Below are positions 1 through 64,000 of a DNA stretch of 64,000 bases, in pieces (within the stretch, counting starts at the first letter, position 1; each line of letters begins with the position of its first letter). The notes below the pieces were generated by a model, which searched no databases, was not told the origin of the DNA, and was given only the letters and a program-made list of their open reading frames with translations. The stretch covers positions 128,001 to 192,000 of the forward strand of contig JBBRLQ010000013.1 in the NCBI GenBank assembly GCA_038231275.1, read 5' to 3'. Source of the DNA: Polyangiales bacterium. Lineage in GTDB: Bacteria > Myxococcota_A > Polyangia > Polyangiales > Polyangiaceae. Both the position numbers and the translations under genes were made by a program.

Positions 1-1070
1 TCTCGTGGGGCCGGCAAAACTGGTTTCCGTACTGGAAGGCCGAGCACGAGGCGGCGCGCGAGGGCGTCATCCTCATGGACATGTCGTTCATGGCGAAGTT
101 CCTCGTGCAGGGACGCGACGCCGGCAAGATCCTGAACCACATCTCGGCCAACAACGTCGACGGTCCCGCGGGGATGATCACGTACACGCAATGGCTGAAC
201 CACCTCGGCAAGCTCGAGGCCGATCTCACGGTGACGAAGCTCGGAGACGAGCGCTACTGGGTGGTCGCGTCGGACACCGCGCACCGCCACGCCGATACGT
301 GGATGCGCCGGCACATGGCCGACGCGCACGCGTTCGTGACCGACGTGACGAGCGGCTACGCGCAGCTCAACGTGCAGGGACCTCGCTCGCGCGAGCTCAT
401 GCAAAGCATCACGTCGGCGGACTTGTCGAACGAGGCGTTCCCGTTCCGCACCGCGCGCGAGATCGACGTCGGCTTCGCGCGCGTGCTGTGCGTACGCATC
501 ACGTACCTCGGCGAGCTCGGCTACGAGCTCTACATCCCGACCGAGCAAGCCGCGCACGTCTACGATCGCATCATCGAGGCCGGCAAGAAGGTCGGCCTCC
601 GCCACGCAGGCCTCAAGGCGCTCGCGAGCCTGCGCATGGAGAAGGGCTACCGCGATTACGGTCACGACATCGACAACACCGACTCGGTCCTCGAGGCGGG
701 CCTCGGCTTCGCGGTGGATCTGAAGAAGGAGGGCGGCTTCCTCGGCAAGGAGGCGGTCCTCGCGAAGAAGGCCGAGGGGCCGTTGAAGCGACGTATCGTG
801 CAGGTCCTCTTGAAGGATCCCGAGCCGATGATGTTCCACGCCGAGATCGTGCGGCGCGACGGCAAGGCAGTGGGCTATGTGCGCGCCGCGTCGTACGGCT
901 TCACGGTCGGCGGCGCGGTAGGCCTCGCGATGATCGAAGCCGGCGAGCCGTGCGACGCCGCGTACCTCGCGAAGGGGACGTGGGAGGTCGAAATCGCCAA
1001 CGTTCGGTACCCCGCGATGGCGTCGATGAAGCCGCTTTTCGACCCTGAAAACAAGAAGATCAAGGCATGA
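1..1070 (+). CDS. GcvT-family aminomethyltransferase region of an FAD-dependent dimethylglycine/sarcosine dehydrogenase-like protein (5' truncated by window)
   Basis: Frame open from window start (SWGRQNWF...EH..AREGV..MDMS); motifs QGPRSRE, RITYLGELGYE, LRMEKGYRDYG, FDPEN. Confidence 0.85.
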   Translation, partial: SWGRQNWFPYWKAEHEAAREGVILMDMSFMAKFLVQGRDAGKILNHISANNVDGPAGMITYTQWLNHLGKLEADLTVTKLGDERYWVVASDTAHRHADTWMRRHMADAHAFVTDVTSGYAQLNVQGPRSRELMQSITSADLSNEAFPFRTAREIDVGFARVLCVRITYLGELGYELYIPTEQAAHVYDRIIEAGKKVGLRHAGLKALASLRMEKGYRDYGHDIDNTDSVLEAGLGFAVDLKKEGGFLGKEAVLAKKAEGPLKRRIVQVLLKDPEPMMFHAEIVRRDGKAVGYVRAASYGFTVGGAVGLAMIEAGEPCDAAYLAKGTWEVEIANVRYPAMASMKPLFDPENKKIKA

Positions 1071-1116
1071 CAAATTTCGGTGGGGAGCTTCTGACCGCCG
1101 CGACGTAGGTTGATGT

Positions 1117-1710
1117 GTGGTGCGAAGCCCGCTCGCCGATGCCTTGGGGGATTTGGCGTTCACTCCGCCGCCCGTGTGGAGAGCGCGGACCGTCCTCGAG
1201 TACCTCGCGCCCGACGCGTGGCACTACGCGTACCCGCCGAGCGTGATCGTCATCCGCGAGCCGATGCGCGACGAGGACTCGGTCGAGGCGCTCGTGAATC
1301 GCCAGGTCGATCACGTGGCGACGCTCCCAAGTGGACGCGTCTTGCGGCGCACCGAGCTGACGGTCGACGGACTGCCGGCAATGGAGCTCGCCTACGAGTG
1401 GATGGGCGCGCGCGAGATCGGCGGTATCCAGCAGATCACCACGCTCGTCGAGAGTCACGCCGACGGCAGGCGAATCGTCACTAGCTTCACCACCGTCTGC
1501 GCGGTCAGCGACGCCGCCTTCCTCGCGCCGATCTTCCGCGCGATGCTCGACTCGGTGCGCGTCGGCCAGCGCTCGGTCTCCGCCGTGGTGCCCGCGCCCG
1601 ACTCCGAGCCGACGCTGCCCGCGATGGTCACGCCCTTCTCCGTGGGCTACTCGCCAGCAATCCTCGACGTGCCGATGCCCGGGATGCGGCAACGACGACG
1701 CGACGGCTGA
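1117..1710 (+). CDS. Hypothetical protein, DcrB/DUF1795 (PsbP-like) fold
   Basis: PSVIVIREP...TVDGLPAMELAYEW...QQ pattern resembles DUF1795. Confidence 0.5.
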   Translation: MVRSPLADALGDLAFTPPPVWRARTVLEYLAPDAWHYAYPPSVIVIREPMRDEDSVEALVNRQVDHVATLPSGRVLRRTELTVDGLPAMELAYEWMGAREIGGIQQITTLVESHADGRRIVTSFTTVCAVSDAAFLAPIFRAMLDSVRVGQRSVSAVVPAPDSEPTLPAMVTPFSVGYSPAILDVPMPGMRQRRRDG

Positions 1711-1717
1711 ACGCGCC

Positions 1718-2143
1718 TCAGCGCGTGCGGCGCTCGTGGGCGTCGAGGAGGCCGCGGTAGACGCGCGGGTTCGGTTTGTAACGATCGCCGAAGAACTCGC
1801 CGTCGTCGCCGTTCACGACGCGCGCGATCGCGGCGGCGACGGCGGGCGAGCGCGAGAAGCCGGCGTCGCAGTGGACGAGCAGCCGCTCGATCTTCGGGCG
1901 GTGAAGCTCGACGAAGTCCCAGATCGAGGTCGCGTGGGTCGGCGAGAAGAGCGTGTCCTCGGGGTGGACGCTCGACGCGCGCTCGATGTCCACGAACGAC
2001 AGGCGCAAGATCCCGAGGCACGCGTCGGTCGTGCGCAGACGCGCGACGTCGTCGGCGTGGCTGGTGATCGAGATGATGACGTGCGGCGCGTCGTGCGGAC
2101 GCACCGCCTCGATGGCGCTTCGGCTGTAGACGAAGAACTCCAC
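1718..2143 (-). CDS. Predicted protein-tyrosine phosphatase (CX5R)
   Basis: VHCDAGFSRS P-loop; GTG start preceded by GGAG. Confidence 0.8.
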   Translation of the reverse strand: MEFFVYSRSAIEAVRPHDAPHVIISITSHADDVARLRTTDACLGILRLSFVDIERASSVHPEDTLFSPTHATSIWDFVELHRPKIERLLVHCDAGFSRSPAVAAAIARVVNGDDGEFFGDRYKPNPRVYRGLLDAHERRTR

Positions 2144-2236
2144 TGTCTCCCGTACCCCCTGGCGCGAGGGTATCGAAAGCGGCCCCCCGAAACGATGCAA
2201 ATTGACGCGCGCGCGCGACCCAAGCACGCTCACGCC

Positions 2237-3022
2237 ATGAGCGAACGAATCACGCGGGAGCGCGACGGCCACGTCCTCTTGATGGGCGTCAACCGCGCCG
2301 AGAAGCGAAACGCCTTCGATCTCGCGACCCTCGCCGGGCTCGCGGCCGCCTATGAGGAGCTCGCCGAGGATCCGGAGCTGCGCGTCGGCGTCGTCTTCGG
2401 ACACGGCGATCACTTCTCGGCAGGGCTCGATCTCGCGGAGGTCGGTCCGCACGTCGCCACGCACGGACCGCAGGCGCTCGCTGGCGGAAAGAAATACGAC
2501 CCCTTCGGCGTCTGGGGGCCGCCGGTGCCCAAGCCCATCGTGATGGCGGTGAGCGGGATCGCGTTCACGTTGAGCATCGAGCTCGCCCTCGCGAGCGACG
2601 TCGTGATCGCCGCCGAAGGCGTGCGCTTCCGTCAGCTCGAGATCGGCCGTGGCATCTTACCGTTCGGCGGCGCCACGATCCGCGCGACGACGCAGCTCGG
2701 ATGGGGCAACGCGATGCGCTTCCTCCTGACGGCCGAGGAGTTCGGGGCGGCCGAAGCGCTGCGCATCGGGCTCGTACAAGAGGTCGTTCCGGCGGGCCAG
2801 CACGTCACGCGCGCGCGAGCGATCGCGCAGCTCATCGCGCGTCAGGCGCCGCTCGGCGTGCAAGGGACGCTGGCGAACGCGCGCGTCGCGGCGAGGGAGG
2901 GCATGACCGCAGCGACGACGCACCTTGCGAGCCTCCTGCCCGCGATCATGGCGAGCGAGGACGCGCAGGAGGGCGTGAAGAGCTTCCTCGAACGACGCGA
3001 GGCGAAGTTCTCGGGCCGCTGA
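2237..3022 (+). CDS. Crotonase/enoyl-CoA hydratase family protein
   Basis: NRAEKRNAF, FSAGLDL, ELALASD, EAxRIGLVQEVV motifs. Confidence 0.9.
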   Translation: MSERITRERDGHVLLMGVNRAEKRNAFDLATLAGLAAAYEELAEDPELRVGVVFGHGDHFSAGLDLAEVGPHVATHGPQALAGGKKYDPFGVWGPPVPKPIVMAVSGIAFTLSIELALASDVVIAAEGVRFRQLEIGRGILPFGGATIRATTQLGWGNAMRFLLTAEEFGAAEALRIGLVQEVVPAGQHVTRARAIAQLIARQAPLGVQGTLANARVAAREGMTAATTHLASLLPAIMASEDAQEGVKSFLERREAKFSGR

Positions 3023-3043
3023 GATGCCCCCACGGAGGAGCGT

Positions 3044-3430
3044 CTAACCGCGCGCGGCTCGCGAGGCCTTCTTGCGGGTCTTGCCAGGCTTCTTCGCCTT
3101 GGCGGGCTTGGCGGCCTTCGGGGGCGGCGGAAGCGCGGCGCCCGAGACGATGTCGGCCTCGGCCGCGGAGCTGGTTTCGGGCTTCTCTGCAGGGGCAGCG
3201 GTTTTTTCCGCCACGAGCGCCTTCGGCTCGTCGGCCTTCGCACCCGCCGCCGACTGGATCGGCGGATCCGCCTTGGCGCTTGCGCCATCCGACGACGGCC
3301 CGCTCCAGCCCTTCTCGGTGAAGTCCTGGGACTCGACGTGTTTCTGCGCGCCGCCGCACGCAGTTGCGAGTGCGAGTGCGAAGGCCAGGGGGAATGCGAG
3401 TGCGAGCTGGGTGAGAATTCGGGTGTGCAT
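3044..3430 (-). CDS. Small Ala/Pro/Lys-rich lipoprotein
   Basis: Signal peptide with lipobox (ATAC), GAGGAG RBS. Confidence 0.65.
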   Translation of the reverse strand: MHTRILTQLALAFPLAFALALATACGGAQKHVESQDFTEKGWSGPSSDGASAKADPPIQSAAGAKADEPKALVAEKTAAPAEKPETSSAAEADIVSGAALPPPPKAAKPAKAKKPGKTRKKASRAARG

Positions 3431-3513
3431 CTGCGTCTCCTCGGGGAGATGCAATGCAAGAAGGCTGACAACGTACGCGAACCGCCCCTGCGGAATCTGG
3501 CGCTACCGGCGGA

Positions 3514-4161
3514 TCAGCGCGCCGCTTCGAGGCGCCTTGCGAACGCGACGAGCGGCTCCGCGACGCGCGCGAGGAGGCGGCTGTCCCCCTCTTCGATCAT
3601 CTTGCAGTTGCCGTAGAGCGACGCGTCGGCGAGCGTCGGCGCGCTGCCGAAGAGGAAGGGCTGCTTGGCGAGCGTCGCGAGGGTTGGGCCGAGGAGGTGG
3701 CGCGCGCGCTCGATGAGGGTCGCCTGATCGCGCTTCCACACGTCGAGGCAACCCGCGCCGAACTTCCGCTCCTTCACGAGCGTGTAGAGGGCGCGATCGC
3801 CGGGCGTCGGCCACGCGTCGCGCACGGCGGGCGACGCGATGCGGAAGAGGACGTCCTCGAGCGCGCCGTCCACGAAGTCGTGGTACGCCCAAATCGGCCC
3901 CTCGAACGGCGACGGCACCAGACGCGCGCCCCGCGGCTTTGCGACGAGCCGCTCGCAGATCGCGCGGGACTCGGTGACGACCGTGCCGTCGTCTTCCACG
4001 AGCACCGGGACGTAGATGTACCCGCCGGTCACGGTCGCGAGCTCGTTGCGATCGCTGTACGGCACCTCCACCGTGTCATAGGTCTCCCCCATGAGGTCGA
4101 GCACCATCTGGACTTTTCGCGCATACGGGCTGTAGCGGAATCGATAGAGCTTCATACCCAT
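3514..4161 (-). CDS. Glutathione S-transferase family protein
   Basis: SPYARKV, VPVL, ES.AI, FLFG..PTLADA motifs. Confidence 0.85.
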   Translation of the reverse strand: MGMKLYRFRYSPYARKVQMVLDLMGETYDTVEVPYSDRNELATVTGGYIYVPVLVEDDGTVVTESRAICERLVAKPRGARLVPSPFEGPIWAYHDFVDGALEDVLFRIASPAVRDAWPTPGDRALYTLVKERKFGAGCLDVWKRDQATLIERARHLLGPTLATLAKQPFLFGSAPTLADASLYGNCKMIEEGDSRLLARVAEPLVAFARRLEAAR

Positions 4162-4211
4162 TGGTTTACGCCGCCGCGCGGACACCTACGAGCTCCCTTT
4201 CTTCATCCGTC

Positions 4212-4230
4212 ACATGAGGATCTCTCATGT
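4212..4230. promoter_or_regulatory. LysR-type operator (T-N11-A) between divergent GST and LysR genes
   Basis: Perfect inverted repeat ACATGAG-N5-CTCATGT. Confidence 0.7.
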
Positions 4231-4242
4231 ATCCTCGAGCCG

Positions 4243-5160
4243 GTGAAGAGCGACGAGGTCCCTGCGCCCCTGCCGCCGCTGAACGCGCTGCGGGCGTTCG
4301 AGTCGGCGGCGCGTCACCTCAGCTTCACGCGCGCCGGCGCCGAGCTGTTCGTGACGCAGACGGCGATCAGCCATCAGATCAAGCTCCTCGAGGGATACCT
4401 CGGGCGGCCGCTCTTCGTCCGTGGGCACCGCGCGCTCACGCTCACGGTGGACGGACAAGCGTGGGCGAGCGAGCTTCGTGAGATCTTCGGGCGGCTCGAG
4501 CAGGCCAACCGCCGACTTCGCGCGCGCCCCGCGGCGGAGCGACCGGTCGTGGCGGTGAGCGTCATCCCTTCATTCGGCGCCGGCTGGCTCGTGCCGCGCC
4601 TCGGGCGCTTCCTCGCCGCCCACCCCGGCATCGACGTGCGCATCTCCGCGAGCGGTCACCTCGTCGACTTCGGGACGGAGCCGATTGATCTGGGAATCCG
4701 CTTCGGGCGCGGGCGCTATCCGGGGCTCGTCGTCGAGAAGCTCGCCAACGACGCGCTCGTCGTCGTGTGCGCGCCGGCGCTTCGCGCACGCAGGCGGCTC
4801 GCATCGCCGGCGGATCTGCGGCGCCACGTGCTCCTTCACGACGACGATCCCGACGCGTGGCGCCGATGGCTCGTCGCGCACGGCCCCGCCGGGGTGGATC
4901 CAACGCGCGGCACCGTCCTCACCGACTCGCGCATGCTCGTCGCGGCGGCAGTCGAGGGGCAGGGCGTGGCGCTCGCGCGACGGTCGCTCGCGATGGACGA
5001 GCTCGCAGCGGGGCGCCTCGTTCTCCCGTTTCCGAAGATTCGGCCGCTCCCCGTCGCGAACGCGTACTACGTCGTCGCGCCGCGGAGCGCGCTCGCCCGC
5101 GCCGAGGTCCGCGCGTTCCGCGATTGGATCCGTGACGAGAGCGAAGCCTTGCGCGGATGA
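4243..5160 (+). CDS. LysR-family regulator, GcvA-like
   Basis: LPPLNALRAFESAARHLSFTRA..EL.VTQ.AISHQIK HTH plus substrate-binding domain. Confidence 0.9.
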   Translation: MKSDEVPAPLPPLNALRAFESAARHLSFTRAGAELFVTQTAISHQIKLLEGYLGRPLFVRGHRALTLTVDGQAWASELREIFGRLEQANRRLRARPAAERPVVAVSVIPSFGAGWLVPRLGRFLAAHPGIDVRISASGHLVDFGTEPIDLGIRFGRGRYPGLVVEKLANDALVVVCAPALRARRRLASPADLRRHVLLHDDDPDAWRRWLVAHGPAGVDPTRGTVLTDSRMLVAAAVEGQGVALARRSLAMDELAAGRLVLPFPKIRPLPVANAYYVVAPRSALARAEVRAFRDWIRDESEALRG

Positions 5161-5173
5161 ACCGGCGTCACCG

Positions 5174-6274
5174 TCACATCACCCCGCGGCGGAGATCGGC
5201 GGCGAGCAGACGATGGAAGAGGTGCTCTCCCGCCTCGCGCCGCACCGACAAGCGCCCCGCGCCGTACGCGCGCGACTTGAGCCCCCGCTGCACCGACGCG
5301 CAGATCGCGTGATCTTCGTCCTGGATGCCGGCCGACACCGCGATGCTCTTCGCGTTGCGCTCGCGTGCCGCCTCGCTCGTGTCGGCGAAGTAGAAATCGA
5401 AGACGACCTTCATCGCGTTGGGGCCCATCGGAACGACGAGGTTCGTGTCGAGGTAGCCCTCGTACCAGTTGAGCATCAGGTTCGGGTACAGCCAGAAATA
5501 CTGGGCTCTCCCCTTTCGCACCTGCGACGTCATCGCGTCGCCGGTCCCCGCCTCGATCGGCGACGACTGGAGGCAGAAGCGATCCATGCACTCGATCGTG
5601 TACTCGCCGAACGGCAAGATGCTGTTCAAGCCGCGATGCAAGAACGGGATGTGGTAGCCGCCGTCCAGGTAGTTGTCGACGAACACCTTCCAGTTGCAGG
5701 CGATCGTCCACTCGCGACGCTCCACGAACTGGAGCGCGCCGAGGCCGAGCGGCGCGGCCATCGGCACCATCCGCCCCAGGTACTCCTCGAGCGCCGGCGG
5801 GCGCGCGCCGAGGTGAACGAAGACGAGGTTCTCCCACGACGCGACGCTCACGGGGACGAGCCCGTTGTCCTCTTTCGCGAAGCGGCACACGCCGTCCCAC
5901 TCGGGGACGACCTTGAGGTGACCTTCGAGAGAGTACGTCCAGCCGTGGTACGGACACCGCAAGCGCTCGGCGCGCCCCTCCGGTTCCGTCATCACGGCCG
6001 CCGCGTGGTGGCGGCACACGTTGTAGAATGCACGCAAAATGCCGTCTTTTCCCCGAACGACGACGATGGGCTCGCCGCCGACGGTGGCAGTGACGTACTG
6101 ACCGGGCGCCGCGACTTGATCGCCGCGCGCCGCGAGCTGCCACGTCGCACCGAAGACCTCGCGCTCCTCGAGGTCGAGCACGCGCGGATCGGTGTACCAG
6201 CCGCCGGGGATGGTGCGCGCCTCCTCGAGCGGGAGATCGGGATCGTAGCTGGCGATGAGCGCACCGAGGGACAT
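5174..6274 (-). CDS. Rieske oxygenase alpha subunit, choline monooxygenase-like
   Basis: CRHH...CPYHGW Rieske motif; NWK.FVDNYLDGGYH..LH mononuclear Fe site. Confidence 0.85.
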   Translation of the reverse strand: MSLGALIASYDPDLPLEEARTIPGGWYTDPRVLDLEEREVFGATWQLAARGDQVAAPGQYVTATVGGEPIVVVRGKDGILRAFYNVCRHHAAAVMTEPEGRAERLRCPYHGWTYSLEGHLKVVPEWDGVCRFAKEDNGLVPVSVASWENLVFVHLGARPPALEEYLGRMVPMAAPLGLGALQFVERREWTIACNWKVFVDNYLDGGYHIPFLHRGLNSILPFGEYTIECMDRFCLQSSPIEAGTGDAMTSQVRKGRAQYFWLYPNLMLNWYEGYLDTNLVVPMGPNAMKVVFDFYFADTSEAARERNAKSIAVSAGIQDEDHAICASVQRGLKSRAYGAGRLSVRREAGEHLFHRLLAADLRRGVM

Positions 6275-6286
6275 GCCTTCTCTCCT

Positions 6287-7699
6287 TCAACCCACCGGAG
6301 CTCTGAGGCGCAGCTCACGCCTGATCAGGAACGCGCACGCGACGAACTGGAGCGACACCGACGCGACCGAGAGCTGCCAGATCGTATGCATCTCGAAGCC
6401 CGCGCGGCCCGATAGCCACAGGACCGGGAGCACGAAGGAGACGGCGCGCGTGGCCGATGCCATCAAGGACGGCCACGTGTTGCCGAGGCCCTGGAAGACG
6501 CCGGCGATGACGAACACGAGGCCGCTCGCGACGTAGTTGTACGAGACCGTCTTCAGGTAGTCGACGCCGACCGCGACGACCTTGGGATCGTCGGAAAAGA
6601 CGCCGAGGAACGCGGCGGGCGCGACGTGGCAAACGAGTGTGAAGGCGAGCATGAAGGCGATGATCAGCTTCGCGCTCTCTCGGAGCGCCTCGCGCACGCG
6701 GTCGAATTTTCGCGACCCGAAGTTCTGCCCGACGACGGCCGCGGCCGAGAAGCTGATCGCCACCGCGGGCATGAAGCCGGCCTGCATCACGCGGCCGCCG
6801 ATGCCGAAGCCAGCCTGCGCCTCGGCGCCGAACGGGCGCGTGACGACGTAGATGACGCCCATGATGATCGACATGAGCAGGAACTCGGCGCCCGCCGGCA
6901 AGCCGATCCCGAGCATGCGCCCCCACACCGCGAAGTCGGGGCGCCACGACGCAAGGCGCAGGCGGAGGAAGGTCTCCTTGCGGCGCAAGTAGAGGAGGAG
7001 GCCGACGACCGCAGCGAACGTCGAGAACAGCGTCGCGAGGGCCGCCCCACCGACGCCGAGGGGATGGCCCGAGCCCCAGCCGAAGATGAGGAACGGCGCG
7101 AGGACCATGTTGAGCAGGACGCTCAGCGTCTGCGCGATGAGTCCCGGTTTCATGTCGCCGATGCCGCGGAGCGCCGACCCGAGGCCGACCATCGTGAACT
7201 GGAGCGCGAGCGCCGGCATGAAGCCGAGGAGGAAGGTGCCGGCGAGCTCCGCGGTCACGCGATCGCCGGCGAGGCCCTCGGCGTACGTGCGCCGCAGCGC
7301 GAGACAGGCGGCGAGGAAGACGAGGCCCGCGACCGTGGAGAGGCTCTGCGCCTGGTTGAAGAGGCGCTGGACCTCGTCGTTCTCTTTGCGACCTGCCGCC
7401 TGCGAGACGAGCGCGACGCACCCGACCGACAGCATCTGCGTCACCGCGAGCGAGACGAACATCAGGTTGCTCGAGAGCGCGACGGCGGCGACCGCCTCCT
7501 TGCCGAGGCGGCCGACCCAGTAGATGTCGACGAGCCCGTAGAGCGTCTGGATCGCGAGACCGGCGAGGACGAAGAGCATCATGCGCACGACGTGCCCGCG
7601 GATGCTGCCGACGGTCATGTCGTGGACGCCGCTCTTGGCAGGCGCGGCCGGTCGGGCCGGTTCGACCGGCGGGCTCTCGGGTTCGGCGGGCGCGTCCAT
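6287..7699 (-). CDS. MATE family efflux transporter
   Basis: About 12 hydrophobic segments; DIYWVGRLG..AVAA, LRG.GD, GA.LAT, GQN.G motifs. Confidence 0.9.
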   Translation of the reverse strand: MDAPAEPESPPVEPARPAAPAKSGVHDMTVGSIRGHVVRMMLFVLAGLAIQTLYGLVDIYWVGRLGKEAVAAVALSSNLMFVSLAVTQMLSVGCVALVSQAAGRKENDEVQRLFNQAQSLSTVAGLVFLAACLALRRTYAEGLAGDRVTAELAGTFLLGFMPALALQFTMVGLGSALRGIGDMKPGLIAQTLSVLLNMVLAPFLIFGWGSGHPLGVGGAALATLFSTFAAVVGLLLYLRRKETFLRLRLASWRPDFAVWGRMLGIGLPAGAEFLLMSIIMGVIYVVTRPFGAEAQAGFGIGGRVMQAGFMPAVAISFSAAAVVGQNFGSRKFDRVREALRESAKLIIAFMLAFTLVCHVAPAAFLGVFSDDPKVVAVGVDYLKTVSYNYVASGLVFVIAGVFQGLGNTWPSLMASATRAVSFVLPVLWLSGRAGFEMHTIWQLSVASVSLQFVACAFLIRRELRLRAPVG

Positions 7700-7864
7700 G
7701 GCGGCTGGCGTTACGTTATACCGGCCCTGAAGCCACCGCGCGCGCGTGAACGCCGGTTCTCGGCCCGCGCGTCGCCGATGGCGCGGCCGCCGGCGGGCGC
7801 CGCGACAAACCGCTCGAAAAGAGGCGCTTTCGTGCGTCGGCACGGGAGATGCGAAGGGGCGGGC

Positions 7865-8368
7865 ATGTCGCGCACTCGCCTCCTCTCGCTCGTCCCGATG
7901 GTCGTCACTTCGCTCCTCCTCGGAGGGTGTGGCTGCGACGCCGCGGGGGGACGCGCGACCGAGGCCTCCGTCGTGCAGGTCCCGACCACGGCGGCGACGC
8001 TCGACGTGGAGCTCGGAACCGGCACTGACGGCTTTCACGCTCTCGGCGCGCAGCAGTCGGTGAGCATGGTCCACGGGCCGCAAGGCGGGCAGCACGTTTG
8101 GGTGAGCCTTCGCATCAAAGACGCCGGCTTCGACACGGCCCGCGTCAACTTGAGCGCGCGCTATTCGGAGAACGGAGCGCCCGCCGGCGAGGCGTCCGGA
8201 TGGATCGCCGATCTCAGCGTCCCGATGGACGGCGTGCGCACGCATGCGGGCATGAAGGATTACGTCAGCGGGGTCGCGTCGCCGCGCGTGGTGATTCTGC
8301 GCGCAGAGGTCGTCGCGCCGGACGGGCGGCACGGCGTGGACGAGCGCGCGATCATGCTGACGCCCTGA
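7865..8368 (+). CDS. Hypothetical lipoprotein
   Basis: Lipobox LGGC; ELGTG...F...GPQGG.HVW pattern. Confidence 0.65.
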   Translation: MSRTRLLSLVPMVVTSLLLGGCGCDAAGGRATEASVVQVPTTAATLDVELGTGTDGFHALGAQQSVSMVHGPQGGQHVWVSLRIKDAGFDTARVNLSARYSENGAPAGEASGWIADLSVPMDGVRTHAGMKDYVSGVASPRVVILRAEVVAPDGRHGVDERAIMLTP

Positions 8369-8384
8369 CGACGGCGTCGACGCC

Positions 8385-8939
8385 TCAGCCGCGCGCGCGC
8401 AGGCCGGGGAGCATGCGGCGAAGGCTCGGCGCCGCGAAGCCCGCGGCCTTGCGCGGCGCGAACGCTCCGAAGACGAGCGCGCCGACGACGAACGCCACCA
8501 CCGCGCTCGCGCCCTCGGCCGACAGCGCGCCACCCGAGCGACGCACGACGCGCTCCACCTCGGCGTCCATCACGCGACGCACCTTGGTGAACATGACCGG
8601 ATCACTCAGCGCCTCCGCGAAGATCCCGACCCACGCGCGCGCCGCCGTCGCGTCGCTCCGCCCGTCCAGTGCGAGGGCAGCGCCGATGTAGGCGTCGAGC
8701 GGATCGGCCGCGGAGTGCGCGTCGAGGCGGCGCCGGAATTCCGCGCGCAGCTCGTCGAAGAGCATCTCGTAGAGCTCTTGTTTCCCCGTGAAATAGTGAT
8801 GGAGCAGGCCTGGCGCGATGCCCGCTTCGGCGGCCACCGCCGCCACCGTCGCCCCGCCTCTGCCGTGCGCCCCCAGGACGCGCGCGAAGGCCCGTGCCAG
8901 CTCTGCGCGGCGCTTGGCCCTGAGACTCGGCCGCCCCAT
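8385..8939 (-). CDS. TetR-family regulator, BetI-like
   Basis: MGRPS...RRAEL..A; HTH ATVAAVAAEAGIAPGLLHHYF.GK. Confidence 0.85.
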   Translation of the reverse strand: MGRPSLRAKRRAELARAFARVLGAHGRGGATVAAVAAEAGIAPGLLHHYFTGKQELYEMLFDELRAEFRRRLDAHSAADPLDAYIGAALALDGRSDATAARAWVGIFAEALSDPVMFTKVRRVMDAEVERVVRRSGGALSAEGASAVVAFVVGALVFGAFAPRKAAGFAAPSLRRMLPGLRARG

Positions 8940-8963
8940 AGATTGGTTGTACCACCAATCTAT
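8938..8963. promoter_or_regulatory. TetR/BetI-type operator
   Basis: Perfect inverted repeat ATAGATTGGT-N6-ACCAATCTAT (ATTG-N10-CAAT core) overlapping the TetR start codon. Confidence 0.8.
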
Positions 8964-8981
8964 CTGCCGCACACTTGAGAC

Positions 8982-9596
8982 ATGGCCGATCACAAGACCG
9001 CCGACGTCGCGCGGCGCCTCTCGTTCCAGTGTCCGCCGACGTTGCTGGAGCGCGTGGTCGTGCGCTACGCCGAACCGCACCGGCGATACCACACGTGGGC
9101 GCACATCCTCGCGTGCTTCGACGCGCGCGACGCGCTCACGAGCGCCGCGTCGCCGGCCGTCGACCTGGCGCTGCTCTTTCACGACGCGATCTACGAGCCG
9201 CTCCGTCAGGACAACGAGGCGCGCAGCGCAGCGCTCCTCGTCGAGGAAGGGCGTCGGGCGTGGCTCGACGATCGAATGCTCTCGCGCGCGCAGAACCTCG
9301 TCCTCGCCACCGCGCACGGAAGCGCGACCCACCTCGGAACCGAAGAGGCGAGCATCGTCCTCGACGCCGACTTGTCGATCCTCGGGGGCGACGAGACGAC
9401 GTTCGACGAGTACGAGAGGCTCGTGCGTCAGGAGTACGCGCAGGTCGAGGAGGCCGCGTACTCCGCCGGGCGTCGCGCGATTTTGAGCGCTCTCTTGGCC
9501 CGCGCCACGATCTTCGTGACGCGCGTGGGGCGGGCCCGATGGGAGGAGCCTGCGCGTCGCAACCTCGCGCGGAGCCTCGCGAAGCTCGCCCGGTAA
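8982..9596 (+). CDS. HD-superfamily metal-dependent phosphohydrolase
   Basis: Y.EPHR.YH..HI, FHDAIY, NE..SA, LDADL.ILG motifs. Confidence 0.85.
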   Translation: MADHKTADVARRLSFQCPPTLLERVVVRYAEPHRRYHTWAHILACFDARDALTSAASPAVDLALLFHDAIYEPLRQDNEARSAALLVEEGRRAWLDDRMLSRAQNLVLATAHGSATHLGTEEASIVLDADLSILGGDETTFDEYERLVRQEYAQVEEAAYSAGRRAILSALLARATIFVTRVGRARWEEPARRNLARSLAKLAR

Positions 9597-9656
9597 AAAA
9601 AGTACGCGGCGCCGCATCCTTTCGGGGGTGACGGTCGTCTTCGGGGCGAGGACGAC

Positions 9657-10136
9657 ATGACAAGCGCCAAGACGATCACCAAGCCCGTAGCCACCAAGAC
9701 GAGCAGCGCGTTCCGCATGGATTGCGCGGTCCGCTGCACCATCCAGGCGAGCCCCGACCGGATCTGGGGTCTGCTCACCGACGCGGCGAGCTTCCCGCGC
9801 TGGAACTCCACGGTCACCAAGATCGAAGGATCGATCGCCCCGGGCGAGACGTTGAAGCTCGAGGTCCCCGCGGCGCCGGGACGCGTCTTCAAGCCGAAGG
9901 TCACCGGCTTCGAGCCCGGCCGCTCGATGGTGTGGAGCGACGGCTTCGCGCCCATGTTCAAGGGCGTCCGCACGTTCACGCTCACTGCGACGGCCGACGG
10001 CGCGACCGAGTTCGCGATGCGCGAGGAATTCTCTGGCGTCATGCTCCCGATGATCAAGGGCTCGCTACCGGACTTCGGGCCGGCCTTCGAGGCGTACGCG
10101 GCGGATCTGAAGCGCGAGGCCGAGAAGAACGGGTAG
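9657..10136 (+). CDS. SRPBCC/polyketide cyclase-like protein
   Basis: IQASPDRIW.LLTD...FPRWN; LK.EAE C-terminus. Confidence 0.8.
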   Translation: MTSAKTITKPVATKTSSAFRMDCAVRCTIQASPDRIWGLLTDAASFPRWNSTVTKIEGSIAPGETLKLEVPAAPGRVFKPKVTGFEPGRSMVWSDGFAPMFKGVRTFTLTATADGATEFAMREEFSGVMLPMIKGSLPDFGPAFEAYAADLKREAEKNG

Positions 10137-10145
10137 CGTGATCCG

Positions 10146-11012
10146 GTGACCCCCACGACGACCGACGCGTTCGCCGCCGCCCGCGAGCAGTTCCTCGCGA
10201 TGGTGGAGGGCTTGCGCCCCGAGCTGCACCGCTACTGCGCGCGCCTCACCGGCTCCGTGATCGAGGGCGAGGACATCGTGCAGGACGCGCTCGCGAAGGC
10301 GTTCTACGCGCTCAGCCAGTCGCCGGAGGTCCCCCCTCTTCGCCCGTGGCTCTTTCGCATCGCGCACAACGCCGCGCTCGATTTCTTGAAGAGCCACGGC
10401 AAAAAATACACGGACGTCTCCGCGGAGCTCGACGACGTCGCCGCGTTCGACGAGCGCCCCGATCCCCTCGTCGTCCGCGCCGCGCTCGCCCGCTTCTTGA
10501 CGCTCCCGGTCACGCAACGCAGCGCAGTCATCTTGAAGGACGTCCTCGGGCACTCGCTCGAGGAGACGTCGGCGACGATGGAGACGACCATCATGGCGGT
10601 GAAGGCAGCTCTCGTCCGCGGACGGGCGAAGCTCCTCGAGCAGGAGAGGCAGGAAGATCTCGCCAAGGCGACGGCGCGCGCCGATCTCGACCGATACGCG
10701 ACCCTCTTCAACGCGCGCGACTGGGACGGCGTGCGCGCGCTCGTCGGCGAAGACTGCCGGCTCGATCTCGTGTCGAAATCGCAACGCCGCGGCAAGCAGG
10801 TCGGCATGTACTTCGGCAACTACGAGAAGGCGGACGTTTCCGTGCGGGTCGCGCGTCTCGAGGGAAACCTGGTCCTCGCCGCGACCCCGCCCGGCCCTGG
10901 CGCGCCGACGTACTTCATCCTGCTCGAGTTCGACGGCGGCCGCGTGACCAAAATTCGCGATTTTCGATACGTCCCGTACATCGCCGCCGAGGCCGAAATC
11001 GAGCCCGTTTAG
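10146..11012 (+). CDS. ECF sigma factor with C-terminal SnoaL-like extension
   Basis: LHRYCARLTGS...EDIVQD, WLFRIAHN, region 4 (QRSAVILKDV), extension FNARDWD. Confidence 0.85.
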   Translation: MTPTTTDAFAAAREQFLAMVEGLRPELHRYCARLTGSVIEGEDIVQDALAKAFYALSQSPEVPPLRPWLFRIAHNAALDFLKSHGKKYTDVSAELDDVAAFDERPDPLVVRAALARFLTLPVTQRSAVILKDVLGHSLEETSATMETTIMAVKAALVRGRAKLLEQERQEDLAKATARADLDRYATLFNARDWDGVRALVGEDCRLDLVSKSQRRGKQVGMYFGNYEKADVSVRVARLEGNLVLAATPPGPGAPTYFILLEFDGGRVTKIRDFRYVPYIAAEAEIEPV

Positions 11013-11018
11013 TGGCGA

Positions 11019-13340
11019 TCACGCTCCATTGCTCGGCGCGCGCGCGAGGACCTCGAGGCTGATCTTCCGGAAACGCACGTCGGCGTCGAGATCGGCCAGG
11101 ATCGCGATCAGGCCCCAGTACATCCGAAACGCGTACGCGAAGTCGGGATGAATCTGGAGCCCGTCTGCGACGAACGGACCCGACGGCGCCAGCGGCGCGA
11201 GCTCGCCGAGGAGCGCGGCCTTCGAGAGCTTCCGCGGCGCGTCGTCGCCGACCACGCTCGTGAGAAAGCGCGTGAGGAGCTGGGCCATCTTCGTGTAGGT
11301 CCGATCGGAGCCACCCGGCACGAACTGGAGGAGCTTGTGCCCGGCGAGGACGCGCGCCGGATCGCCCACGATCGTCCCCTCCAAGATCTCGCGCCAGCCG
11401 CCCGCTGCCTCGCCGCTCCACTCGCGGACGTTGCCGAAGTCGACGAGGCAGAGCGCGCTCTCCGAGAACAAGAGGTTGCCGGGGTGCATGTCGGTGTTGA
11501 ACGATCGCTCGACGATCGTGGTGCGGATCGCGTAGCGGAGCAGCGCCTCGGCCGCCCGGCTCCGCTGAGCTGGAGTCGCCGTCGCGACGAACTCCGCGAA
11601 CGTTTGCCCCTCGAAATACGTCGTCACGAGGACGCGCGCGGTGGTCAGCTCGTGATGGACGCGCGGGATGACGATCTCGCCGTCGTCGGCGAGGCGTTCA
11701 CGGAAGCGCGTCTGCGCCGCCGCCTCGCGGAGGTAGTCGCACTCGAGGAGCATGCGCTCGCGCAGCTCCGAGACGATGCCGGCGATGTTCCACCGCGGGA
11801 GCGTGCGCTGGACGAGCGGAACGATGAGCCGAAGCGCCCTGAAATCCCGCTCCATCCGGCCCGCCACGTTCGGATACTGCACCTTGATCGCGACGCGCTC
11901 GCCGCTTGGGAGGACGCCGCGGTGCACCTGCCCCACGCTGCCCGACGACAGCGGCGTCTCGTCGATCTCCGCGAACACCTCCGAGGCTCGTCGCTTCAGC
12001 TCGGACTCGAGGACGCCACGCACGACGTCGAACGGCACCGGCGCCGCATCGTCGTGCAGCGTGGCAAGGAGCGCGCGTGACTCCGCGGGCATCGGGACGC
12101 CGTAGAACGCCATCACCTGCCCGACCTTCATGAGCGGCCCCTTCAGCGCCGACAGGTGGTAGGCGAGGATCTCTACGTACGCTTCGATCGCCTCGTCCGG
12201 GCTCGCGTGCACGCGCCAGCGCGCTTTGAGAAGCTCGTAGCCGAGGCGCAGCGCGGAGGGCACGACGTCGGCATCAGGCCGTTCGTGCTCGGCGCGCGCC
12301 GTGGCCTTCGAGAGCGCGAGCGAATAGACGTCGGCGCTTGAACCATCGGTGATCGACAGCGACAGCGCCCGGTAACGCGCGGCGAGGCGGGTCCCTTCTT
12401 TGACTTGCTTGTGGCGAAGGAGCCATCGCGCGCCCGCCGCGACGCCGAGGAGCGACAACGCCGGATCGGACGCGTCGTCCACACCGTCGATCGCGCGAAT
12501 GAGCGCCTGCGTCCGCGACGTAAGCGGAAGCGACGCTTTGTCCGCCTTCTCGAGCGCGAGGGCGAGCGTCCACGCCGCCGGATCGCCCTCGCCCGACGCC
12601 GTCCTTCGCAGCGACGCCGCGGCGGGCAGCTCGGCGACGAGCGCCTTCGACGGGATCGCGCGCGCCCAAAGATAGAGCTCGAGCATCCGCGCCGGTGTTC
12701 GCGCGAGGGTGCCGAGGCGCAGCGCGCGCAAGATCTCCGCGGGAGACCCCTCTCGCATCGCGCGCACGCACGCCGTCTCCCACGCGAGCGCGTGATCGAA
12801 CCGCCCGCTCAAGCGCGACAGGCGCGCACCCGACAGGCTCGCCGCGCCACGATCGGTCGGCGCGCCGTCCGCGAACGCGCTCTCGAGGAGACGCAACGAG
12901 ACCTCGCTGCCTCCATCCAGGAGCGCGCGCGCCGGATCGCCGCTGGCCTCTGCGCCCTCCCACGGCGCCTCGCCGCTCGGCGACGCCGCGCGCGCGATCG
13001 CTTCGAGCGCCTCGTGAAGCTCGCTGAGGCGTGACCCGCGACGTCCGATGCCCACGCGACGCAGGCATCGCGTCGCCTCGGCGTGCAGTGCCTTCACCTC
13101 GTCGCGCCGCGATGGACCTTCGGACGCCGCGACCTCGAGCGCCGCCGCCGCGCGCGCGAATCGCGTGAGCTCACCGCGCAGCGACGACGCACCGGAGGCA
13201 CGCGCGCGCCGACCCGTCGTGAGCGCCGCCCCGAGGCCCACGAGCGCTACTTCGCGCCGCGCCGCATCGACCGCCGCCGCGACCGTGTCGCGCCGCCAGA
13301 CCTGCGCCCGCGAAGGCTCCCAGAAGTCGTCTTCTTGCAC
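11019..13340 (-). CDS. ABC1/AarF/UbiB-family atypical kinase with long N-terminal helical extension
   Basis: KGPLMKVGQ, SGSVGQVH, VAIKVQYP, D.HPGN, DFG; start approximate. Confidence 0.8.
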   Translation of the reverse strand: MQEDDFWEPSRAQVWRRDTVAAAVDAARREVALVGLGAALTTGRRARASGASSLRGELTRFARAAAALEVAASEGPSRRDEVKALHAEATRCLRRVGIGRRGSRLSELHEALEAIARAASPSGEAPWEGAEASGDPARALLDGGSEVSLRLLESAFADGAPTDRGAASLSGARLSRLSGRFDHALAWETACVRAMREGSPAEILRALRLGTLARTPARMLELYLWARAIPSKALVAELPAAASLRRTASGEGDPAAWTLALALEKADKASLPLTSRTQALIRAIDGVDDASDPALSLLGVAAGARWLLRHKQVKEGTRLAARYRALSLSITDGSSADVYSLALSKATARAEHERPDADVVPSALRLGYELLKARWRVHASPDEAIEAYVEILAYHLSALKGPLMKVGQVMAFYGVPMPAESRALLATLHDDAAPVPFDVVRGVLESELKRRASEVFAEIDETPLSSGSVGQVHRGVLPSGERVAIKVQYPNVAGRMERDFRALRLIVPLVQRTLPRWNIAGIVSELRERMLLECDYLREAAAQTRFRERLADDGEIVIPRVHHELTTARVLVTTYFEGQTFAEFVATATPAQRSRAAEALLRYAIRTTIVERSFNTDMHPGNLLFSESALCLVDFGNVREWSGEAAGGWREILEGTIVGDPARVLAGHKLLQFVPGGSDRTYTKMAQLLTRFLTSVVGDDAPRKLSKAALLGELAPLAPSGPFVADGLQIHPDFAYAFRMYWGLIAILADLDADVRFRKISLEVLARAPSNGA

Positions 13341-13519
13341 CCGCGCGTTCTCTCCCCTCGTGGACCGTTCGCCGAACGAAAATTCAGCGTAACCGCCGAA
13401 GAAGAGACGTGAAGTCGAAAATCCGATTTGTGCGAAATGGTGCGACAAACATCGACTGCTAGTTGGAAGCGGGTCGACGCCGCGTGGCGCTCGCATCCAC
13501 CTCGAAAAGGAGCTTCCCC

Positions 13520-13987
13520 ATGACCAAGAACGGCACCCCCAACGGCATGCACACGGTCACCGCCCACCTCGTCGTGAAGGGCGCGGCCAAGGCGATCGAG
13601 TTCTACAAGAAAGCGTTCGGCGCCGAGGAGGTCTACCGGCTGTCGACGCCGGACGGCAAGATCGCGCACGCCGAGATCCGCATCGGCGACTCGCCGATCT
13701 GGATCAGCGACGAGCAGCCGAACATGGGCGCGATCGCGCAGGCGAGCCCCGGCGCGACGACGCTTCATCTCTTCGTCGCGAAGGTCGATGAGGTGTACGC
13801 GCGCGCGCTCGACGCGGGCGCGAAGAGCGTGCTTCCGCCGACCGACATGTTCTGGGGCGCGCGCTACGGCCAGGTCGCCGACGCGTTCGGCCACCGGTGG
13901 TCGCTCGCGACGCAGACCCGCGAGGTCTCGGCGACCGAGATGCAAGACGCGATGAAGCGACAAGCCGCCGCACCCGCCACCGCCTGA
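13520..13987 (+). CDS. VOC/PhnB-like glyoxalase family protein
   Basis: AIEFYKKAFGA, HAEIRIGDS, DMFWG.RYG...D.FGH.W; AGGAG RBS. Confidence 0.9.
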   Translation: MTKNGTPNGMHTVTAHLVVKGAAKAIEFYKKAFGAEEVYRLSTPDGKIAHAEIRIGDSPIWISDEQPNMGAIAQASPGATTLHLFVAKVDEVYARALDAGAKSVLPPTDMFWGARYGQVADAFGHRWSLATQTREVSATEMQDAMKRQAAAPATA

Positions 13988-14021
13988 AGGCGACCGTCGC
14001 GAGCGAAAGCGGCAAGTCGTC

Positions 14022-14484
14022 GTAGCCGCGCCGATGTGTCGTCGGCGCGGCGCCGCCGTCGGACGATGGACGACTGGCGCGGCCGCGGAGCGAGGACGAT
14101 GCTCCGCGCGTGGGACGACGGCAAACGCGGGGCGAGTGGGAGCGGCTCATTGGCGAAGCCGAGGGCAGCTCGCTCGAGCAAACAGCGCGCAGACACGGTG
14201 TGCGGCCGAAGACGCTCGCGTGGTGGCGATGGCAGCTTCGGCGTGGCGGAGTCACGCGTAGCGCGACCAAGGGGATGCAGCCCGTGCCAGTTCGCGTTCG
14301 CGAGCACGTCGGGCCGGTCGTCGACGACATCCTCGAGGATGTCGTTTGGGGTGCGGTGATTCGCCTTCGAGTCGGCCAAGACGTCGCGTACGTCGCCTCG
14401 GCCGCCGTCGACATGCGCATGGGTCACGACGGCCTCTTCGCCGTCGTCCGCGAGAAGTGGAAGCGGGATCCGTTCACCCAGGCG
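14022..14484 (+). mobile_element. IS66-family relic: left end, tnpA-like ORF and fused tnpB fragment
   Basis: GTAGCCGCGCCG end resembling IS66 IRL; TnpA-like ARRHGV...TL.WWRWQL; TnpB-like VDMR.GHDGL..VV...W..DPF; no tnpC. Confidence 0.75.
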
Positions 14485-15507
14485 TTACCTGCAGACGTTC
14501 CCGACGCAATCCTTGCCGATTGGGCAGTCGGCCATGGCCGTGCATTGCGGGTGCGCTTCGCTGTACGAGCGACACACCTTGTCGAGACCGCAAGAGCGGA
14601 TGCGCAGGTCGATCTGGCTACACAGCGTGTCGTCGGTGCAAGGGTACTTGCAGAGGCCTTGGTTGCACTTCTCCCCGCCGGCCGTGTTGCACTGCGTATC
14701 GATCTGACAGTTCCGCTTCACGCGTGTGTCGGGCGCGCACGCGCCCTGGTCGCAGTAGTCGCCCGGGCCGCAGGGCTGGGTGTTCGTGCATGCGGCGGTG
14801 CAGTGACGGGCAACGCAGAACGGTGTCGTCGCCGAGCACTCGGCATTCGAGGTGCAGCTCGAGCCAGTCAGGTTCTTCTCGCACCCGCCCTTCACGCACG
14901 TGTCGTCGCCGGCGCAGCTTCCGGTCGCGCACGCGTCCTCGCACCTACCGCTCACGCAGACGCCGCCGCCGCAGTCGCTGTCGTACTTGCACACGTCTGC
15001 GCTCGACGTGCACCTACTGCTGACACAGGTGAGGAGGGCGCCGCAGTCACTGGGCTGCGTGCAGGCGCATGGGCCGTTCGTCCCGCCGCAGCTCTGGCAG
15101 GTGCCGTGGTCACATGCGTCGGCCAGGTTCCCACCTTCGGAGGGGTGGCCACCGTCGGTGCTCTCCGAGCAGTAGCCGGCAGTCTTGGCCGCGTTGAGAC
15201 CAGCCTCACAGCTCGCCTCGAAGGTGCTCGCCGACGCCGATTGTGCCAACCCATCGTCGATGCTGTGCTTGGCGGAGTCGCATGCTGCGGCGACTTGGGG
15301 TTGAGAACCGGCGATCTGTCCGCAGCACGTCAGGTAGGCGGTGCACGCCGGGCCAAGTCGACTGGCGGAGTCCTGGGACCCAGCGTCGCTCGCGACGGCG
15401 TAATAGTTGTTGGTGCTCGAACCACATGCCACCAAGACCGTCGGCACCAAGAAAAGTACGAGCTGCATCTGATTCGCGCTCTTCCCAGGAACACGCCGGC
15501 TTGACAT
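14485..15507 (-). CDS. Cys-rich secreted lipoprotein
   Basis: Lipobox LVAC then repeated C-x4-DC-x4-C-x-G-x-C units; alternative start 15468. Confidence 0.75.
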   Translation of the reverse strand: MSSRRVPGKSANQMQLVLFLVPTVLVACGSSTNNYYAVASDAGSQDSASRLGPACTAYLTCCGQIAGSQPQVAAACDSAKHSIDDGLAQSASASTFEASCEAGLNAAKTAGYCSESTDGGHPSEGGNLADACDHGTCQSCGGTNGPCACTQPSDCGALLTCVSSRCTSSADVCKYDSDCGGGVCVSGRCEDACATGSCAGDDTCVKGGCEKNLTGSSCTSNAECSATTPFCVARHCTAACTNTQPCGPGDYCDQGACAPDTRVKRNCQIDTQCNTAGGEKCNQGLCKYPCTDDTLCSQIDLRIRSCGLDKVCRSYSEAHPQCTAMADCPIGKDCVGNVCR

Positions 15508-15520
15508 GTCCCACCCGAGT

Positions 15521-15535
15521 GCATCACGTGTGCCG
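15521..15535 (-). promoter_or_regulatory. sigma54 (-24/-12) promoter
   Basis: CGGCAC-ACGTG-ATGC on minus strand, 13 nt before the ATG at 15507. Confidence 0.65.
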
Positions 15536-15578
15536 CAAACGGATTGAGGGATTTCCGACGGACACCGAGGCCAATCGA

Positions 15579-15613
15579 GCCTCACGATCTCGGAGGGCGC
15601 GGCGTGGTGAGGC
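15579..15613. promoter_or_regulatory. Putative bEBP enhancer (UAS) copy 1
   Basis: GCCTCAC-N21-GTGAGGC. Confidence 0.55.
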
Positions 15614-15655
15614 CTTCCCGGCCCCACCGACGAGCTGCGGGGCCGGGCGCGCTCG

Positions 15656-15695
15656 CGTCGTTGAACCGGCGGCGGGGGGTGCCGGTTCAACGACG
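15656..15695. terminator. Strong hairpin, likely terminator or insulator of the minus-strand operon
   Basis: Perfect 15-bp inverted repeat CGTCGTTGAACCGGC / GCCGGTTCAACGACG with 10-nt loop; no U-tract. Confidence 0.5.
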
Positions 15696-15790
15696 TCATC
15701 AGGATGAAAGACGCGCCGGCTGAGAAGGTACGAGCCCCGCGTAGTCATGGCGGAGTAGAAATGGAACTTCCGGTCAACCGCCGGCGGGCA

Positions 15791-16741
15791 TCACAGATTG
15801 AAGGGTCCCCGCATATCGGGAGCGCTCTGCGCGCCGAGCAGCAGGGGCAACCCCAGCATTTTCTCGGTCGCCGCCAACGCCGAATAGTGGTTGATCGGAG
15901 TGGTCACCACCGTGCCCCGTGGAACCGATGGCGAGATGACCACGTTGGGAATCGGGGATTCCTCATCCCAGATGATGAAGATCGCGGTGTTGTTGGACAG
16001 GTACGCAGGGCTCTTCAAGATCTGGGGTACTAGCGCCGCGAGGAAGTCGTTGCCGGCGGTGACCGAGCAGTCGTGCATGTCGTTGCAGAGGTTCGGGGTG
16101 ACAAGGCTGAACGCTGGTAGGTTGTCATTGACCAGAGCGTTGATGAACGCACCCGCGGTGGCGGAGCCGAAGATCACGTCGTCTTGCAGGCAGGCGGATT
16201 GGTCGGTGCCGCCCCACATGTACAGCGCTGGGTTGCCAATGAAGGCGTATTGGGTGCCACCGGAATAGGCGCACTTGGAAGGCATGCCCTCTTCATACGA
16301 TCTCTCCTTCAAGCCCTTGGCGCGGACCTGTCGAAAGAGGTTGTCGTTGTCGGTGTGCACCGTCGCCGACGGAGTGCAGCTGCAATTGAACCCGTCGAGT
16401 ACGGCGGAATCGGTGATCCCGGTGGCGAGGGCGATGTAATTGGGCAGCGAGTCGTAGGCTGCTCCGGCGTCGCTCCAATTGCTCGCGGACCCGCACTGCT
16501 TCGCCAAGCCGGAAATATAGGGCGCGGCGGCATTGCCGATGACCTGGCTGTAGGTCTTGTTCTCCATCATGATCCAGATGACGTGCTTGTAGTCCGGTGG
16601 CGTGCTGAGGATCCCGCATGGCGACGTGGCCGTGAGCGCAGGTTGCATAGATTGAACCGCCTCGTCGTCGGTTGGGCCGGGACCGCAGCCCAGGGCGACG
16701 ACAACCAGAACACAGCAGCGTGTGATTCTCGAGCTCATCAT
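15791..16741 (-). CDS. Phosphoesterase (acid phosphatase/PLC-like) lipoprotein
   Basis: HVIWIMMEN, SLPNYIAL, TPNLCNDMHD, IIWDE, HYS.L motifs. Confidence 0.85.
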   Translation of the reverse strand: MMSSRITRCCVLVVVALGCGPGPTDDEAVQSMQPALTATSPCGILSTPPDYKHVIWIMMENKTYSQVIGNAAAPYISGLAKQCGSASNWSDAGAAYDSLPNYIALATGITDSAVLDGFNCSCTPSATVHTDNDNLFRQVRAKGLKERSYEEGMPSKCAYSGGTQYAFIGNPALYMWGGTDQSACLQDDVIFGSATAGAFINALVNDNLPAFSLVTPNLCNDMHDCSVTAGNDFLAALVPQILKSPAYLSNNTAIFIIWDEESPIPNVVISPSVPRGTVVTTPINHYSALAATEKMLGLPLLLGAQSAPDMRGPFNL

Positions 16742-16772
16742 GTGGCCTCGCCGTCGTGTGAATTCGCTCACG

Positions 16773-17516
16773 TTAGTAGATCACCATGTTTAGAAGCGCC
16801 GATCCGGCCTCTTCGACCGACGCGCCGTACGCGATTGCCCGATAGAGGCCCGGCTGAAGGGTGACCACGGGCGTTCTGGTCAGATCGTTCCTGATGACCG
16901 CGCCCGTGGCGTCGTTGATCAGCTTGACGTAAATGGCAATACCCGCCCCTTCGAACAAGCCGTAGGCATTGAAGCTGACTACCGGCGTCAGATACGTCGT
17001 GAAAGCGATGTTCATTTCGCTCACAGGAACGCCTTTTGAATTTTTGACGTAACCTCTCACCGACGAGCCCTTTACATAGATGCCCTGACCATGTCCTGCG
17101 AGATAATCGACCTCCGCTCCCGAGGCATAATCTGGATTGCCTGGGGCGGTGCCAACCGTGACGACGGTGTAGTTTCCCGTGATCAAGTTCGTCGCGTAGT
17201 TCACGCACTGACTACTGAAATGTTGGAGCAGCGTCCCGGTCGAATCATAGAGATCGCCGGGGTTTCCGTGGCAATTTCCTTGATTCAACTCGATGCTTCC
17301 CGCTGTCGAAGAACCTGACTTACTGAGCGTCAAGCCTAGAACGATGTGTCCCGTGGAATCATTCAGATTGCTTCCCCCCGAGATGGCGGTGACGCTACTC
17401 GAGCCGCCCAATCCTGCGACGTCGTGGCCTAGGCCCACTTCATCTCCTTCCGCGGCACATGCAGAAATGAACGCAAGAAATGCGAGAGTGGCAACAACAG
17501 TGATTAGTTTCAGCAT
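16773..17516 (-). CDS. Hypothetical lipoprotein, visibly AT-richer
   Basis: Signal with ISAC lipobox; beta-rich sequence. Confidence 0.6.
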   Translation of the reverse strand: MLKLITVVATLAFLAFISACAAEGDEVGLGHDVAGLGGSSSVTAISGGSNLNDSTGHIVLGLTLSKSGSSTAGSIELNQGNCHGNPGDLYDSTGTLLQHFSSQCVNYATNLITGNYTVVTVGTAPGNPDYASGAEVDYLAGHGQGIYVKGSSVRGYVKNSKGVPVSEMNIAFTTYLTPVVSFNAYGLFEGAGIAIYVKLINDATGAVIRNDLTRTPVVTLQPGLYRAIAYGASVEEAGSALLNMVIY

Positions 17517-17636
17517 GAGTAGTTGTTTCTCGGGTTGGTTTGATGGGTACGAACGGCGCACCGTTGAAGGACGAGTGCGGTTTGGTCGTGAAAAATGGAC
17601 GGCCGGCGGACACCACGGCCGCCTCGACTGTCCAGC

Positions 17637-18812
17637 TCAGTGGCGAGGAACGCAGCTCGCCGACATCCCGTCGACGATCGCCGCGAGCGTCGGCGGATCG
17701 GAGTAGACGTCCTCGCCCGAGCACTTCCCGGCGACGCACTGGATCTCTTTGGTCGACGTGATCCGCGAGTTGTAAAACCAGCCGAGGCCGGCGGTCTCGT
17801 TCGGCGCGTTGCCGCAGTAGAAGAAGCTGAGCGGCGTCTTCGGGTAGTCGTAGATCGCTCCCGGCGAGACCACGCTGTCGGCGGCGAAGCGCGCGAGCTC
17901 CTGCGGGTTTGGCGAGCCCGCGCACGTGCTAGTTCCCTCGATCTTGTTCAAGAGGGGCACCGCGAAGGTCACGTACGCGATGGGCGCGTTCGCGATGGGC
18001 GTCGGCGCACCCGGACACATCGTGATGGGCGGACCGGCGTAGGTCGACGGCGCGCAACCGTAGTCGATTCGCCCAAAGGGCGATCCCGCGGTGAGCAAGG
18101 CGTAGTCGAGCGTGTCACCGAGGCCGTAGTGCGCCATCGCGTAACTGATCGCGCCGGAGCCGGCAGAGTGCCCGATGGCGCAGAATCCCGCGGTTCGGCT
18201 CTTGCCGTGCGGCTGCGAAAACGCCCAACGGAACAGCGTCGCCGGACGACACGCGGCGGCGAGCGCGCTGTTCGCGACGGCCGAGACCTCCCAGTCGGTG
18301 GCCCATGCTGGCTGCACTGTGCGCATGCCCTTGGCCACGAGGCTTGCCGCGACGCCGTTCTGGTTGAAGAACGCCGTGCCGCCGACGCCGTTGTGGAGGA
18401 CGACGGTTGCACCCGATCCCCCGGGCGGTTCCGTCACCGCAACGGTCGCCGCGATGTCCTCGACCCCTGGGCACTGAACCGTCAGCCGCGTGCACGTGGC
18501 ACCGGCGGGACTGCCCGCGGACTTGGGGCAGGTCACCGTCGTGGCGCCCATTGTCGTTCCCGACGGCAGCACCACGCCGCCGCCGGCGCCGGGCCCGGTG
18601 TCGTCGCTGCCGGCGTCCGTGCCGCCACTCCCGTCGGGCGCAGGGCTTCCGAGATCGGAGCCGGCGTCGACGGTTTGGGCGCCGCCCTCCTCGTTGACCA
18701 CGCTCGGTCCGCCGTGCTCATCGGAGGTGCCCGCGGTCGCGCCGCTACATCCCAGCGCGCAGCATGCGAGGATCGACGGCGCCAGAAGAGCGAAGGACCT
18801 GCGATTGGGCAT
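17637..18812 (-). CDS. Cys-rich lipoprotein with alpha/beta-hydrolase-like GxSxG motif (paralog A)
   Basis: Lipobox ALGC; GHSAGSG; aligns by eye with 24104..25261. Confidence 0.75.
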   Translation of the reverse strand: MPNRRSFALLAPSILACCALGCSGATAGTSDEHGGPSVVNEEGGAQTVDAGSDLGSPAPDGSGGTDAGSDDTGPGAGGGVVLPSGTTMGATTVTCPKSAGSPAGATCTRLTVQCPGVEDIAATVAVTEPPGGSGATVVLHNGVGGTAFFNQNGVAASLVAKGMRTVQPAWATDWEVSAVANSALAAACRPATLFRWAFSQPHGKSRTAGFCAIGHSAGSGAISYAMAHYGLGDTLDYALLTAGSPFGRIDYGCAPSTYAGPPITMCPGAPTPIANAPIAYVTFAVPLLNKIEGTSTCAGSPNPQELARFAADSVVSPGAIYDYPKTPLSFFYCGNAPNETAGLGWFYNSRITSTKEIQCVAGKCSGEDVYSDPPTLAAIVDGMSASCVPRH

Positions 18813-18825
18813 GTCCGATCACGAA

Positions 18826-18840
18826 GCACCATGTGTGCCG
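18826..18840 (-). promoter_or_regulatory. sigma54 (-24/-12) promoter
   Basis: CGGCAC-ACATG-GTGC on minus strand, 13 nt before the ATG at 18812. Confidence 0.65.
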
Positions 18841-18879
18841 CTCTGGATCGGCGAAATTAGGCCCGCGATCGGGGTCCCA

Positions 18880-18922
18880 AGAGCCTCACGCGGGCCTCGC
18901 GGTGCACACGTCGTGAGGCTCT
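18880..18922. promoter_or_regulatory. Putative bEBP enhancer (UAS) copy 2
   Basis: AGAGCCTCACG-N21-CGTGAGGCTCT, perfect 11-bp arms (core GCCTCAC-N23-GTGAGGC). Confidence 0.6.
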
Positions 18923-18954
18923 TTCGGCCCCTGGACTTCGCGTCGTCCTCCTGC

Positions 18955-20322
18955 CTACGAATCGTCCCCGCCCTCGTCTTCTCGTGCGCCGCGGATGCCA
19001 TGCTCGGCGATCAGCCGGTGCAAGTACCGACGGTTGACGCCCGCCGAGGCCGCCGCCTTGGTGACGTTGCCTCCCGTGCGCTGAAGCAATGCTCTCACGT
19101 ACAGAACTTCGAAGCGCTGCGTCCACGCGAGCCGCGCATCCTTCAGCGGCAAGTCGATCGGAACGAGTGCTTCGCTCAGGATCGGCACCGGGGCTTCAGG
19201 AGCCATCGCCGGTGTCGCCTCGGTACGGGACATCGACCAACCCAAGCAAGCGCTCCGCTCGACGAAGTTCTTGAGCTCACGCACGTTGCCCGGCCAGCTC
19301 CGGCTCATGAGCGAGGCCAGCACCGGGCCGGGGAGCACGTCACCGCTCCCGGTGATGCGCGCGTAGAAGTGGTTCGCAAGGAGCGCGATGTCTTCGCGTC
19401 GTGCCCGTAGAGGAGGCAACGCGATCTCGCACACGGCCAGTCGATAGTACAGATCCTCCCGGAACGAGCCGTCGTTCACGCCGCGCGCCAGTGCTCGATT
19501 GGTCGCCGCGAGGACACGGACGTCGAGCTTGCGCGCCGTGTTTGCTCCCACGCGGCGCACCTCACGCGCCTCCAGCACGCGGAGGAGCTTCGGCTGGAGC
19601 GCGGGCGGGAGCTCGCCGATCTCGTCGAGAAAGATCGTCCCTCCTTCCGCCTCTTCGAAGAGGCCGCGGCGATCCTTGACCGCGCCGCTGAACGAGCCGC
19701 GCACGTGCCCGAAGAGCTCGCTCTCGATCAGGTTCTCCGCGATCGCCCCGCAGTCGACGGCGACGAACGGACCGGCGCTGCGCTTCGAGGCGTCGTGGAT
19801 GGCCCGGGCCAGGATCTCCTTTCCCGTCCCTGTTTCGCCCTGGATGAGGACGGTCGCATCGCTGGGCGCGATCATCTCGGCGATGGAGTACACGCGTCGC
19901 ATCTCGGGTCCGGCGCCCAGGACCCCACCGAAGCTGTCCTTCGTGGACAAGGACACGATGACCGGATCGTCCTCGAGCTCGACGCGAACCGACGTCGCGC
20001 CGAGCGTGAGCGTGCAGCCGGCGGTGAGCCTCGCCTCGATGACGTCGATCCCGTCGACGCGCGTTCCATTGGTGCTTCCGTTGTCGAGGAGCCGTATTCC
20101 CTCCGCGGATACGCGGATCTCGGCGTGCACGCGAGAGACGGTGGTGTCGGTCAAGCGAAGATGGCATCCCGGTGCGGTGCCGATGCGCGTGACGCCCGCC
20201 GACAGGTGCAGATCGCTGCCGCGGTCTGGGCCCTCGAGGACGCGCAGATAGACTGCCGCGAACTCGACGGTCGGCAGGCGCGGAAGGGCGTGCGTGGATT
20301 CCTCGGGCGATCGACCGGCCAT
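18955..20322 (-). CDS. FHA-domain sigma54-dependent enhancer-binding protein
   Basis: FHA (VSRVHA, STNGT), Walker A GETGTGKE, GSFSGA loop, FLDEIGE, WPGNVREL, Fis-type HTH. Confidence 0.92.
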   Translation of the reverse strand: MAGRSPEESTHALPRLPTVEFAAVYLRVLEGPDRGSDLHLSAGVTRIGTAPGCHLRLTDTTVSRVHAEIRVSAEGIRLLDNGSTNGTRVDGIDVIEARLTAGCTLTLGATSVRVELEDDPVIVSLSTKDSFGGVLGAGPEMRRVYSIAEMIAPSDATVLIQGETGTGKEILARAIHDASKRSAGPFVAVDCGAIAENLIESELFGHVRGSFSGAVKDRRGLFEEAEGGTIFLDEIGELPPALQPKLLRVLEAREVRRVGANTARKLDVRVLAATNRALARGVNDGSFREDLYYRLAVCEIALPPLRARREDIALLANHFYARITGSGDVLPGPVLASLMSRSWPGNVRELKNFVERSACLGWSMSRTEATPAMAPEAPVPILSEALVPIDLPLKDARLAWTQRFEVLYVRALLQRTGGNVTKAAASAGVNRRYLHRLIAEHGIRGAREDEGGDDS

Positions 20323-20351
20323 GGCTCAGAGTAGCGTGGTACCCTTCACGT

Positions 20352-21506
20352 GTGCTCGCTCCGCGCCGTGGGGCCTTGCTCGCGGGATTTGCGGCCACCG
20401 CGGCGGCGCTGGTTGCGTGCGGCCTGGCGTTTCCCATCCACCGAGGTTCGGAGCCCGACGCTGGCCCCGAGGGGGGCGGCGCGTGCAGCCAAGATCTGGG
20501 GACCGACCCGCGCAACTGCGGCGCGTGCCAACATGATTGTCTGGGCGGCGAATGCCAGGCAGGAGAATGTCAGCCCTTCGACTGCGGGCCGACCATGCTG
20601 GCCGGAGGGAGCACCCTCGGGATCGCGCTCTCTCCCGAATTTCTCTACTGGACCGTGTACGCACCCGGCGGTCCACAGCCTGGTCAAGGTGAGTTGCTGC
20701 GCTGCCCGTTGACGGGGTGCACCAAGTCGGTGGCTCCAACGGTCGTCGATCAAGGAATGCGTCCGTCGCTCATCGCGCTCGACCGGACGTACGTGTATTT
20801 CACCGAGGCGGGCGGCACGTCGCGGCCCGGGAGCATTCGACGGTGCGCCGTGGACGGCGGAGGGTGCTCCGAGATCGTTCCTGCCGCGTCCGAGCCCTAC
20901 GGCATCACGGCGACCGACGCGCAGCTTTACTGGACAGCCGACTACATGGGGACAAATGGTTCCATCATGAGCTGCGCGCTGCCAGCGTGTGGAAGCATCG
21001 TGACCGTCGCGACCAAGCAGCCCCACCCTTCGCACATCACGAGCGCGCAGGGCCATCTGTACTGGACCTTGGAGGACAGAGGCGGCGGCCTTCAAACGAT
21101 GAAGATCGACGACTCCGGCGCCCCGCCATCACCCTTCGGCAGCCCTGGGTTCGCGACGGGACTCGCGGTCGACGTCGACGGCGGCCGCATCTACTGGGGA
21201 GATCGGGAGCTGATGCAGGAGGCCATGCTCGATGCGGGCGCACCCGCCCTTCCCGTGACGAGCACCCCTGTCATGGAGGCTCGAAGCATCGCCGTCGACG
21301 AGAAGAACGTCTACTTCATCGGCGACCGGGGGACGACGGTGAACCGCATCGCGCGCGGCTTCGCGACCACGACCGCGATCCAAAAGCTCGCGACGAGTGA
21401 TCCGAGCGCCGATGGCTACTGGATGGAGATCGCCGTCGGACCGACGCTGATTTATTGGACCACGGGCAACGGAAACTCGGTCAGGTGCCTCCTCAAGCCT
21501 CCGTGA
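20352..21506 (+). CDS. Lipoprotein with Cys motif and beta-propeller repeats
   Basis: LVAC lipobox, DPRNCGAC.H.C, repeated IA.D...LYWT. Confidence 0.75.
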   Translation: MLAPRRGALLAGFAATAAALVACGLAFPIHRGSEPDAGPEGGGACSQDLGTDPRNCGACQHDCLGGECQAGECQPFDCGPTMLAGGSTLGIALSPEFLYWTVYAPGGPQPGQGELLRCPLTGCTKSVAPTVVDQGMRPSLIALDRTYVYFTEAGGTSRPGSIRRCAVDGGGCSEIVPAASEPYGITATDAQLYWTADYMGTNGSIMSCALPACGSIVTVATKQPHPSHITSAQGHLYWTLEDRGGGLQTMKIDDSGAPPSPFGSPGFATGLAVDVDGGRIYWGDRELMQEAMLDAGAPALPVTSTPVMEARSIAVDEKNVYFIGDRGTTVNRIARGFATTTAIQKLATSDPSADGYWMEIAVGPTLIYWTTGNGNSVRCLLKPP

Positions 21507-21539
21507 CCGCGAGCAGTCCCCTGGTGCTATCCTGAGGAC

Positions 21540-23069
21540 GTGGCGACGACGCGTCCAGTTGCCCCGCTGTCGATCGGTCGGTACATCGTCTACGACGAGA
21601 TCGCCGCCGGCGGAATGGCCTCCGTTCACTACGGGAGGCTCCTCGGGTCGAGCGGGTTCGCGCGCACGGTCGCGATCAAGAAGCTGCATTCGCACTTCGC
21701 GCGCGACCCGGAATTTCGCGCCATGCTGCTCGACGAAGCGCGACTCGCGAGCCGGATCCGCCATCCCAACGTGGTGAGCACGTTGGACGTCGTCGCACGG
21801 GGCGATGAGCTCCTTCTCGTCATGGAGTACGTGCACGGCGAGTCCCTATCTTCCCTCCTGCGACTGGCCCACGACGCTGGAGGTCCCCCGCTTCCCATCG
21901 TGGCCGCGCTCGTCTCCGGCATGCTCCACGGTTTGCATGCAGCCCATGAAGCGAGAGACGAGGACGGCGAGCCTCTTCACATCGTTCACCGCGACGTCTC
22001 GCCGCAAAACGTGATGGTCGGCGCCGACGGCGTCGCGCGCGTTCTCGACTTCGGCGTCGCCAAGGCGGCGGGACGATCGCAGACGACGCGTGATGGCCAG
22101 GTCAAAGGCAAGCTCGCGTACATGGCCATCGAACAGCTGCGCGGCGGGGTCATCGATCGCAGGACGGACGTGTACGCCGCCGGCGTCGTGCTGTGGGAGG
22201 CGCTGACCGGCAAACGCCTCTTCGCCGGAGACAACGAAGGGATGACGGTGACCAACATCCTCGAGCGGCCACCGCAGCCACCGAGCACGTGCGTTGCGGG
22301 GCTCCCCAAAGAGGTCGACGACATCACGCTACGCGCGCTCGCGCGGTCGCCGGCCAAACGCTTCGAGACCGCGCGAGACATGGCGATCGCGCTCGAGACG
22401 GCCGTAGCGATCGCGAGCCCAGGGCGCGTGGCCGCGTGGGTGGAGAGCGTCGTCGGCGAAACGCTCGCTCGCCGCACGAGCGTCGTCGGCACGATCGAGC
22501 GCGACTCGCGCGACCGTGGCGGCGCTTCGATGACAGCCGCGGAAAACGCGACGAGCCTCCTCGGGGACGAGGCATCGCGTGTCAGCATTCGCACCATCGG
22601 CACCGGCCCGGAGCCATCGCCCCCCGGCGATCCTGCTACCCGATCCGAGCTTTCGATCTCGGTCGCGCGGGCGGTCTTCCTTCCGAAGCGACGACGGCTT
22701 TGGTTCGTGTCGGCGGGCGCGATCGCGATCGTGACAGCGCTCGGCTTCGGCCTGCGGCACTCTCCCAAACCCGCGGGTGTTCGCCCGTCGCCGCCGGACG
22801 CGCCGGTGCCCGCGACCTCTGGCTCCTCGTCTGCCCCCGCGCCCGCGACCCGCGCGTCGGCCGGGATCGTCGCTGCGTCGTCGCCGTCGGCGCCGAGCCC
22901 GCCGCCCCTGCGCCGTGCCCCCCGTCGGACCGACCCTCCCGCCACGGCCGCGCCGCCTCCGCCTCCGCCTCCGCCTGCCACAGAGCCGCCGGCTCCTTCG
23001 GCGAAGCCATGCCCGCTCAAGCCGTACACGGATGACGATGGCATCGTGCGCTTTCGTCGCGAGTGCTGA
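21540..23069 (+). CDS. Membrane Ser/Thr protein kinase
   Basis: VAIK, HRDVSPQN, DFG, KGKLAYMA.E, TM segment, Pro-rich tail. Confidence 0.92.
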   Translation: MATTRPVAPLSIGRYIVYDEIAAGGMASVHYGRLLGSSGFARTVAIKKLHSHFARDPEFRAMLLDEARLASRIRHPNVVSTLDVVARGDELLLVMEYVHGESLSSLLRLAHDAGGPPLPIVAALVSGMLHGLHAAHEARDEDGEPLHIVHRDVSPQNVMVGADGVARVLDFGVAKAAGRSQTTRDGQVKGKLAYMAIEQLRGGVIDRRTDVYAAGVVLWEALTGKRLFAGDNEGMTVTNILERPPQPPSTCVAGLPKEVDDITLRALARSPAKRFETARDMAIALETAVAIASPGRVAAWVESVVGETLARRTSVVGTIERDSRDRGGASMTAAENATSLLGDEASRVSIRTIGTGPEPSPPGDPATRSELSISVARAVFLPKRRRLWFVSAGAIAIVTALGFGLRHSPKPAGVRPSPPDAPVPATSGSSSAPAPATRASAGIVAASSPSAPSPPPLRRAPRRTDPPATAAPPPPPPPPATEPPAPSAKPCPLKPYTDDDGIVRFRREC

Positions 23070-23072
23070 GCG

Positions 23073-23891
23073 ATGCTCCTCGCGCGGCGCCTTTTCTTGA
23101 CGACGGTGTGTCCCCTGCTCGCGCTAGGGCTACGCGCTCCTCCGGCGCACGCGGACCAAGGCGCCGGCGCGAACGCCGAGGAAAAGTGCCTGTCGGCCGA
23201 GGTCGAAGGCCAGAAGCTCCAGCGAAAAGGGAGGCTCCTCGATGCGCGGACCCGCTTCGAGGCATGCTCGCGCGCGAGCTGCCCGACGGAGGTCATTGAC
23301 TATTGCGCGAAATGGCTCGTGGACGTTCGCGCTCTGATTCCCAGCGTCATCGTCGTGGTCCGTGACGCGCGCGGACGCGACGTCCCCGAGGCGCGCGTCT
23401 TCGTCGACAACGGGCTCGCCGCAGGCGCCGGCACGGGAAGTGCGATCGAGCTCGATCCGGGGAAGCACGCGTTTCGCTTCGAGCAACCCCTTGGAGCGTC
23501 GGTCTCGCAAGAGATCCTCATCCGCGAGGGCGACAAGGCACGAAGGCTGATCGTGACGCTCCCCAATGCCGTCACGCCGCCTGCGCGGCCTCCTCCGTCC
23601 GCCGCGGTCTACGTTCTGGGAGCCTTGGGCGTCGTCGGCGCCGGCGTCTTCGCATACGCGGGGCTCCGCGGGCTGAGCGATCGATCGAGCTTTGGATGCG
23701 GGACACCTGCCGGATGTACGGGCTCCCATTTCGACCAGGTCAAAACCGAGTACATCGTCGCGGACATCGGGCTCGGTGTCGCGATCGCTTCCTTCGCCGC
23801 CGCCGCCGTTCTCTACTTCACGCGGAGGCCGGTCGAGCGCATCGAAGGGGCGCCGGTGATCGGGCGCGCGGGAGGTCTCATTCAGTTTTGA
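23073..23891 (+). CDS. Secreted TPR/PEGA-like kinase partner protein
   Basis: Signal peptide, C..A..EGQ.L...G.L..AR..F..C, ELDPG.H, C-terminal hydrophobic helices. Confidence 0.7.
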   Translation: MLLARRLFLTTVCPLLALGLRAPPAHADQGAGANAEEKCLSAEVEGQKLQRKGRLLDARTRFEACSRASCPTEVIDYCAKWLVDVRALIPSVIVVVRDARGRDVPEARVFVDNGLAAGAGTGSAIELDPGKHAFRFEQPLGASVSQEILIREGDKARRLIVTLPNAVTPPARPPPSAAVYVLGALGVVGAGVFAYAGLRGLSDRSSFGCGTPAGCTGSHFDQVKTEYIVADIGLGVAIASFAAAAVLYFTRRPVERIEGAPVIGRAGGLIQF

Positions 23892-23954
23892 CCGGGGACC
23901 CCAATGGGCTCGGGTACGTGAATCGTCGGAATGAGGACAGGAGTGAGAACTCCT

Positions 23955-23992
23955 GGGCCTCACCGCCGAGCAGCAACGGCCGCGTGAGGCCC
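23955..23992. promoter_or_regulatory. Putative bEBP enhancer (UAS) copy 3
   Basis: GGGCCTCAC-N20-GTGAGGCCC. Confidence 0.55.
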
Positions 23993-24074
23993 CGAGGGCC
24001 CCTCGGAGCGTAGGACGCGGCCGTGGATTCGCGGGAATAGGGCGGGAAATTCGCTGCTTCGACTCACGATGCGG

Positions 24075-24089
24075 CGGCACGCCACTTGC
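24075..24089 (+). promoter_or_regulatory. sigma54 (-24/-12) promoter
   Basis: CGGCAC-GCCAC-TTGC, 14 nt before the ATG at 24104. Confidence 0.75.
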
Positions 24090-24103
24090 GATGGTCCGTC
24101 TCC

Positions 24104-25261
24104 ATGCGGCACATCATCGCGTACGTTCTGGTCGGTGCGGGGATTGGTACGGCGTGCTCGAGCGCGGGTCCGAGCGACGTGGGCCCAGGCGCGGCGGCGC
24201 CCGAGGGCGGCATCGCCAGCGATGGCGGGCCGCCCGGCAACAACGACGGCGGCGGCGATCCTGGCGTAGACGGCGCTGGGCCGGCGGCCGACAGCGCGTC
24301 CTCGACCGATGCCCCGCCGACGGGGAACGGTGGCGCGCGCCCTCTCGGCACCGTCACCGACAAGGGCGCGACGCCGAACTGCGTCGCGGGGGCCACGTGC
24401 CGCACGCTCACCGTGGCCTGTCCCGGTGCCGCGCCGCTCGACGTCAACGTCCAGATGCAGGAGCCCACGGTACCGGTTTTGGGCACGATCGTCGTCCACG
24501 ACGGCGGCGGAGGGATCACCTTCTTCGGACGCGGCGCGCTCACCGCCCGATACCTCGCGAAGGGTTACCGGATCGTCGACATGGCATGGGCGAACGATTG
24601 GGAGAAGACATCGATGGGCGCCGGGAGCATCAAGGCGGGCGCGTGCCGGCCGGCGACGGTCTTGAAATGGGCGTTCGACAATGTGCACAAAGGCAGCCGC
24701 GACCAAGGCTTCTGCGCGCAGGGCCAAAGCGGCGGCTCCGGCGCCATGAGCTACGCGCTCGCGGCGTACGGCATGGAAGACTACCTGGACTACGTCATGC
24801 TCACGCAGGGGCCCCCCTTCGGCAGAATGGACTGCGGCTGCGATCCGAGCGCGGCCGGTTGCGCGTCGGTCCCCGCGCTCTGCCCGGAGATCGCGAACGC
24901 TTCGCTAGCATTGCCCGGGGGCAAAATCGACGAGTGGGCAGGCGTCAGCTCGTGCACGGCCGGCATCTCCGCGGCCGACGTGGCGAAGCTCGCAGCAGAC
25001 AGCGTCGCCTCGCCGGACGACGACTTCGACTATCCGAAAACCCACGTGAGCGGTTGGTATTGCGCGATGCGGCCGAACGGCACGACGGGCGGCGGCGCGT
25101 TCTACCTCGCGAAGGTGCAACCCGCGCCGAAGGTCTTCTGCTCGCCGGACTGCGAGGTGGAGAGCATCTATCAGACGACCGCGACGCTCACCGGAGGCGC
25201 GCTCGTCGCAGACCAGATGCTCTCGGAGATGACGGCGGAGTGCGTGCCGCGTCATCGGTGA
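24104..25261 (+). CDS. Cys-rich lipoprotein with alpha/beta-hydrolase-like GxSxG motif (paralog B)
   Basis: GTAC lipobox; GQSGGSG; shares ACRPAT, GFCA, PFGR.D.GC, DYPKT and CVPRH with paralog A. Confidence 0.75.
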   Translation: MRHIIAYVLVGAGIGTACSSAGPSDVGPGAAAPEGGIASDGGPPGNNDGGGDPGVDGAGPAADSASSTDAPPTGNGGARPLGTVTDKGATPNCVAGATCRTLTVACPGAAPLDVNVQMQEPTVPVLGTIVVHDGGGGITFFGRGALTARYLAKGYRIVDMAWANDWEKTSMGAGSIKAGACRPATVLKWAFDNVHKGSRDQGFCAQGQSGGSGAMSYALAAYGMEDYLDYVMLTQGPPFGRMDCGCDPSAAGCASVPALCPEIANASLALPGGKIDEWAGVSSCTAGISAADVAKLAADSVASPDDDFDYPKTHVSGWYCAMRPNGTTGGGAFYLAKVQPAPKVFCSPDCEVESIYQTTATLTGGALVADQMLSEMTAECVPRHR

Positions 25262-25303
25262 TGGCCTAGCTCGGCGAGCTTTGCATGCATAGTGCACTGA
25301 TAG

Positions 25304-25455
25304 TCCGCTACGGTCGACTGGACCGTCGCAGGCGGCGATTACGTCTGGCTGTCGGCAGTGCTCGGGCACACGGACCGCGAGACGACGCAAGGCTACCTCG
25401 ACTCCGCGGCAATCCTCCGCGCGACGTTTCGCGTCCCGCACCCGGCACTTCCTGG
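25304..25455 (+). pseudogene. C-terminal relic of a tyrosine integrase
   Basis: GDYVWLSAVLGHTDRETTQGY retains the LGH..T..Y box; in-frame TAG at 25301 and no upstream domain. Confidence 0.7.
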
Positions 25456-25522
25456 AAGGGGCACGGTAACGGGCAGGCCCATTGTGGAAGCGACGAGTCA
25501 GCGTAAAAAAAGCCAAAAATCA

Positions 25523-25546
25523 GCGTCCCCAGAGGGATTCGAACCC
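25523..25546 (-). repeat. att site: duplicated 3' end of tRNA-Glu
   Basis: GCGTCCCCAGAGGGATTCGAACCC, identical to 36381..36404. Confidence 0.95.
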
Positions 25547-25675
25547 AGAATCGGGTATCGGCTACAACCATGCCAATCTACTCAGTAATGCGCGGACGGC
25601 CTTGATTCTCCGAGCGGCGTAGAAAGTCCTGAGTAGGCCGGATTCGTCCCGAGGAGTCCCAAATGGGCAGGAGCC

Positions 25676-25695
25676 GTGGCACTGGGCTGGCACTG
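25676..25695 (+). repeat. Putative integrase arm-type sites (left)
   Basis: GTGGCACTGGGCTGGCACTG, 18/20 identical to 36316..36335. Confidence 0.7.
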
Positions 25696-25701
25696 GCCAG
25701 A

Positions 25702-26538
25702 CTACTTGGGCAGGTAACCCTTCTGGGTCGCGAAGCCGATCCCTCGCCACTTCTTCCGCTCGTCACCGAGTAGCCGAAACTTGGCCTCGGCGATGGCGTC
25801 AAAGACGCCGAAGTAACGCAAGACGAGTTCCGACGCGAGCACGCCGAAGCCGGCCACATCCCGGAACGCCATCGCGGCGAGCGTCGGAAAGTGCTCGGGC
25901 GAGATGTTCCGCACAATCGCAATCGAAGAACCGTGGGTGCCCCAACAAAGCTGGGCGAAGCGGTCGTCGTAGAAGTCACGGAAACCAAACGGCCCGAAGC
26001 CATCGGCCGCCATCGCATCAGCCTCGAGAGGCCGAGCCGTCCAGCGATCGGGATGGCTGGTTGGACTCCGCCCGGGCCAAACCCGCGCTCGTTCTTCCTG
26101 TATTCGTGTGCTCTCGCGGTCGATGAATGCGACGCGCTCGTGTAGGTGCTCGGGGAGCTGCCGGTTCTCGTAGCATCGCCGTGTCCGCTCCGCCGCCTTG
26201 AGCTTCGCGGAGCGTTCCCACGCCACCATCTTCGCGACGGGAAGATTCGCGCGGTCGTAGTGGAGCAGCGCCAAGTCCACCGTGATCTCGAAGACGGCCC
26301 GGGTGCCAGCGATGACGGCTTGGAAGTCGGAAGGCTGATTCAATTTCTCGAACGTCCCGAGCCACGCGTGGGCGCGCAGAAACGCGCCGTGAACCGTTCC
26401 GTGCTCCTGCCCTTGATCCGCAAAACGCTGGACTAGCGGGCGAACCTTCTCGCGCATGAACTCGTTGACCGTCTTGCAGTCCTCGAAGAAAGCGGTGCCG
26501 AGCGCAAAGGCATCGCCGGTATTCGTTTCGTTCGTCAC
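25702..26538 (-). CDS. Helical cargo protein, DUF5677-like
   Basis: R.VFE helix and FY...F..LC...HG motif; TATACT -10 box 6 nt before GTG. Confidence 0.6.
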   Translation of the reverse strand: MTNETNTGDAFALGTAFFEDCKTVNEFMREKVRPLVQRFADQGQEHGTVHGAFLRAHAWLGTFEKLNQPSDFQAVIAGTRAVFEITVDLALLHYDRANLPVAKMVAWERSAKLKAAERTRRCYENRQLPEHLHERVAFIDRESTRIQEERARVWPGRSPTSHPDRWTARPLEADAMAADGFGPFGFRDFYDDRFAQLCWGTHGSSIAIVRNISPEHFPTLAAMAFRDVAGFGVLASELVLRYFGVFDAIAEAKFRLLGDERKKWRGIGFATQKGYLPK

Positions 26539-26782
26539 AAGCGCAGTATACCTCTCGCCCGGGAACGCGCCCTCGCATCCGCGCGCAACGATTGGCCTCC
26601 GCGGGCTCGATTCGTCCCGAGGCGTCAGAGTACGTCCACGCGCGCCGCCCCTTGCGTTGCTTACGCGAAGTGCCGGACGCATGGTTGTATCCAGTCGCGC
26701 GGCAAACCCGGGTTGCCGGCGTCCTTCGACGATCCGATTCTAGTTACTTCTCGTTTCCAAATTCGTCGGTCATAGGAACAGC

Positions 26783-27019
26783 ATGAGCGCTACCAACCTT
26801 GTCGATATTCGGACGATTCGCCTCCTCGCCGTCGAAGCCGGCGGCCTCGACCCCCGGACCGTGGCGGCCGTCCTTGCGGGACGCGGTAGCCACCTCGCGC
26901 GCCGCGCAGTGGCGGAGGCCATCAAGCGTCTCGGCATGAGCGTCGCGATCCCCGAGCTGGTCTCCGCCGTGCGCGCCGACGCGCCGGGCGCCATCGCCTC
27001 GCGGGGTCGGGCCACGTGA
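26783..27019 (+). CDS. Small HTH-like (Cro/AlpA-role) protein
   Basis: RLLAVEAGGLDPRTVAAVLAG resembles an HTH; AGGA RBS; first gene of + strand operon. Confidence 0.55.
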   Translation: MSATNLVDIRTIRLLAVEAGGLDPRTVAAVLAGRGSHLARRAVAEAIKRLGMSVAIPELVSAVRADAPGAIASRGRAT

Positions 27020-27384
27020 GCTTCGACCGGAACCAGCGCACTCGCGAGCGCATCCTCCTCGAGGCCGCGACCGAGGACTACGAGCGCTCGCAGTGGGCCG
27101 CGCTCGATGCGATGGCGAACGTCACGAGGGAGGCGACCCCGCGCCCGTCGCGTCCGAAAGCCTCCCACGCGCGGATCGACTTTGGCGGCCCGTTGCCGCC
27201 GATCCGCCGCGTGTGCCCATGGCGGCCCATGGGCGGCCTCCGACGACGCGCCACGGGTGGGCGCCAGCCACGACGGGCGACGTCCACGATCACGACGACG
27301 GCGCCGACCTCCGACGGCCCACCAAGAAGCCCAGCTCCAAGAACGCGGCCCCTCGCCCATGATGCCGCCGAAGGTCCGCAGTGA
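27016..27384 (+). CDS. Hypothetical protein
   Basis: 4-bp overlaps with both neighbours. Confidence 0.4.
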   Translation: MSFDRNQRTRERILLEAATEDYERSQWAALDAMANVTREATPRPSRPKASHARIDFGGPLPPIRRVCPWRPMGGLRRRATGGRQPRRATSTITTTAPTSDGPPRSPAPRTRPLAHDAAEGPQ

Positions 27385-27734
27385 GCGCCTCGGACGACGG
27401 TGGCATCCCGGATCCGCCCGCCGATCACATCGAGCCGGCCGGGGAGAACAATCCCAAAGGTGAGGACCTTCGCGCAAAGGCGGCCGACTTCATCCGCAAT
27501 CGGCCGGACGTCTATGCGCTCTTCGAAAGGTTCGCACTGGAGAAGGCGAAGGAACGTCGCCGCTTCGGCGCAAAGCAGCTAGCCGAACGCGTGCGATGGG
27601 AATGCAAGGTCGAGAGTGACGGCGCGGAGGCGTTCAAGATTTGCAACGATCTGATCGCTTACATCGCGCGCCAGTTGGTCGCCGATCATCCGGAGCTCCT
27701 GCCCTTGGTCCGATTCCGAAAGACGCGGTGGTAG
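27381..27734 (+). CDS. Phage-type hypothetical protein
   Basis: P.VY.LFERFAL....RRFGAK...ERVRWE...FKI.N...AY.AR....HP pattern recalled from phage proteins. Confidence 0.65.
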   Translation: MSASDDGGIPDPPADHIEPAGENNPKGEDLRAKAADFIRNRPDVYALFERFALEKAKERRRFGAKQLAERVRWECKVESDGAEAFKICNDLIAYIARQLVADHPELLPLVRFRKTRW

Positions 27735-27736
27735 CG

Positions 27737-28753
27737 ATGCCCGCTCCGTCCTTGCGTCCCGTGAAGCTCCTTAGCGCCGATGATCTCTTCGCCGCCGAGA
27801 AGGCCGTGGAGACGGCGATTCCCGCCCTCGGGATCGGAAGCGGCGCCATCAATCTGTTCGTTGGCGAAAGCTTCGTCGCGAAGAGTTGGGCGCTCCTAGC
27901 CGCCGGCCTGGCCGTCGCCACGGGGCGCCCTCTCTGGGGCGCTTGGAAGACCGTTCCGGGACCGTGGCTCCACCTCGACCTGGAGCAGGGCGCGCGCGTC
28001 ACGAAGTCACGCCTTCGCCGCTTGGCGCGCGGGATGGCCATCTCGGATGAGGAGCTACGCGCCCTCGTTGATCAAGAGGCTGTTCGCGTGGCTGTCTTCC
28101 CGGATCTGCGACTCGACTCGCAAGGGGCGGCCGCCGCGTTTCGACACCTATTCGAGGGCGTGCGCCTCGTGACGGTCGATTCGCTTAGAACGATCGCGGG
28201 CTCGATTGACGAGAACGATTCGCGGATCCGATCGGCCCTCAACGTCCTTAGCTCGGCCGCCGATAAGACGGACGCCTCGGTTTGGGTGATCCACCACGGC
28301 GGGAAACCTCAGGGCGGCGACGGCCCTCCCCGAGCGCGGAAGCACCTCGCCCGCGGAAGCAGCGCGATCGGCGACGAAGCGCAATCGATCTTTACGGCGT
28401 CCTCACTTGGGTTCGGCCGATCACGGGTCCACCACGTCAAGACGAGGAGCCTTACCGCCCTCGTGCCGGACTTCGAGTTGACCGTTTCGGATGTTCCTCG
28501 CGGGGACGATCCCACGTGGGGCGCGCGCGTCTTGCGAGGCGACTCCTCGCCCACGCCGCCCGCCGTCCTTTCTCCGGAAGCGCGCTTGCTTGCTGTCTTG
28601 GAGGGCGGCCCTTTCGCCGGCACGCGTGACGCCTTCCGTGCGGCCGCCGGGATTGGGGCGGCGCCGTTCCGCAGCGCCCTCGCGAAGCTACTCGCGACGG
28701 GCGCGGTGACGGAGGCCGATGGCCACTTCTTCGCGAAGGAGTGCCGGCCGTGA
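27737..28753 (+). CDS. RecA-fold AAA_25/RepA-like helicase
   Basis: Variant Walker A GESFVAKS, LDLE, Walker B VTVDSL, DEND, IHH..K, RGSSAI. Confidence 0.8.
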   Translation: MPAPSLRPVKLLSADDLFAAEKAVETAIPALGIGSGAINLFVGESFVAKSWALLAAGLAVATGRPLWGAWKTVPGPWLHLDLEQGARVTKSRLRRLARGMAISDEELRALVDQEAVRVAVFPDLRLDSQGAAAAFRHLFEGVRLVTVDSLRTIAGSIDENDSRIRSALNVLSSAADKTDASVWVIHHGGKPQGGDGPPRARKHLARGSSAIGDEAQSIFTASSLGFGRSRVHHVKTRSLTALVPDFELTVSDVPRGDDPTWGARVLRGDSSPTPPAVLSPEARLLAVLEGGPFAGTRDAFRAAAGIGAAPFRSALAKLLATGAVTEADGHFFAKECRP

Positions 28754-28770
28754 GGAGGCTCGGTTGGACG

Positions 28771-28875
28771 CCGACCGACCGACTCGCTCCTAGAGAAATA
28801 GGAGTCAGTCGGTCTTACAGAGGAGAGGAGACGGACCGACTCACACACCCCCTAGGGAGAGTCGGGTCGGTCGGG
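28771..28875. repeat. Putative replication origin (GACCGACTC iteron-like inverted repeats)
   Basis: GACCGACCGACTC..GAGTCAGTCGGTC and GACCGACTC..GAGTCGGGTCGGTC directly after the helicase. Confidence 0.55.
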
Positions 28876-29047
28876 CGAAGGCGCGAACCACGTATGGCCA
28901 CCAAGTGACCATATACGTATGCCATTAGGACTACGGGGGATTTTGCCTCCAAGGGGAGCTGTCTTTCTAGTGTCCGTAACTCCCTGAAACTGCTCTGGGG
29001 TCCCGGGATGTAGTCCCGCAATGCCACGAAGATGTGAGGGATCGAAT

Positions 29048-29551
29048 ATGGGATCGAAGTCAACGCTTTCGGAGTCGAAGCGCGAGAAGATTTGGAAGCT
29101 CCACACGGTGGAGCGCTGGGGTTACGACCGCATCGCGGCGCGCCTCAATGTTCCGCGCGGCCAAGTGGAGCGCTACGTAAAGTCGCGCGCGAGGACGGAG
29201 GCCAAGGCGCCTCACCTCGCGGCCGGCGAGGTCCCCGAGCTTCCCGCGGACGCAACTTCCGTTGACCGGGCACGTGCGCAGGTGCGCCGCCTCGAGATCA
29301 TGATCAAAACGGGCGCCGCGGACCCCGCGAAGACGTCGAAGGACGTTTCGATGCTGGAGAACGCGTTGGGTGCGGCGTCCACGCGCCTCAGCCGGCTCCT
29401 CGGGGAGTTCGAGGTCACCAGCTCGCAGATCGTCCGGTCAACGCACTTTCAGAGCCTCCTAGGCGCCTTCCAGCGCGCCATCGGGGACGACCACGGGGTG
29501 TGGCAGCGATTCGAGGCCGAGTGCGCGCGACTGATGGGAGAGCGGAAATGA
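29048..29551 (+). CDS. HTH plus helical protein, terminase small subunit-like
   Basis: N-terminal HTH (WGYDRIAARLNVPRGQVERYV) followed by helices; position after ori. Confidence 0.45.
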   Translation: MGSKSTLSESKREKIWKLHTVERWGYDRIAARLNVPRGQVERYVKSRARTEAKAPHLAAGEVPELPADATSVDRARAQVRRLEIMIKTGAADPAKTSKDVSMLENALGAASTRLSRLLGEFEVTSSQIVRSTHFQSLLGAFQRAIGDDHGVWQRFEAECARLMGERK

Positions 29552-29904
29552 CAGCGAAGAAACAGAGGCGGCCGGCGAGGGCGAAGGCGAAAGCGAGGAA
29601 GCCGGCCACGATCATCGGCGAGGTCCTGCGTTGGGTACGCCGTGAGATTGCGCGCATCGATGAAGAGGCGGCCGCGAAACGTCGCCGGCTCACGCGCACC
29701 GTCGCCACGTCCACGGATTTCGCCGAACGTAGGGCGGCTCTTGCCGAGCTGCGAAAGGACTTTGGCGATCCGCCGCCCGACGACGCCCCGGCCGCCTCCG
29801 CGCCGCGTCCTCTGGTAACGGCGGCGGAGATTGAAGCCGCGCGCGTCGAACACATCGCCCTCGTGGCTTGGGCAAACGCGCATCGGATGCCTGGAATTCA
29901 CTAA
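29548..29904 (+). CDS. Hypothetical basic protein
   Basis: ATGA overlap, GGAG RBS. Confidence 0.55.
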   Translation: MTAKKQRRPARAKAKARKPATIIGEVLRWVRREIARIDEEAAAKRRRLTRTVATSTDFAERRAALAELRKDFGDPPPDDAPAASAPRPLVTAAEIEAARVEHIALVAWANAHRMPGIH

Positions 29905-29969
29905 ACGGAAATACTTGTTTCAAACCGCAACGGAACGAAGTCACGAAGTCACGAAAGGACGAATCGATT

Positions 29970-30392
29970 ATGAAGGCGAACATGATGCAGGCGACGAGTT
30001 ACGATGACCTGGTTCAAAGGTGGACGGCGCGTTGCGAAGAACTGTTGAAGTCCTCTGATCCGGAGGATGTCGAGTTGGCGAAGAAGGAGCTCGCTCGCCT
30101 CCGAGAAGAGCCTTCCGAGGACGAGGCGAAGGAGGCGGCCAAAGCCCGCGCGCGCGCCTCGAGGCCGGTCCTCGCGTCGAGCCACGTTTCGGCGGCCGAA
30201 AGCGCCGATTCGATTCTTGCCCGGCGGCGGATCGAGGAAGAGCAGAACTTCATTTCCGCGAAGATGATGGGTCCGCGAGAAGCCGGGATTCGAAGCGAGG
30301 ACGGCGGCCGCGCGCTCACGTTCGGCCCCATGTCGAAATCGGAAGCCGCGCGGCGGCTTCAGGAGCTTGCGCGTCAGGGGAAAGTCCGATGA
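29970..30392 (+). CDS. Hypothetical charged helical protein (scaffold-like?)
   Basis: AAGGA RBS; Glu/Ala/Lys-rich helices. Confidence 0.6.
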   Translation: MKANMMQATSYDDLVQRWTARCEELLKSSDPEDVELAKKELARLREEPSEDEAKEAAKARARASRPVLASSHVSAAESADSILARRRIEEEQNFISAKMMGPREAGIRSEDGGRALTFGPMSKSEAARRLQELARQGKVR

Positions 30393-30583
30393 GCAACGAG
30401 GCCGCTGGAAACAATCCCTTCTACGCTCCAAACTGGTCGCCTTCGATCGAACAGAGGCCGACGCATCACCCGGCGCCAAATGCGACGCCGCCGCCTCCCA
30501 CGATCCCGCCGGTCGTTGGCAGTCCCACGCCGATCCCGCCGAGCGAGACTTTGCCTCCACGCCACGAGGAGGCCGGCGAATGA
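30389..30583 (+). CDS. Small Pro-rich hypothetical protein
   Basis: ATGA overlaps on both sides. Confidence 0.45.
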   Translation: MSNEAAGNNPFYAPNWSPSIEQRPTHHPAPNATPPPPTIPPVVGSPTPIPPSETLPPRHEEAGE

Positions 30584-31308
30584 CTGCCCCGTCTCTTAGC
30601 GCGTCGTCGCACGTCGAGCGCGTGGCGGCCCTCGAGGCGACGCACTCCCATCTTGACGGCGAGCACGCGCAGGCCGTCCGCAAACTGGACGAAGAGCGCC
30701 TCCGTCTGTCGCGCGAACATGCCGCCGCGAAGGCGGCCGCCTCCGAGGCCGCACGCGCGAAGCACGACGAGCTCGACGCAAAGATCGGAGCGGAGGCGAG
30801 GGCCGTGCTCTTCCCGCTCCTCGCCGACTTTGCGAAGGGCGATTCGTCACGGCGTCCAATCGCCGGGAAGATTCGGGACGCCTGGATCGCGCTCGACACG
30901 AAGGCGCGCGATTGCCTGGGAAACAATCTTGATCGCCGGCTGCTGGCGCTCGGAATTGCGGCCGCCCATGGCCTCGAATCGGTGGCCGCGTCGTGTGAGT
31001 TCTTGCGATACGGCGGGGCGAGTCAGGCAATGGCATCGGTCGATACCGTCGTGAGCCGCATCGAAGCAGCCATCGCGCTTCCCGCCGTTGAGGATGCCCT
31101 CCACGCGGCGGAGGTCGCAATCGCTACCAGCGTGTCGGGTCGAGGGTTTCACGCGGCCCCGTGGAGGGCGGCCGCGTTCAGGTTCGCGATGCGCGCCTCC
31201 AATGATCGCGCCGCGGACGAGGCCGATCGCAACGTGCCGCAAGTCTCAAAGGCGGTGGTCACGTTCGGCCACTTGCAGGGCGGCCGCGGTCCTCGGGTGA
31301 CGACGTGA
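30580..31308 (+). CDS. Hypothetical coiled-coil protein
   Basis: GAGGAGG RBS, ATGA overlap. Confidence 0.65.
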   Translation: MTAPSLSASSHVERVAALEATHSHLDGEHAQAVRKLDEERLRLSREHAAAKAAASEAARAKHDELDAKIGAEARAVLFPLLADFAKGDSSRRPIAGKIRDAWIALDTKARDCLGNNLDRRLLALGIAAAHGLESVAASCEFLRYGGASQAMASVDTVVSRIEAAIALPAVEDALHAAEVAIATSVSGRGFHAAPWRAAAFRFAMRASNDRAADEADRNVPQVSKAVVTFGHLQGGRGPRVTT

Positions 31309-31475
31309 CCGGCGGCGGACCGATCGTGTCGATGTGGTCCCTCGTGGACCGCGACGGACTCATCATCGCGTCCTCACTCGATCGTGCGGAGCTCCTCGCC
31401 GCGAGACGTGAGGGAGAGGCGATCGTATACACGCGTAGGCCGAGGCGACGGCCGCACCCCGAACAGGCGCGTTGA
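31305..31475 (+). CDS. Small hypothetical protein (56 aa)
   Basis: GTGA overlap with upstream stop; MTGGGPIVSMWSLVDRDG... Confidence 0.4.
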   Translation: MTGGGPIVSMWSLVDRDGLIIASSLDRAELLAARREGEAIVYTRRPRRRPHPEQAR

Positions 31476-31476
31476 C

Positions 31477-31608
31477 GTGGCGCGCAACACCCCGCCTCGT
31501 GACGGCAATTCGCGAGCGCGTCGAATCAAGAGATGGCGGTTGCTTCGTGAGCTACGCCGGCTTCGGCGCGAGGTGAGCCGTCTCGCAACGCTCGTCTTAG
31601 ATGCCTAA
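31477..31608 (+). CDS. Small Arg-rich hypothetical protein
   Basis: GTG one base after the previous stop. Confidence 0.3.
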   Translation: MARNTPPRDGNSRARRIKRWRLLRELRRLRREVSRLATLVLDA

Positions 31609-31785
31609 CTTTCGCGGCGTCGCCTCTCCCATGGCGTGGCGCCGCACGCGGTTTCGATTCGTTGGGGTTCGTAGCCGCGTCCCCGTCGCCCTCCCGCGTC
31701 CCCGGTTTCCGATCCTTTCCGGGGCGCGGGCTGGGCGGCACCTATCGCGCTTCGTTCTGTCCTCAACTCACGTAGGAGTCTGTCT

Positions 31786-32385
31786 ATGGGCATCTTTCAC
31801 GTTCCTGGCCTCTCTGACGCGGTAGGTCCGAATCCGCTCGTAACGTCCTTCCCCGCCGTCAATACGTTTACGATCGCCTCTTTCACGATGCCCGGGAAGT
31901 GGACTTTACTGGACGCTCCCAAGACGTTCGGCTGGCAGATCATGAAGGGTATTGCGCTTGACGGCGCGACGGCCTCTCCTACAGGGGAAGGGCTTATCAC
32001 CGCAAAGTTTCGCGGCGAGATTTGGGAGCCTAGCGACTTCGCTCTATTCAAGGAAATCCGAAAGGCCATCCTCGTAAAGCCCGTGTTCTCGCTTGGAGGC
32101 TCGCTACTCACCGGCGCAATGGGCATTGACCATCCCGAGCTCAAAGCGTTGGGAGTTACCAACGTGGTAATGAGCGAGCTTCGGCCCATGATTCAGGAGC
32201 GCGGCGGGAAGTGGGTTTGCCACGTCGATTTCCTCCAGTACCGGCGGCCGACTCCTGCTCTTCCGGCCCCGAAACTCGTGGTGCCGGACCATGCGCCTCC
32301 GATGCCCTCCGCGCAGAACGCCTTGGAGCTCGAAGCGCAGAAGTTGACGGCGCAGATCGACGCTCAGAAAGCGAAGCTTAAATGA
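31786..32385 (+). CDS. Putative phage tail tube-initiator/baseplate-like protein
   Basis: W...KG..L.GAT...TG..L..AKF...IWE...I.HP.L..LG...VV...W...F.QYR pattern recalled from myxobacterial prophage tail genes; TAGGAG RBS. Confidence 0.55.
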   Translation: MGIFHVPGLSDAVGPNPLVTSFPAVNTFTIASFTMPGKWTLLDAPKTFGWQIMKGIALDGATASPTGEGLITAKFRGEIWEPSDFALFKEIRKAILVKPVFSLGGSLLTGAMGIDHPELKALGVTNVVMSELRPMIQERGGKWVCHVDFLQYRRPTPALPAPKLVVPDHAPPMPSAQNALELEAQKLTAQIDAQKAKLK

Positions 32386-32630
32386 GCGAAGGCGACGACA
32401 GGGAAGCGGAGTCGAAGACGGTCACGCGCCGCTACGTGATCACGGCGTGGGACGCGGCCGTCGGCATGTTCGATGGGGTATGCGACGTCACGGGCGAGGA
32501 AGTGCACGTCGCGCCGATCCTTCCGGGCACCAAGATCGGGGCGGTCGTCGAAGTAACCACGACGCCGACCGTGCGCGGCAGGTGGCGCCTCGTGACGCGC
32601 GTGCTTCCGTCCGCAGAGATGCCCTCCTGA
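32382..32630 (+). CDS. Small beta-rich hypothetical protein
   Basis: ATGA overlap upstream and TGATG coupling downstream. Confidence 0.55.
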   Translation: MSEGDDREAESKTVTRRYVITAWDAAVGMFDGVCDVTGEEVHVAPILPGTKIGAVVEVTTTPTVRGRWRLVTRVLPSAEMPS

Positions 32631-33169
32631 TGGCGCCCCGTAAGACGCGGACGGCCTCCGCCCCGACCGGCATCTCGTCTAACGACGACGACGCTTACCC
32701 GTTGTACGAGCCGCCGCGGCGAACCTCTCGGGGATGCATCGCATCGGCGTACCTTCGCAAGGCGTGGAAAGACATGAAGCGGCGATGCCTCGACCCCACC
32801 CATTGGAACTACCCAAAGTACGGGGCGCGCGGCATCACGATTCACCAGCCGTGGATCGTCTCCTTCGACGCCTTCGCGGAATTGATGGGCGAGCGGCCTT
32901 CGCCGCGTCACTCGCTCGACCGCATCGACAACGATGGGAACTACGAGCCGGGGAACGTGAAGTGGTCGTCTCGCGAGGAGCAGATGAACAACGTGAGGAG
33001 CAATCGCCACCTCACCTTTCGAGGGCGCACGATGACGATGGCGGAATGGGCGAAGGAGCTGGGGTGCGATCGGCGCGTGATCTTCACCCGCTTGAAGTTG
33101 GGGTGGAGTGTGGAAGACGCGCTCGGAACGCCGCTAGCACCTCGTTGCCGTACGGCTTCGAAGAAATAA
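32630..33169 (+). CDS. HNH-type endonuclease (phage homing-endonuclease-like)
   Basis: W..MK.RC....Y..YG.RGI, SLDRIDNDGNYEPGNVKW...EQ.NN. Confidence 0.85.
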   Translation: MAPRKTRTASAPTGISSNDDDAYPLYEPPRRTSRGCIASAYLRKAWKDMKRRCLDPTHWNYPKYGARGITIHQPWIVSFDAFAELMGERPSPRHSLDRIDNDGNYEPGNVKWSSREEQMNNVRSNRHLTFRGRTMTMAEWAKELGCDRRVIFTRLKLGWSVEDALGTPLAPRCRTASKK

Positions 33170-33194
33170 AGCGCCGGCCCAATGACCCCGCCTT

Positions 33195-33213
33195 CCGGTT
33201 AAATATTAACCGG
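33195..33213. promoter_or_regulatory. AT-rich operator-like palindrome upstream of xis-int operon
   Basis: CCGGTTAA-ATA-TTAACCGG. Confidence 0.55.
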
Positions 33214-33360
33214 TTACGCATGATCGGCGCCCGAGCGGTGCGCCTCGAAGGCTTTGGGCGCATACCGTCCGCGTCTCGCGCACCGTACAGTAGGGGAAGT
33301 GAGGCCGGCGACGCGCAAACGTCCCGACCTCTGGCCACCCCAACCGAAGATTGAGGCGAC

Positions 33361-33537
33361 ATGAAGACGTTACCCGATACCAACCCGCTCCGCTCGTTGG
33401 CAGAAACCGTGACGGCCCTCAAAGGCGCCGCCGATCCCGGCGACAGGCGCCTCCTCATGCGCGCCGGCCTCCGCGTCGCGTCGATGCTCCTCGAGGGCGT
33501 GGCGGGCCAGTTGCGCGCCATGGGACGGGCACTATGA
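33361..33537 (+). CDS. Small helical hypothetical protein (58 aa)
   Basis: GAGG RBS; ATGA overlap with next gene. Confidence 0.5.
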   Translation: MKTLPDTNPLRSLAETVTALKGAADPGDRRLLMRAGLRVASMLLEGVAGQLRAMGRAL

Positions 33538-33872
33538 AGAAGCCTCGTAATCCGGCGACGTCTCCGAAGCCGCCCGCCGCCGTCCTCCCGCTCCGGCGCG
33601 AGCCCACGGAGGCGATGCGCCACGAGGTCGTGCGCCAACTGAACGCGCTGGGCTTCACCATGATGGTGTGCGCCACGTGTGGCGTGACGGAGAACGACGG
33701 CGGCGACGAGCCGGTCACGTGCGGCGAGATGCTCTGCCACGCGTGCGTCGAAGAGCACGAGGCGGAGTGCCAACCGTGCGCCGAAGCCGTCGCCGCCTTC
33801 GTCACGCCGTGGAACCTCGCACGCGTGAGGCGCTTGCATAGCGAGGACGCCGACGACGGGGCCGGGACGTGA
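33534..33872 (+). CDS. Small Zn-finger-like protein
   Basis: CATC...C....CHAC...H...C..C. Confidence 0.55.
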   Translation: MKKPRNPATSPKPPAAVLPLRREPTEAMRHEVVRQLNALGFTMMVCATCGVTENDGGDEPVTCGEMLCHACVEEHEAECQPCAEAVAAFVTPWNLARVRRLHSEDADDGAGT

Positions 33873-34459
33873 GTGGTTGGATCTTCCCCACTGCGGACGC
33901 CCCTCGCCTTCCGCGTCGCCTCCTCCTCTTGGGCTCCGAGCGCGTGGAGCACGAGGGCCACTTGCACCTCGCCCCCGTGGAGGCGCTCGACCTCGTGTCT
34001 CTAGAGATGCGCTTCGGGGTCGCCGATCCGCGTCTCGCCGCGCTGCATTGGCGATGGGTCTGCGAGCGCGAGGTGGACGCCGACGCGAAGGGCGCTACGT
34101 ACGCGACGGAGGACGTGGAGCCTCACGAGCTCGCCGGGCTCGCCCTCGTCAACGCCGCGATGGGCGCCCGCGTCCCGTTGGCGATGGTGCCGGACCTCGT
34201 AGGGCGCGAGGTGACGCGGGAGGGATGCATCGCGCTCGGGTTCCTGAACTCCGCGGAGGCCACGAAGGCGGCCCCACCTTCGGCCCTCATTGACGCCGCC
34301 GAGGCCGCCCAGATTCTTGGGATCACGGAAGCCGCACTGCGTTCGCGGCTCGCGCGCGGCGAGATCCCAAACGCCTCCGTCAAGCGCACGGGAAGGCGCG
34401 TCCAGTACATCCGCGCGAGGCTCCAAGCGTGGGTCGAAGATTCGAAGGGGAAGCGATGA
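33869..34459 (+). CDS. Excisionase-like protein (C-terminal winged HTH)
   Basis: LIDAAEAAQILGIT...LR...RGEIP...GRRV.Y...L.AW; directly upstream of integrase. Confidence 0.75.
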   Translation: MSGWIFPTADAPRLPRRLLLLGSERVEHEGHLHLAPVEALDLVSLEMRFGVADPRLAALHWRWVCEREVDADAKGATYATEDVEPHELAGLALVNAAMGARVPLAMVPDLVGREVTREGCIALGFLNSAEATKAAPPSALIDAAEAAQILGITEAALRSRLARGEIPNASVKRTGRRVQYIRARLQAWVEDSKGKR

Positions 34460-35592
34460 CCGTCAAGGTTCGCCCGCTTCCGAACGGAAAGATGCGCGTA
34501 GACATTCGGTTCCGCTGGCCGGATGAGAGTGTCTTCCGGGAGCGGCCCAACGTGGGCGGGATGACCCTCGCGCAGGCGAGGAAGTGGGGCGAGCGAAGGG
34601 AGGCGGAGCTACGCGACGCAGGCAAGGCCGCGCACGAGGCTGCAACCGCGGCGGCAACCCCTGCCCTCACCTTCGGGGACTTCGTCAAAGACCGATGGTG
34701 GCCGGTCTACCCCCCGAGCAAGGGCAACGCGCATACGACAATCAAAGAGAAGCGCATCCACCTGGACGCGCATCTACTACCCCACTTCGGCGGCCTTCCG
34801 ATGACGGACGCCACCTTCGCGAAGGAGGCGCTCGACTCGTTCGCCGCGACGATGGCGGCCAAGACGGTCGGCAAGGTGAAGCGGAAGCCCCTCAGTGCCA
34901 AGCGCATCAACAACGTGATGGCAACGCTGGGGCGCATCCTCGCGTCCGCCCACGAATGGGGCGCCCTCGCGACCCTGCCGCGCATGCCGAAGCGCAAGGT
35001 GGACGAACCAGCGTGGGACTACTTCAACGGCGAGGAAACGCGCCTCGCGGTCGCGGCGACGCGTAGCGCCGAAGAGAGGGCGCTCCTTCTCTTTGCGTTC
35101 CGCACGGGCGCGCGCGCCGGGGAGCAACTCGCCTTCCTTTGGGAGGACCTCGACTGGCATGCGAGGCAAGTCATCTTCCGCCGCTCCTCTTCGGACGGAG
35201 TCGTAGTCGAGCGCACGAAGTCCAAGCGCATTCGGCGCGTGCCGATGGGGCCGGCGTTGGAGGCCGCCCTGAAGGCGATCAAGCACCTCCGCGGGCCGCT
35301 CGTGTTCTGCCAAGAGGACGGCGCTCCGTTGACGCTCGACATGCTCCACGAGCGCCTTTGGGGCGCGTGTCGTCGCGCCGGCCTTCGTCGCATCAAGTGG
35401 CACGAGACGCGGCACTCCTACGCGAGCCAGCTCGTGATGCTCGGGACGCCGTTGAGGCAAGTGCAAGAGTGGCTCGGCCATTCCACGATCCAGATGACGA
35501 TGAGGTATGCGCACCTCGCGCCGGGCGGAGGCAGGGAGTACGTGGCCGCGTTAGATCGGTCGCCCTCGCTAGGAGCTACAGGTACGTCCTAG
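34456..35592 (+). CDS. int: Tyrosine recombinase/integrase
   Basis: TGARAGE (R), TKS (K), HETRH (HxxR), LGH, MRYAH (Y): full catalytic set. Confidence 0.95.
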   Translation: MTVKVRPLPNGKMRVDIRFRWPDESVFRERPNVGGMTLAQARKWGERREAELRDAGKAAHEAATAAATPALTFGDFVKDRWWPVYPPSKGNAHTTIKEKRIHLDAHLLPHFGGLPMTDATFAKEALDSFAATMAAKTVGKVKRKPLSAKRINNVMATLGRILASAHEWGALATLPRMPKRKVDEPAWDYFNGEETRLAVAATRSAEERALLLFAFRTGARAGEQLAFLWEDLDWHARQVIFRRSSSDGVVVERTKSKRIRRVPMGPALEAALKAIKHLRGPLVFCQEDGAPLTLDMLHERLWGACRRAGLRRIKWHETRHSYASQLVMLGTPLRQVQEWLGHSTIQMTMRYAHLAPGGGREYVAALDRSPSLGATGTS

Positions 35593-36296
35593 CTTGCGGG
35601 CGACTTCTTCTTTCTGTTCTCCCGGATCACGTCGAGCTTCTTGGAGACGTGGCTGAGCTTCGCCGCGACGTTCGGTAGAGCGTAAAGGGTCTTGATGGTG
35701 CTTTCGATAATGTCGAACGCGGCGTGGAGTTCCGGCTGTTCGGGAGCCTTAAGCTCGTGCGCGGCGTCGTTGCCCAACAGGCGATGCAAGTGGAGAAAGT
35801 CCTTCTGTCGTGCGGCAATCGCCCCGGAGGCGACTAGATCGTCGATCCGTTCTTCTAAATTCTTCCCTTTAGCCCCTTGGTCGGCGCACATGGCCTCGAC
35901 GGTTGCGCGCAATCCGATGGTGGCAAGGATCCGTGAGTCGGCGTTCAGCGCGGTCAGCGCCTCACAGTAGATTCGCATCAGCTTCGCGGGGAGCAGGATG
36001 CCCTCGAACGGAAACCCGCGGCCCTCGTTCGGGGCCGGGTAGAATGTCTGGTTCAGCCACGGCGAGTCGTCGGGCGCCACCTCGGTACTGTTCCACCGAG
36101 CCTCTTCGAAGCACACAGTCGCGCAACCCCGGCACCGCAGGATTCGGTAATCCTCTCCCCAGGACACCGGCGACTCCTCCCCGAAGTCCTGTTCGTGCTC
36201 GTCCTCGATCTCGGCGAGGACGTCATGGCTCGTCCCACGACGGCACGTCCGACAGGTGGCGTTCGTGATCTTCGGCGTCTTCTTGGCGGCCGCCAT
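35589..36296 (-). CDS. DUF4145 (HEPN-like) protein with N-terminal Zn-ribbon
   Basis: CRTC/CRGC; LRATVE, L.ERIDDL, RLLGNDAAH motifs. Confidence 0.8.
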   Translation of the reverse strand: MAAAKKTPKITNATCRTCRRGTSHDVLAEIEDEHEQDFGEESPVSWGEDYRILRCRGCATVCFEEARWNSTEVAPDDSPWLNQTFYPAPNEGRGFPFEGILLPAKLMRIYCEALTALNADSRILATIGLRATVEAMCADQGAKGKNLEERIDDLVASGAIAARQKDFLHLHRLLGNDAAHELKAPEQPELHAAFDIIESTIKTLYALPNVAAKLSHVSKKLDVIRENRKKKSPAS

Positions 36297-36315
36297 CTCG
36301 CGCTCCCCGTCCCCG

Positions 36316-36335
36316 GTGGCACCCGGCTGGCACTG
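36316..36335 (+). repeat. Putative integrase arm-type sites (right)
   Basis: GTGGCACCCGGCTGGCACTG; two TGGCAC units 11 bp apart. Confidence 0.7.
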
Positions 36336-36381
36336 ACCCTACACGTTCGCCTCATCCAGCCCAGTTCTCGCTCAAACGAGG

Positions 36382-36454
36382 CGTCCCCAGAGGGATTCGA
36401 ACCCTCGTTAGCGACGTGAAAAGCCGCGGTCCTGGGCCTCTAGACGATGGGGAC
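36382..36454 (-). tRNA. tRNA-Glu (TTC)
   Basis: GTCCCCA/TGGGGAC acceptor stem, GCGGC-TTTTCAC-GTCGC anticodon arm, GAGGG-TTCGAAT-CCCTC T arm; CCA not encoded. Confidence 0.97.
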
Positions 36455-36545
36455 GGAGTAACGAAGCAGGTAGGACGGGGCGCAACCTAGCAGAACCCGC
36501 GCGAGACGTGTACTCCGCCGCGCATCGTGCTACTCGGCCGTCACG

Positions 36546-37910
36546 ATGATGCGCGCGCGACCCTATTTCCAGGCCTCTTCCGCGATCAAGCCGACCGCGC
36601 TCCTCGCGCTCGTAGCAGGCCTCGTCGCGACGCCGCTCGCGTGTGGCGGGTCCGACGGGAGCGCGAACGACGGCGCCTCCCCCGACGCCGGCGCAGCCGA
36701 GGGCAGCGCGATCGACGCGCCGACGACGCCTCCGGGTGATGGCGGAGGGCCCCCGCTCGACGCGCCGAATACGAACGACGCGCCCGCGGCCAACGACGCG
36801 CCCGCCGATGGCCCGAGCCTCGGTTGCCCGCGCGCGCCCGCCGCCGCCGATCGGCCGCGGCGCGTCGTCGTCTCGCACCCCTTCGCGGTCGACGGCGGTA
36901 AGGCCACGCTCTTCGAGGTGCTGAGCCTCTCGCAAGCGGGCACGCTCACGAGGCCAGCAGCGCCCGTCACGTTCCAGATGGGGACGGCGCTCGACGCACC
37001 GATCGTCTTCACGCCGGACGGCGAGATCGGTCTGGTCTCACAGGACGACGGATCGATCGGCGTCTTCAAGCTCCCGGCGACGGGCGCCCCCACCGTGATC
37101 CACGCGGCGTTCGCCGGCAATTTCTACGCAGGCGGGTTGGTGCTCACGCCCGACGGGTCCACCGTGTATGTCCTCGACAGCAACGTCCGGAAGAACGGCG
37201 GCGGCGTCTACCGGATCCCCATCCACTGCGACGGCACGCTCGGCACCGCCACGCTCGTCGTGCCGGGCAGCGGCGCGAGCGCGATGGCGCTCCTCCCTGG
37301 CGATCCGACGAAGGCGGTCCTCGGCGCGACGGCGGCGTTCGACTCGGCGGTGAACCAGGATGTTCACCTCGTCGACCTGGCGGCGCAGACGCGCATCGCG
37401 AGCGCGTCCGTATTTCTCGATGGAATGGCCAGCGTGGCGTCCCTCGCCGTCGCGCCGGACGGAAAGTTCGCGATCCTCGCGGACAACAGCTTCAGCGCCG
37501 GCAGTCGCATCGCCGCGGTCGCGATCACACCGTCCTTCGTGCCGGCGGGTGGCATCCTCGCGACGCCGTTCCCGGATGGCGTCGCCGTGTCTCCGTACGA
37601 CGACTCCGCGATCGTGCTGAACGACGACTCGACCGATCAGATCCACGTGCTCACCTACGATCCGGCGAACGCCGCGGCGCCATTCGCGATCAAAGGCGAG
37701 CTCGTCTACAAATTCGGCAAGCCGCAGATTCCGATCTCGATCTCCCTCATCGATCGCGGCGCGCTGAAGGGCACCACGTTCGTCGGCGAGAACATCGCCG
37801 TGCGGCAGCTCACGTTCGGCGCGGGTGGCGCGGTGACCGACACGGCGAAGCTCGTCTTCCCGGGTGGCGGGAACGAGACGATCATCGGCGTCGTCGGCGT
37901 CCAGCCCTGA
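36546..37910 (+). CDS. Beta-propeller lipoprotein
   Basis: PLAC lipobox, D/A/G linker, repeated TPDG/APDG blades. Confidence 0.75.
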   Translation: MMRARPYFQASSAIKPTALLALVAGLVATPLACGGSDGSANDGASPDAGAAEGSAIDAPTTPPGDGGGPPLDAPNTNDAPAANDAPADGPSLGCPRAPAAADRPRRVVVSHPFAVDGGKATLFEVLSLSQAGTLTRPAAPVTFQMGTALDAPIVFTPDGEIGLVSQDDGSIGVFKLPATGAPTVIHAAFAGNFYAGGLVLTPDGSTVYVLDSNVRKNGGGVYRIPIHCDGTLGTATLVVPGSGASAMALLPGDPTKAVLGATAAFDSAVNQDVHLVDLAAQTRIASASVFLDGMASVASLAVAPDGKFAILADNSFSAGSRIAAVAITPSFVPAGGILATPFPDGVAVSPYDDSAIVLNDDSTDQIHVLTYDPANAAAPFAIKGELVYKFGKPQIPISISLIDRGALKGTTFVGENIAVRQLTFGAGGAVTDTAKLVFPGGGNETIIGVVGVQP

Positions 37911-37917
37911 GGCGAGC

Positions 37918-39045
37918 GTGACGCGCTGGGACGTCGTCGTCGTCGGAGGCGGCATCGCAGGCGCGTCGGCGGCGGCGTGTCTTGGTGAGGAGCTGCGGGT
38001 CGTCGTCCTCGAGCGCGAGGCGCAGCCCGGCTACCACACGACGGGGCGGTCGGCGGCGCTGTTCTCGGAGATCTACGGCGGACCGGCGGTGCGCGCGCTT
38101 TCTCGGGCGAGCCGCGCGTTCTTTCGTTCGCCGCCACCAGGATTCGCCGACGAGCCGCTTGCGCGCGATCGCGGCTCGCTCTTCGTCGCGCGGGTCGATC
38201 AGAGAGGAGCGCTCGACGCCTTTCTGAATGCGCCGGACGTCGCGCGCCAGGTCACGCGAGTCTCGCCGGCGGAGGCGCGCGCGCTCGTTCCGATCCTGAG
38301 GGATGACTACGTCGCGGCGGCCGCGTACGAGCGCGAGGCGGCCGATCTCGACGTGCACGCCCTCCATCACGGCTACCTCCGTGTCCTGCGCGCGCGCGGA
38401 GGTGAGGTGCGCACCGGCGCCGCCGTGATCGCCGTCGAATCGCGTGGCGAGCTCCTCCGCGTTCGAACCGACGTCGAGGCCTTCGAGGCGCCGATCGTCG
38501 TGAACGCCGCGGGCGCATGGGCCGACGAGCTCGCGGCGTTGGCGGGCGCAAGGCCGCTCGGTCTGGCGCCGCTCCGGCGGACCGCGCTTACCGTCGACGT
38601 GGCGAAAGAACCGGCGATCGCGGCGATGCCGATGACGATCGACGTCGACGAACGCTTCTACTTCAAGCCGGAGGCCGGCCGTCTCCTCGTCTCGCCCGCC
38701 GACGAGACGCCATCGCCTCCGTGCGACGCGGCGCCCGACGATCTCGACGTCGCGATCGCCGTCGATCGTCTCGAGAAGGCCACGACCGTGGAGGTGCGAC
38801 GCGTCGCGAGCAAGTGGGCCGGTCTACGGACGTTCGCGCCCGATCGCGCGCCGGTCGTCGGCTTCGATCCCGCTCTCCGTGGCTTTTTCTGGCTCGCCGG
38901 CCAGGGCGGGTACGGCATCCAGACCGCGCCGGCGATCGCGCATCTCGTCGGCGCGCTCGTTCGACGGCGTGAGGTCCCCGGGGATCTCCTGGACGCAGGT
39001 CTCCGCCTCGCCGAGATTTCTCCCGCGCGATTCGCGGTGCGTTGA
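37918..39045 (+). CDS. FAD-dependent oxidoreductase (DAO family)
   Basis: VVVGGGIAG, TGRSAA, VNAAGAWAD, WAGLR, GQGGYGIQ. Confidence 0.9.
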   Translation: MTRWDVVVVGGGIAGASAAACLGEELRVVVLEREAQPGYHTTGRSAALFSEIYGGPAVRALSRASRAFFRSPPPGFADEPLARDRGSLFVARVDQRGALDAFLNAPDVARQVTRVSPAEARALVPILRDDYVAAAAYEREAADLDVHALHHGYLRVLRARGGEVRTGAAVIAVESRGELLRVRTDVEAFEAPIVVNAAGAWADELAALAGARPLGLAPLRRTALTVDVAKEPAIAAMPMTIDVDERFYFKPEAGRLLVSPADETPSPPCDAAPDDLDVAIAVDRLEKATTVEVRRVASKWAGLRTFAPDRAPVVGFDPALRGFFWLAGQGGYGIQTAPAIAHLVGALVRRREVPGDLLDAGLRLAEISPARFAVR

Positions 39046-39049
39046 CGAT

Positions 39050-39901
39050 TCAGCGATCGGTCTGATCGAGGAACGCGCGCAGCGTCGACTCGTCTTCGGC
39101 GGCGTTGGCGAGCCCTTGGAAGAACGCGCGCGACGGCGGCGCGGCGGATAGGATGCCGAGGCCTTCGAACAGACACGCGGCGGCGATCTCGCGGATCTGC
39201 GCGAGGCCGCGCGACGAGACGAGCGTAGTCCCGAGGATGCGCGCGATCGAGGCCACGTCACGGATCGGCAAGTGGCAGATCGAGTCCCCCTTCTGCGTGT
39301 AGCAGGGGGAGTGCGCGGCGTACGCGGCGTCCTCGAGCGCGCCGCACGCGAGGCCTTCGTGCAGGGTCGGCACGATCGACGTCTGCAGGCACGTGCGGAT
39401 GCGGCGCAGCCACGATTGACCGTGCGGAGTGAAGCGGCCGTGCTCCTCTACGAACGCGTAACAAAGACGCTCGCCGAAATCGAGCGCGTAGCCCTGATCG
39501 CCGCACGGCTGCGACGCCTCGAGGCACGCGCGATAGAACGAACAGTCGTCGGCCACCGGCGCGTCGCACGAGGCGCGCGTCGGATACGTAGCCCCCGCGT
39601 GGCACGACGCGCGGACCGGCGAATACGCGACCACGCAGGCGCCGCCGCACTGGGCGGACGTGTCGGCGCTCAGCTTGGCCACGCAGCTCGCGGACGCGGC
39701 ACGCGCGGACGCCGCGGAGCAGTACGTCGCATCGAGCTCGGCTCCGCACGCGGCGGCGACGGCCTTCTCGGCCCCCGCGACAGGCACCAGGATCGACGAA
39801 GAGCCACCCGACAAAGCCTCCGCCCCAGCCTCCTCCGGCCCGGCCGACGCGCTGCAGCCCACGGCGAGGACGAGCGAGAAAACAGCCGCGATTTTTCGCA
39901 C
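39050..39901 (-). CDS. Cys-rich lipoprotein with stanniocalcin-like domain
   Basis: C.FY..CLE...PCG..GYA..FG...C..F...G..W....R.CLQ...C......A..H..CY. Confidence 0.65.
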   Translation of the reverse strand: MRKIAAVFSLVLAVGCSASAGPEEAGAEALSGGSSSILVPVAGAEKAVAAACGAELDATYCSAASARAASASCVAKLSADTSAQCGGACVVAYSPVRASCHAGATYPTRASCDAPVADDCSFYRACLEASQPCGDQGYALDFGERLCYAFVEEHGRFTPHGQSWLRRIRTCLQTSIVPTLHEGLACGALEDAAYAAHSPCYTQKGDSICHLPIRDVASIARILGTTLVSSRGLAQIREIAAACLFEGLGILSAAPPSRAFFQGLANAAEDESTLRAFLDQTDR

Positions 39902-39926
39902 GCGCGCGGTTTAGCACATCCGCTCG

Positions 39927-41141
39927 TCAGCGCACGAGCGCGCGCTCCACGAGGGCGATTCGGTCTTGGCCCCAAAAGAGCTCCTTGCCGTCCACCACCC
40001 ACGTGGGCGCGCCGAAGACGCCGTGATCGGCAGCGTACTGCGTCGCGTCGATGAGCGCCTTCTTGATCTCCGGCGTCTGCGTGCGCGCGAGGACGGCGGC
40101 GGCGTCGGCGCCCGCGGCGGTGAGCAGCTCGCCGAGCACGGCGTCGTCGTTGATGTCGCGATCCTCACCCCAGTACGCGCGGAACGTCGCTGCGCGAAAC
40201 GCGTCCGCGTGCGCCTCCTCGACGGCGAGGGCGCATCTCATCGACTTGATCGTCATCATCGGGAAGCGCGTCGGCCACTTGAAGGGCACGCCCAAGTAGG
40301 CCGCCCACCGCTCCATGTCCTTGGCGTAGTAGCGCTGCTTCGCTTGCGACCACGTGGCGAGCGGCACCATCGCCTGGCCGATCGTCTTGAAGAGCCCGCC
40401 GAGGAGCATCGGCCGCCACGTGAGCTTGGCGCCGGTGCGCGCCGCGAGGGCCTGCGCTTGGGTCGCGCCGAGGTACGCGAACGGCGACGAGAAATCCCAA
40501 TAGAGGTCGAGCGAGCGGCCCCTGGTGCTCCCCACGATCGGCGGGAGCACGTCCTCCGCGCGCGCACCGGCGACGAGATGCATGCGATCCTGTCCCCAGT
40601 ACAGCTCCTTCTCGTCGACCACGAACGCCGGCGCGCCGAAGACACCGAGCGCGATCGCGCGATCGGTGCGCCGACGCAGATCGTCCTTCACCTCGGCAGT
40701 CTCGATCCTCGCGAGCACCTCGTCGGCGGAGTGGCCGGCGGCGGTGACCACGTCTCGGATCGTCGCGGGATCCGACGGCGGGCGTCCAAGGACCCAGTAT
40801 GCCCGGTAAAATCCCTCGATCACGTGCGGATCGAGCCCTGTCGCGATCGTCGCGCGGAGGGCCTCGACGCTGCGCATGGGGTGCGCGTTCGGCTTCTGGA
40901 GGCGGACGCCGAAGAGCTCCGCCCATCGCGCGAAGTCTTGCTCGTTGTGCGCGAGCTTCTGCGGGATGAGCACCTCGCTCAGGTTCTGCGGCGTGTCGTT
41001 CGCGCGGAACACGCCACCGAGGAGCATCGGCTGCCACACCAGCGCGGCCCCCATGCGTTGCGCGAGCTTCCGTACCTGCGTGCTCGCGATGTACGCGTAC
41101 GGGCAGGTGTAGTCGAACCAGAAGTCCAGACGAGCGGCCAT
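39927..41141 (-). CDS. Tandem two-domain 2-hydroxychromene-2-carboxylate isomerase/DsbA-like protein
   Basis: Two copies of (F/W)D...P.AY...W.PMLLGG.F...GVFGAP.....EL.WGQDR. Confidence 0.88.
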   Translation of the reverse strand: MAARLDFWFDYTCPYAYIASTQVRKLAQRMGAALVWQPMLLGGVFRANDTPQNLSEVLIPQKLAHNEQDFARWAELFGVRLQKPNAHPMRSVEALRATIATGLDPHVIEGFYRAYWVLGRPPSDPATIRDVVTAAGHSADEVLARIETAEVKDDLRRRTDRAIALGVFGAPAFVVDEKELYWGQDRMHLVAGARAEDVLPPIVGSTRGRSLDLYWDFSSPFAYLGATQAQALAARTGAKLTWRPMLLGGLFKTIGQAMVPLATWSQAKQRYYAKDMERWAAYLGVPFKWPTRFPMMTIKSMRCALAVEEAHADAFRAATFRAYWGEDRDINDDAVLGELLTAAGADAAAVLARTQTPEIKKALIDATQYAADHGVFGAPTWVVDGKELFWGQDRIALVERALVR

Positions 41142-41211
41142 CTCGGCACTCTACCCCCACCGGCGCGTTCGTGAGCTGCCGTCCTCGCTCGAGCTACGCG
41201 CCCGGGCGTGA

Positions 41212-42636
41212 TTAAAGGGTGTACCCGAGGATGACGCGTAGGCCCCCGCGGACGACCGGCGACTCCTTGAAGTACCGATCCCCGTTCCCGTCGACCGCGC
41301 CCGCGCCGTGGACATCGGCGAACAATGCGCCCTCGACAAAGAAGTTGCCGAGGTCCAGCTGCCCGCCGCCCTCGAGCAGCGCCACGCCGGAGCCGCTCGA
41401 TCCCTTCTCCGCGCGCTGCGTGCTCGCGTCCTTCACGCCGAGCTTGGCGTCGACCCCCTGCGCTGCGAGCCCGAGCGCGAGGCCGATGAAACCACGAAAT
41501 TTCCCGGTCGTTCGCAGCCGCAGCTCGGGCGCCACCGCCACGTAGGTGAGCGTGATGGTGTCTTGCGCGACACCCTTCACCGCCGCGCTCTCGTACGCGT
41601 TCGTGGACATTCCTCCGAGCTCCGCCATGAGCCCGATGCTGACGTTCTTACCGAGCATGCGGCCTCCGTGGAGGACCAGGCTCGCGCCGCCGAAGTTTCG
41701 CTTCGTCGTGCCGGTGTCGTCGAGGGCGAGCGCGGTGGGCGTCAGCGCTTGGCCGAACACACCGACCCCCGCCGACACGTACCAGAGGCGCGGCGCCGGC
41801 GGCGGCTTGGGAGCAGGGAACGGCTCGGGAGCGGGCGATGCCCCGAGGTCCACGTTCACGGTGCCCTGCGCGTTGGGCGGCACGTTGACCGTGACGGTCT
41901 TTTGGGCGACGCCCGGGATGGTCGCCTCGATGCGATGAACACCGGCCGGGACGTCCCCGCTCCAGACGCCAGTCCCGACCTCGACCCCATCGAGCACGAT
42001 CTTCGCCGCGGGTGCGCTGGCCTGGATCGTGAGCCGCCCGTGCCCGGCGACGTCCGCAGCGACGAGCCCGAGCTCGATCGACGTCTCCGGCTGCCCTGCC
42101 GTGAGATGCACGCGCTGCTCGGCCTGCGTGAAGCCCGTGGCCACCGCGCGAAAGACGTGATCGCCGGGCAAGAACCGAAGCGGCCGCGCCACTCGCTCCG
42201 CCGACACGGCCTTGTCGTCGACGCTCACCGCGAACGCCGCCGGCGGCGTGCTCCCCGCATACACGACGCGCACGCGCACCGTTGCGACGAGCGCGCTCAT
42301 CTCCGCGATGGTCTGCTTCGCGCCGTCACGCACGTCGGCCTTGAGCGTGTCGCCTCCCTCGGCGAGCATCTCCTCGAGCGCGTCGATCGCCTCGGGATAC
42401 CGCCCGAGCCCGCGCAGGCAGAGCGCCACGTTGCGCTTGATCTGGGGCGACCGCTTCGCCGCGTACGCCGCCTGGAACTCCGTCAGCGCGGTGGCGTAAT
42501 CGTGTGCATCATACAACTTAACGCCCGCCGAAAAATGCGCCCGCGCGGCCTCCGCATCGTCCGCGCGCACGATCTTCGGCGCGCAGAGGGAGACCAGGAG
42601 GGAGAGCGCGGCGAAGAGAGCTCGGAAGCGCGTCAT
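41212..42636 (-). CDS. TPR + PEGA domain secreted protein
   Basis: ARAHF..GV.LY TPR, PEGA-like repeats, beta-barrel-like C-terminus. Confidence 0.8.
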   Translation of the reverse strand: MTRFRALFAALSLLVSLCAPKIVRADDAEAARAHFSAGVKLYDAHDYATALTEFQAAYAAKRSPQIKRNVALCLRGLGRYPEAIDALEEMLAEGGDTLKADVRDGAKQTIAEMSALVATVRVRVVYAGSTPPAAFAVSVDDKAVSAERVARPLRFLPGDHVFRAVATGFTQAEQRVHLTAGQPETSIELGLVAADVAGHGRLTIQASAPAAKIVLDGVEVGTGVWSGDVPAGVHRIEATIPGVAQKTVTVNVPPNAQGTVNVDLGASPAPEPFPAPKPPPAPRLWYVSAGVGVFGQALTPTALALDDTGTTKRNFGGASLVLHGGRMLGKNVSIGLMAELGGMSTNAYESAAVKGVAQDTITLTYVAVAPELRLRTTGKFRGFIGLALGLAAQGVDAKLGVKDASTQRAEKGSSGSGVALLEGGGQLDLGNFFVEGALFADVHGAGAVDGNGDRYFKESPVVRGGLRVILGYTL

Positions 42637-42637
42637 G

Positions 42638-44104
42638 TCACTCCGGGAGCTCGCGCGAGATGTCGAGCGGCTTTTGCGGCCCGGGCTTCGGCAGCGGAGT
42701 CGGAGTCGGAGTCGGACGACGGACGGGCGGAGTCGGAGTCGCGGTCGGAGTCGCGGTCGGAGTCGCGGTCGGAGTCGCGGTCGGAGTCGCGGTCGGAGTC
42801 GCGGTCGGAGTCGGAGTCGGAGTCGGAGTCGCGGTCGGAGTCGCGGTCGACGTCACCGGCGAGGGCGACGATGCGCTCGGCGAGGTCTGGGCTTGGGTGA
42901 CCCGTGGAGCCGGCGGCGGAGGAGCCTCTTTGCGGAACGACGCGACGATCCACGACGTCACCAGCACCCCCGCGAGCGTCGCGCCGAACGCGGTCAGCGG
43001 AACCGCGAGGCGTGAGCCCACCGTCGGCGCGCGGCTCGGCGTCGTGCTTCGCGCACCCCACGATGCACGCGACCACGACACGCCGGTCGGCGGCGACCCC
43101 GGCATCGAGAGCGCGCTCGGCGTCGGCGCGAGCGGATTGACGGGCTGCGCGCCGCTCACGAGCGTCGCCGTCGACGGATCGAGAGGCACCCGCACGCGCT
43201 CGTCCGGAGCGATCTCGTGCAGCGCGCGGAGCATCGCCCCCGCGCTCGAGAATCTCTTCGCCCTGTCGCGCGCGAGCGCGACCCCGACGAACGACGACAC
43301 CGCGGCCGATACGCTCGGCTCGAGCGACGACAGCGCCGGCGCGTCGGTCATGCAAATGGAAAGGATGATCTGCTCGTAGCTCTCGCCGACATGGGGTGGA
43401 CGCCCCGCCAAGCACTCGAACAAGATCGCCCCGAGCGCGTACAGATCGGCGCGACCGTCGAGATCTTCCGCGGCCTGCGCCTGCTCGGGCGACATGTAGA
43501 GCGGCGTTCCGAGGATGGTCCCCTTGCCCGTCAGGGCTAGGGGCGCGGTGCCGGAGTGGGCCCTACTTGACGCTCGAATTTTGGAGACGCCGAAGTCGAC
43601 GATCTTGGTGAAGAGCGGATCGCCGTCGCTCTTCACCAGGAACACGTTGTCGGGCTTCAGATCGCGGTGGACGATCCCCGCCTCGTGCGCGCGTCCGAGC
43701 CCTCGCAAGACCTGCGCGCCGACGTGGAGCGCGTCGGCCAGCGGGATGCGTCCGTGGCGGCGGAGGCGCGTTCCAAGATCCTCTCCGCGGAGCAGCTCCA
43801 TCACGAGGTAGGGGCGGCCGTCGTCGATCCCCGCGTCGAAGACCGTGACGATGTTCGCGCTCTCGATCGAGCTGGCGGCCCGGGCCTCCCGCGCGAAGCG
43901 GCTCGTCACCTGCTCGTCCTTCGCTAACTCGCGGTCGACGAACTTGAGCGCGACCTTCTTGCCGATCGCGACGTTCTCCGCCTCGTAGACCGCCCCCATC
44001 CCGCCGCGCCCGATCAGGCGCTGCACGGCGTACTTTCCCCCGACGGTGGTGCCAACGAGCGCTTCGAGCTCGCGGTCTCTGCTGCTTTGGGTCGGCTCGT
44101 TCAT
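42638..44104 (-). CDS. Membrane Ser/Thr protein kinase
   Basis: GRGGMGAVY, VALK, HRDLKPDN, DFG, GTPLYMSPEQ. Confidence 0.93.
   Translation of the reverse strand: MNEPTQSSRDRELEALVGTTVGGKYAVQRLIGRGGMGAVYEAENVAIGKKVALKFVDRELAKDEQVTSRFAREARAASSIESANIVTVFDAGIDDGRPYLVMELLRGEDLGTRLRRHGRIPLADALHVGAQVLRGLGRAHEAGIVHRDLKPDNVFLVKSDGDPLFTKIVDFGVSKIRASSRAHSGTAPLALTGKGTILGTPLYMSPEQAQAAEDLDGRADLYALGAILFECLAGRPPHVGESYEQIILSICMTDAPALSSLEPSVSAAVSSFVGVALARDRAKRFSSAGAMLRALHEIAPDERVRVPLDPSTATLVSGAQPVNPLAPTPSALSMPGSPPTGVSWSRASWGARSTTPSRAPTVGSRLAVPLTAFGATLAGVLVTSWIVASFRKEAPPPPAPRVTQAQTSPSASSPSPVTSTATPTATPTPTPTPTATPTATPTATPTATPTATPTATPTPPVRRPTPTPTPLPKPGPQKPLDISRELPE
42695..42849. repeat. Coding tandem repeat (GGAGTCGCGGTC/GGAGTC)n encoding the Thr-Pro-Thr-Ala linker
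   Basis: 12- and 6-bp units in frame within the kinase C-terminus. Confidence 0.9.
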
Positions 44105-44335
44105 CGGGGCGCGCGGCGGGGCGGCACACCGTGCCGGAGAAGCAGAGAGCATACCACGCGCCGAGGGCCGAGCCCGTCGGGCAACTCGCCGGAATCATGC
44201 TTCAAATCATCAAAAGGAAACGGCCGAAACCCGCACGTGGTCCGCGTGTGGGCGGATCACGACGAGAACGGCCGTTCTCACCTGGCAGCGAAACACTCGG
44301 GCCGGGTGCGCGTGGGCGCAGACCTGGCGGAGCGT

Positions 44336-44599
44336 TCAGCCCATCTTGTGGACGCGAATCGAGAGGCGCGAGACCGTGCGCGACGCCGCCTTGCGGTGCA
44401 CGACGCCCTTCGTCGCGGCCGTGTCGAGCGCCTTGATCGCGCGGGCAAGGGCCGTCTTCGCGGCTTCCTTGTTCTTCGCGGTGACCGCGGCGTCGACCGC
44501 CTTCACGATCGTGCGGACGGAGCTGGAGACGGCGCGGTTGCGGATCGTTCGCGTGATGCGCTGGCGGTTACGCTTCTCGGCAGAGGGATGGTTGGCCAC
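44336..44599 (-). CDS. rpsT: 30S ribosomal protein S20
   Basis: ANHPSAEKRNRQ...RN....S..RT..K...LD.AA.KGVVH...ASR..SRL. Confidence 0.95.
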   Translation of the reverse strand: MANHPSAEKRNRQRITRTIRNRAVSSSVRTIVKAVDAAVTAKNKEAAKTALARAIKALDTAATKGVVHRKAASRTVSRLSIRVHKMG

Positions 44600-44712
44600 G
44601 GCAAGTCCTCGAAAAATCTCGGGTTCCCCAAACACCCCGGTTTGGAGCGAAGGGACGCGCACTTTAGGCGCTACGGCGACATTGTCAAGTGCCCGAACCC
44701 CAGCACGTTATC

Positions 44713-45813
44713 TCACGGGGGGAGCGTGATCCGGAAGGCCGCGCCCGGGAGATCGCTGCTGGCGACCCGGATGGTCCCCCCGTGGGCCTCGGCGATGCCG
44801 CGCGCGATGGCGAGGCCCAGGCCCGCGCCGCCCGCCGCGCGACCGCGGCTGCCCTGGCGGTAGCGATCGAAGATGGTCGGACGCTCGGCCTCCGCGATGC
44901 CGGGCCCGGTGTCGCTGACCTCGACGTACGCGCGCCCCTCCTCGAGGCCGGCGCTCAGCCTGACGCGCCCGCCCCGCGGCGTGAACTTCAGCGCGTTGGC
45001 GACGAGGTTGTCGACGGCCTGGCGGAGCTTCACCGCGTCGATCGTGATCGCTTGCTCGCGCGCGCCCTCGAAGGTGAGGGTGACGCGGCGGCGCGCGGCG
45101 ATCGGGGCGAACGCCGCGAGCGTCGGATCGACGAGCACGCCTACGGTCGTGGGGCGGGGCTCGACCGTGAAGACGCCGGCCTCGAGGCGGCTCGCCGCGA
45201 GCACGCCGTCGATGAGGCGCGCCATATCCTTGCATAATGCACGTATCGTGGCGACGGACGAGCGGCGATCGTCGGCCGGGAGATCGTCGGAGTCGAGCAA
45301 CTCGGCGACGAGGCCGAGCGACGAGAGCGGGTGCCGCAGATCGTGCACGAGCATCGCGATGTGATCGCGGCGCTGCGCGTCGAGCATGCGGCGCAGGCGG
45401 AACGTCTCGAGCGCGGCGCGGGTCCGTGCGAGGAGCTCGCGCGCGTCGATCGGCTTCGTCAGGTACGCGTCGGCGCCCTCACGCAACCCCTCCTCGATGG
45501 CCTGCGGCTCGCGTCGCGCGGCGGTGAGCATGATGACCGCGGGACCGCCGCCGCGTCGCGCGCGGAGCCTTCGCAGCACTTCGTGGCCACCCATGCCCGG
45601 CATCGACACGTCGAGCAGCACCAGCTCCGGCTCTCGCTCGTCGACCGCCGCGAGGGCCTGTAGGCCGCCCGCCGCCGTGCGCACGCGATGTCCGTCCTCG
45701 CTGAGCAAAGCCTCGTAGAGCGCGAGCGCGTCGGGGAAGTCGTCGACGAGGAGCACGTCCCCCGCCGCCGGATCGACGTTGGAGAGGGACGGCGGCGCGG
45801 AGGGCGTGCTCAC
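44713..45813 (-). CDS. Hybrid receiver-histidine kinase
   Basis: REC (VDD, LDVSMPG, KP), HDLRHPL, N/G boxes. Confidence 0.9.
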   Translation of the reverse strand: MSTPSAPPSLSNVDPAAGDVLLVDDFPDALALYEALLSEDGHRVRTAAGGLQALAAVDEREPELVLLDVSMPGMGGHEVLRRLRARRGGGPAVIMLTAARREPQAIEEGLREGADAYLTKPIDARELLARTRAALETFRLRRMLDAQRRDHIAMLVHDLRHPLSSLGLVAELLDSDDLPADDRRSSVATIRALCKDMARLIDGVLAASRLEAGVFTVEPRPTTVGVLVDPTLAAFAPIAARRRVTLTFEGAREQAITIDAVKLRQAVDNLVANALKFTPRGGRVRLSAGLEEGRAYVEVSDTGPGIAEAERPTIFDRYRQGSRGRAAGGAGLGLAIARGIAEAHGGTIRVASSDLPGAAFRITLPP

Positions 45814-47936
45814 GACAAGGCCTTCTGCGACGGGCGCTCCGCCGCCTCGTCACGCACGGTGGGCGCGACGCGTGGCAGGACGAAGGTGAACGTCGAGCCC
45901 TCGTTCTCGAGCGAGCGCACTTCGATCTCCCCCCCGAGCGCGCGGGCGAGGCGACGCGAGAGCGCGAGGCCGACGCCGGTGCCCGCGTAGCGACGGCCGT
46001 CCCCGACGTCGAGCTGATGGAAGTCTTGGAAGAGCTCGTTCAACGCGCGCGCGGGGATGCCGACCCCGGTGTCGCGCACCGAGATCCGGATCTCGCCGGA
46101 GGTCGCCCGCATGGTGAGGACCACCTCACCTTTGTCGGTGAACTTGATCGCGTTCGCGAGCAAATTGAGCAGGATTTGCCGCACGCGCTGAGAGTCGGTC
46201 ATCGACTCCACCGTCCCCTCCGGGACCTCGGCCACGAGGCGCAGGTCCTTGCCGCTCCGCAGGCTGTCCACCTCGGCGACGCACGCGCGCGCGAGCTGGC
46301 CGATGTTGACCGGCGCGAGGCGAACGTCGACGCGCCCCGCCTCGGCCTTCGCGAGATCGAGCACGTCGTTGATGAGCGACAGGAGATGCTCGCCGTTGCG
46401 CTTAATGCGTTCGAGCGACTCTCTCGCGCGCGGGCTCAAGTTCTCCTTGGGCGACGTCGCGAGCAGATCGGTGAATCCCAGGATCGCCGACAGCGGCGTG
46501 CGCAGCTCGTGGCTCATCGACGCGAGAAACTCCGTCTTCACCTTGTTGGCGCGGATCAGCGTCTCGCCCTGCTCGGTGAGCATGATGCTCTTCTCGCGCA
46601 AGCGATCATGCGTCCACGCGTTGTGGAGACCGACCGCGAGCTGCCGCGCCGCGTCGCGCACGAGATCGCCGCGCGCGGGTTCGAACGGATCGATGCCCGA
46701 GAGGAGAACGACGCCCGCCGCTTCGCCTCCGACGGCGACGGGCTGGGCGAGGATCCAGCGAAGATTCGTGCGCGCGAGCGTGAGGTCCACGGTCGGCGCC
46801 TCCCCGAGCGCCTCGCCCTCGACGAACATCGGCTCTCGGCGCTCCATGACGGTCCGGGCGAGGCCTTCCGGACTGAGCGTCGTATGCTCGAGCGCGCGTC
46901 CATCGGGCGTGACGGCGTGCACCGGGACGAGGCGATCGGCGTCGTCGAGGAGGAAGATCACGCCGACCTGCGCGTTCGCGAGGCGCGCCAGGCCGAGGAG
47001 ACCGGACGTCGCGAGCGCGTTGACGTCGAGCGTCTTCAGCTCGCGGACGAACTCGGCGTACGCGCGACCCGCGGCGTCACGCGACGCAAGCGCGGAGTTG
47101 GCGAGCGTGAGCTCGTCCAGAGCCCTCTCGCGATCCGCGAGCGTGCTGCGCAGGCTCGAGTCCTTTTCGAGCAGCAGCGACGCCATCTTCGCGAGGCTGC
47201 GACCGACGGCGCCGAGCTCGTCGCGTCGATCGGGGAGGATCGGCAACGGCTCGAGGCGACCGGTGGCGGCGAGGGCCTCCTCGAGCTGCGCGGCGGCGCC
47301 CGCGAGGTCGCGCGCGATCCAGATGCCGGTCATCATGGCGATGACGATCGCCGCGATGAGCACGCCGGTGGTGACACGGCGCGACTCGCCGGCCGACTCG
47401 AACGCCTGTCGCTCACGCGCGTTCGCCGCGTCCAGCGCCTCGTTGCGGAGCTCGGCCAAAATTTGGCGCATCTCGTCGGTGCGCGCCTTGCCAGCCGCCG
47501 TCCGCTCGGCGTCGATCGCCTCGGTGCCGCCCGTCTGGCGCTGGCGGATCTGCGGCTCGCTCACCGTCGCGATCCAATCGCGGACGAGACGACCAAACGC
47601 GGCGACGCGCTCGTCCTCCTTTCCATTCTCGGCGGTGGCCTGGGCTTCGGCGAGGACCGACTCGAGATCGTGCCGCGCCTGCTCGTACGGCATCAGGAAC
47701 GAGCGGTCGCCCGTGAGGAGGTAGCCGCGCTTGCCGGTCTCGAGATCGGCCATGAGGCGCAGCAGCACCTCGGCGCTGTCGGCGAGCTTCAAGTCGTGGG
47801 CGACGAGGCGCTCGAACTGGTGCTCGAGCTCCTGGTGCGACTTCTGCGCACGAAAGAGCCCGCCGCCGAGCACGCCCACCACGAGGAGGGAGCTCACCAG
47901 GATTCGCCAGAAGAGGGCGCTCGAGAGGAGGCGCAA
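45810..47936 (-). CDS. CHASE3-HAMP-GAF sensor histidine kinase
   Basis: ETGKRGYLLTG..FL.PY CHASE3, SHELRTPL, NAIKFT, GTGVGL. Confidence 0.9.
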   Translation of the reverse strand: MRLLSSALFWRILVSSLLVVGVLGGGLFRAQKSHQELEHQFERLVAHDLKLADSAEVLLRLMADLETGKRGYLLTGDRSFLMPYEQARHDLESVLAEAQATAENGKEDERVAAFGRLVRDWIATVSEPQIRQRQTGGTEAIDAERTAAGKARTDEMRQILAELRNEALDAANARERQAFESAGESRRVTTGVLIAAIVIAMMTGIWIARDLAGAAAQLEEALAATGRLEPLPILPDRRDELGAVGRSLAKMASLLLEKDSSLRSTLADRERALDELTLANSALASRDAAGRAYAEFVRELKTLDVNALATSGLLGLARLANAQVGVIFLLDDADRLVPVHAVTPDGRALEHTTLSPEGLARTVMERREPMFVEGEALGEAPTVDLTLARTNLRWILAQPVAVGGEAAGVVLLSGIDPFEPARGDLVRDAARQLAVGLHNAWTHDRLREKSIMLTEQGETLIRANKVKTEFLASMSHELRTPLSAILGFTDLLATSPKENLSPRARESLERIKRNGEHLLSLINDVLDLAKAEAGRVDVRLAPVNIGQLARACVAEVDSLRSGKDLRLVAEVPEGTVESMTDSQRVRQILLNLLANAIKFTDKGEVVLTMRATSGEIRISVRDTGVGIPARALNELFQDFHQLDVGDGRRYAGTGVGLALSRRLARALGGEIEVRSLENEGSTFTFVLPRVAPTVRDEAAERPSQKALS

Positions 47937-48025
47937 CGTACAAAGTGTAAGGCAAACCCCATGCGAACGCGAAAGGGCGCCGACGTTTGCGCGCTTTCCC
48001 CCTTTCCACCCCTACTTCAGCTACT

Positions 48026-49192
48026 TCAGCGCGCCGGACGCCCGATCCACGCCCCGAAGCAGGCCAGGCCCCAGAGAATCGGCGAGAAGGCGAGACCAAA
48101 CACCAACGCGATCGGGGCCGCGAGCCCCAGCGCGATCATGACGAGGAGCAAGGCGAGGGCACTGGCGAGGGCAGGCTCCAGCAACGTCGGCAGGCCCGAC
48201 GCGCGAGCGATGAGGAAGCCGCTGAATGGAAACGCCAACAAGACGCCGGATCCGAGGAGGAGCACCGGCGCGGTCGTGGCGACGTCTCGCTCGTCGACGG
48301 CGGAAAAATCGAAGTTCAGCCAATGTCCGGCGGCGATCGATCCGGCGAGCCCGGCGAGCATCGCCCCGATCGTGACGAACGCGCCGAGGACGATCCAGCG
48401 GATCATGATCGGCTGATCGGCGCGGCGAAGCGCGGCGCGCACGGTTCGCAAGCTCGGGGGCTGCGAGATGTAGAACGAGACACGCGAGAGGCGGGAGCCG
48501 CCGAGCTGGCGCGACGGACGCTCGGCGCGCTGCTGGAGATCGCTGCGCGCGAACCACGCGAGCGTCGCCATCCCCAGGAGCAGCGGGATCGCTCCGACGA
48601 GCGCGCCCGGCCCCCGCCCGTACACGAAGTGCTCGTAGAGACCGTGCGCGACCGTCGCGACGAGCCACGCGCCCCAGAAGATCGCGCCCGGCTGCTTGGC
48701 CTGCTTCGCGCGTCCGAGCGCGTAGCCCCACATCGTCGCGAAGAAGACGTGCGCCGGCAGCGCCATCAGCGCGCGCGCGTACCAGATCGCTCCGTACGGG
48801 TGATCATGGAGGACGACCGCGTTCTCGACACACGCGAAGCCGAGCGCCGCGACGCCGGAATAGACGACGCCGTCGTACGGCTCGTCGAAGTGCTTCGAGT
48901 TGAACGCGGGCCACACTGCGGCGACCTTCACCGCCTCGCGCATCGGCGCGACGAAGAAGAAGAGGAAGACGAGCGAGCCGGCGTTTCCCGCGGCGCTTAC
49001 CCGCGCGTCGAGGCCCGTGAACGCCGCAGCCTTCCGCTCCAGGTACAGCGCGCCCCCCGCCACGAGCGCGGCGAAGAGAAACGTCCCGATGACGATGCGC
49101 GGCGGCTCGCGCTCTTTGTCGCTGCGGTATACGAGCCACGCCGCGATGACGGCCGGCACGACGGCCGGAAGGAGCCAGCGCAGCAGGAACAT
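48026..49192 (-). CDS. PrsW-family intramembrane protease
   Basis: D.EREP, E..K, DG.VY...ALGFA..EN, P.H..F, HG.Y motifs. Confidence 0.85.
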   Translation of the reverse strand: MFLLRWLLPAVVPAVIAAWLVYRSDKEREPPRIVIGTFLFAALVAGGALYLERKAAAFTGLDARVSAAGNAGSLVFLFFFVAPMREAVKVAAVWPAFNSKHFDEPYDGVVYSGVAALGFACVENAVVLHDHPYGAIWYARALMALPAHVFFATMWGYALGRAKQAKQPGAIFWGAWLVATVAHGLYEHFVYGRGPGALVGAIPLLLGMATLAWFARSDLQQRAERPSRQLGGSRLSRVSFYISQPPSLRTVRAALRRADQPIMIRWIVLGAFVTIGAMLAGLAGSIAAGHWLNFDFSAVDERDVATTAPVLLLGSGVLLAFPFSGFLIARASGLPTLLEPALASALALLLVMIALGLAAPIALVFGLAFSPILWGLACFGAWIGRPAR

Positions 49193-49995
49193 CAGAGGCC
49201 CAGGTGGAGCCCCAACCGCACGAATCCGCCCGCGCCGAAGCCCGCGCTGTTGCCGCTGTTCGCGTAGAGCGGCTGGTTCTTGATGGCGTCTTGCTGCGCG
49301 GTCGTCAGGCCCGCCGGCAGCGCGACGGGCGGCCGCTTCAAGAAGAGCGCCTCGCCCATCCCCGAGATGCCGATCGAGAAGAGCGACGACAGGTAATAGT
49401 CGAAGCCGAGATCGAGCCCCGCGTCGAACCCGTGCACGGAGACGTCGCTCGCGGAGGACGAGGTCGCCGAGTCGAGCGACGATCCCGACAGCGAGCCGAG
49501 GAACGAGTAGCCGCCGTGCACGCCGATGTACGGATCGAATTTGCTCTCCGTGAAATGGAAGGCAACCTCGCCGTTCAGCTGCCACATGCTGAACGCGGAG
49601 AGCTGGTTCAGCTTCATGCGAACGCCCGCCGCGAAGACGAGGAGGCGCACGCCCGCGCCGAGTCCGAACGCGGGGCCGACGCTGTTGGTCTTCTGGATGC
49701 CGAGGCTCGACGCGTTGAACGAGTCGAGGCTCACGTACGACAGACCGAGGTCCGCGTTCGCGTAAAACAGCTCAAAATTGCGCCCGCTGTCCTTCTTCTC
49801 CGACTCGTCGAGCTGCGCCGTCGTGCTCTTGCCGTCCTCGTTGATGGGGCCGCCGGGCTTGTTCGGGGCACCCTGCGAATTCGGATCAATCGGCGGCGGC
49901 GGCGCGAGGTCCTGAGCGCGCGCTGTCGCAGCGAACGTCGAGAGGGCGGCGACGGCGACGGCGGTCGGCAGGGCGTGGCGCAGGGCGTGGCGCAT
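49192..49995 (-). CDS. Outer-membrane beta-barrel-like protein
   Basis: Signal peptide, amphipathic strands, C-terminal RLGLHL. Confidence 0.65.
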   Translation of the reverse strand: MRHALRHALPTAVAVAALSTFAATARAQDLAPPPPIDPNSQGAPNKPGGPINEDGKSTTAQLDESEKKDSGRNFELFYANADLGLSYVSLDSFNASSLGIQKTNSVGPAFGLGAGVRLLVFAAGVRMKLNQLSAFSMWQLNGEVAFHFTESKFDPYIGVHGGYSFLGSLSGSSLDSATSSSASDVSVHGFDAGLDLGFDYYLSSLFSIGISGMGEALFLKRPPVALPAGLTTAQQDAIKNQPLYANSGNSAGFGAGGFVRLGLHLGL

Positions 49996-50201
49996 CAGTT
50001 CTCGAGCTCCTCGTTCGCGCTCCGTGCGGCGCGCGCGACGTCGAGGTCCTCCTCGTCGGGGACCTCGCCGGTCGGCACGCGGTACGTCTCGCTCAGCCAA
50101 TTTCCGAGATCTACCTGCCGGCAGCGCGGCGAGCAAAAGGGAGAGGCGGGGTTATCGAGCCTGGGCAACGCGTTCTTCTTGCAAATGGGGCACGCAGCCA
50201 T
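49995..50201 (-). CDS. yacG: DNA gyrase inhibitor YacG
   Basis: CPIC...PFCS.RCR.VDLG.W..E.Y.VP. Confidence 0.93.
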
Positions 50202-50260
50202 CGCCCCTATTTTCTAGCACAGCTAGGAGCTGATCGCGTCGGTGCGCCCGCCCGTGGGTT

Positions 50261-52630
50261 TTACTCCGCGGCCTGGACGTCCGGCTGCTTCTCGTCGGGC
50301 GAAGGCGGCGCGGGCGGGGGCGGCTCCTCCGGAGGCGTCGCGGCCGGTGCGACCACGATCTCTTCGCACGAGCGCTCGAGGATTTCCGCCACGTCGAGCT
50401 GGTGGATCTTCTCCTCGAGGTTTTGGCTCTTGAGCCCGTCGGTGAGCATCTGCACGCAGAAGGGGCAGCCCGACGCGATCGTCTTCTCGCCCGGCGCGCC
50501 GCCGCCATGGACCGCGTCGACGAGCTGCAGCGTGCGCTTCACGTTCACGCGGTTCTGGTTCTGCTCTTCCATCCACATCTGCGCGCCGCCGGCACCGCAG
50601 CAGAGGCCGCGCTGCTTGTTCCAGTACTCGGCCTCGACGAGCTCGACGCCCGGGATGCGCTTCAAGATCTCGCGCGGTGACTCGTACACGCCGTTGTAGC
50701 GGCCGAGGTAGCAGCTGTCGTGGTAGACAACGCGCCCCGGCGCTGGCTTCGTGGGGTGGAGCTTCCCCTCGGCGAGGAGGCCGAGAAGAAAATCCGTGTG
50801 GTGCACGACCTCGAGGGTCACTCCAAAGTCGGGGTACTCGTTCTTCAGCGTGTTGAAGCAGTGCGGGCAGGCCGTGACGACCTTCTTCATCCCGCCCTTC
50901 TCTTTGTACTGGTTCAATACCGCCGCGTTGCCCTCGGCGAGCTGCGCGAAGAGGATCTCGTGCCCGGCGCGGCGCGCAGGATCACCGGTGCAGTTCTCTT
51001 CTCGTCCCAGGATCGCGAAATCGACCTTCGCCATCTTGAGCAGCTTGGCCGTCGCGCGCGCGATCTTCTTCGCGCGATCGTCGTAGCTCGCGGCGCAGCC
51101 AACCCAATAGAGGACCTCGGCCTCCGGCTTGTCGGCGAACATCGGAATCTCGAGCCCGTCCGACCACGCCGCGCGGTCGATGCGCGAGAGATTCCAGGGG
51201 TTGCCGTTCACCTCGATGGCCTGGAAGGTGCGATTGAGCTCCGACGGGAACTCGTTTTTCACCATCACGAGGTTTCGCCGCATGCCGACGATCTTGTCGA
51301 CGTACGAGATCATCACCGGGCACTGCTCCTCGCAGGCGCGGCAGGTGGTGCAGGCCCAGAGGACGTCGGGGTGAACGATGTTCGAGACGAGATCGATCGT
51401 CGCGTAGTGGGCATGCGCGGGCTCGGCTGCCGACGCCGACGCCGACCCCGACGCCGACCCCGACGCCGACCCCGACGCCGACGCCGACTCCGACTCCGGT
51501 GCCGACGCCGGCTTCTCCTGCTTCGCCTCCTCGTGCTCGATGAGCTCCCCCTCGTGCTCGTAGAGGTGATCCCTCATCGACAGGAGGTAGTGCTTCGGGC
51601 TGAGGATCTTCCCCGTGCGGTGCGCAGGACAATTGTCCGAGCAGCGCCCGCACTCGGTGCACGTGTAGAAATCGAGCAGCGCCTTCCACGTGAAGTGATC
51701 GACCTTCGCCACGCCGAAGGGCGCGCGCGTCGGCTCCGGCAGCTCCGCCACAGCGCCAAACTGCTCCATCAGCTTCTCGAGGTTCTCCGCCATCGGCTTG
51801 AGGCGGCCCGGCGGCTCGAGGCTGCGGAAGAACACGTTCGGGATCGCGGTGATGACGTGAAAGTGCTTCGAGTGCGGGAGCAGGTTCAAGAACAAGAGGA
51901 CGAGCGCCGAGTGCGTCCAGAAGCCGATGTGTGCGAGCGCGATGAGCCAGCCGGCCGAAAGGTTCTTGAAGAGAACCGCGAACGCCGAGCCGGTCGGCGA
52001 CGGGAACGCGCTCCACACGGGCTCGTGAACCTCTGTTCCGAGCGGGGCCACGATCGTGTCGATCATCGCGCACTGGTGCGGCGAGGCAGGACCGCCCGCC
52101 GCGCAGAACGTCCCCTTCTGGAACGCGAGGACGATCGACGCGCCGTCGTAGGCCATGTCGGCGACCATCATCGTGCCGATGATGCAGAGGATGAGGAGAC
52201 CCTCGCCGGACAGCGTCATCCGGCGCTCTTTGCGGATCGCGCGGTAGTAGATGAAGACGAGGACGCCCGCGAGGACCAGGAATCCGATGACGTCCTTCGC
52301 GAACTCGTACACCTTGCCGAGCGGCATGGACGGTCCGAGGATGAACAGGTTCCACGCCGGGTAAAATCCGCGGCCCCACAGGATGAGCGTGCGGAACAAG
52401 AGGAGGAGGAAGCCCGTGAAGATGAGCTTGTGGGCGATCCCGGCCGGTTGGTAGTAGTCCATCCGCTCCTGGGCGAACGCGTACCGCCAGACGCCGCCGA
52501 GGCGCTTCCAGATGTGGTCGAAGCGTCCTTCGCCGAGGCCGATCTTGAGGAGCTGCCAGCGGCGGTTCGCCGACCAGAGGAACATCGCGTGGGCGCCCAC
52601 GATGAGGGCCAGCATCACCGTGGGGTTCAT
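50261..52630 (-). CDS. Membrane Fe-S oxidoreductase (FadF/HdrD-like, CCG domains)
   Basis: TM domain, CTECGRC...CP, CTTCRAC...CP, CPHC, HDSC, CCGAGG. Confidence 0.9.
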   Translation of the reverse strand: MNPTVMLALIVGAHAMFLWSANRRWQLLKIGLGEGRFDHIWKRLGGVWRYAFAQERMDYYQPAGIAHKLIFTGFLLLLFRTLILWGRGFYPAWNLFILGPSMPLGKVYEFAKDVIGFLVLAGVLVFIYYRAIRKERRMTLSGEGLLILCIIGTMMVADMAYDGASIVLAFQKGTFCAAGGPASPHQCAMIDTIVAPLGTEVHEPVWSAFPSPTGSAFAVLFKNLSAGWLIALAHIGFWTHSALVLLFLNLLPHSKHFHVITAIPNVFFRSLEPPGRLKPMAENLEKLMEQFGAVAELPEPTRAPFGVAKVDHFTWKALLDFYTCTECGRCSDNCPAHRTGKILSPKHYLLSMRDHLYEHEGELIEHEEAKQEKPASAPESESASASGSASGSASGSASASAAEPAHAHYATIDLVSNIVHPDVLWACTTCRACEEQCPVMISYVDKIVGMRRNLVMVKNEFPSELNRTFQAIEVNGNPWNLSRIDRAAWSDGLEIPMFADKPEAEVLYWVGCAASYDDRAKKIARATAKLLKMAKVDFAILGREENCTGDPARRAGHEILFAQLAEGNAAVLNQYKEKGGMKKVVTACPHCFNTLKNEYPDFGVTLEVVHHTDFLLGLLAEGKLHPTKPAPGRVVYHDSCYLGRYNGVYESPREILKRIPGVELVEAEYWNKQRGLCCGAGGAQMWMEEQNQNRVNVKRTLQLVDAVHGGGAPGEKTIASGCPFCVQMLTDGLKSQNLEEKIHQLDVAEILERSCEEIVVAPAATPPEEPPPPAPPSPDEKQPDVQAAE

Positions 52631-52695
52631 GCGCTCTCCGGGTTCATTCTGAACCGCGTTCCATATAGGGTACACGTGAGGCGCGTCAACCAAGC

Positions 52696-53463
52696 ATGAT
52701 CGGCCGGAGATCCTTCGTTCGTACGCTCCTCGCCGCGCCGCTCGTCGGCTGTGCGGTGACGCCTCTTCAGTCCGCACCGCGAACGGTCCCGCTTCCGCCG
52801 GGGCGGCGCCTCAAAGTCCTGTGCGTCGGCGCGCACCCCGACGATCCCGAGAGCGGCTGCGGAGGCACGCTTTCGCGGTACGCGGAGGCCGGGCACGACG
52901 TGGCCCTCCTCTATTTGACGGGCGGCGAGAGGGGCGTCGCCGGCAAGACCTCCGAGGAGTCCGCGCGCACGCGCATGGCCGAGGCGCGCGACGCGTGCGC
53001 GATCCTCGGGGCCAAGGCCATCTTCGCCGGGCAAGTGAGCGGCGACGTGCAGGTCACGCAGGCGCGCACCGACGAATTCCGGAGGATCTTCGACGGCGAG
53101 AAGGCGGACGTCGTCTTCGGTCATTGGCCGCTCGACACCGAGTGGGAGCACCAAGCCGCCGCGATCCTCACCCTCCGCGCCTACCTCGCGACGCCGCGCG
53201 CGGTCCCCCTCTACCTCTACGAGGTGCAGAGCGGCGCGCAGACGCTCGGCTTCGCGCCGACTGCGTACGTCGACATCTCGAAGACGCGCGAGAAGAAGAC
53301 CCAGGCCCTCCGCGCCCACAAGAGCCAGAGCTTCGAGCGTCTCTACGAGGAGCACCACGAGAAGATCGAAGCGTTCCGCGGGCGCGAGCTCGGCGTCTTC
53401 GCCGCGGAGGCGTTCGCAACCCTTGGACCTGACGCAACGTCCGGCGCGTTACCAGGGATTTGA
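52696..53463 (+). CDS. PIG-L family deacetylase with Tat-like signal
   Basis: RRSFV signal; GAHPDD motif. Confidence 0.85.
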   Translation: MIGRRSFVRTLLAAPLVGCAVTPLQSAPRTVPLPPGRRLKVLCVGAHPDDPESGCGGTLSRYAEAGHDVALLYLTGGERGVAGKTSEESARTRMAEARDACAILGAKAIFAGQVSGDVQVTQARTDEFRRIFDGEKADVVFGHWPLDTEWEHQAAAILTLRAYLATPRAVPLYLYEVQSGAQTLGFAPTAYVDISKTREKKTQALRAHKSQSFERLYEEHHEKIEAFRGRELGVFAAEAFATLGPDATSGALPGI

Positions 53464-53533
53464 CCATGAAAAGTGGCGGGCAGCCCCTGGACTTCGTGCT
53501 ACCGAGAGGACCTCAAATCCCTCGAGGTGCGAT

Positions 53534-55801
53534 ATGCGATCTGGAAAATTCCTGGCTCCCCTCTCCGTATCGTTCGCTCTCCTTGGCCTCGCGGGCCTCG
53601 CGGGTCTGCCCGCCTGCGGAGGCGCAGCTCCCGACGGGTCGCGCCTGCCCGTCGCGTCCGCGACTCCGACAACTGCCGCCGGCGCCACGCCGACGAGCCC
53701 CGCAAAGGACGCAGCGTCCGTGAAGAACCCGCTACTCGCCCCGTGGACCGGCCCGTACGGCGGCGTTCCGCCCTTCGGCAAGTTCGCCGTCTCCGACATG
53801 AAGCCGGCCCTCGAGGCCGCGATCGCCGAGAACCTCTCGGACATCGACAAGATCGCGCAGAACCCCGCGCCGGCGACGTTCGAGAACACGATCGCCGCGA
53901 TGGAAGGCTCCGGCAAGGCGCTCCAGCGCGCGGCCTCCGTCTACAACATCTACACCGGCACGATGAACGACGACGCCGTGCAGGCCGTCGAGCGCGACAT
54001 GGCGCCGAAGCTCGCGGCGCTGAACGACACGATCACGCAGAACTCGAAGCTCTTCGCGCGCATCGCGACGGTCTACGCCGCGCGCGAGTCGAGCGGCCTC
54101 ACGCCCGAGCAGCAGCGCCTCGTGTGGCTCGACCACACGCAGTTCGTCCGCGCCGGCGCCAAGCTCGACGACGCCGCGAAGAAGAAGCTGTTCGACATGA
54201 ACCAGCGCCTCGCCGCGCTCTACACCACGTTCGGCCAGAACATCCTCGCCGAGGAGGGTACGCAGATCGTGCTCCTCGAGAGCGAGGCCGATCTCGCCGG
54301 CCTCCCGCAGTCCCTGAAGGACGGCGCGGCGTCGACGGCGACTGCGCGCGGCAAGCAGGGCAAGTGGGCGATCGCCAACACGCGCTCGAGCGTCGATCCG
54401 TTCCTCACAACCTCCACGCGCCGCGATCTTCGCGAGAAGGTGTGGAAGATGTTCACGTCGCGCGGCGACAACGGCGACGCGCACGACACGAACGCTACTA
54501 TCGCGGAGATCCTGAAGATCCGCGCCGAGCGCGCCAAGCTCCTCGGCTACCCGACGCACGCCCACTGGCGCCTCGAGGACTCGATGGCCAAGACGCCCGA
54601 GCACGCGATGACGCTCATGGAGGCGGTGTGGAAGCCGGCCGTCGCGCGCGTCCACGAAGAGGTGAAGGACATGCAGTCCATCGCCGACAAAGAGAAAGCG
54701 GGGATCAAAATCGCCCCGTGGGACTACCGCTTCTACGCCGAGAAGGTTCGGAAGGCGAAGTACGATCTCGATCAGAACGACGTGAAGCCGTACCTGCAGC
54801 TCGAGAAGCTCCGCGAGGGGATGTTCTGGGTCGCCGGTGAGCTGTTCGGCCTGAAATTCAGCCAGATCACGGACGGCTCGGTCGCGGTCTACCACCCCGA
54901 CGTCCGCGTCTTCCGCGTCACCGACGCGCAGGATCACCACGTCGGCCTCTGGTTCTTCGATCCGTACGCGCGCCCGGGGAAGAACTCCGGCGCGTGGATG
55001 AACGAGTACCGCCCGCAATCGCGCTTCGACGGCGACGTGCCGACCATCGTAAGCAACAACGCCAACTTCGTGAAGGGCGAGGGCAACGAGCCGATCCTCG
55101 TGAGCTGGGACGACGCGCGCACGCTCTTCCACGAGTTCGGCCACGCGCTGCACGGTCTCTCGTCGAACGTGACGTACCCGACGCTCGCAGGCACCAACGT
55201 CGCGCGCGACTACGTCGAGTTCCCGTCGCAGCTCCTCGAGCCGTGGCTGGCGACGCCGGAGGTGCTGAACAAGTTCGCGGTTCACGTGAAGACCGGCAAG
55301 CCGATTCCCGCCGAGCTCGTGAAGAAGCTCCAGAAGAGCGAGAAGTTCAACCAGGGCTTCGCGACCGTCGAATACCTGTCCTCCGCGCTCATCGACATGA
55401 AGCTGCACCTCGCGGGTGACAAGACGATCGATCCGCGCGCGTTCGAGAAGGAGACGCTCGCCGCGCTCGGGATGCCGAGCGAGCTCGTGATGCGCCACCG
55501 CACGCCGCAGTTCGGGCACGTGTTCTCGGGCGACGGCTACTCCGCCGGCTACTACAGCTACCTCTGGTCGGAGACGCTCTCGACCGACGCGTTCGAAGCG
55601 TTCACCGAGGCGAGCGGCCCGTACGACAAGGCGGTCGCGCGACGGTTGAAGGACAAGGTCTTCAGCGTCGGCAACACCGTCGATCCGGCCGACGGCTACC
55701 GCGCATTTCGCGGGCGCGATCCCGGCATCGCCGCGCTCATGCGCCACCGCGGCTTCCCGGTCCCCGCCGGGACCGCGACCCCGCCGGCGAAGAAGAACTG
55801 A
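53534..55801 (+). CDS. M3 family metallopeptidase (Dcp-like) lipoprotein
   Basis: HEFGHALH, DYVEFPSQ, YSAGYYSY. Confidence 0.93.
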   Translation: MRSGKFLAPLSVSFALLGLAGLAGLPACGGAAPDGSRLPVASATPTTAAGATPTSPAKDAASVKNPLLAPWTGPYGGVPPFGKFAVSDMKPALEAAIAENLSDIDKIAQNPAPATFENTIAAMEGSGKALQRAASVYNIYTGTMNDDAVQAVERDMAPKLAALNDTITQNSKLFARIATVYAARESSGLTPEQQRLVWLDHTQFVRAGAKLDDAAKKKLFDMNQRLAALYTTFGQNILAEEGTQIVLLESEADLAGLPQSLKDGAASTATARGKQGKWAIANTRSSVDPFLTTSTRRDLREKVWKMFTSRGDNGDAHDTNATIAEILKIRAERAKLLGYPTHAHWRLEDSMAKTPEHAMTLMEAVWKPAVARVHEEVKDMQSIADKEKAGIKIAPWDYRFYAEKVRKAKYDLDQNDVKPYLQLEKLREGMFWVAGELFGLKFSQITDGSVAVYHPDVRVFRVTDAQDHHVGLWFFDPYARPGKNSGAWMNEYRPQSRFDGDVPTIVSNNANFVKGEGNEPILVSWDDARTLFHEFGHALHGLSSNVTYPTLAGTNVARDYVEFPSQLLEPWLATPEVLNKFAVHVKTGKPIPAELVKKLQKSEKFNQGFATVEYLSSALIDMKLHLAGDKTIDPRAFEKETLAALGMPSELVMRHRTPQFGHVFSGDGYSAGYYSYLWSETLSTDAFEAFTEASGPYDKAVARRLKDKVFSVGNTVDPADGYRAFRGRDPGIAALMRHRGFPVPAGTATPPAKKN

Positions 55802-55803
55802 TC

Positions 55804-56271
55804 ATGACCTCGAAGCAGAAGAGCGCGAAGGCGAAGACGAAAGCGAAGGCGCCCGCGAAGAAGGTCGCCTCGCGCATGACGGCGAAGGTCTCGCCGCTCA
55901 AAGGGATGCCCGTCGCGGACTGGGTGAAGGCGAAGACCCAGGGGTGGCAGACCGAAGTGATCGTGCGTCTGCTCGAGGTCGCGGCGAAGGCGGCGCCCAA
56001 GGCGACGGTGTCGATCAAATGGGGCCAGCCCGTCATCGAGCACAACGGGCCGCTCGCGTGGGTGAAGCCGGCGAAGGAGCACGTCGCGTTCGGCTTCTGG
56101 CGCGGCCGCGAGCTCGCGGGCGGCGATCGCCTCGATGGGTCTGGCGACCGCATGGCGCACGTGAAAATCGCCTCGCCGGACGCACTCGACGCTAAGTGGA
56201 TCGGCGCCCTCGTGCGCGAGGCGGTCCAGTTGAACGAACGCCTCGGCGACCCGAGCAAGCGAACGCGCTGA
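55804..56271 (+). CDS. DUF1801 domain protein
   Basis: IKWGQP, HV.FGFW.G, G.G..M.HVK. Confidence 0.75.
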   Translation: MTSKQKSAKAKTKAKAPAKKVASRMTAKVSPLKGMPVADWVKAKTQGWQTEVIVRLLEVAAKAAPKATVSIKWGQPVIEHNGPLAWVKPAKEHVAFGFWRGRELAGGDRLDGSGDRMAHVKIASPDALDAKWIGALVREAVQLNERLGDPSKRTR

Positions 56272-56315
56272 AGGTTTCGTCCTCGCCTCCCCGCTGGAGC
56301 GAGGCGTCTTCACCG

Positions 56316-58319
56316 TCACCCGAGGTGGGCGTCGAACCAGGCGAGCATCCGCTCCATGATGTCGCGTTGGTTCTTCGCCTTCTGCGGGCCATGCGGCTCG
56401 CCGGGGTAGGTGACGAGCTCCGTCTCGACGCCCAGGTGCTTGAGCGCGCGGTAGAGCGCCTGCGATTGCCCGATGGGGTTATTGCGATCGGCCTCGCCGT
56501 GCACGATCAACGTCGGCGTCTTGGCGTTCTTGATGCTGCTCGAAGGCGAGTTCTTGGCGAAGACGTCGGGGTTGTTCCACGGGGTGCCGAAGTGCCACTC
56601 GTCGCCGGCCGGGCCGTTCTCGGTCCCGAACTCGGCGGCTTGGTCGAAGACACCGGCACCGGCGACCGCTGCAGCAAAGCGCGTGGTGTGCCCGATGGCC
56701 CACGCGGTCATCTCGGCGCCGTACGACCAGCCGCCGATGCCGAGGCGAGCCGGGTCGACCTCGCCGCGTGCCAGCACGTGGTCGAGGACTGCGATCAGAT
56801 CCTTGTAGTCGCCGCCGCCCCAGTCGCCGCGGTTCGCCTTCACGAATGCCTCGCCGTAGCCGGTCGAGCCGCGCGGATTGACGAGGAGCACCTGGTAGCC
56901 GCGTGCGACGAGGAGCTGCGCCCACGCGTTGAACCAAAAATAGTCGGATGAAAAATTCGAGTTGGGTCCACCGTGCACGAGGAGCACGAGCGGCTGCTTG
57001 CGGGCGCCCGGCGACGACGATGGCTTCAGCAAGGCGGCTTCGACAGTTGCGCCGTCGAAGCTCGCCACCCGGAAGATCTCGGCGTCGACGAGCGCTACGT
57101 CCTTCCACGCCTCCTCTTGCAGTCGACCCATCTGTCGAACCGGTCCTGCTTTCGGTTTCAGGAAGAGCTCGGGCAAACGATTGAACGCGACCCCCACGAA
57201 CGCGATGGTCCCGTCGCGTGCCACATCGATGGTCCGGGCGGAGAGCGGCAGATCAACGAGCGCCGGGGTGAACGCCGGCGCCTCGAGGCGGTAGAGGGCG
57301 TTCCGAAATCCGTCCGACGCGCGGAGTACGACGGCGCGCTCGCCTTGCCAGCGGGCGCTGAGCACGGGCCGATCGAGCGCGCGCGAGACGTTCCGCGCCG
57401 GACCGCCGGCGCTAGGGGTGAGGAAGAGGTCGTGGGGCATCGGGCCTGACGCAGCGGTCCCCACGAACGCGAGCTGGGCGCCGCTGGGCGACGGCACGAT
57501 GTCACTGAAGGGCGGCGCAGGGCGGGCTACCTCGACGAAGCGGCCATCCGCGATGCCGACCGAAAAGATGCCGTCGTCCCAGCTCTCCGCGCGCGGGTGC
57601 GCGTTCGCGACGACGACGAGCCGTCCTGCAATCGGCCACGTGAGCTCATGAATCGCATAGGGCGCGGTCGTGACTTGACGCGCCTTCTTCGCGACCACGT
57701 CGAGGATCCAGACGCGCTCGAGATCTTGCTCGCGATCGACCGGATGCGGTCCGTCGGTCTTGGAGCCTGCGGCGCGCGCGAGGAACGCGATGTTCTTGCC
57801 ATCGGGGGACCACGCGTAATCGCCGACGCCGCCCTCCGCGCTCGTGAGCGGGGTGGCCTCGCCTCCGCCCGTGGGGATCGCGTAGACCTGCATCTCGCCC
57901 CCGCGCGACGAGAGGAACGCGAGCGTTCTCCCGTCTGGGCTCCATCGCGGCGACCGCTCGGACTTGCGCGACGAAGTGAAGGCACGGACTTCGCCACCGC
58001 GAACATCGGCCATCCACACGTGCGACTCGGTGCCGACATCGGTGGCTTCGGAGAGCACGAACGCGATTTTCGCGCCGTCCGGTGAAAATCGCAGGTCTCC
58101 AGGTCGGCGAAAGCGCACGGCGCGATCCGGCGTGAGCGCACCGGCGGCGGGAGCGCTTCGCGAACCCGGCGCTGCGGCAGCCGGCGACACTGCCCCCCGT
58201 GACGAAGGCGCGTCCTGCGCGGCGCCGACCATTGCGCGGGTCGTCGCCTCCGGCACCCGCGGAGCGCCGCCGCAGCCGATTGCGAGTACCAACCACCCCG
58301 AGAGCGCGCCGATCCGCAT
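56316..58319 (-). CDS. S9 family (acylaminoacyl/dipeptidyl) peptidase
   Basis: WSPDG propeller, HGGP, GWSYG, D, H triad. Confidence 0.92.
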   Translation of the reverse strand: MRIGALSGWLVLAIGCGGAPRVPEATTRAMVGAAQDAPSSRGAVSPAAAAPGSRSAPAAGALTPDRAVRFRRPGDLRFSPDGAKIAFVLSEATDVGTESHVWMADVRGGEVRAFTSSRKSERSPRWSPDGRTLAFLSSRGGEMQVYAIPTGGGEATPLTSAEGGVGDYAWSPDGKNIAFLARAAGSKTDGPHPVDREQDLERVWILDVVAKKARQVTTAPYAIHELTWPIAGRLVVVANAHPRAESWDDGIFSVGIADGRFVEVARPAPPFSDIVPSPSGAQLAFVGTAASGPMPHDLFLTPSAGGPARNVSRALDRPVLSARWQGERAVVLRASDGFRNALYRLEAPAFTPALVDLPLSARTIDVARDGTIAFVGVAFNRLPELFLKPKAGPVRQMGRLQEEAWKDVALVDAEIFRVASFDGATVEAALLKPSSSPGARKQPLVLLVHGGPNSNFSSDYFWFNAWAQLLVARGYQVLLVNPRGSTGYGEAFVKANRGDWGGGDYKDLIAVLDHVLARGEVDPARLGIGGWSYGAEMTAWAIGHTTRFAAAVAGAGVFDQAAEFGTENGPAGDEWHFGTPWNNPDVFAKNSPSSSIKNAKTPTLIVHGEADRNNPIGQSQALYRALKHLGVETELVTYPGEPHGPQKAKNQRDIMERMLAWFDAHLG

Positions 58320-58540
58320 GGCCTTGCCATATCATCGCGCGCGATCGTAAAGGCTCCCGAGAGAGCGTTACGCCGCGAGGACGTGGTCCCGTCGACCGCC
58401 GCGCGCGCCCCGAGGAAGCTGCGGGGGCGATGGCACGTAGGATGCGGCGATGCCCCGCACGGCGCTTTTCGTCGCCGCGCTGCTCGCGGGGCGGCACCTC
58501 CGGCGACGCGGGCGACGCTCCGCCTGGCGTGAGCGCCGCG

Positions 58541-58714
58541 ATGCTCGAGGCCGACGGCTGGTCGCTCGCCCGTCCTCCGCACCTCTTCGAGACGAGCCGC
58601 CCGCGCGTCTTCGCGGTGGGCGACGTCCGCGCCACCAGCGTAAAGCGCGTCGCCTCGGCGGTGGGTGAAGGATCGGTGTGCATTCAGCTCGTACACAAGG
58701 CGCTCGGCGAATAG
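58541..58714 (+). pseudogene. C-terminal fragment of a thioredoxin reductase-like oxidoreductase
   Basis: ETS.P.VFAVGDVR..SVKRVASAVGEG with no upstream FAD/NADPH domains. Confidence 0.75.
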
Positions 58715-58715
58715 C

Positions 58716-59426
58716 TCACGGCGCGCAGTGGTTGGTCGGCAACGTCGGGCAGGAGAGCGGCGCATTGAACGTCCCCTTCACGGCGCCGTCTTTGTAGGTG
58801 ATGTCGAACGAGCCGACGATCGCCGTGGCGGTGACCGCCGAGATGGTGACGGTGCCGGACTGCGCGCCCCGATCAACGAGCGGTTTGCACGTCGTCGCGT
58901 CGAGGTGAATGAACGGCGCGTCGGCGAAGGGCAGCGCCGTCTGCGGGAACTGGAAAATCGGGAACGTGCCGGGCTGCGGGCCGTCGGTCACCAGCTGGAG
59001 ATCGATGCCGAAGAAGATTTCGTCTTGCCGGATAATTCCCGCGCCGCAGAGGTTCGGTCGATCGCCGAAGTTGAGCATCACGCGCGTCTTTACGCCTGGG
59101 TCGGTCCCTGGCATCACGTGCGCATAGCCGTCGACGGCGACGAGCGTGTCGCCCCCGACGCTGCCGGTGATCGCGAGGAGCGGGCCCGGATCCGCGTCGG
59201 GCGCCGCCGCGGAATCGGCCGGCGTGGCGCCGTCGTTGGATGGACCAGCATCGGGGCTCGGCGTGCTCCCGTCGGCCAAAGGCCCGTCGGTCAGGGCCAC
59301 GTCACTGCCCGAGGCATCGACCGGGCCGGTCCCCGACGTCGATGTGCTCGGGCCACACGCTGCGAGCACCACGGCGACGAGAGGAGTCGCGCAAACGAAC
59401 ACGGGAAAGAAAGGATGGGTCTTCAT
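58716..59426 (-). CDS. Hypothetical lipoprotein
   Basis: LAAC lipobox; SGTVTI...G.FD..F..G...GTFNA..C C-terminus. Confidence 0.7.
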   Translation of the reverse strand: MKTHPFFPVFVCATPLVAVVLAACGPSTSTSGTGPVDASGSDVALTDGPLADGSTPSPDAGPSNDGATPADSAAAPDADPGPLLAITGSVGGDTLVAVDGYAHVMPGTDPGVKTRVMLNFGDRPNLCGAGIIRQDEIFFGIDLQLVTDGPQPGTFPIFQFPQTALPFADAPFIHLDATTCKPLVDRGAQSGTVTISAVTATAIVGSFDITYKDGAVKGTFNAPLSCPTLPTNHCAP

Positions 59427-59440
59427 GCGCCGCGCCTTTT

Positions 59441-59455
59441 GCAACGCCCGGGCCG
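59441..59455 (-). promoter_or_regulatory. sigma54-like promoter
   Basis: CGGCCC-GGGCG-TTGC, 14 nt before the ATG at 59426. Confidence 0.5.
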
Positions 59456-59561
59456 CGCGATGAAGTGGAGCAACGCGTGGGAAATGTCGGCGTGCGCGAC
59501 GCGCGCTGTGAACGATGGACCACACGAAAGCGGAACGAGCGGCCAGAGGCGCTGCTCGAGA

Positions 59562-60176
59562 TCACAGCGCGAACGTGATCGTCTTCTTCTCGTCCTTGCT
59601 CGACAGGTTCACGTTCGCGCCGAACGTCCGGCTGCCGACGCGCGCGCCGAGGCGGACGCAGAGGGGCAAGCTGGCGCCTTTCGCGTCGTTCAGCTTCACC
59701 TCCACCCGATACTTTCCCCGCGGGGGCTCGGCACCCTCGTAATAGACGGTCTCTTCGTTCTGGCCGTTGCACTGCTCGGTCGGGCAGTCGCGATCGAGTC
59801 GGAAGCCGGTCGGCGTCGACTTGTTTTGGGCGCTCGTCGTCGTGCCGGCCGGATCGACGACCGACAGATCCACGTCCGCCGCCGCTTCGCCCCACGCGAT
59901 CGAGAACTGGAGCAGCCCCGTCGCCACGCCGCAGCCCTCGTCGATGACGCCGTTGCAGTTGTCGTCGATCGCGTTGAAGCAGAGCTCCACGCCGGTCGGC
60001 GTGCATGCGGTGACCAGCTCCACCCCATCCGAGCACGAGAGCGCCTGCGCGCTCAGCGACTCGGCGCCCACCGGTCGCCCTGCAGGCCCGCACGCGCTCG
60101 CGAGGACGAGCGCGACGGGCAACGCGAGGGCGAACCGCGCGCGCGTCCCCCCGTAGGGGATCACGAAGCGCGTCAC
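59562..60176 (-). CDS. Lipoprotein with C-x-x-x-D-D-N-C-N-G-x-x-DE motif and DUF2135/YfaP-like domain
   Basis: ELCFNAIDDNCNGVIDEGC; W....DVDL.V.DP.G...LDRD...N.E; GTGA overlap with upstream gene. Confidence 0.65.
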   Translation of the reverse strand: MTRFVIPYGGTRARFALALPVALVLASACGPAGRPVGAESLSAQALSCSDGVELVTACTPTGVELCFNAIDDNCNGVIDEGCGVATGLLQFSIAWGEAAADVDLSVVDPAGTTTSAQNKSTPTGFRLDRDCPTEQCNGQNEETVYYEGAEPPRGKYRVEVKLNDAKGASLPLCVRLGARVGSRTFGANVNLSSKDEKKTITFAL

Positions 60177-62695
60177 TTCGGCGCGACGACCTTCCCGCCG
60201 CCACCCTGCGCACTGGGCTGATCCGGGAGCTTCTCGGTCGTGAGCTTCGGGTTCATGACCTCGAAGAACGCCTTCTTCGCGGCCTCTTGCCACGCGCCGG
60301 TCTCGTTCTTGAGCGCCATGAGGACGCCCTTCTCCTTCAGGAACTTCAAGATCCCGATCGCGTTGTTGCGCTTGATCTCGTTGGCGCCCTTCGCGTCCAT
60401 GTAGAGGCGAACGCGCAGCTGCACGCGCGTGACCGAGTGCGGGCCGTTGTCGAAGTCGATGCCCTGAATGCCGCGCGAGAGGACCATCTTCGGCCAGTCT
60501 TGCAGCGCGTCGTGCACCTTCACGTGCCGGCACGCTTCGGTGTTCTCGATCCAGCGCGCGACGTCGCCGTTCTCGTAGTTCTTGTCGCTCCAGTAGCCGA
60601 AGGTCTGGTTGTAGATGACCTTGAGCTCCTCCATCGCCTCGGGCGTCACGTCGTTGTACGACGCGATCGCGCGCATCGCGGTGTCGCCGTCGCCGCCGAG
60701 GAGGAGCGCGAGCGCCGCATCCGAGCGGAGGCTGGGGTCTTTCAGCTTCTCGAAGATCTGCGGGATCATGTTGCGCGTGACGCCGCCGAAGCCGATCGCG
60801 CGGGCGACCTGGTGGCGGACCTCGAGATCCTGATCGGCTCGCATCAAGTCGACGAGCCCGGCGGTCGCCTCGGGAACCGGGCGGTGCACGAGCGTCTCGA
60901 GGTAGCAGCCGCGAATCAGCTGATTTTTCGGGTCGGGCTTGTTGTAGTCGTGAACCTTCTTCACGACCTCCTTCATCTGCTCGTCGCTCGCGACCCACGA
61001 CAAGGAGAAGCACGCCTCGAGGCGCGACTGCTCGTTGTTCTGCTGGTCCTCGATGTACTTGGTGAGGAGCGGGAACGCCTTGCTGTCGCCCCACTGCGCG
61101 AAGCCGTGCGCCGCGCCGACGCCAATGGCCCGCAGGGTCATCCCGAGCACAGCGAGGCCGCCCTGGAGGAGCGACTCCATCGTCGCGTCGACCTTCGGCG
61201 GGCGGCGCGTGAGCTGCTTCTCGAGGAGCGGCCAGCTCCCGTCGTCCTTCATCCACCCGAGGTAACGGAGGCCGCTCTGCGCGGTCGCCCACGTCGCCGG
61301 GAAATCCGGCTGCCCCGGCTGCGGGAACTTGTCCGCCGGATCGGCCCACTTGCGCATCGGCTTCAGCGCCTTCGGTGAGTGCGCGGCCGCGAGGAAGCGC
61401 AGCGCGTTGGCGTGCGGTTGCGGCTTGTCGGTCGCCCAGAAGAGGACCGCGTCCTCGGCGCCGCGCAGGATCTCGTCACGCTTCTCGGGGTAGAGCACCG
61501 CGAGATCGGCGAGCATGCGCGCGGAGACGACGCGCTCGTTGTCGTCCATCATGAGCTCGGGATCGTCGGCCTTGCTGTAGATCTTGAGCGGGTCCTGCGT
61601 CATGCGCCACGCGAGGTGCGGCACCGCGCGGACGTCGCCGATCTCGGCCATGCGCAGCGCGGCTTCGGTGCGCCAGTGCGGCTTCGGGTTCTGCGTGTTC
61701 AGGTACTCGAGGAGGGCGTCGCCGCCGCGCGGATCCTCGAGCTCGCGGATCATGTCGAAGATGACCTTGTTCTGGTGCTTCTCGCGCTCGTACGTCTCCT
61801 TGTTGACGGTGCGGAGCGCGAGGACGAGGCCCTTGGTGCCGATGCCGTCGCGGAGCGCCTCGAGGAAGCGGGCGCGCGAGTCCTTGTCGGCCTTGGTGAG
61901 CGCGGCGAGGAGCGGGCCCATCGCCTCGTCGGTGGCGATCTTGCCGAGACCGACCGCGGCCTCGCGCGCGACGTCGACGGATTTGTCCTGCACGAGCCTG
62001 GTGAGCACGCTCGTCCACTTCGGCTCGGTGTTGCGCGACAGGACCGTCGCCACGAGCTGACGAACGCTCTCGCTCTCGTCGCCGGCGAGCGTCGCCAGCT
62101 TGTCGAGCGTGACCATCGACGCGAGCACTTCGGGATCGAACGCCGGCGCGCCGTCGGCCTTCTGGATGTTGGCGAGGTGCCCCTGGCGGTACTCCGCGAG
62201 GACCTGATCGAACGCCGCCGCTTCCTTCAGCGTAGCGAGCGCCCAGCAAATTTGCGGCTTGTCGCTGGCGTCGGACTCGGCGAGCGCCTTCATGAGCGGG
62301 CCCTTCCCGGCCTCGGCGGTCGGCGAGCCGTACTCGAGGATCGCCTGCGCCGCGGTGCCGCGCACGCGGTGATCGTCGGACGCGAACCCCTTGATGATGA
62401 GGTTCATCCCTTCGGGATCCTTCTCCCACGCGAGCTCGACGAAGGCCTCTTGCTGAAGCGCCGGCACGTCGCTGCGCGCCGCCCACGAGCGCCACTTCGG
62501 CAGCTGCTCGGCCTTCGGCAGGATGACGATCGATTTCTTCTCTTTCGAGATCTGATCGACGGAGAGCTTCTCGCCCTCCCCCTTGATCCCGAAGTAGGCC
62601 GCCGCCGCGCCGCCCAGGACGAGCGCGAGGGCGACGATGACCAGCGCGGGCTTCGCCGCGCCGCGCTTGAAATTCCCGTCGTCGAGGTCTTGCAT
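60173..62695 (-). CDS. Membrane-anchored HEAT-repeat protein
   Basis: N-terminal TM, repeated VR..AA..LG units. Confidence 0.8.
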   Translation of the reverse strand: MQDLDDGNFKRGAAKPALVIVALALVLGGAAAAYFGIKGEGEKLSVDQISKEKKSIVILPKAEQLPKWRSWAARSDVPALQQEAFVELAWEKDPEGMNLIIKGFASDDHRVRGTAAQAILEYGSPTAEAGKGPLMKALAESDASDKPQICWALATLKEAAAFDQVLAEYRQGHLANIQKADGAPAFDPEVLASMVTLDKLATLAGDESESVRQLVATVLSRNTEPKWTSVLTRLVQDKSVDVAREAAVGLGKIATDEAMGPLLAALTKADKDSRARFLEALRDGIGTKGLVLALRTVNKETYEREKHQNKVIFDMIRELEDPRGGDALLEYLNTQNPKPHWRTEAALRMAEIGDVRAVPHLAWRMTQDPLKIYSKADDPELMMDDNERVVSARMLADLAVLYPEKRDEILRGAEDAVLFWATDKPQPHANALRFLAAAHSPKALKPMRKWADPADKFPQPGQPDFPATWATAQSGLRYLGWMKDDGSWPLLEKQLTRRPPKVDATMESLLQGGLAVLGMTLRAIGVGAAHGFAQWGDSKAFPLLTKYIEDQQNNEQSRLEACFSLSWVASDEQMKEVVKKVHDYNKPDPKNQLIRGCYLETLVHRPVPEATAGLVDLMRADQDLEVRHQVARAIGFGGVTRNMIPQIFEKLKDPSLRSDAALALLLGGDGDTAMRAIASYNDVTPEAMEELKVIYNQTFGYWSDKNYENGDVARWIENTEACRHVKVHDALQDWPKMVLSRGIQGIDFDNGPHSVTRVQLRVRLYMDAKGANEIKRNNAIGILKFLKEKGVLMALKNETGAWQEAAKKAFFEVMNPKLTTEKLPDQPSAQGGGGKVVAPK

Positions 62696-62767
62696 GACGC
62701 CGCGAGGCTACCCCTTCGGCGGGGGATTTTCACTCGTTTTTGCCGCGAGTTGTGGCAGAGAGCCGTC

Positions 62768-63175
62768 GTGCGAACGGTCATCGTGGCGGCAGGGATCGTG
62801 ATCGAGGACGGGCGCGTGCTCCTCACGCAGCGCAAGGAGGGGGCGCACCTCGCCGGGATGTGGGAATTTCCCGGCGGCAAGGCGGAGGCGGGAGAGGATC
62901 CGCGCGAGGCGTTGCGACGCGAGCTCCTCGAAGAGCTGGGAATCGCGTGCGACGTCGGGGACATCGTCGACGTCGCGTTTCATCGGTACGAAGACGCGGA
63001 GAAGGCGGTCCTCCTCTTGTTTTACGAAGCGACGCGCAGGCCCGAATCGCCGCCGCCCAAGGCCCTCGACGTCGCCGCGTTCGCGTGGAGCGGTAAAGAC
63101 GCGCTCGATCCGGCGCGGTTCCCCCCGGCGGACGTGGCCGTGCTCCAGAAGGTCGCGCGGCGGCTCGAGGGGTGA
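62768..63175 (+). CDS. NUDIX hydrolase, MutT/NudG-like
   Basis: WEFPGGK.E.GE....AL.REL.EELG. Confidence 0.9.
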   Translation: MRTVIVAAGIVIEDGRVLLTQRKEGAHLAGMWEFPGGKAEAGEDPREALRRELLEELGIACDVGDIVDVAFHRYEDAEKAVLLLFYEATRRPESPPPKALDVAAFAWSGKDALDPARFPPADVAVLQKVARRLEG

Positions 63176-63248
63176 AGGATCGCTGAAGAAACGGCCCTTC
63201 ACGTTCCAGCAAGGGCCCCGAGCGCGCGGCGGGGGTACGCTACGTCGC

Positions 63249-64000
63249 ATGAGAACTTCAGCGCTCTTGTGCGTCGCGTCCGTCGCGTCCGTGGGTGGAT
63301 TCTTCCAGGTCGGCTGCTCGAGCTCGAGCAGCTCCGGAGGAACCGACGCCGGGAGCGACGCGAGCGACGCGGGCGGTTCGAGCACGGACGCCGCCGACGC
63401 CGCGCACGCACCTTACGACGCCGGCGACACCGACTCCGGTCCCATCCTCAACCCGCCCCCTCCTCCCGGCGGCGGCGTCGGGTGGCGGTCCGTCGTCGGC
63501 GCGGACGGGTTCTTCGGGCAGACGTTCGACGATCGCACGTGGGCCGGCCGTGTCGTCGGCGTCCGCTCGCTCTTCTCGGTAACGTGCTGGGGCAACCTCC
63601 GCGGTTGGATCTCCGGTCATAACGGGCTCGTCGCGCGCACCGACGACGGCGGTCAGACGTGGGCGCCCGAGGACGCGCACCTCGCAGGCGATCTCCTCGC
63701 CATCCGCTTCGGGTCGCCCACGCTCGGCGTCGTCGCCGGACAATCGGGCGCGCTCGCCATCACGCGCGACGGCGGCGTCCACTGGCTCCCCACGGCCAGC
63801 GGCACGAACGTCACCCTCCGCGGCGCGGCTGTCGCGGGCGACGTCGGCGTGATGATCGTGGTCGGCGACGGCGGCACCATCCTCCGCTCCGCCGACTCCG
63901 GCGGGACGTGGGCGCCTGCCCGCGCGCCCGGCGCCGGCGATCTCCGCGCGGTCGCGTCGGACTCCGGCGCGCACGTCGTCCTCGCCGTCGACGCGCTCGG
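63249..64000 (+). CDS. YCF48/BNR-repeat beta-propeller lipoprotein (3' truncated)
   Basis: Open frame to window end; QVGC lipobox; repeated RT.DGG.TW Asp-boxes. Confidence 0.8.
   Translation, partial: MRTSALLCVASVASVGGFFQVGCSSSSSSGGTDAGSDASDAGGSSTDAADAAHAPYDAGDTDSGPILNPPPPPGGGVGWRSVVGADGFFGQTFDDRTWAGRVVGVRSLFSVTCWGNLRGWISGHNGLVARTDDGGQTWAPEDAHLAGDLLAIRFGSPTLGVVAGQSGALAITRDGGVHWLPTASGTNVTLRGAAVAGDVGVMIVVGDGGTILRSADSGGTWAPARAPGAGDLRAVASDSGAHVVLAVDAL

Follow-up and report, generated by a model that had tools for sequence, protein, structure and literature searches.

A 10.9-kb Element Integrated in a tRNA-Glu Gene of a Probable Member of the Myxococcota: A Candidate Minimal Phage Satellite

Introduction

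The satellite P4 integrates into a tRNA gene, and in the SaPIs the origin lies immediately 3' of rep, where iterons border an AT-rich stretch. A core gene set for the PICIs is given in PMC10085698, and according to the same source P4-like satellites have a median size of 10 kb, anti-phage defence genes often sit between int and att in phage satellites, the cfPICIs of Firmicutes contain merged capsid-protease genes, with HNH a frequent cfPICI component, and the SatelliteFinder models treat a tail gene as a "forbidden" marker. Virion-packaged integrative elements that lack capsid genes, some of which carry HNH or terS genes, are described in PMC9618062, and helper capsids of full size presumably take up such elements (VEIMEs/PICMIs) as concatemers (PMC9618062; PMC10803314). 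A literature search for satellites together with Myxococcota found no paper. Here we describe a small tRNA-integrated element that is probably from this phylum and compare it with these systems.

Results

Boundaries and Integration Module

In the 64-kb stretch of DNA that was analysed (the window), an island unit of 10,858 bp (10.9 kb) is inserted in the 3' end of a tRNA-Glu(UUC) gene. The intact tRNA gene (ttc; 36380..36454, minus strand) was recognized by a tRNA call and by the Rfam tRNA family, and its 3' 24 nt (36381-36404) form the right att copy, while the left copy, a 24-bp duplicate of this 3' end, lies at 25523..25546. As had been claimed in the original prediction, the two copies are a perfect direct repeat. 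It brackets the unit and corresponds to the part of tRNA-Glu that begins with the T-arm and ends at the 3' terminus. No other 100% repeat of at least 20 nt is present in 24000-38000, the bases flanking the two copies differ from each other, and a pair of identical 24-mers in 14 kb is expected by chance at an estimated frequency of about 1e-7. The GC content is 0.657 for the element versus 0.686 for the remaining window. Only cellular genes flank the element, and a check for a helper prophage, limited to the 64-kb window, found none.

In the right part of the element, the predicted tyrosine integrase (378 aa; 34456..35592, plus strand; PF00589 1.5e-26, phrog_1 9.8e-54) appears intact, as the motif residues R, K, HxxR, H, and Y could all be read by eye in its translation. 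The ORF immediately upstream (33929..34459, plus strand) bears out the proposed xis gene in that it encodes a Xis/AlpA-like protein, in which an uncharacterised N-terminal domain is followed by a C-terminal HTH_17/excisionase-like domain at residues 141-191 (PF12728 3.8e-7; phrog_9668 excisionase 2e-7; phrog_66).

Gene Organization and Cargo

The plus strand of the element contains about 15 ORFs, 13 of them with coding support. Adjacent ORFs often overlap by 4 nt at stop/start, and SD-like sites accompany the tightly coupled ones. The coupling and co-orientation that had been reported are thus present, but the count of about 20 ORFs was too high and, instead of one continuous core, the genes form four blocks, with gaps of 100, about 290, 65, and 477 bp. 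The earlier gene inventory had also overlooked an HNH endonuclease (32630-33169) and a tail-tube-fold protein (31786-32385), which are described below. Genes of reverse orientation are indeed found at both ends. The left one, encoding 278-326 aa (25702..26682, minus strand), shows a minus-strand GC3 coding signal; its match to DUF5677 is sub-threshold only (E 0.0018) and a PDB sequence search gave no match. The right one (35589..36296, minus strand) is located between int and att and encodes a DUF4145 protein (PF13643 7.5e-19; phrog_1305 5.7e-33) with a PADLOC match to PD-T7-4 (3.1e-9), which makes it look defence-related by sequence.

The divergent intergenic region at 26683..26782 is lower in GC (45-47.5% in 80-nt windows at 26727-26737) and is probably a promoter/operator region; no match to the sigma-70 consensus was found in it. 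The plus-strand set begins with a 78-aa protein (26783..27019), for which phmmer gave a weak match (2.7e-4) in L011, to an ORF of equal length (78 aa) located 5' of the primase-helicase. It is followed by a 122-aa ORF (27016..27384) that overlaps both neighbours by 4 nt but has a weak frame signal and no match in family searches, and by a 117-aa protein of the phage family phrog_13625 (27381..27734; PHROGs 7.5e-14). Further along the plus strand, beyond the helicase region, a 118-aa basic protein (29548..29904), whose ATG at 29548 overlaps the preceding stop and has GGGAGAG upstream, is separated from a 140-aa acidic protein (29970..30392) by a 65-bp spacer (29905..29969) with an 8-bp tandem repeat, ACGAAGTC x2.6 (29935-29955). 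The lowest GC of the element (40%, in the 80-nt window from 29895) is found at this spacer. A 242-aa protein (30580..31308, plus strand) is all-helical with a 75-residue helix in its AF2 model (pLDDT 85); it has 22 distant homologues, and the model has no PDB fold match at E <= 0.001. The 477-bp stretch that follows (31309..31785) has a weak frame signal and no coding signal, its RNA folds did not surpass those of shuffled sequences (z -1.0 and -0.2), and Rfam gave no match; speculatively, it is a candidate regulatory or packaging site.

The 199-aa protein encoded next (31786..32385, plus strand) is predicted to adopt a phage tail-tube/Dit/tube-initiator fold (AF2 pLDDT 83; Foldseek). The PDB matches of its model, nine of them at E <= 1e-3, include the baseplates of Mu, Milano, and 7-7-1 as well as diffocin, PVC, AFP, the pyocin tube, and a GTA neck, and there were 95 matches in BFVD at the same threshold, with names such as Dit-like, DUF6046, DNA circulation N, and CIS tube; no Pfam or PHROG family was matched. 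Of its 54 homologues (itself included; best identity up to 72%), none of the 53 others is on a contig of >51,160 bp and 15 are on contigs of 41-51 kb. These small contigs (<=51 kb) may represent a helper lineage. The gene is coupled by a 4-nt overlap to that for an 82-aa protein (32382..32630, plus strand; GC3 0.87), beyond which lie a phage homing-type HNH endonuclease of 179 aa (32630..33169, plus strand; phrog_3377 2.8e-49), with tblastn matches in 1038 phage records at <60% identity in all, and a 112-aa Cys-rich protein (33534..33872, plus strand) that appears zinc-ribbon-like by eye.

Helicase, Putative Origin, and the Supposed terS Gene

The helicase reported earlier is a RepA-type (RSF1010-like) hexameric helicase of 338 aa (27737..28753, plus strand; AAA_25 1.4e-23), which is also the length of its database copy, P0001. 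Its closest solved relative is RSF1010 RepA (1g8y; profile match 4.7e-13). Its C-terminal tail may be a winged helix, and a relative, P0006, also has PF12802. The Walker A motif reads GESFVAKS versus GQxYxGKT in relatives, with a non-canonical Ala before the Lys, and in the helicase tree the branch of this protein is long, the longest within its clade; both features are compatible with decay. The tblastn searches with this helicase gave no match in 50,697 phage records or in 72,556 plasmid records. As originally stated, neither a primase nor a CI-type repressor family was matched in the element, whereas in relatives a primase is adjacent or fused to the helicase.

The ori-like repeats were likewise recovered directly 3' of this gene (28756..29020), where four 9-13-nt iterons, arranged as two inverted pairs (28773-28877), precede a stretch of roughly 48-50% GC (28900-28979). 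The sequence GACCGACTC was matched five times (<=1 mismatch) within 28777-28872, versus 0.06 expected.

The next gene encodes a 167-aa HTH and coiled-coil protein (29048..29551, plus strand; Sigma70_r4_2 E 0.0055) that had been labelled terS-like. This label is unsupported, as there is no terS match, the Pfam and PHROGs matches are weak and to HTH families only (E 0.003-0.008), and no homologue was found in a search of 5.8 billion proteins. The nearest Atlas clusters (score 0.94) contain proteins of about 168 aa, mostly viral hypotheticals and HTH_28/23 proteins. In position it is the first ORF after the helicase, as are the PHROG terS-like genes in the related loci L008, L018, and L021, and BLASTP against the relatives' terS-like proteins gave E 0.33-0.35. 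In line with the original prediction, searches of Pfam, PHROGs, NCBIfam, and PADLOC gave no match to capsid, portal, terL, lysis, or conjugation families in the element.

Related Elements in Myxococcota

The proposed search for similar gene sets in Myxococcota yielded 26 loci marked by the helicase. The titles of 25 of these name Myxococcota lineages or "delta proteobacterium", and that of the remaining locus is Proteobacteria bacterium; it is these relatives that suggest a myxobacterial origin of the element. A tRNA was found at 10 of the 25 loci scanned, and at eight of these 10 direct repeats of the tRNA end (23-48 nt) delimit elements of 7.6, 9.8, 10.0, 10.7, 10.9, 11.7, 12.5, and 12.7 kb. 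Phage genes for head formation or packaging (protease-capsid fusion, terL, or terS) were matched in five of the eight. A Peptidase_S78 and Phage_capsid_4 fusion is present in L018 and L021 (5e-44 and 6e-41; phrog_4523 about 1e-130), terL in L016 and L017, and terS-like genes in L008 and L021, with a weaker one in L018. No head or packaging gene was matched in the other three (L009, L014, and L015), and among 81 ORFs scanned in relatives there were no matches of the "tail" or "lysis" category. As L018 and L021 are 82-84% identical and occupy two different tRNAs in the same MAG, they point to recent mobility.

What the element of the window has in common with these relatives is the integrase and a helicase that is 29-45% identical to theirs; beyond these, only the weak 78-aa match and, in L015, a tube-fold protein of 25% identity were seen. 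Hence the relatives constitute "a family" in a loose sense, and any inference from their head genes is indirect. In a blastx comparison of the whole element with the relatives, all 30 matches fell within the helicase or int, and no broken remnants of the relatives' genes were detected. In the closest helicase clade (L001-L006) the gene order differs and none of the elements was delimited; in L002, the nearest of the helicase relatives that come with genomic context, the helicase gene lies among xis-int, terL, and a head-protease gene. The available comparison did not indicate a simple deletion from a full prophage: the helicase homologues sit on contigs of sizes other than those of the tube-fold homologues, and the element is thus no plain deletion of those replicons.

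Discussion

Interpretation of the Element

The original prediction of a phage satellite was based upon the att duplication, int, the Xis-like gene, the helicase, the ori-like repeats, and the end cargo, all of which were confirmed, and upon a terS-like gene, some 20 ORFs, and a continuous core, which were not. We favour, at slightly better than even probability, the view that the element is a minimal phage satellite of a PICI/VEIME-like kind. It is strengthened by comparison with relatives rather than by direct evidence: these are small and tRNA-integrated, with head or packaging genes in most of those delimited, and the element itself encodes phage-family proteins (phrog_13625, phrog_3377, phrog_1305), the tube-fold protein with its homologues on contigs of <=51 kb, and the defence-like gene. 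Against it stand the loss of the terS assignment and the lack of a hijack gene; neither hijack genes (terS, capsid remodeller) nor a helper-derepression gene was recognised in the element. The missing primase, the altered Walker A motif and long branch of the helicase, its failure to match phage records, the different gene order in the closest helicase clade, the tail-fold gene, and the lack of a helper prophage in the 64-kb window also count against it. If true, this would be a phage satellite from the phylum Myxococcota, for which we found no earlier description. For excision of such an element, the tyrosine integrase would act with the HTH_17 Xis/AlpA-like protein to recombine the two 24-bp cores, and the circle would replicate at the iterons and lower-GC stretch 3' of the helicase, with priming supplied by the host or a helper because the element lacks a primase. 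Its DNA would then be packaged in helper-phage particles. The HTH/coiled-coil protein after the origin, the HNH endonuclease, and the tail-tube-fold protein are candidates for helper interaction, and the 477-bp stretch is a possible pac/cos site. The reverse end genes, chiefly the DUF4145/PD-T7-4-like gene, would be cargo, probably for anti-phage defence, that pays the element's keep.

An unpackaged, non-phage island (either a defence island or a plasmid-like element that has become integrated), which excises and replicates via its helicase and iterons, spreads rarely, by some other route, or only vertically, and carries the phage-like genes as passengers, would account for the plasmid RepA as closest solved relative of the helicase, the failure of the latter to match phage records, the lack of a recognised packaging gene both here and in L009, L014, and L015, the defence-like cargo on both sides, and an HNH gene of a widespread homing type that moves on its own. 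However, the helicase is no better matched by plasmid records, family searches of the element turned up no relaxase, T4CP, partition, or conjugation match, capsid or terminase genes occur in five of the eight delimited relatives, and a tail-tube-fold protein is found here with two other PHROG-family proteins; we consider this explanation unlikely. The context of the L002 helicase brings in the possibility that the element was once a small prophage, or a larger satellite of the capsid-forming type, and that it has lost its head and packaging genes and become immobile, with the tube-fold gene and HNH left behind. The altered Walker A motif and long branch, the missing primase, the 477-bp stretch, and several weakly coding ORFs agree with such a decaying remnant, but the two 24-nt att repeats match without a single difference, the integrase has kept its motifs, coupling between the ORFs is tight and accompanied by SD-like sites, the blastx matches include no broken pieces of the relatives' genes, and the size is within the relatives' range of 7.6-12.7 kb; we give it a low probability. 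Lastly, the ORFs of 140, 242, 118, 82, and 112 aa without assignable function, together with the tube-fold protein, could be thought to belong to a tiny autonomous virus or a producer of gene-transfer-agent-like particles, with structural genes that have diverged beyond recognition. This is highly improbable, as a tailed-phage morphogenesis set cannot fit in 10.9 kb, the 242-aa protein is modelled as all-helical and not HK97-like, and no ORF is of portal or terminase size.

Comparison with Known Systems

In the satellite interpretation, the element resembles the PICIs (including SaPIs and Gram-negative PICIs) in being a site-specific island whose size falls within about 10-15 kb. Like them it has int, accessory cargo, a gene for an HTH protein of AlpA/Xis type, and a replicase of its own beside which a putative origin lies, and it has no lysis genes or structural family match; its ori-like region 3' of the helicase is laid out like a SaPI origin. 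It differs from them in that no terS, capsid-morphogenesis gene, primase, or Stl/CI-type repressor was detected, in its tail-tube-fold gene, which is atypical for a satellite, and, as originally noted, in a gene order in which all plus-strand genes are oriented toward int, not away from it. By the SatelliteFinder logic, it would be at best "Type C" (three core genes), a class that its authors deem ambiguous. The relatives L018 and L021 (10.7-10.9 kb) are reminiscent of cfPICIs, since in both the same type of helicase is accompanied by a terS-like gene and a fusion of prohead protease and major capsid protein, with no tail or lysis matches, whereas nothing in the element of the window matches a capsid, portal, protease, or connector family and its HNH belongs to a homing-type family, which does not imply identity with a packaging HNH. 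With the marine VEIMEs/PICMIs it shares small size, an integrase, replication genes, and the absence of a major capsid gene, although these are defined by their presence in virions, and for the present element packaging is a proposal; their hosts and habitats are also unlike its own. Similarity to P4-like satellites is seen in the size of about 11 kb, int, the AlpA-type regulator, the helicase-based replicon, and the defence-like cargo between int and att, but Psu, Delta, Sid, and epsilon homologues are lacking, the helicase has no counterpart of the primase portion of the alpha protein, the host belongs to another phylum, and sequence similarity to P4 goes no further than the domain level. 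Lastly, although it lacks a RepB-type primase, a RepC-type initiator, and mobilisation genes and is integrated via a tyrosine integrase, the element shares with the RSF1010 RepA replicon a helicase of the same family (AAA_25; 1g8y) with iterons beside its gene.

Boundaries and Foreign Nature of the Element

The window contains a single tRNA gene, a tRNA-Glu(ttc) on the minus strand at 36380-36454, which was identified by ARAGORN and in agreement by Rfam. A repeat search of positions 24000-38000 revealed one perfect long repeat of 24 nt, with copies at 25523-25546 and 36381-36404, and the duplicated sequence corresponds to the T-arm through the 3' end of this tRNA, in accordance with the att duplication described originally. 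The start-to-start distance of the two copies is 10,858 bp, and when both were read the bases flanking them were found to differ between the copies. The GC content of the enclosed element (65.7%) is lower than that of the rest of the window (68.6%), and the third-position GC signal is weaker inside it than in the flanks. The latter contain many ordinary cellular genes, including those for the glycine-cleavage T protein, Ser/Thr kinases, an FHA-sigma54 activator, ribosomal protein S20 and histidine kinases, and none of the 44 gene calls outside the element in this window matched a phage family. The tRNA-end repeat, the GC content, the third-position signal and the cellular flanks together put the limits of the insert and its foreign character on firm ground. 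Elsewhere in the window, GC falls to 0.59-0.65 between positions 15000 and 18000 (surroundings 0.68-0.72), in a dip that spans a phosphoesterase-family gene and ORFs without family matches, and this region may be another foreign patch.

Gene Content of the Element

For the 19 candidate ORFs of the element, family matches were sought in Pfam, PHROGs, NCBIfam and PADLOC; large-database homologue searches were carried out for the helicase and for proteins of 199, 242 and 167 aa, the other small ORFs being compared with the family libraries only. About 15 ORFs lie on the plus strand, 13 of them with coding support, and stop/start overlaps of 4 nt as well as SD-like sites are frequent. The tight coupling of co-oriented ORFs that had been predicted was thus observed, but their number was closer to 15 than to 20 and they form four blocks, with gaps of 100, ~290, 65 and 477 bp.

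The gene at 34456-35592 encodes a tyrosine integrase (PF00589, 1.5e-26; phrog_1, 9.8e-54), whose R, K, HxxR, H and Y residues could be picked out by eye in the translation. Directly upstream, an Xis-like protein (33929-34459) carries a C-terminal HTH_17/excisionase-like domain (3.8e-7; phrog_9668, 2e-7), and in a test for a PICI regulation module this ORF also matched phrog_66 and the MerR-like phrog_2474. Both genes are intact-looking, as had been supposed. Just upstream of the Xis-like gene lies a 112-aa protein (33534-33872) with several CxxC-type cysteine pairs, which is zinc-ribbon-like by eye and for which no family match was found. Further assignable genes encode an HNH endonuclease of a homing-type family (32630-33169; phrog_3377, 2.8e-49), a small protein matching phrog_13625 (7.5e-14) and, on the minus strand between the integrase gene and the tRNA, a DUF4145 protein (7.5e-19; PADLOC PD-T7-4, 3.1e-9), which by its family matches is defence-like cargo next to the att site. 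The minus-strand gene at the left end (25702-26682) has a sub-threshold match to DUF5677 as its sole match. No match to capsid, portal, terminase, lysis, relaxase, primase or CI-type repressor families was detected among the 19 ORFs in these four libraries, which agrees with the earlier listing of capsid, portal, lysis, primase and CI repressor genes as absent. The whole element likewise gave no match in a Megablast search of phage and plasmid collections.

Helicase and Origin-Like Region

The helicase gene (27737-28753) belongs to the AAA_25 family (1.4e-23), and a profile of this protein and its relatives matched only RSF1010 RepA in the PDB (1g8y, 4.7e-13). Its PHROG matches are restricted to the helicase part of primase-helicases, and a tblastn search of phage and plasmid collections gave no match. 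Unlike five of the related loci described below (L001, L004, L009, L010 and L011), which have an adjacent or fused primase, no primase domain was found among the 19 ORFs of the element. In the alignment, the window helicase retains Walker B and the HH.GK and RGSS motifs, whereas its Walker A reads GESFVAKS as opposed to GQxYxGKT in six relatives (canonical form GxxxxGKT).

Immediately beyond the helicase stop, a motif of 9-13 nt occurs four times in two inverted pairs (28773-28877), and the sequence that follows has a GC content of 48-50%. Over the whole window the 9-mer shows no enrichment (41 matches vs 43 expected), but five matches occur within 96 bp where 0.06 were expected. The original description of a helicase followed by ori-like repeats is accordingly upheld, the helicase being of RepA type and the repeats inverted iteron pairs. 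A second low-GC spacer lies between two ORFs at 29905-29969, where the 80-nt window from 29895 is, at 40% GC, the minimum of the element; it contains an 8-bp tandem repeat, ACGAAGTC, in 2.6 copies and may be an internal operator or promoter (29895-29975). A scan for sigma-70 promoters gave 0 sites, and terminator-like sites numbered 6, below the shuffle mean of 8.9.

The Proposed terS Gene and Other Proteins of the Element

Among the 19 ORFs no terS family was matched at E <= 0.01, with the exception of phrog_57 (E 0.0033) on the HTH of the Xis-like protein. The 167-aa protein at 29048-29551, which had been regarded as terS-like, shows weak HTH matches (E 0.003-0.008); no homologue was found for it in a search of 5.8 billion proteins, and its best E value against PDB sequences (0.12) is noise. 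When compared by BLASTP with the terS-like proteins of the related loci L008 and L021, it gave E values of 0.33 and 0.35, and therefore the terS identity of this gene is unsupported. A protein-language search placed it nearest to hypothetical proteins of ~168 aa, mostly viral, and to HTH_28/23 proteins (score 0.94), which we take as a lead only.

The 242-aa protein (30580-31308) has an all-helical model for which no fold match was obtained in the PDB at E <= 0.001, and its Atlas score of 0.76 is uninformative. The possibility that its gene travels together with that of the 199-aa protein was rejected, as none of the ten homologue contigs looked up matched those of the latter family in size. 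Between the two genes, the 477-bp stretch at 31309-31785 gave no coding signal, and as a candidate structured RNA (e.g. P4-CI-like) it was rejected, with fold z values of -1.0 and -0.2 and no Rfam match.

A Protein with a Predicted Tail-Tube Fold

The 199-aa protein (31786-32385) has 54 homologues that are up to 72% identical to it, and showed no Pfam, PHROG or PDB sequence match. Its AlphaFold model, built with 52 homologues aligned, has a pLDDT of 83, and all PDB matches given by a Foldseek search with this model have the tail-tube fold. They comprise baseplate chains of the phages Mu, Milano and 7-7-1, proteins of diffocin, PVC and AFP, the pyocin tube, the GTA neck and tube, and SPP1 Dit, and nine matches have E <= 1e-3 (TM 0.37-0.56). 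In BFVD, 95 matches at E <= 1e-3 carried the names Dit-like, DUF6046, "DNA circulation N-terminal", CIS tube and tail tube, and the two sets (TM 0.37-0.57 overall) consistently point to tail tube, baseplate hub or Dit proteins. Based upon the predicted structure, we assign this protein to the phage tail tube/Dit superfamily of beta-sandwich tube folds; as it has no sequence-family match, the assignment is at the level of fold only. This protein was missed in the original prediction.

The contigs carrying the 53 other homologues do not exceed 51,160 bp and 15 of them are 41-51 kb in length; the copy in the window is on a contig of 227,736 bp, and homologues of the helicase are found on contigs of up to 886 kb. 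We infer that the usual home of the tube-fold gene is a replicon no larger than about 50 kb, for which a phage genome is the simplest candidate, and the sharing of this gene with contigs of up to 51 kb gives the clearest hint of a helper lineage. A tblastn search with this protein gave no match in phage and plasmid collections.

Related Elements in Myxococcota

A helicase alignment search of species-representative genomes yielded 26 loci (designated by L numbers), whose helicases are 29-45% identical to that of the window. The titles of 25 of them refer to Polyangiaceae, Myxococcales, Anaeromyxobacter, Sorangium, Labilithrix, Myxococcota or "delta proteobacterium". The remaining locus (L013, JAEYWK010000044.1) is titled "Proteobacteria bacterium"; its helicase pairs with that of the Polyangiaceae locus L011 (support 100/99), and its title is probably imprecise or out of date, or results from a binning problem. 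A tRNA was present near the helicase in 10 of the 25 loci scanned, and 8 of these 10 have, several kb away, an exact repeat of 23-48 nt from the 3' part of the tRNA; the other two, L006 and L020, gave no such repeat. The search for similar gene sets in Myxococcota that had been suggested thus produced eight tRNA-delimited elements of 7.6-12.7 kb, viz. L008 (7.6 kb, tRNA-Gln), L015 (9.8 kb, tRNA-Asp), L017 (10.0 kb, tRNA-Met), L018 (10.7 kb, tRNA-SeC), L021 (10.9 kb, tRNA-Arg), L009 (11.7 kb, tRNA-Ser), L016 (12.5 kb, tRNA-Pro) and L014 (12.7 kb, tRNA-Asn). The layout seen in the window, i.e. a helicase, co-oriented ORFs, an integrase and a minus-strand tRNA, recurs in six of the eight (L008, L009, L014, L015, L018 and L021).

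All 110 ORFs of these eight elements were compared with Pfam and 81 with PHROGs, the helicases, integrases, resolvases and a few short ORFs being omitted from the latter scan. A fusion of prohead protease and major capsid protein is present in L018 and L021 (Phage_capsid_4, 5e-44 and 6e-41; phrog_4523, ~1e-130), and a large terminase in L016 and L017. The elements L008 and L021 contain terS-like proteins and L018 a weaker one, and in each of the three this gene comes first among the ORFs that follow the helicase. The PHROG matches of the 81 ORFs include none of the tail or lysis category, and L009, L014 and L015 had no head or packaging match in Pfam or PHROGs. Proteins of 464 and 479 aa from L016 had no sequence match in the PDB. 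In L017, the large terminase is split over two overlapping ORFs (10867-12670), Terminase_6N followed by Terminase_6C/phrog_27743, which suggests a frameshift or assembly error, and serine recombinase genes occur inside and just outside this element. The 7.6-kb element L008 (610-8191) consists of about six ORFs, among them an integrase, the terS-like protein (phrog_7344, 9e-13) and a helicase ORF of 794 aa whose long N-terminal part is unassigned, and it is a very small satellite-like unit.

The elements L018 (7633-18306) and L021 (8622-19512), which from their genes look like capsid-forming satellites, are found in one MAG at tRNA-SeC and tRNA-Arg, respectively. Their helicase and capsid regions share 82-84% identity, whereas their integrases are diverged; such similarity at different tRNAs provides good evidence that they have moved recently.

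In the helicase tree, the window protein is sister to L001-L006 (support 100/98) on a long branch, which is the longest of its clade (1.0 vs 0.06-0.24). Within this clade, L002 has xis-int, terL and head protease genes around the helicase; none of the elements of the clade could be delimited, and no att repeat was found for the tRNAs of L006 in L006 or L005. The element regions of L005 and L006, two MAG contigs, are 98% identical over 3.9 kb with identical helicases, and in L006 a tRNA-Glu(ctc)/tRNA-Gln pair is found ~3 kb away. Of the proteins of the window element, the helicase is common to all 26 loci and the integrase to four loci by tblastn or a 12-locus cluster by blastp; the tube-fold protein has a counterpart in L015 (25% identical, pairwise E 9e-7) and a 78-aa protein a weak match in L011. 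As very little else of the window element recurs, these elements are a loose assemblage with a replicon type, size class and target type in common, and not a tight family.

Proposed Nature of the Element and Its Significance

The element is most likely a phage satellite, a reading that we hold with slightly better than even confidence. It would excise as a 10.86-kb circle and replicate from its iteron origin with borrowed priming, and its DNA would be packaged into the particles of a helper phage. Because no capsid-remodelling gene was recognised, packaging as concatemers in full-size heads would be as plausible as the use of small capsids. The observations behind this reading are the tRNA att duplication, the integrase and Xis-like genes, the helicase with its iterons, the phage-family genes and the defence-like cargo, together with relatives of the same size that have head and packaging genes and lack tail or lysis genes.

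The same integration and replication genes would also serve a non-phage replicative island, which we regard as rather unlikely; the phage-family genes of the element and the head genes of its relatives are the observations to be set beside it. We give a similarly low probability to a decaying satellite remnant. On this question, the altered Walker A and the long branch of the helicase may reflect relaxed constraint on this protein, and the integrase and Xis-like genes look intact.

A more elaborate form of the satellite reading, which we regard as unlikely, is that the element is part of an undescribed satellite assemblage across Myxococcota that is built on a RepA-type helicase replicon and ranges from a 7.6-kb terS-only form through capsid-forming to capsid-less members. 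The present member would then exploit its helper by means of a helper-derived tail-tube/Dit-fold protein inserted at the helper's tail or neck, and not through capsid size redirection or terS, a way that, if true, is not known for satellites.

Myxobacteria are social predators with large genomes and, to our knowledge, their phage biology is barely known. If the satellite reading is correct, small tRNA-borne elements with and without their own capsid gene extend satellites to a new phylum and offer a natural series for studying how capsid-forming and minimal satellites interconvert. In that case the tube-fold gene on contigs of up to 51 kb would mark a candidate helper lineage, and the defence-like cargo would be an added mobile source of phage resistance in myxobacteria. 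A literature search found nothing that pairs "phage satellite" with "Myxococcota". The main text of the SatelliteFinder paper (PMC10085698) makes no mention of Myxococc- or Deltaproteobacteria, although its supplements could list such cases. In the accessible portion of a 2026 preprint on myxobacterial viruses, satellites appear in the reference list only, and the mobilome methods given there deal with prophages, integrons, ICE/IME, IS elements and composite transposons.

Comparison with Known Satellite Classes

The core set of PICIs, as given in the available text of PMC10085698, consists of an integrase, a regulator (an alpA, merR or stl homologue), a primase-replicase, terS and capsid morphogenesis genes. 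The element has the integrase (PF00589 and phrog_1) and, in part, the regulator and replicase, in the form of the HTH_17 ORF as a candidate regulator and of a helicase without primase; no Stl/CI-type repressor was matched in Pfam or PHROGs. It differs from PICIs in having no terS family match among its 19 ORFs and no Pfam or PHROGs match to capsid morphogenesis (size-redirection) genes. PICIs lack tail and holin genes, and no sequence profile for these matched the element, yet the model of the protein at 31786-32385 has a tail-tube/Dit fold. According to the same paper, three-marker ("Type C") clusters of this kind may represent satellites, but also defective or other mobile elements (PMC10085698).

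Of the P4 core set, the element has no more than an integrase, an AlpA-like HTH and a helicase, and among the Pfam and PHROGs matches of the 19 ORFs, judged by name, none was to Psu, Delta, Sid, epsilon or P4 alpha. The cfPICIs differ from the element, in which no capsid, portal, protease or head-tail connector of its own was found; its relatives L018 and L021, with their capsid-protease fusions, resemble them. With the DnaB-like helicases of the RSF1010 RepA kind, the element shares the AAA_25 and 1g8y matches, but its Walker A deviates. The features of VEIMEs and PICMIs, namely small size, an integrase, replication genes and the lack of a capsid gene (as listed in the available part of PMC9618062), are all seen in the element. 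Concatemer packaging has been proposed for marine VEIMEs (PMC9618062) and for PICMIs (PMC10803314), so far as the consulted sections of these papers describe it. In content the element is closest to minimal satellites of this kind, which are defined by their occurrence in virions.
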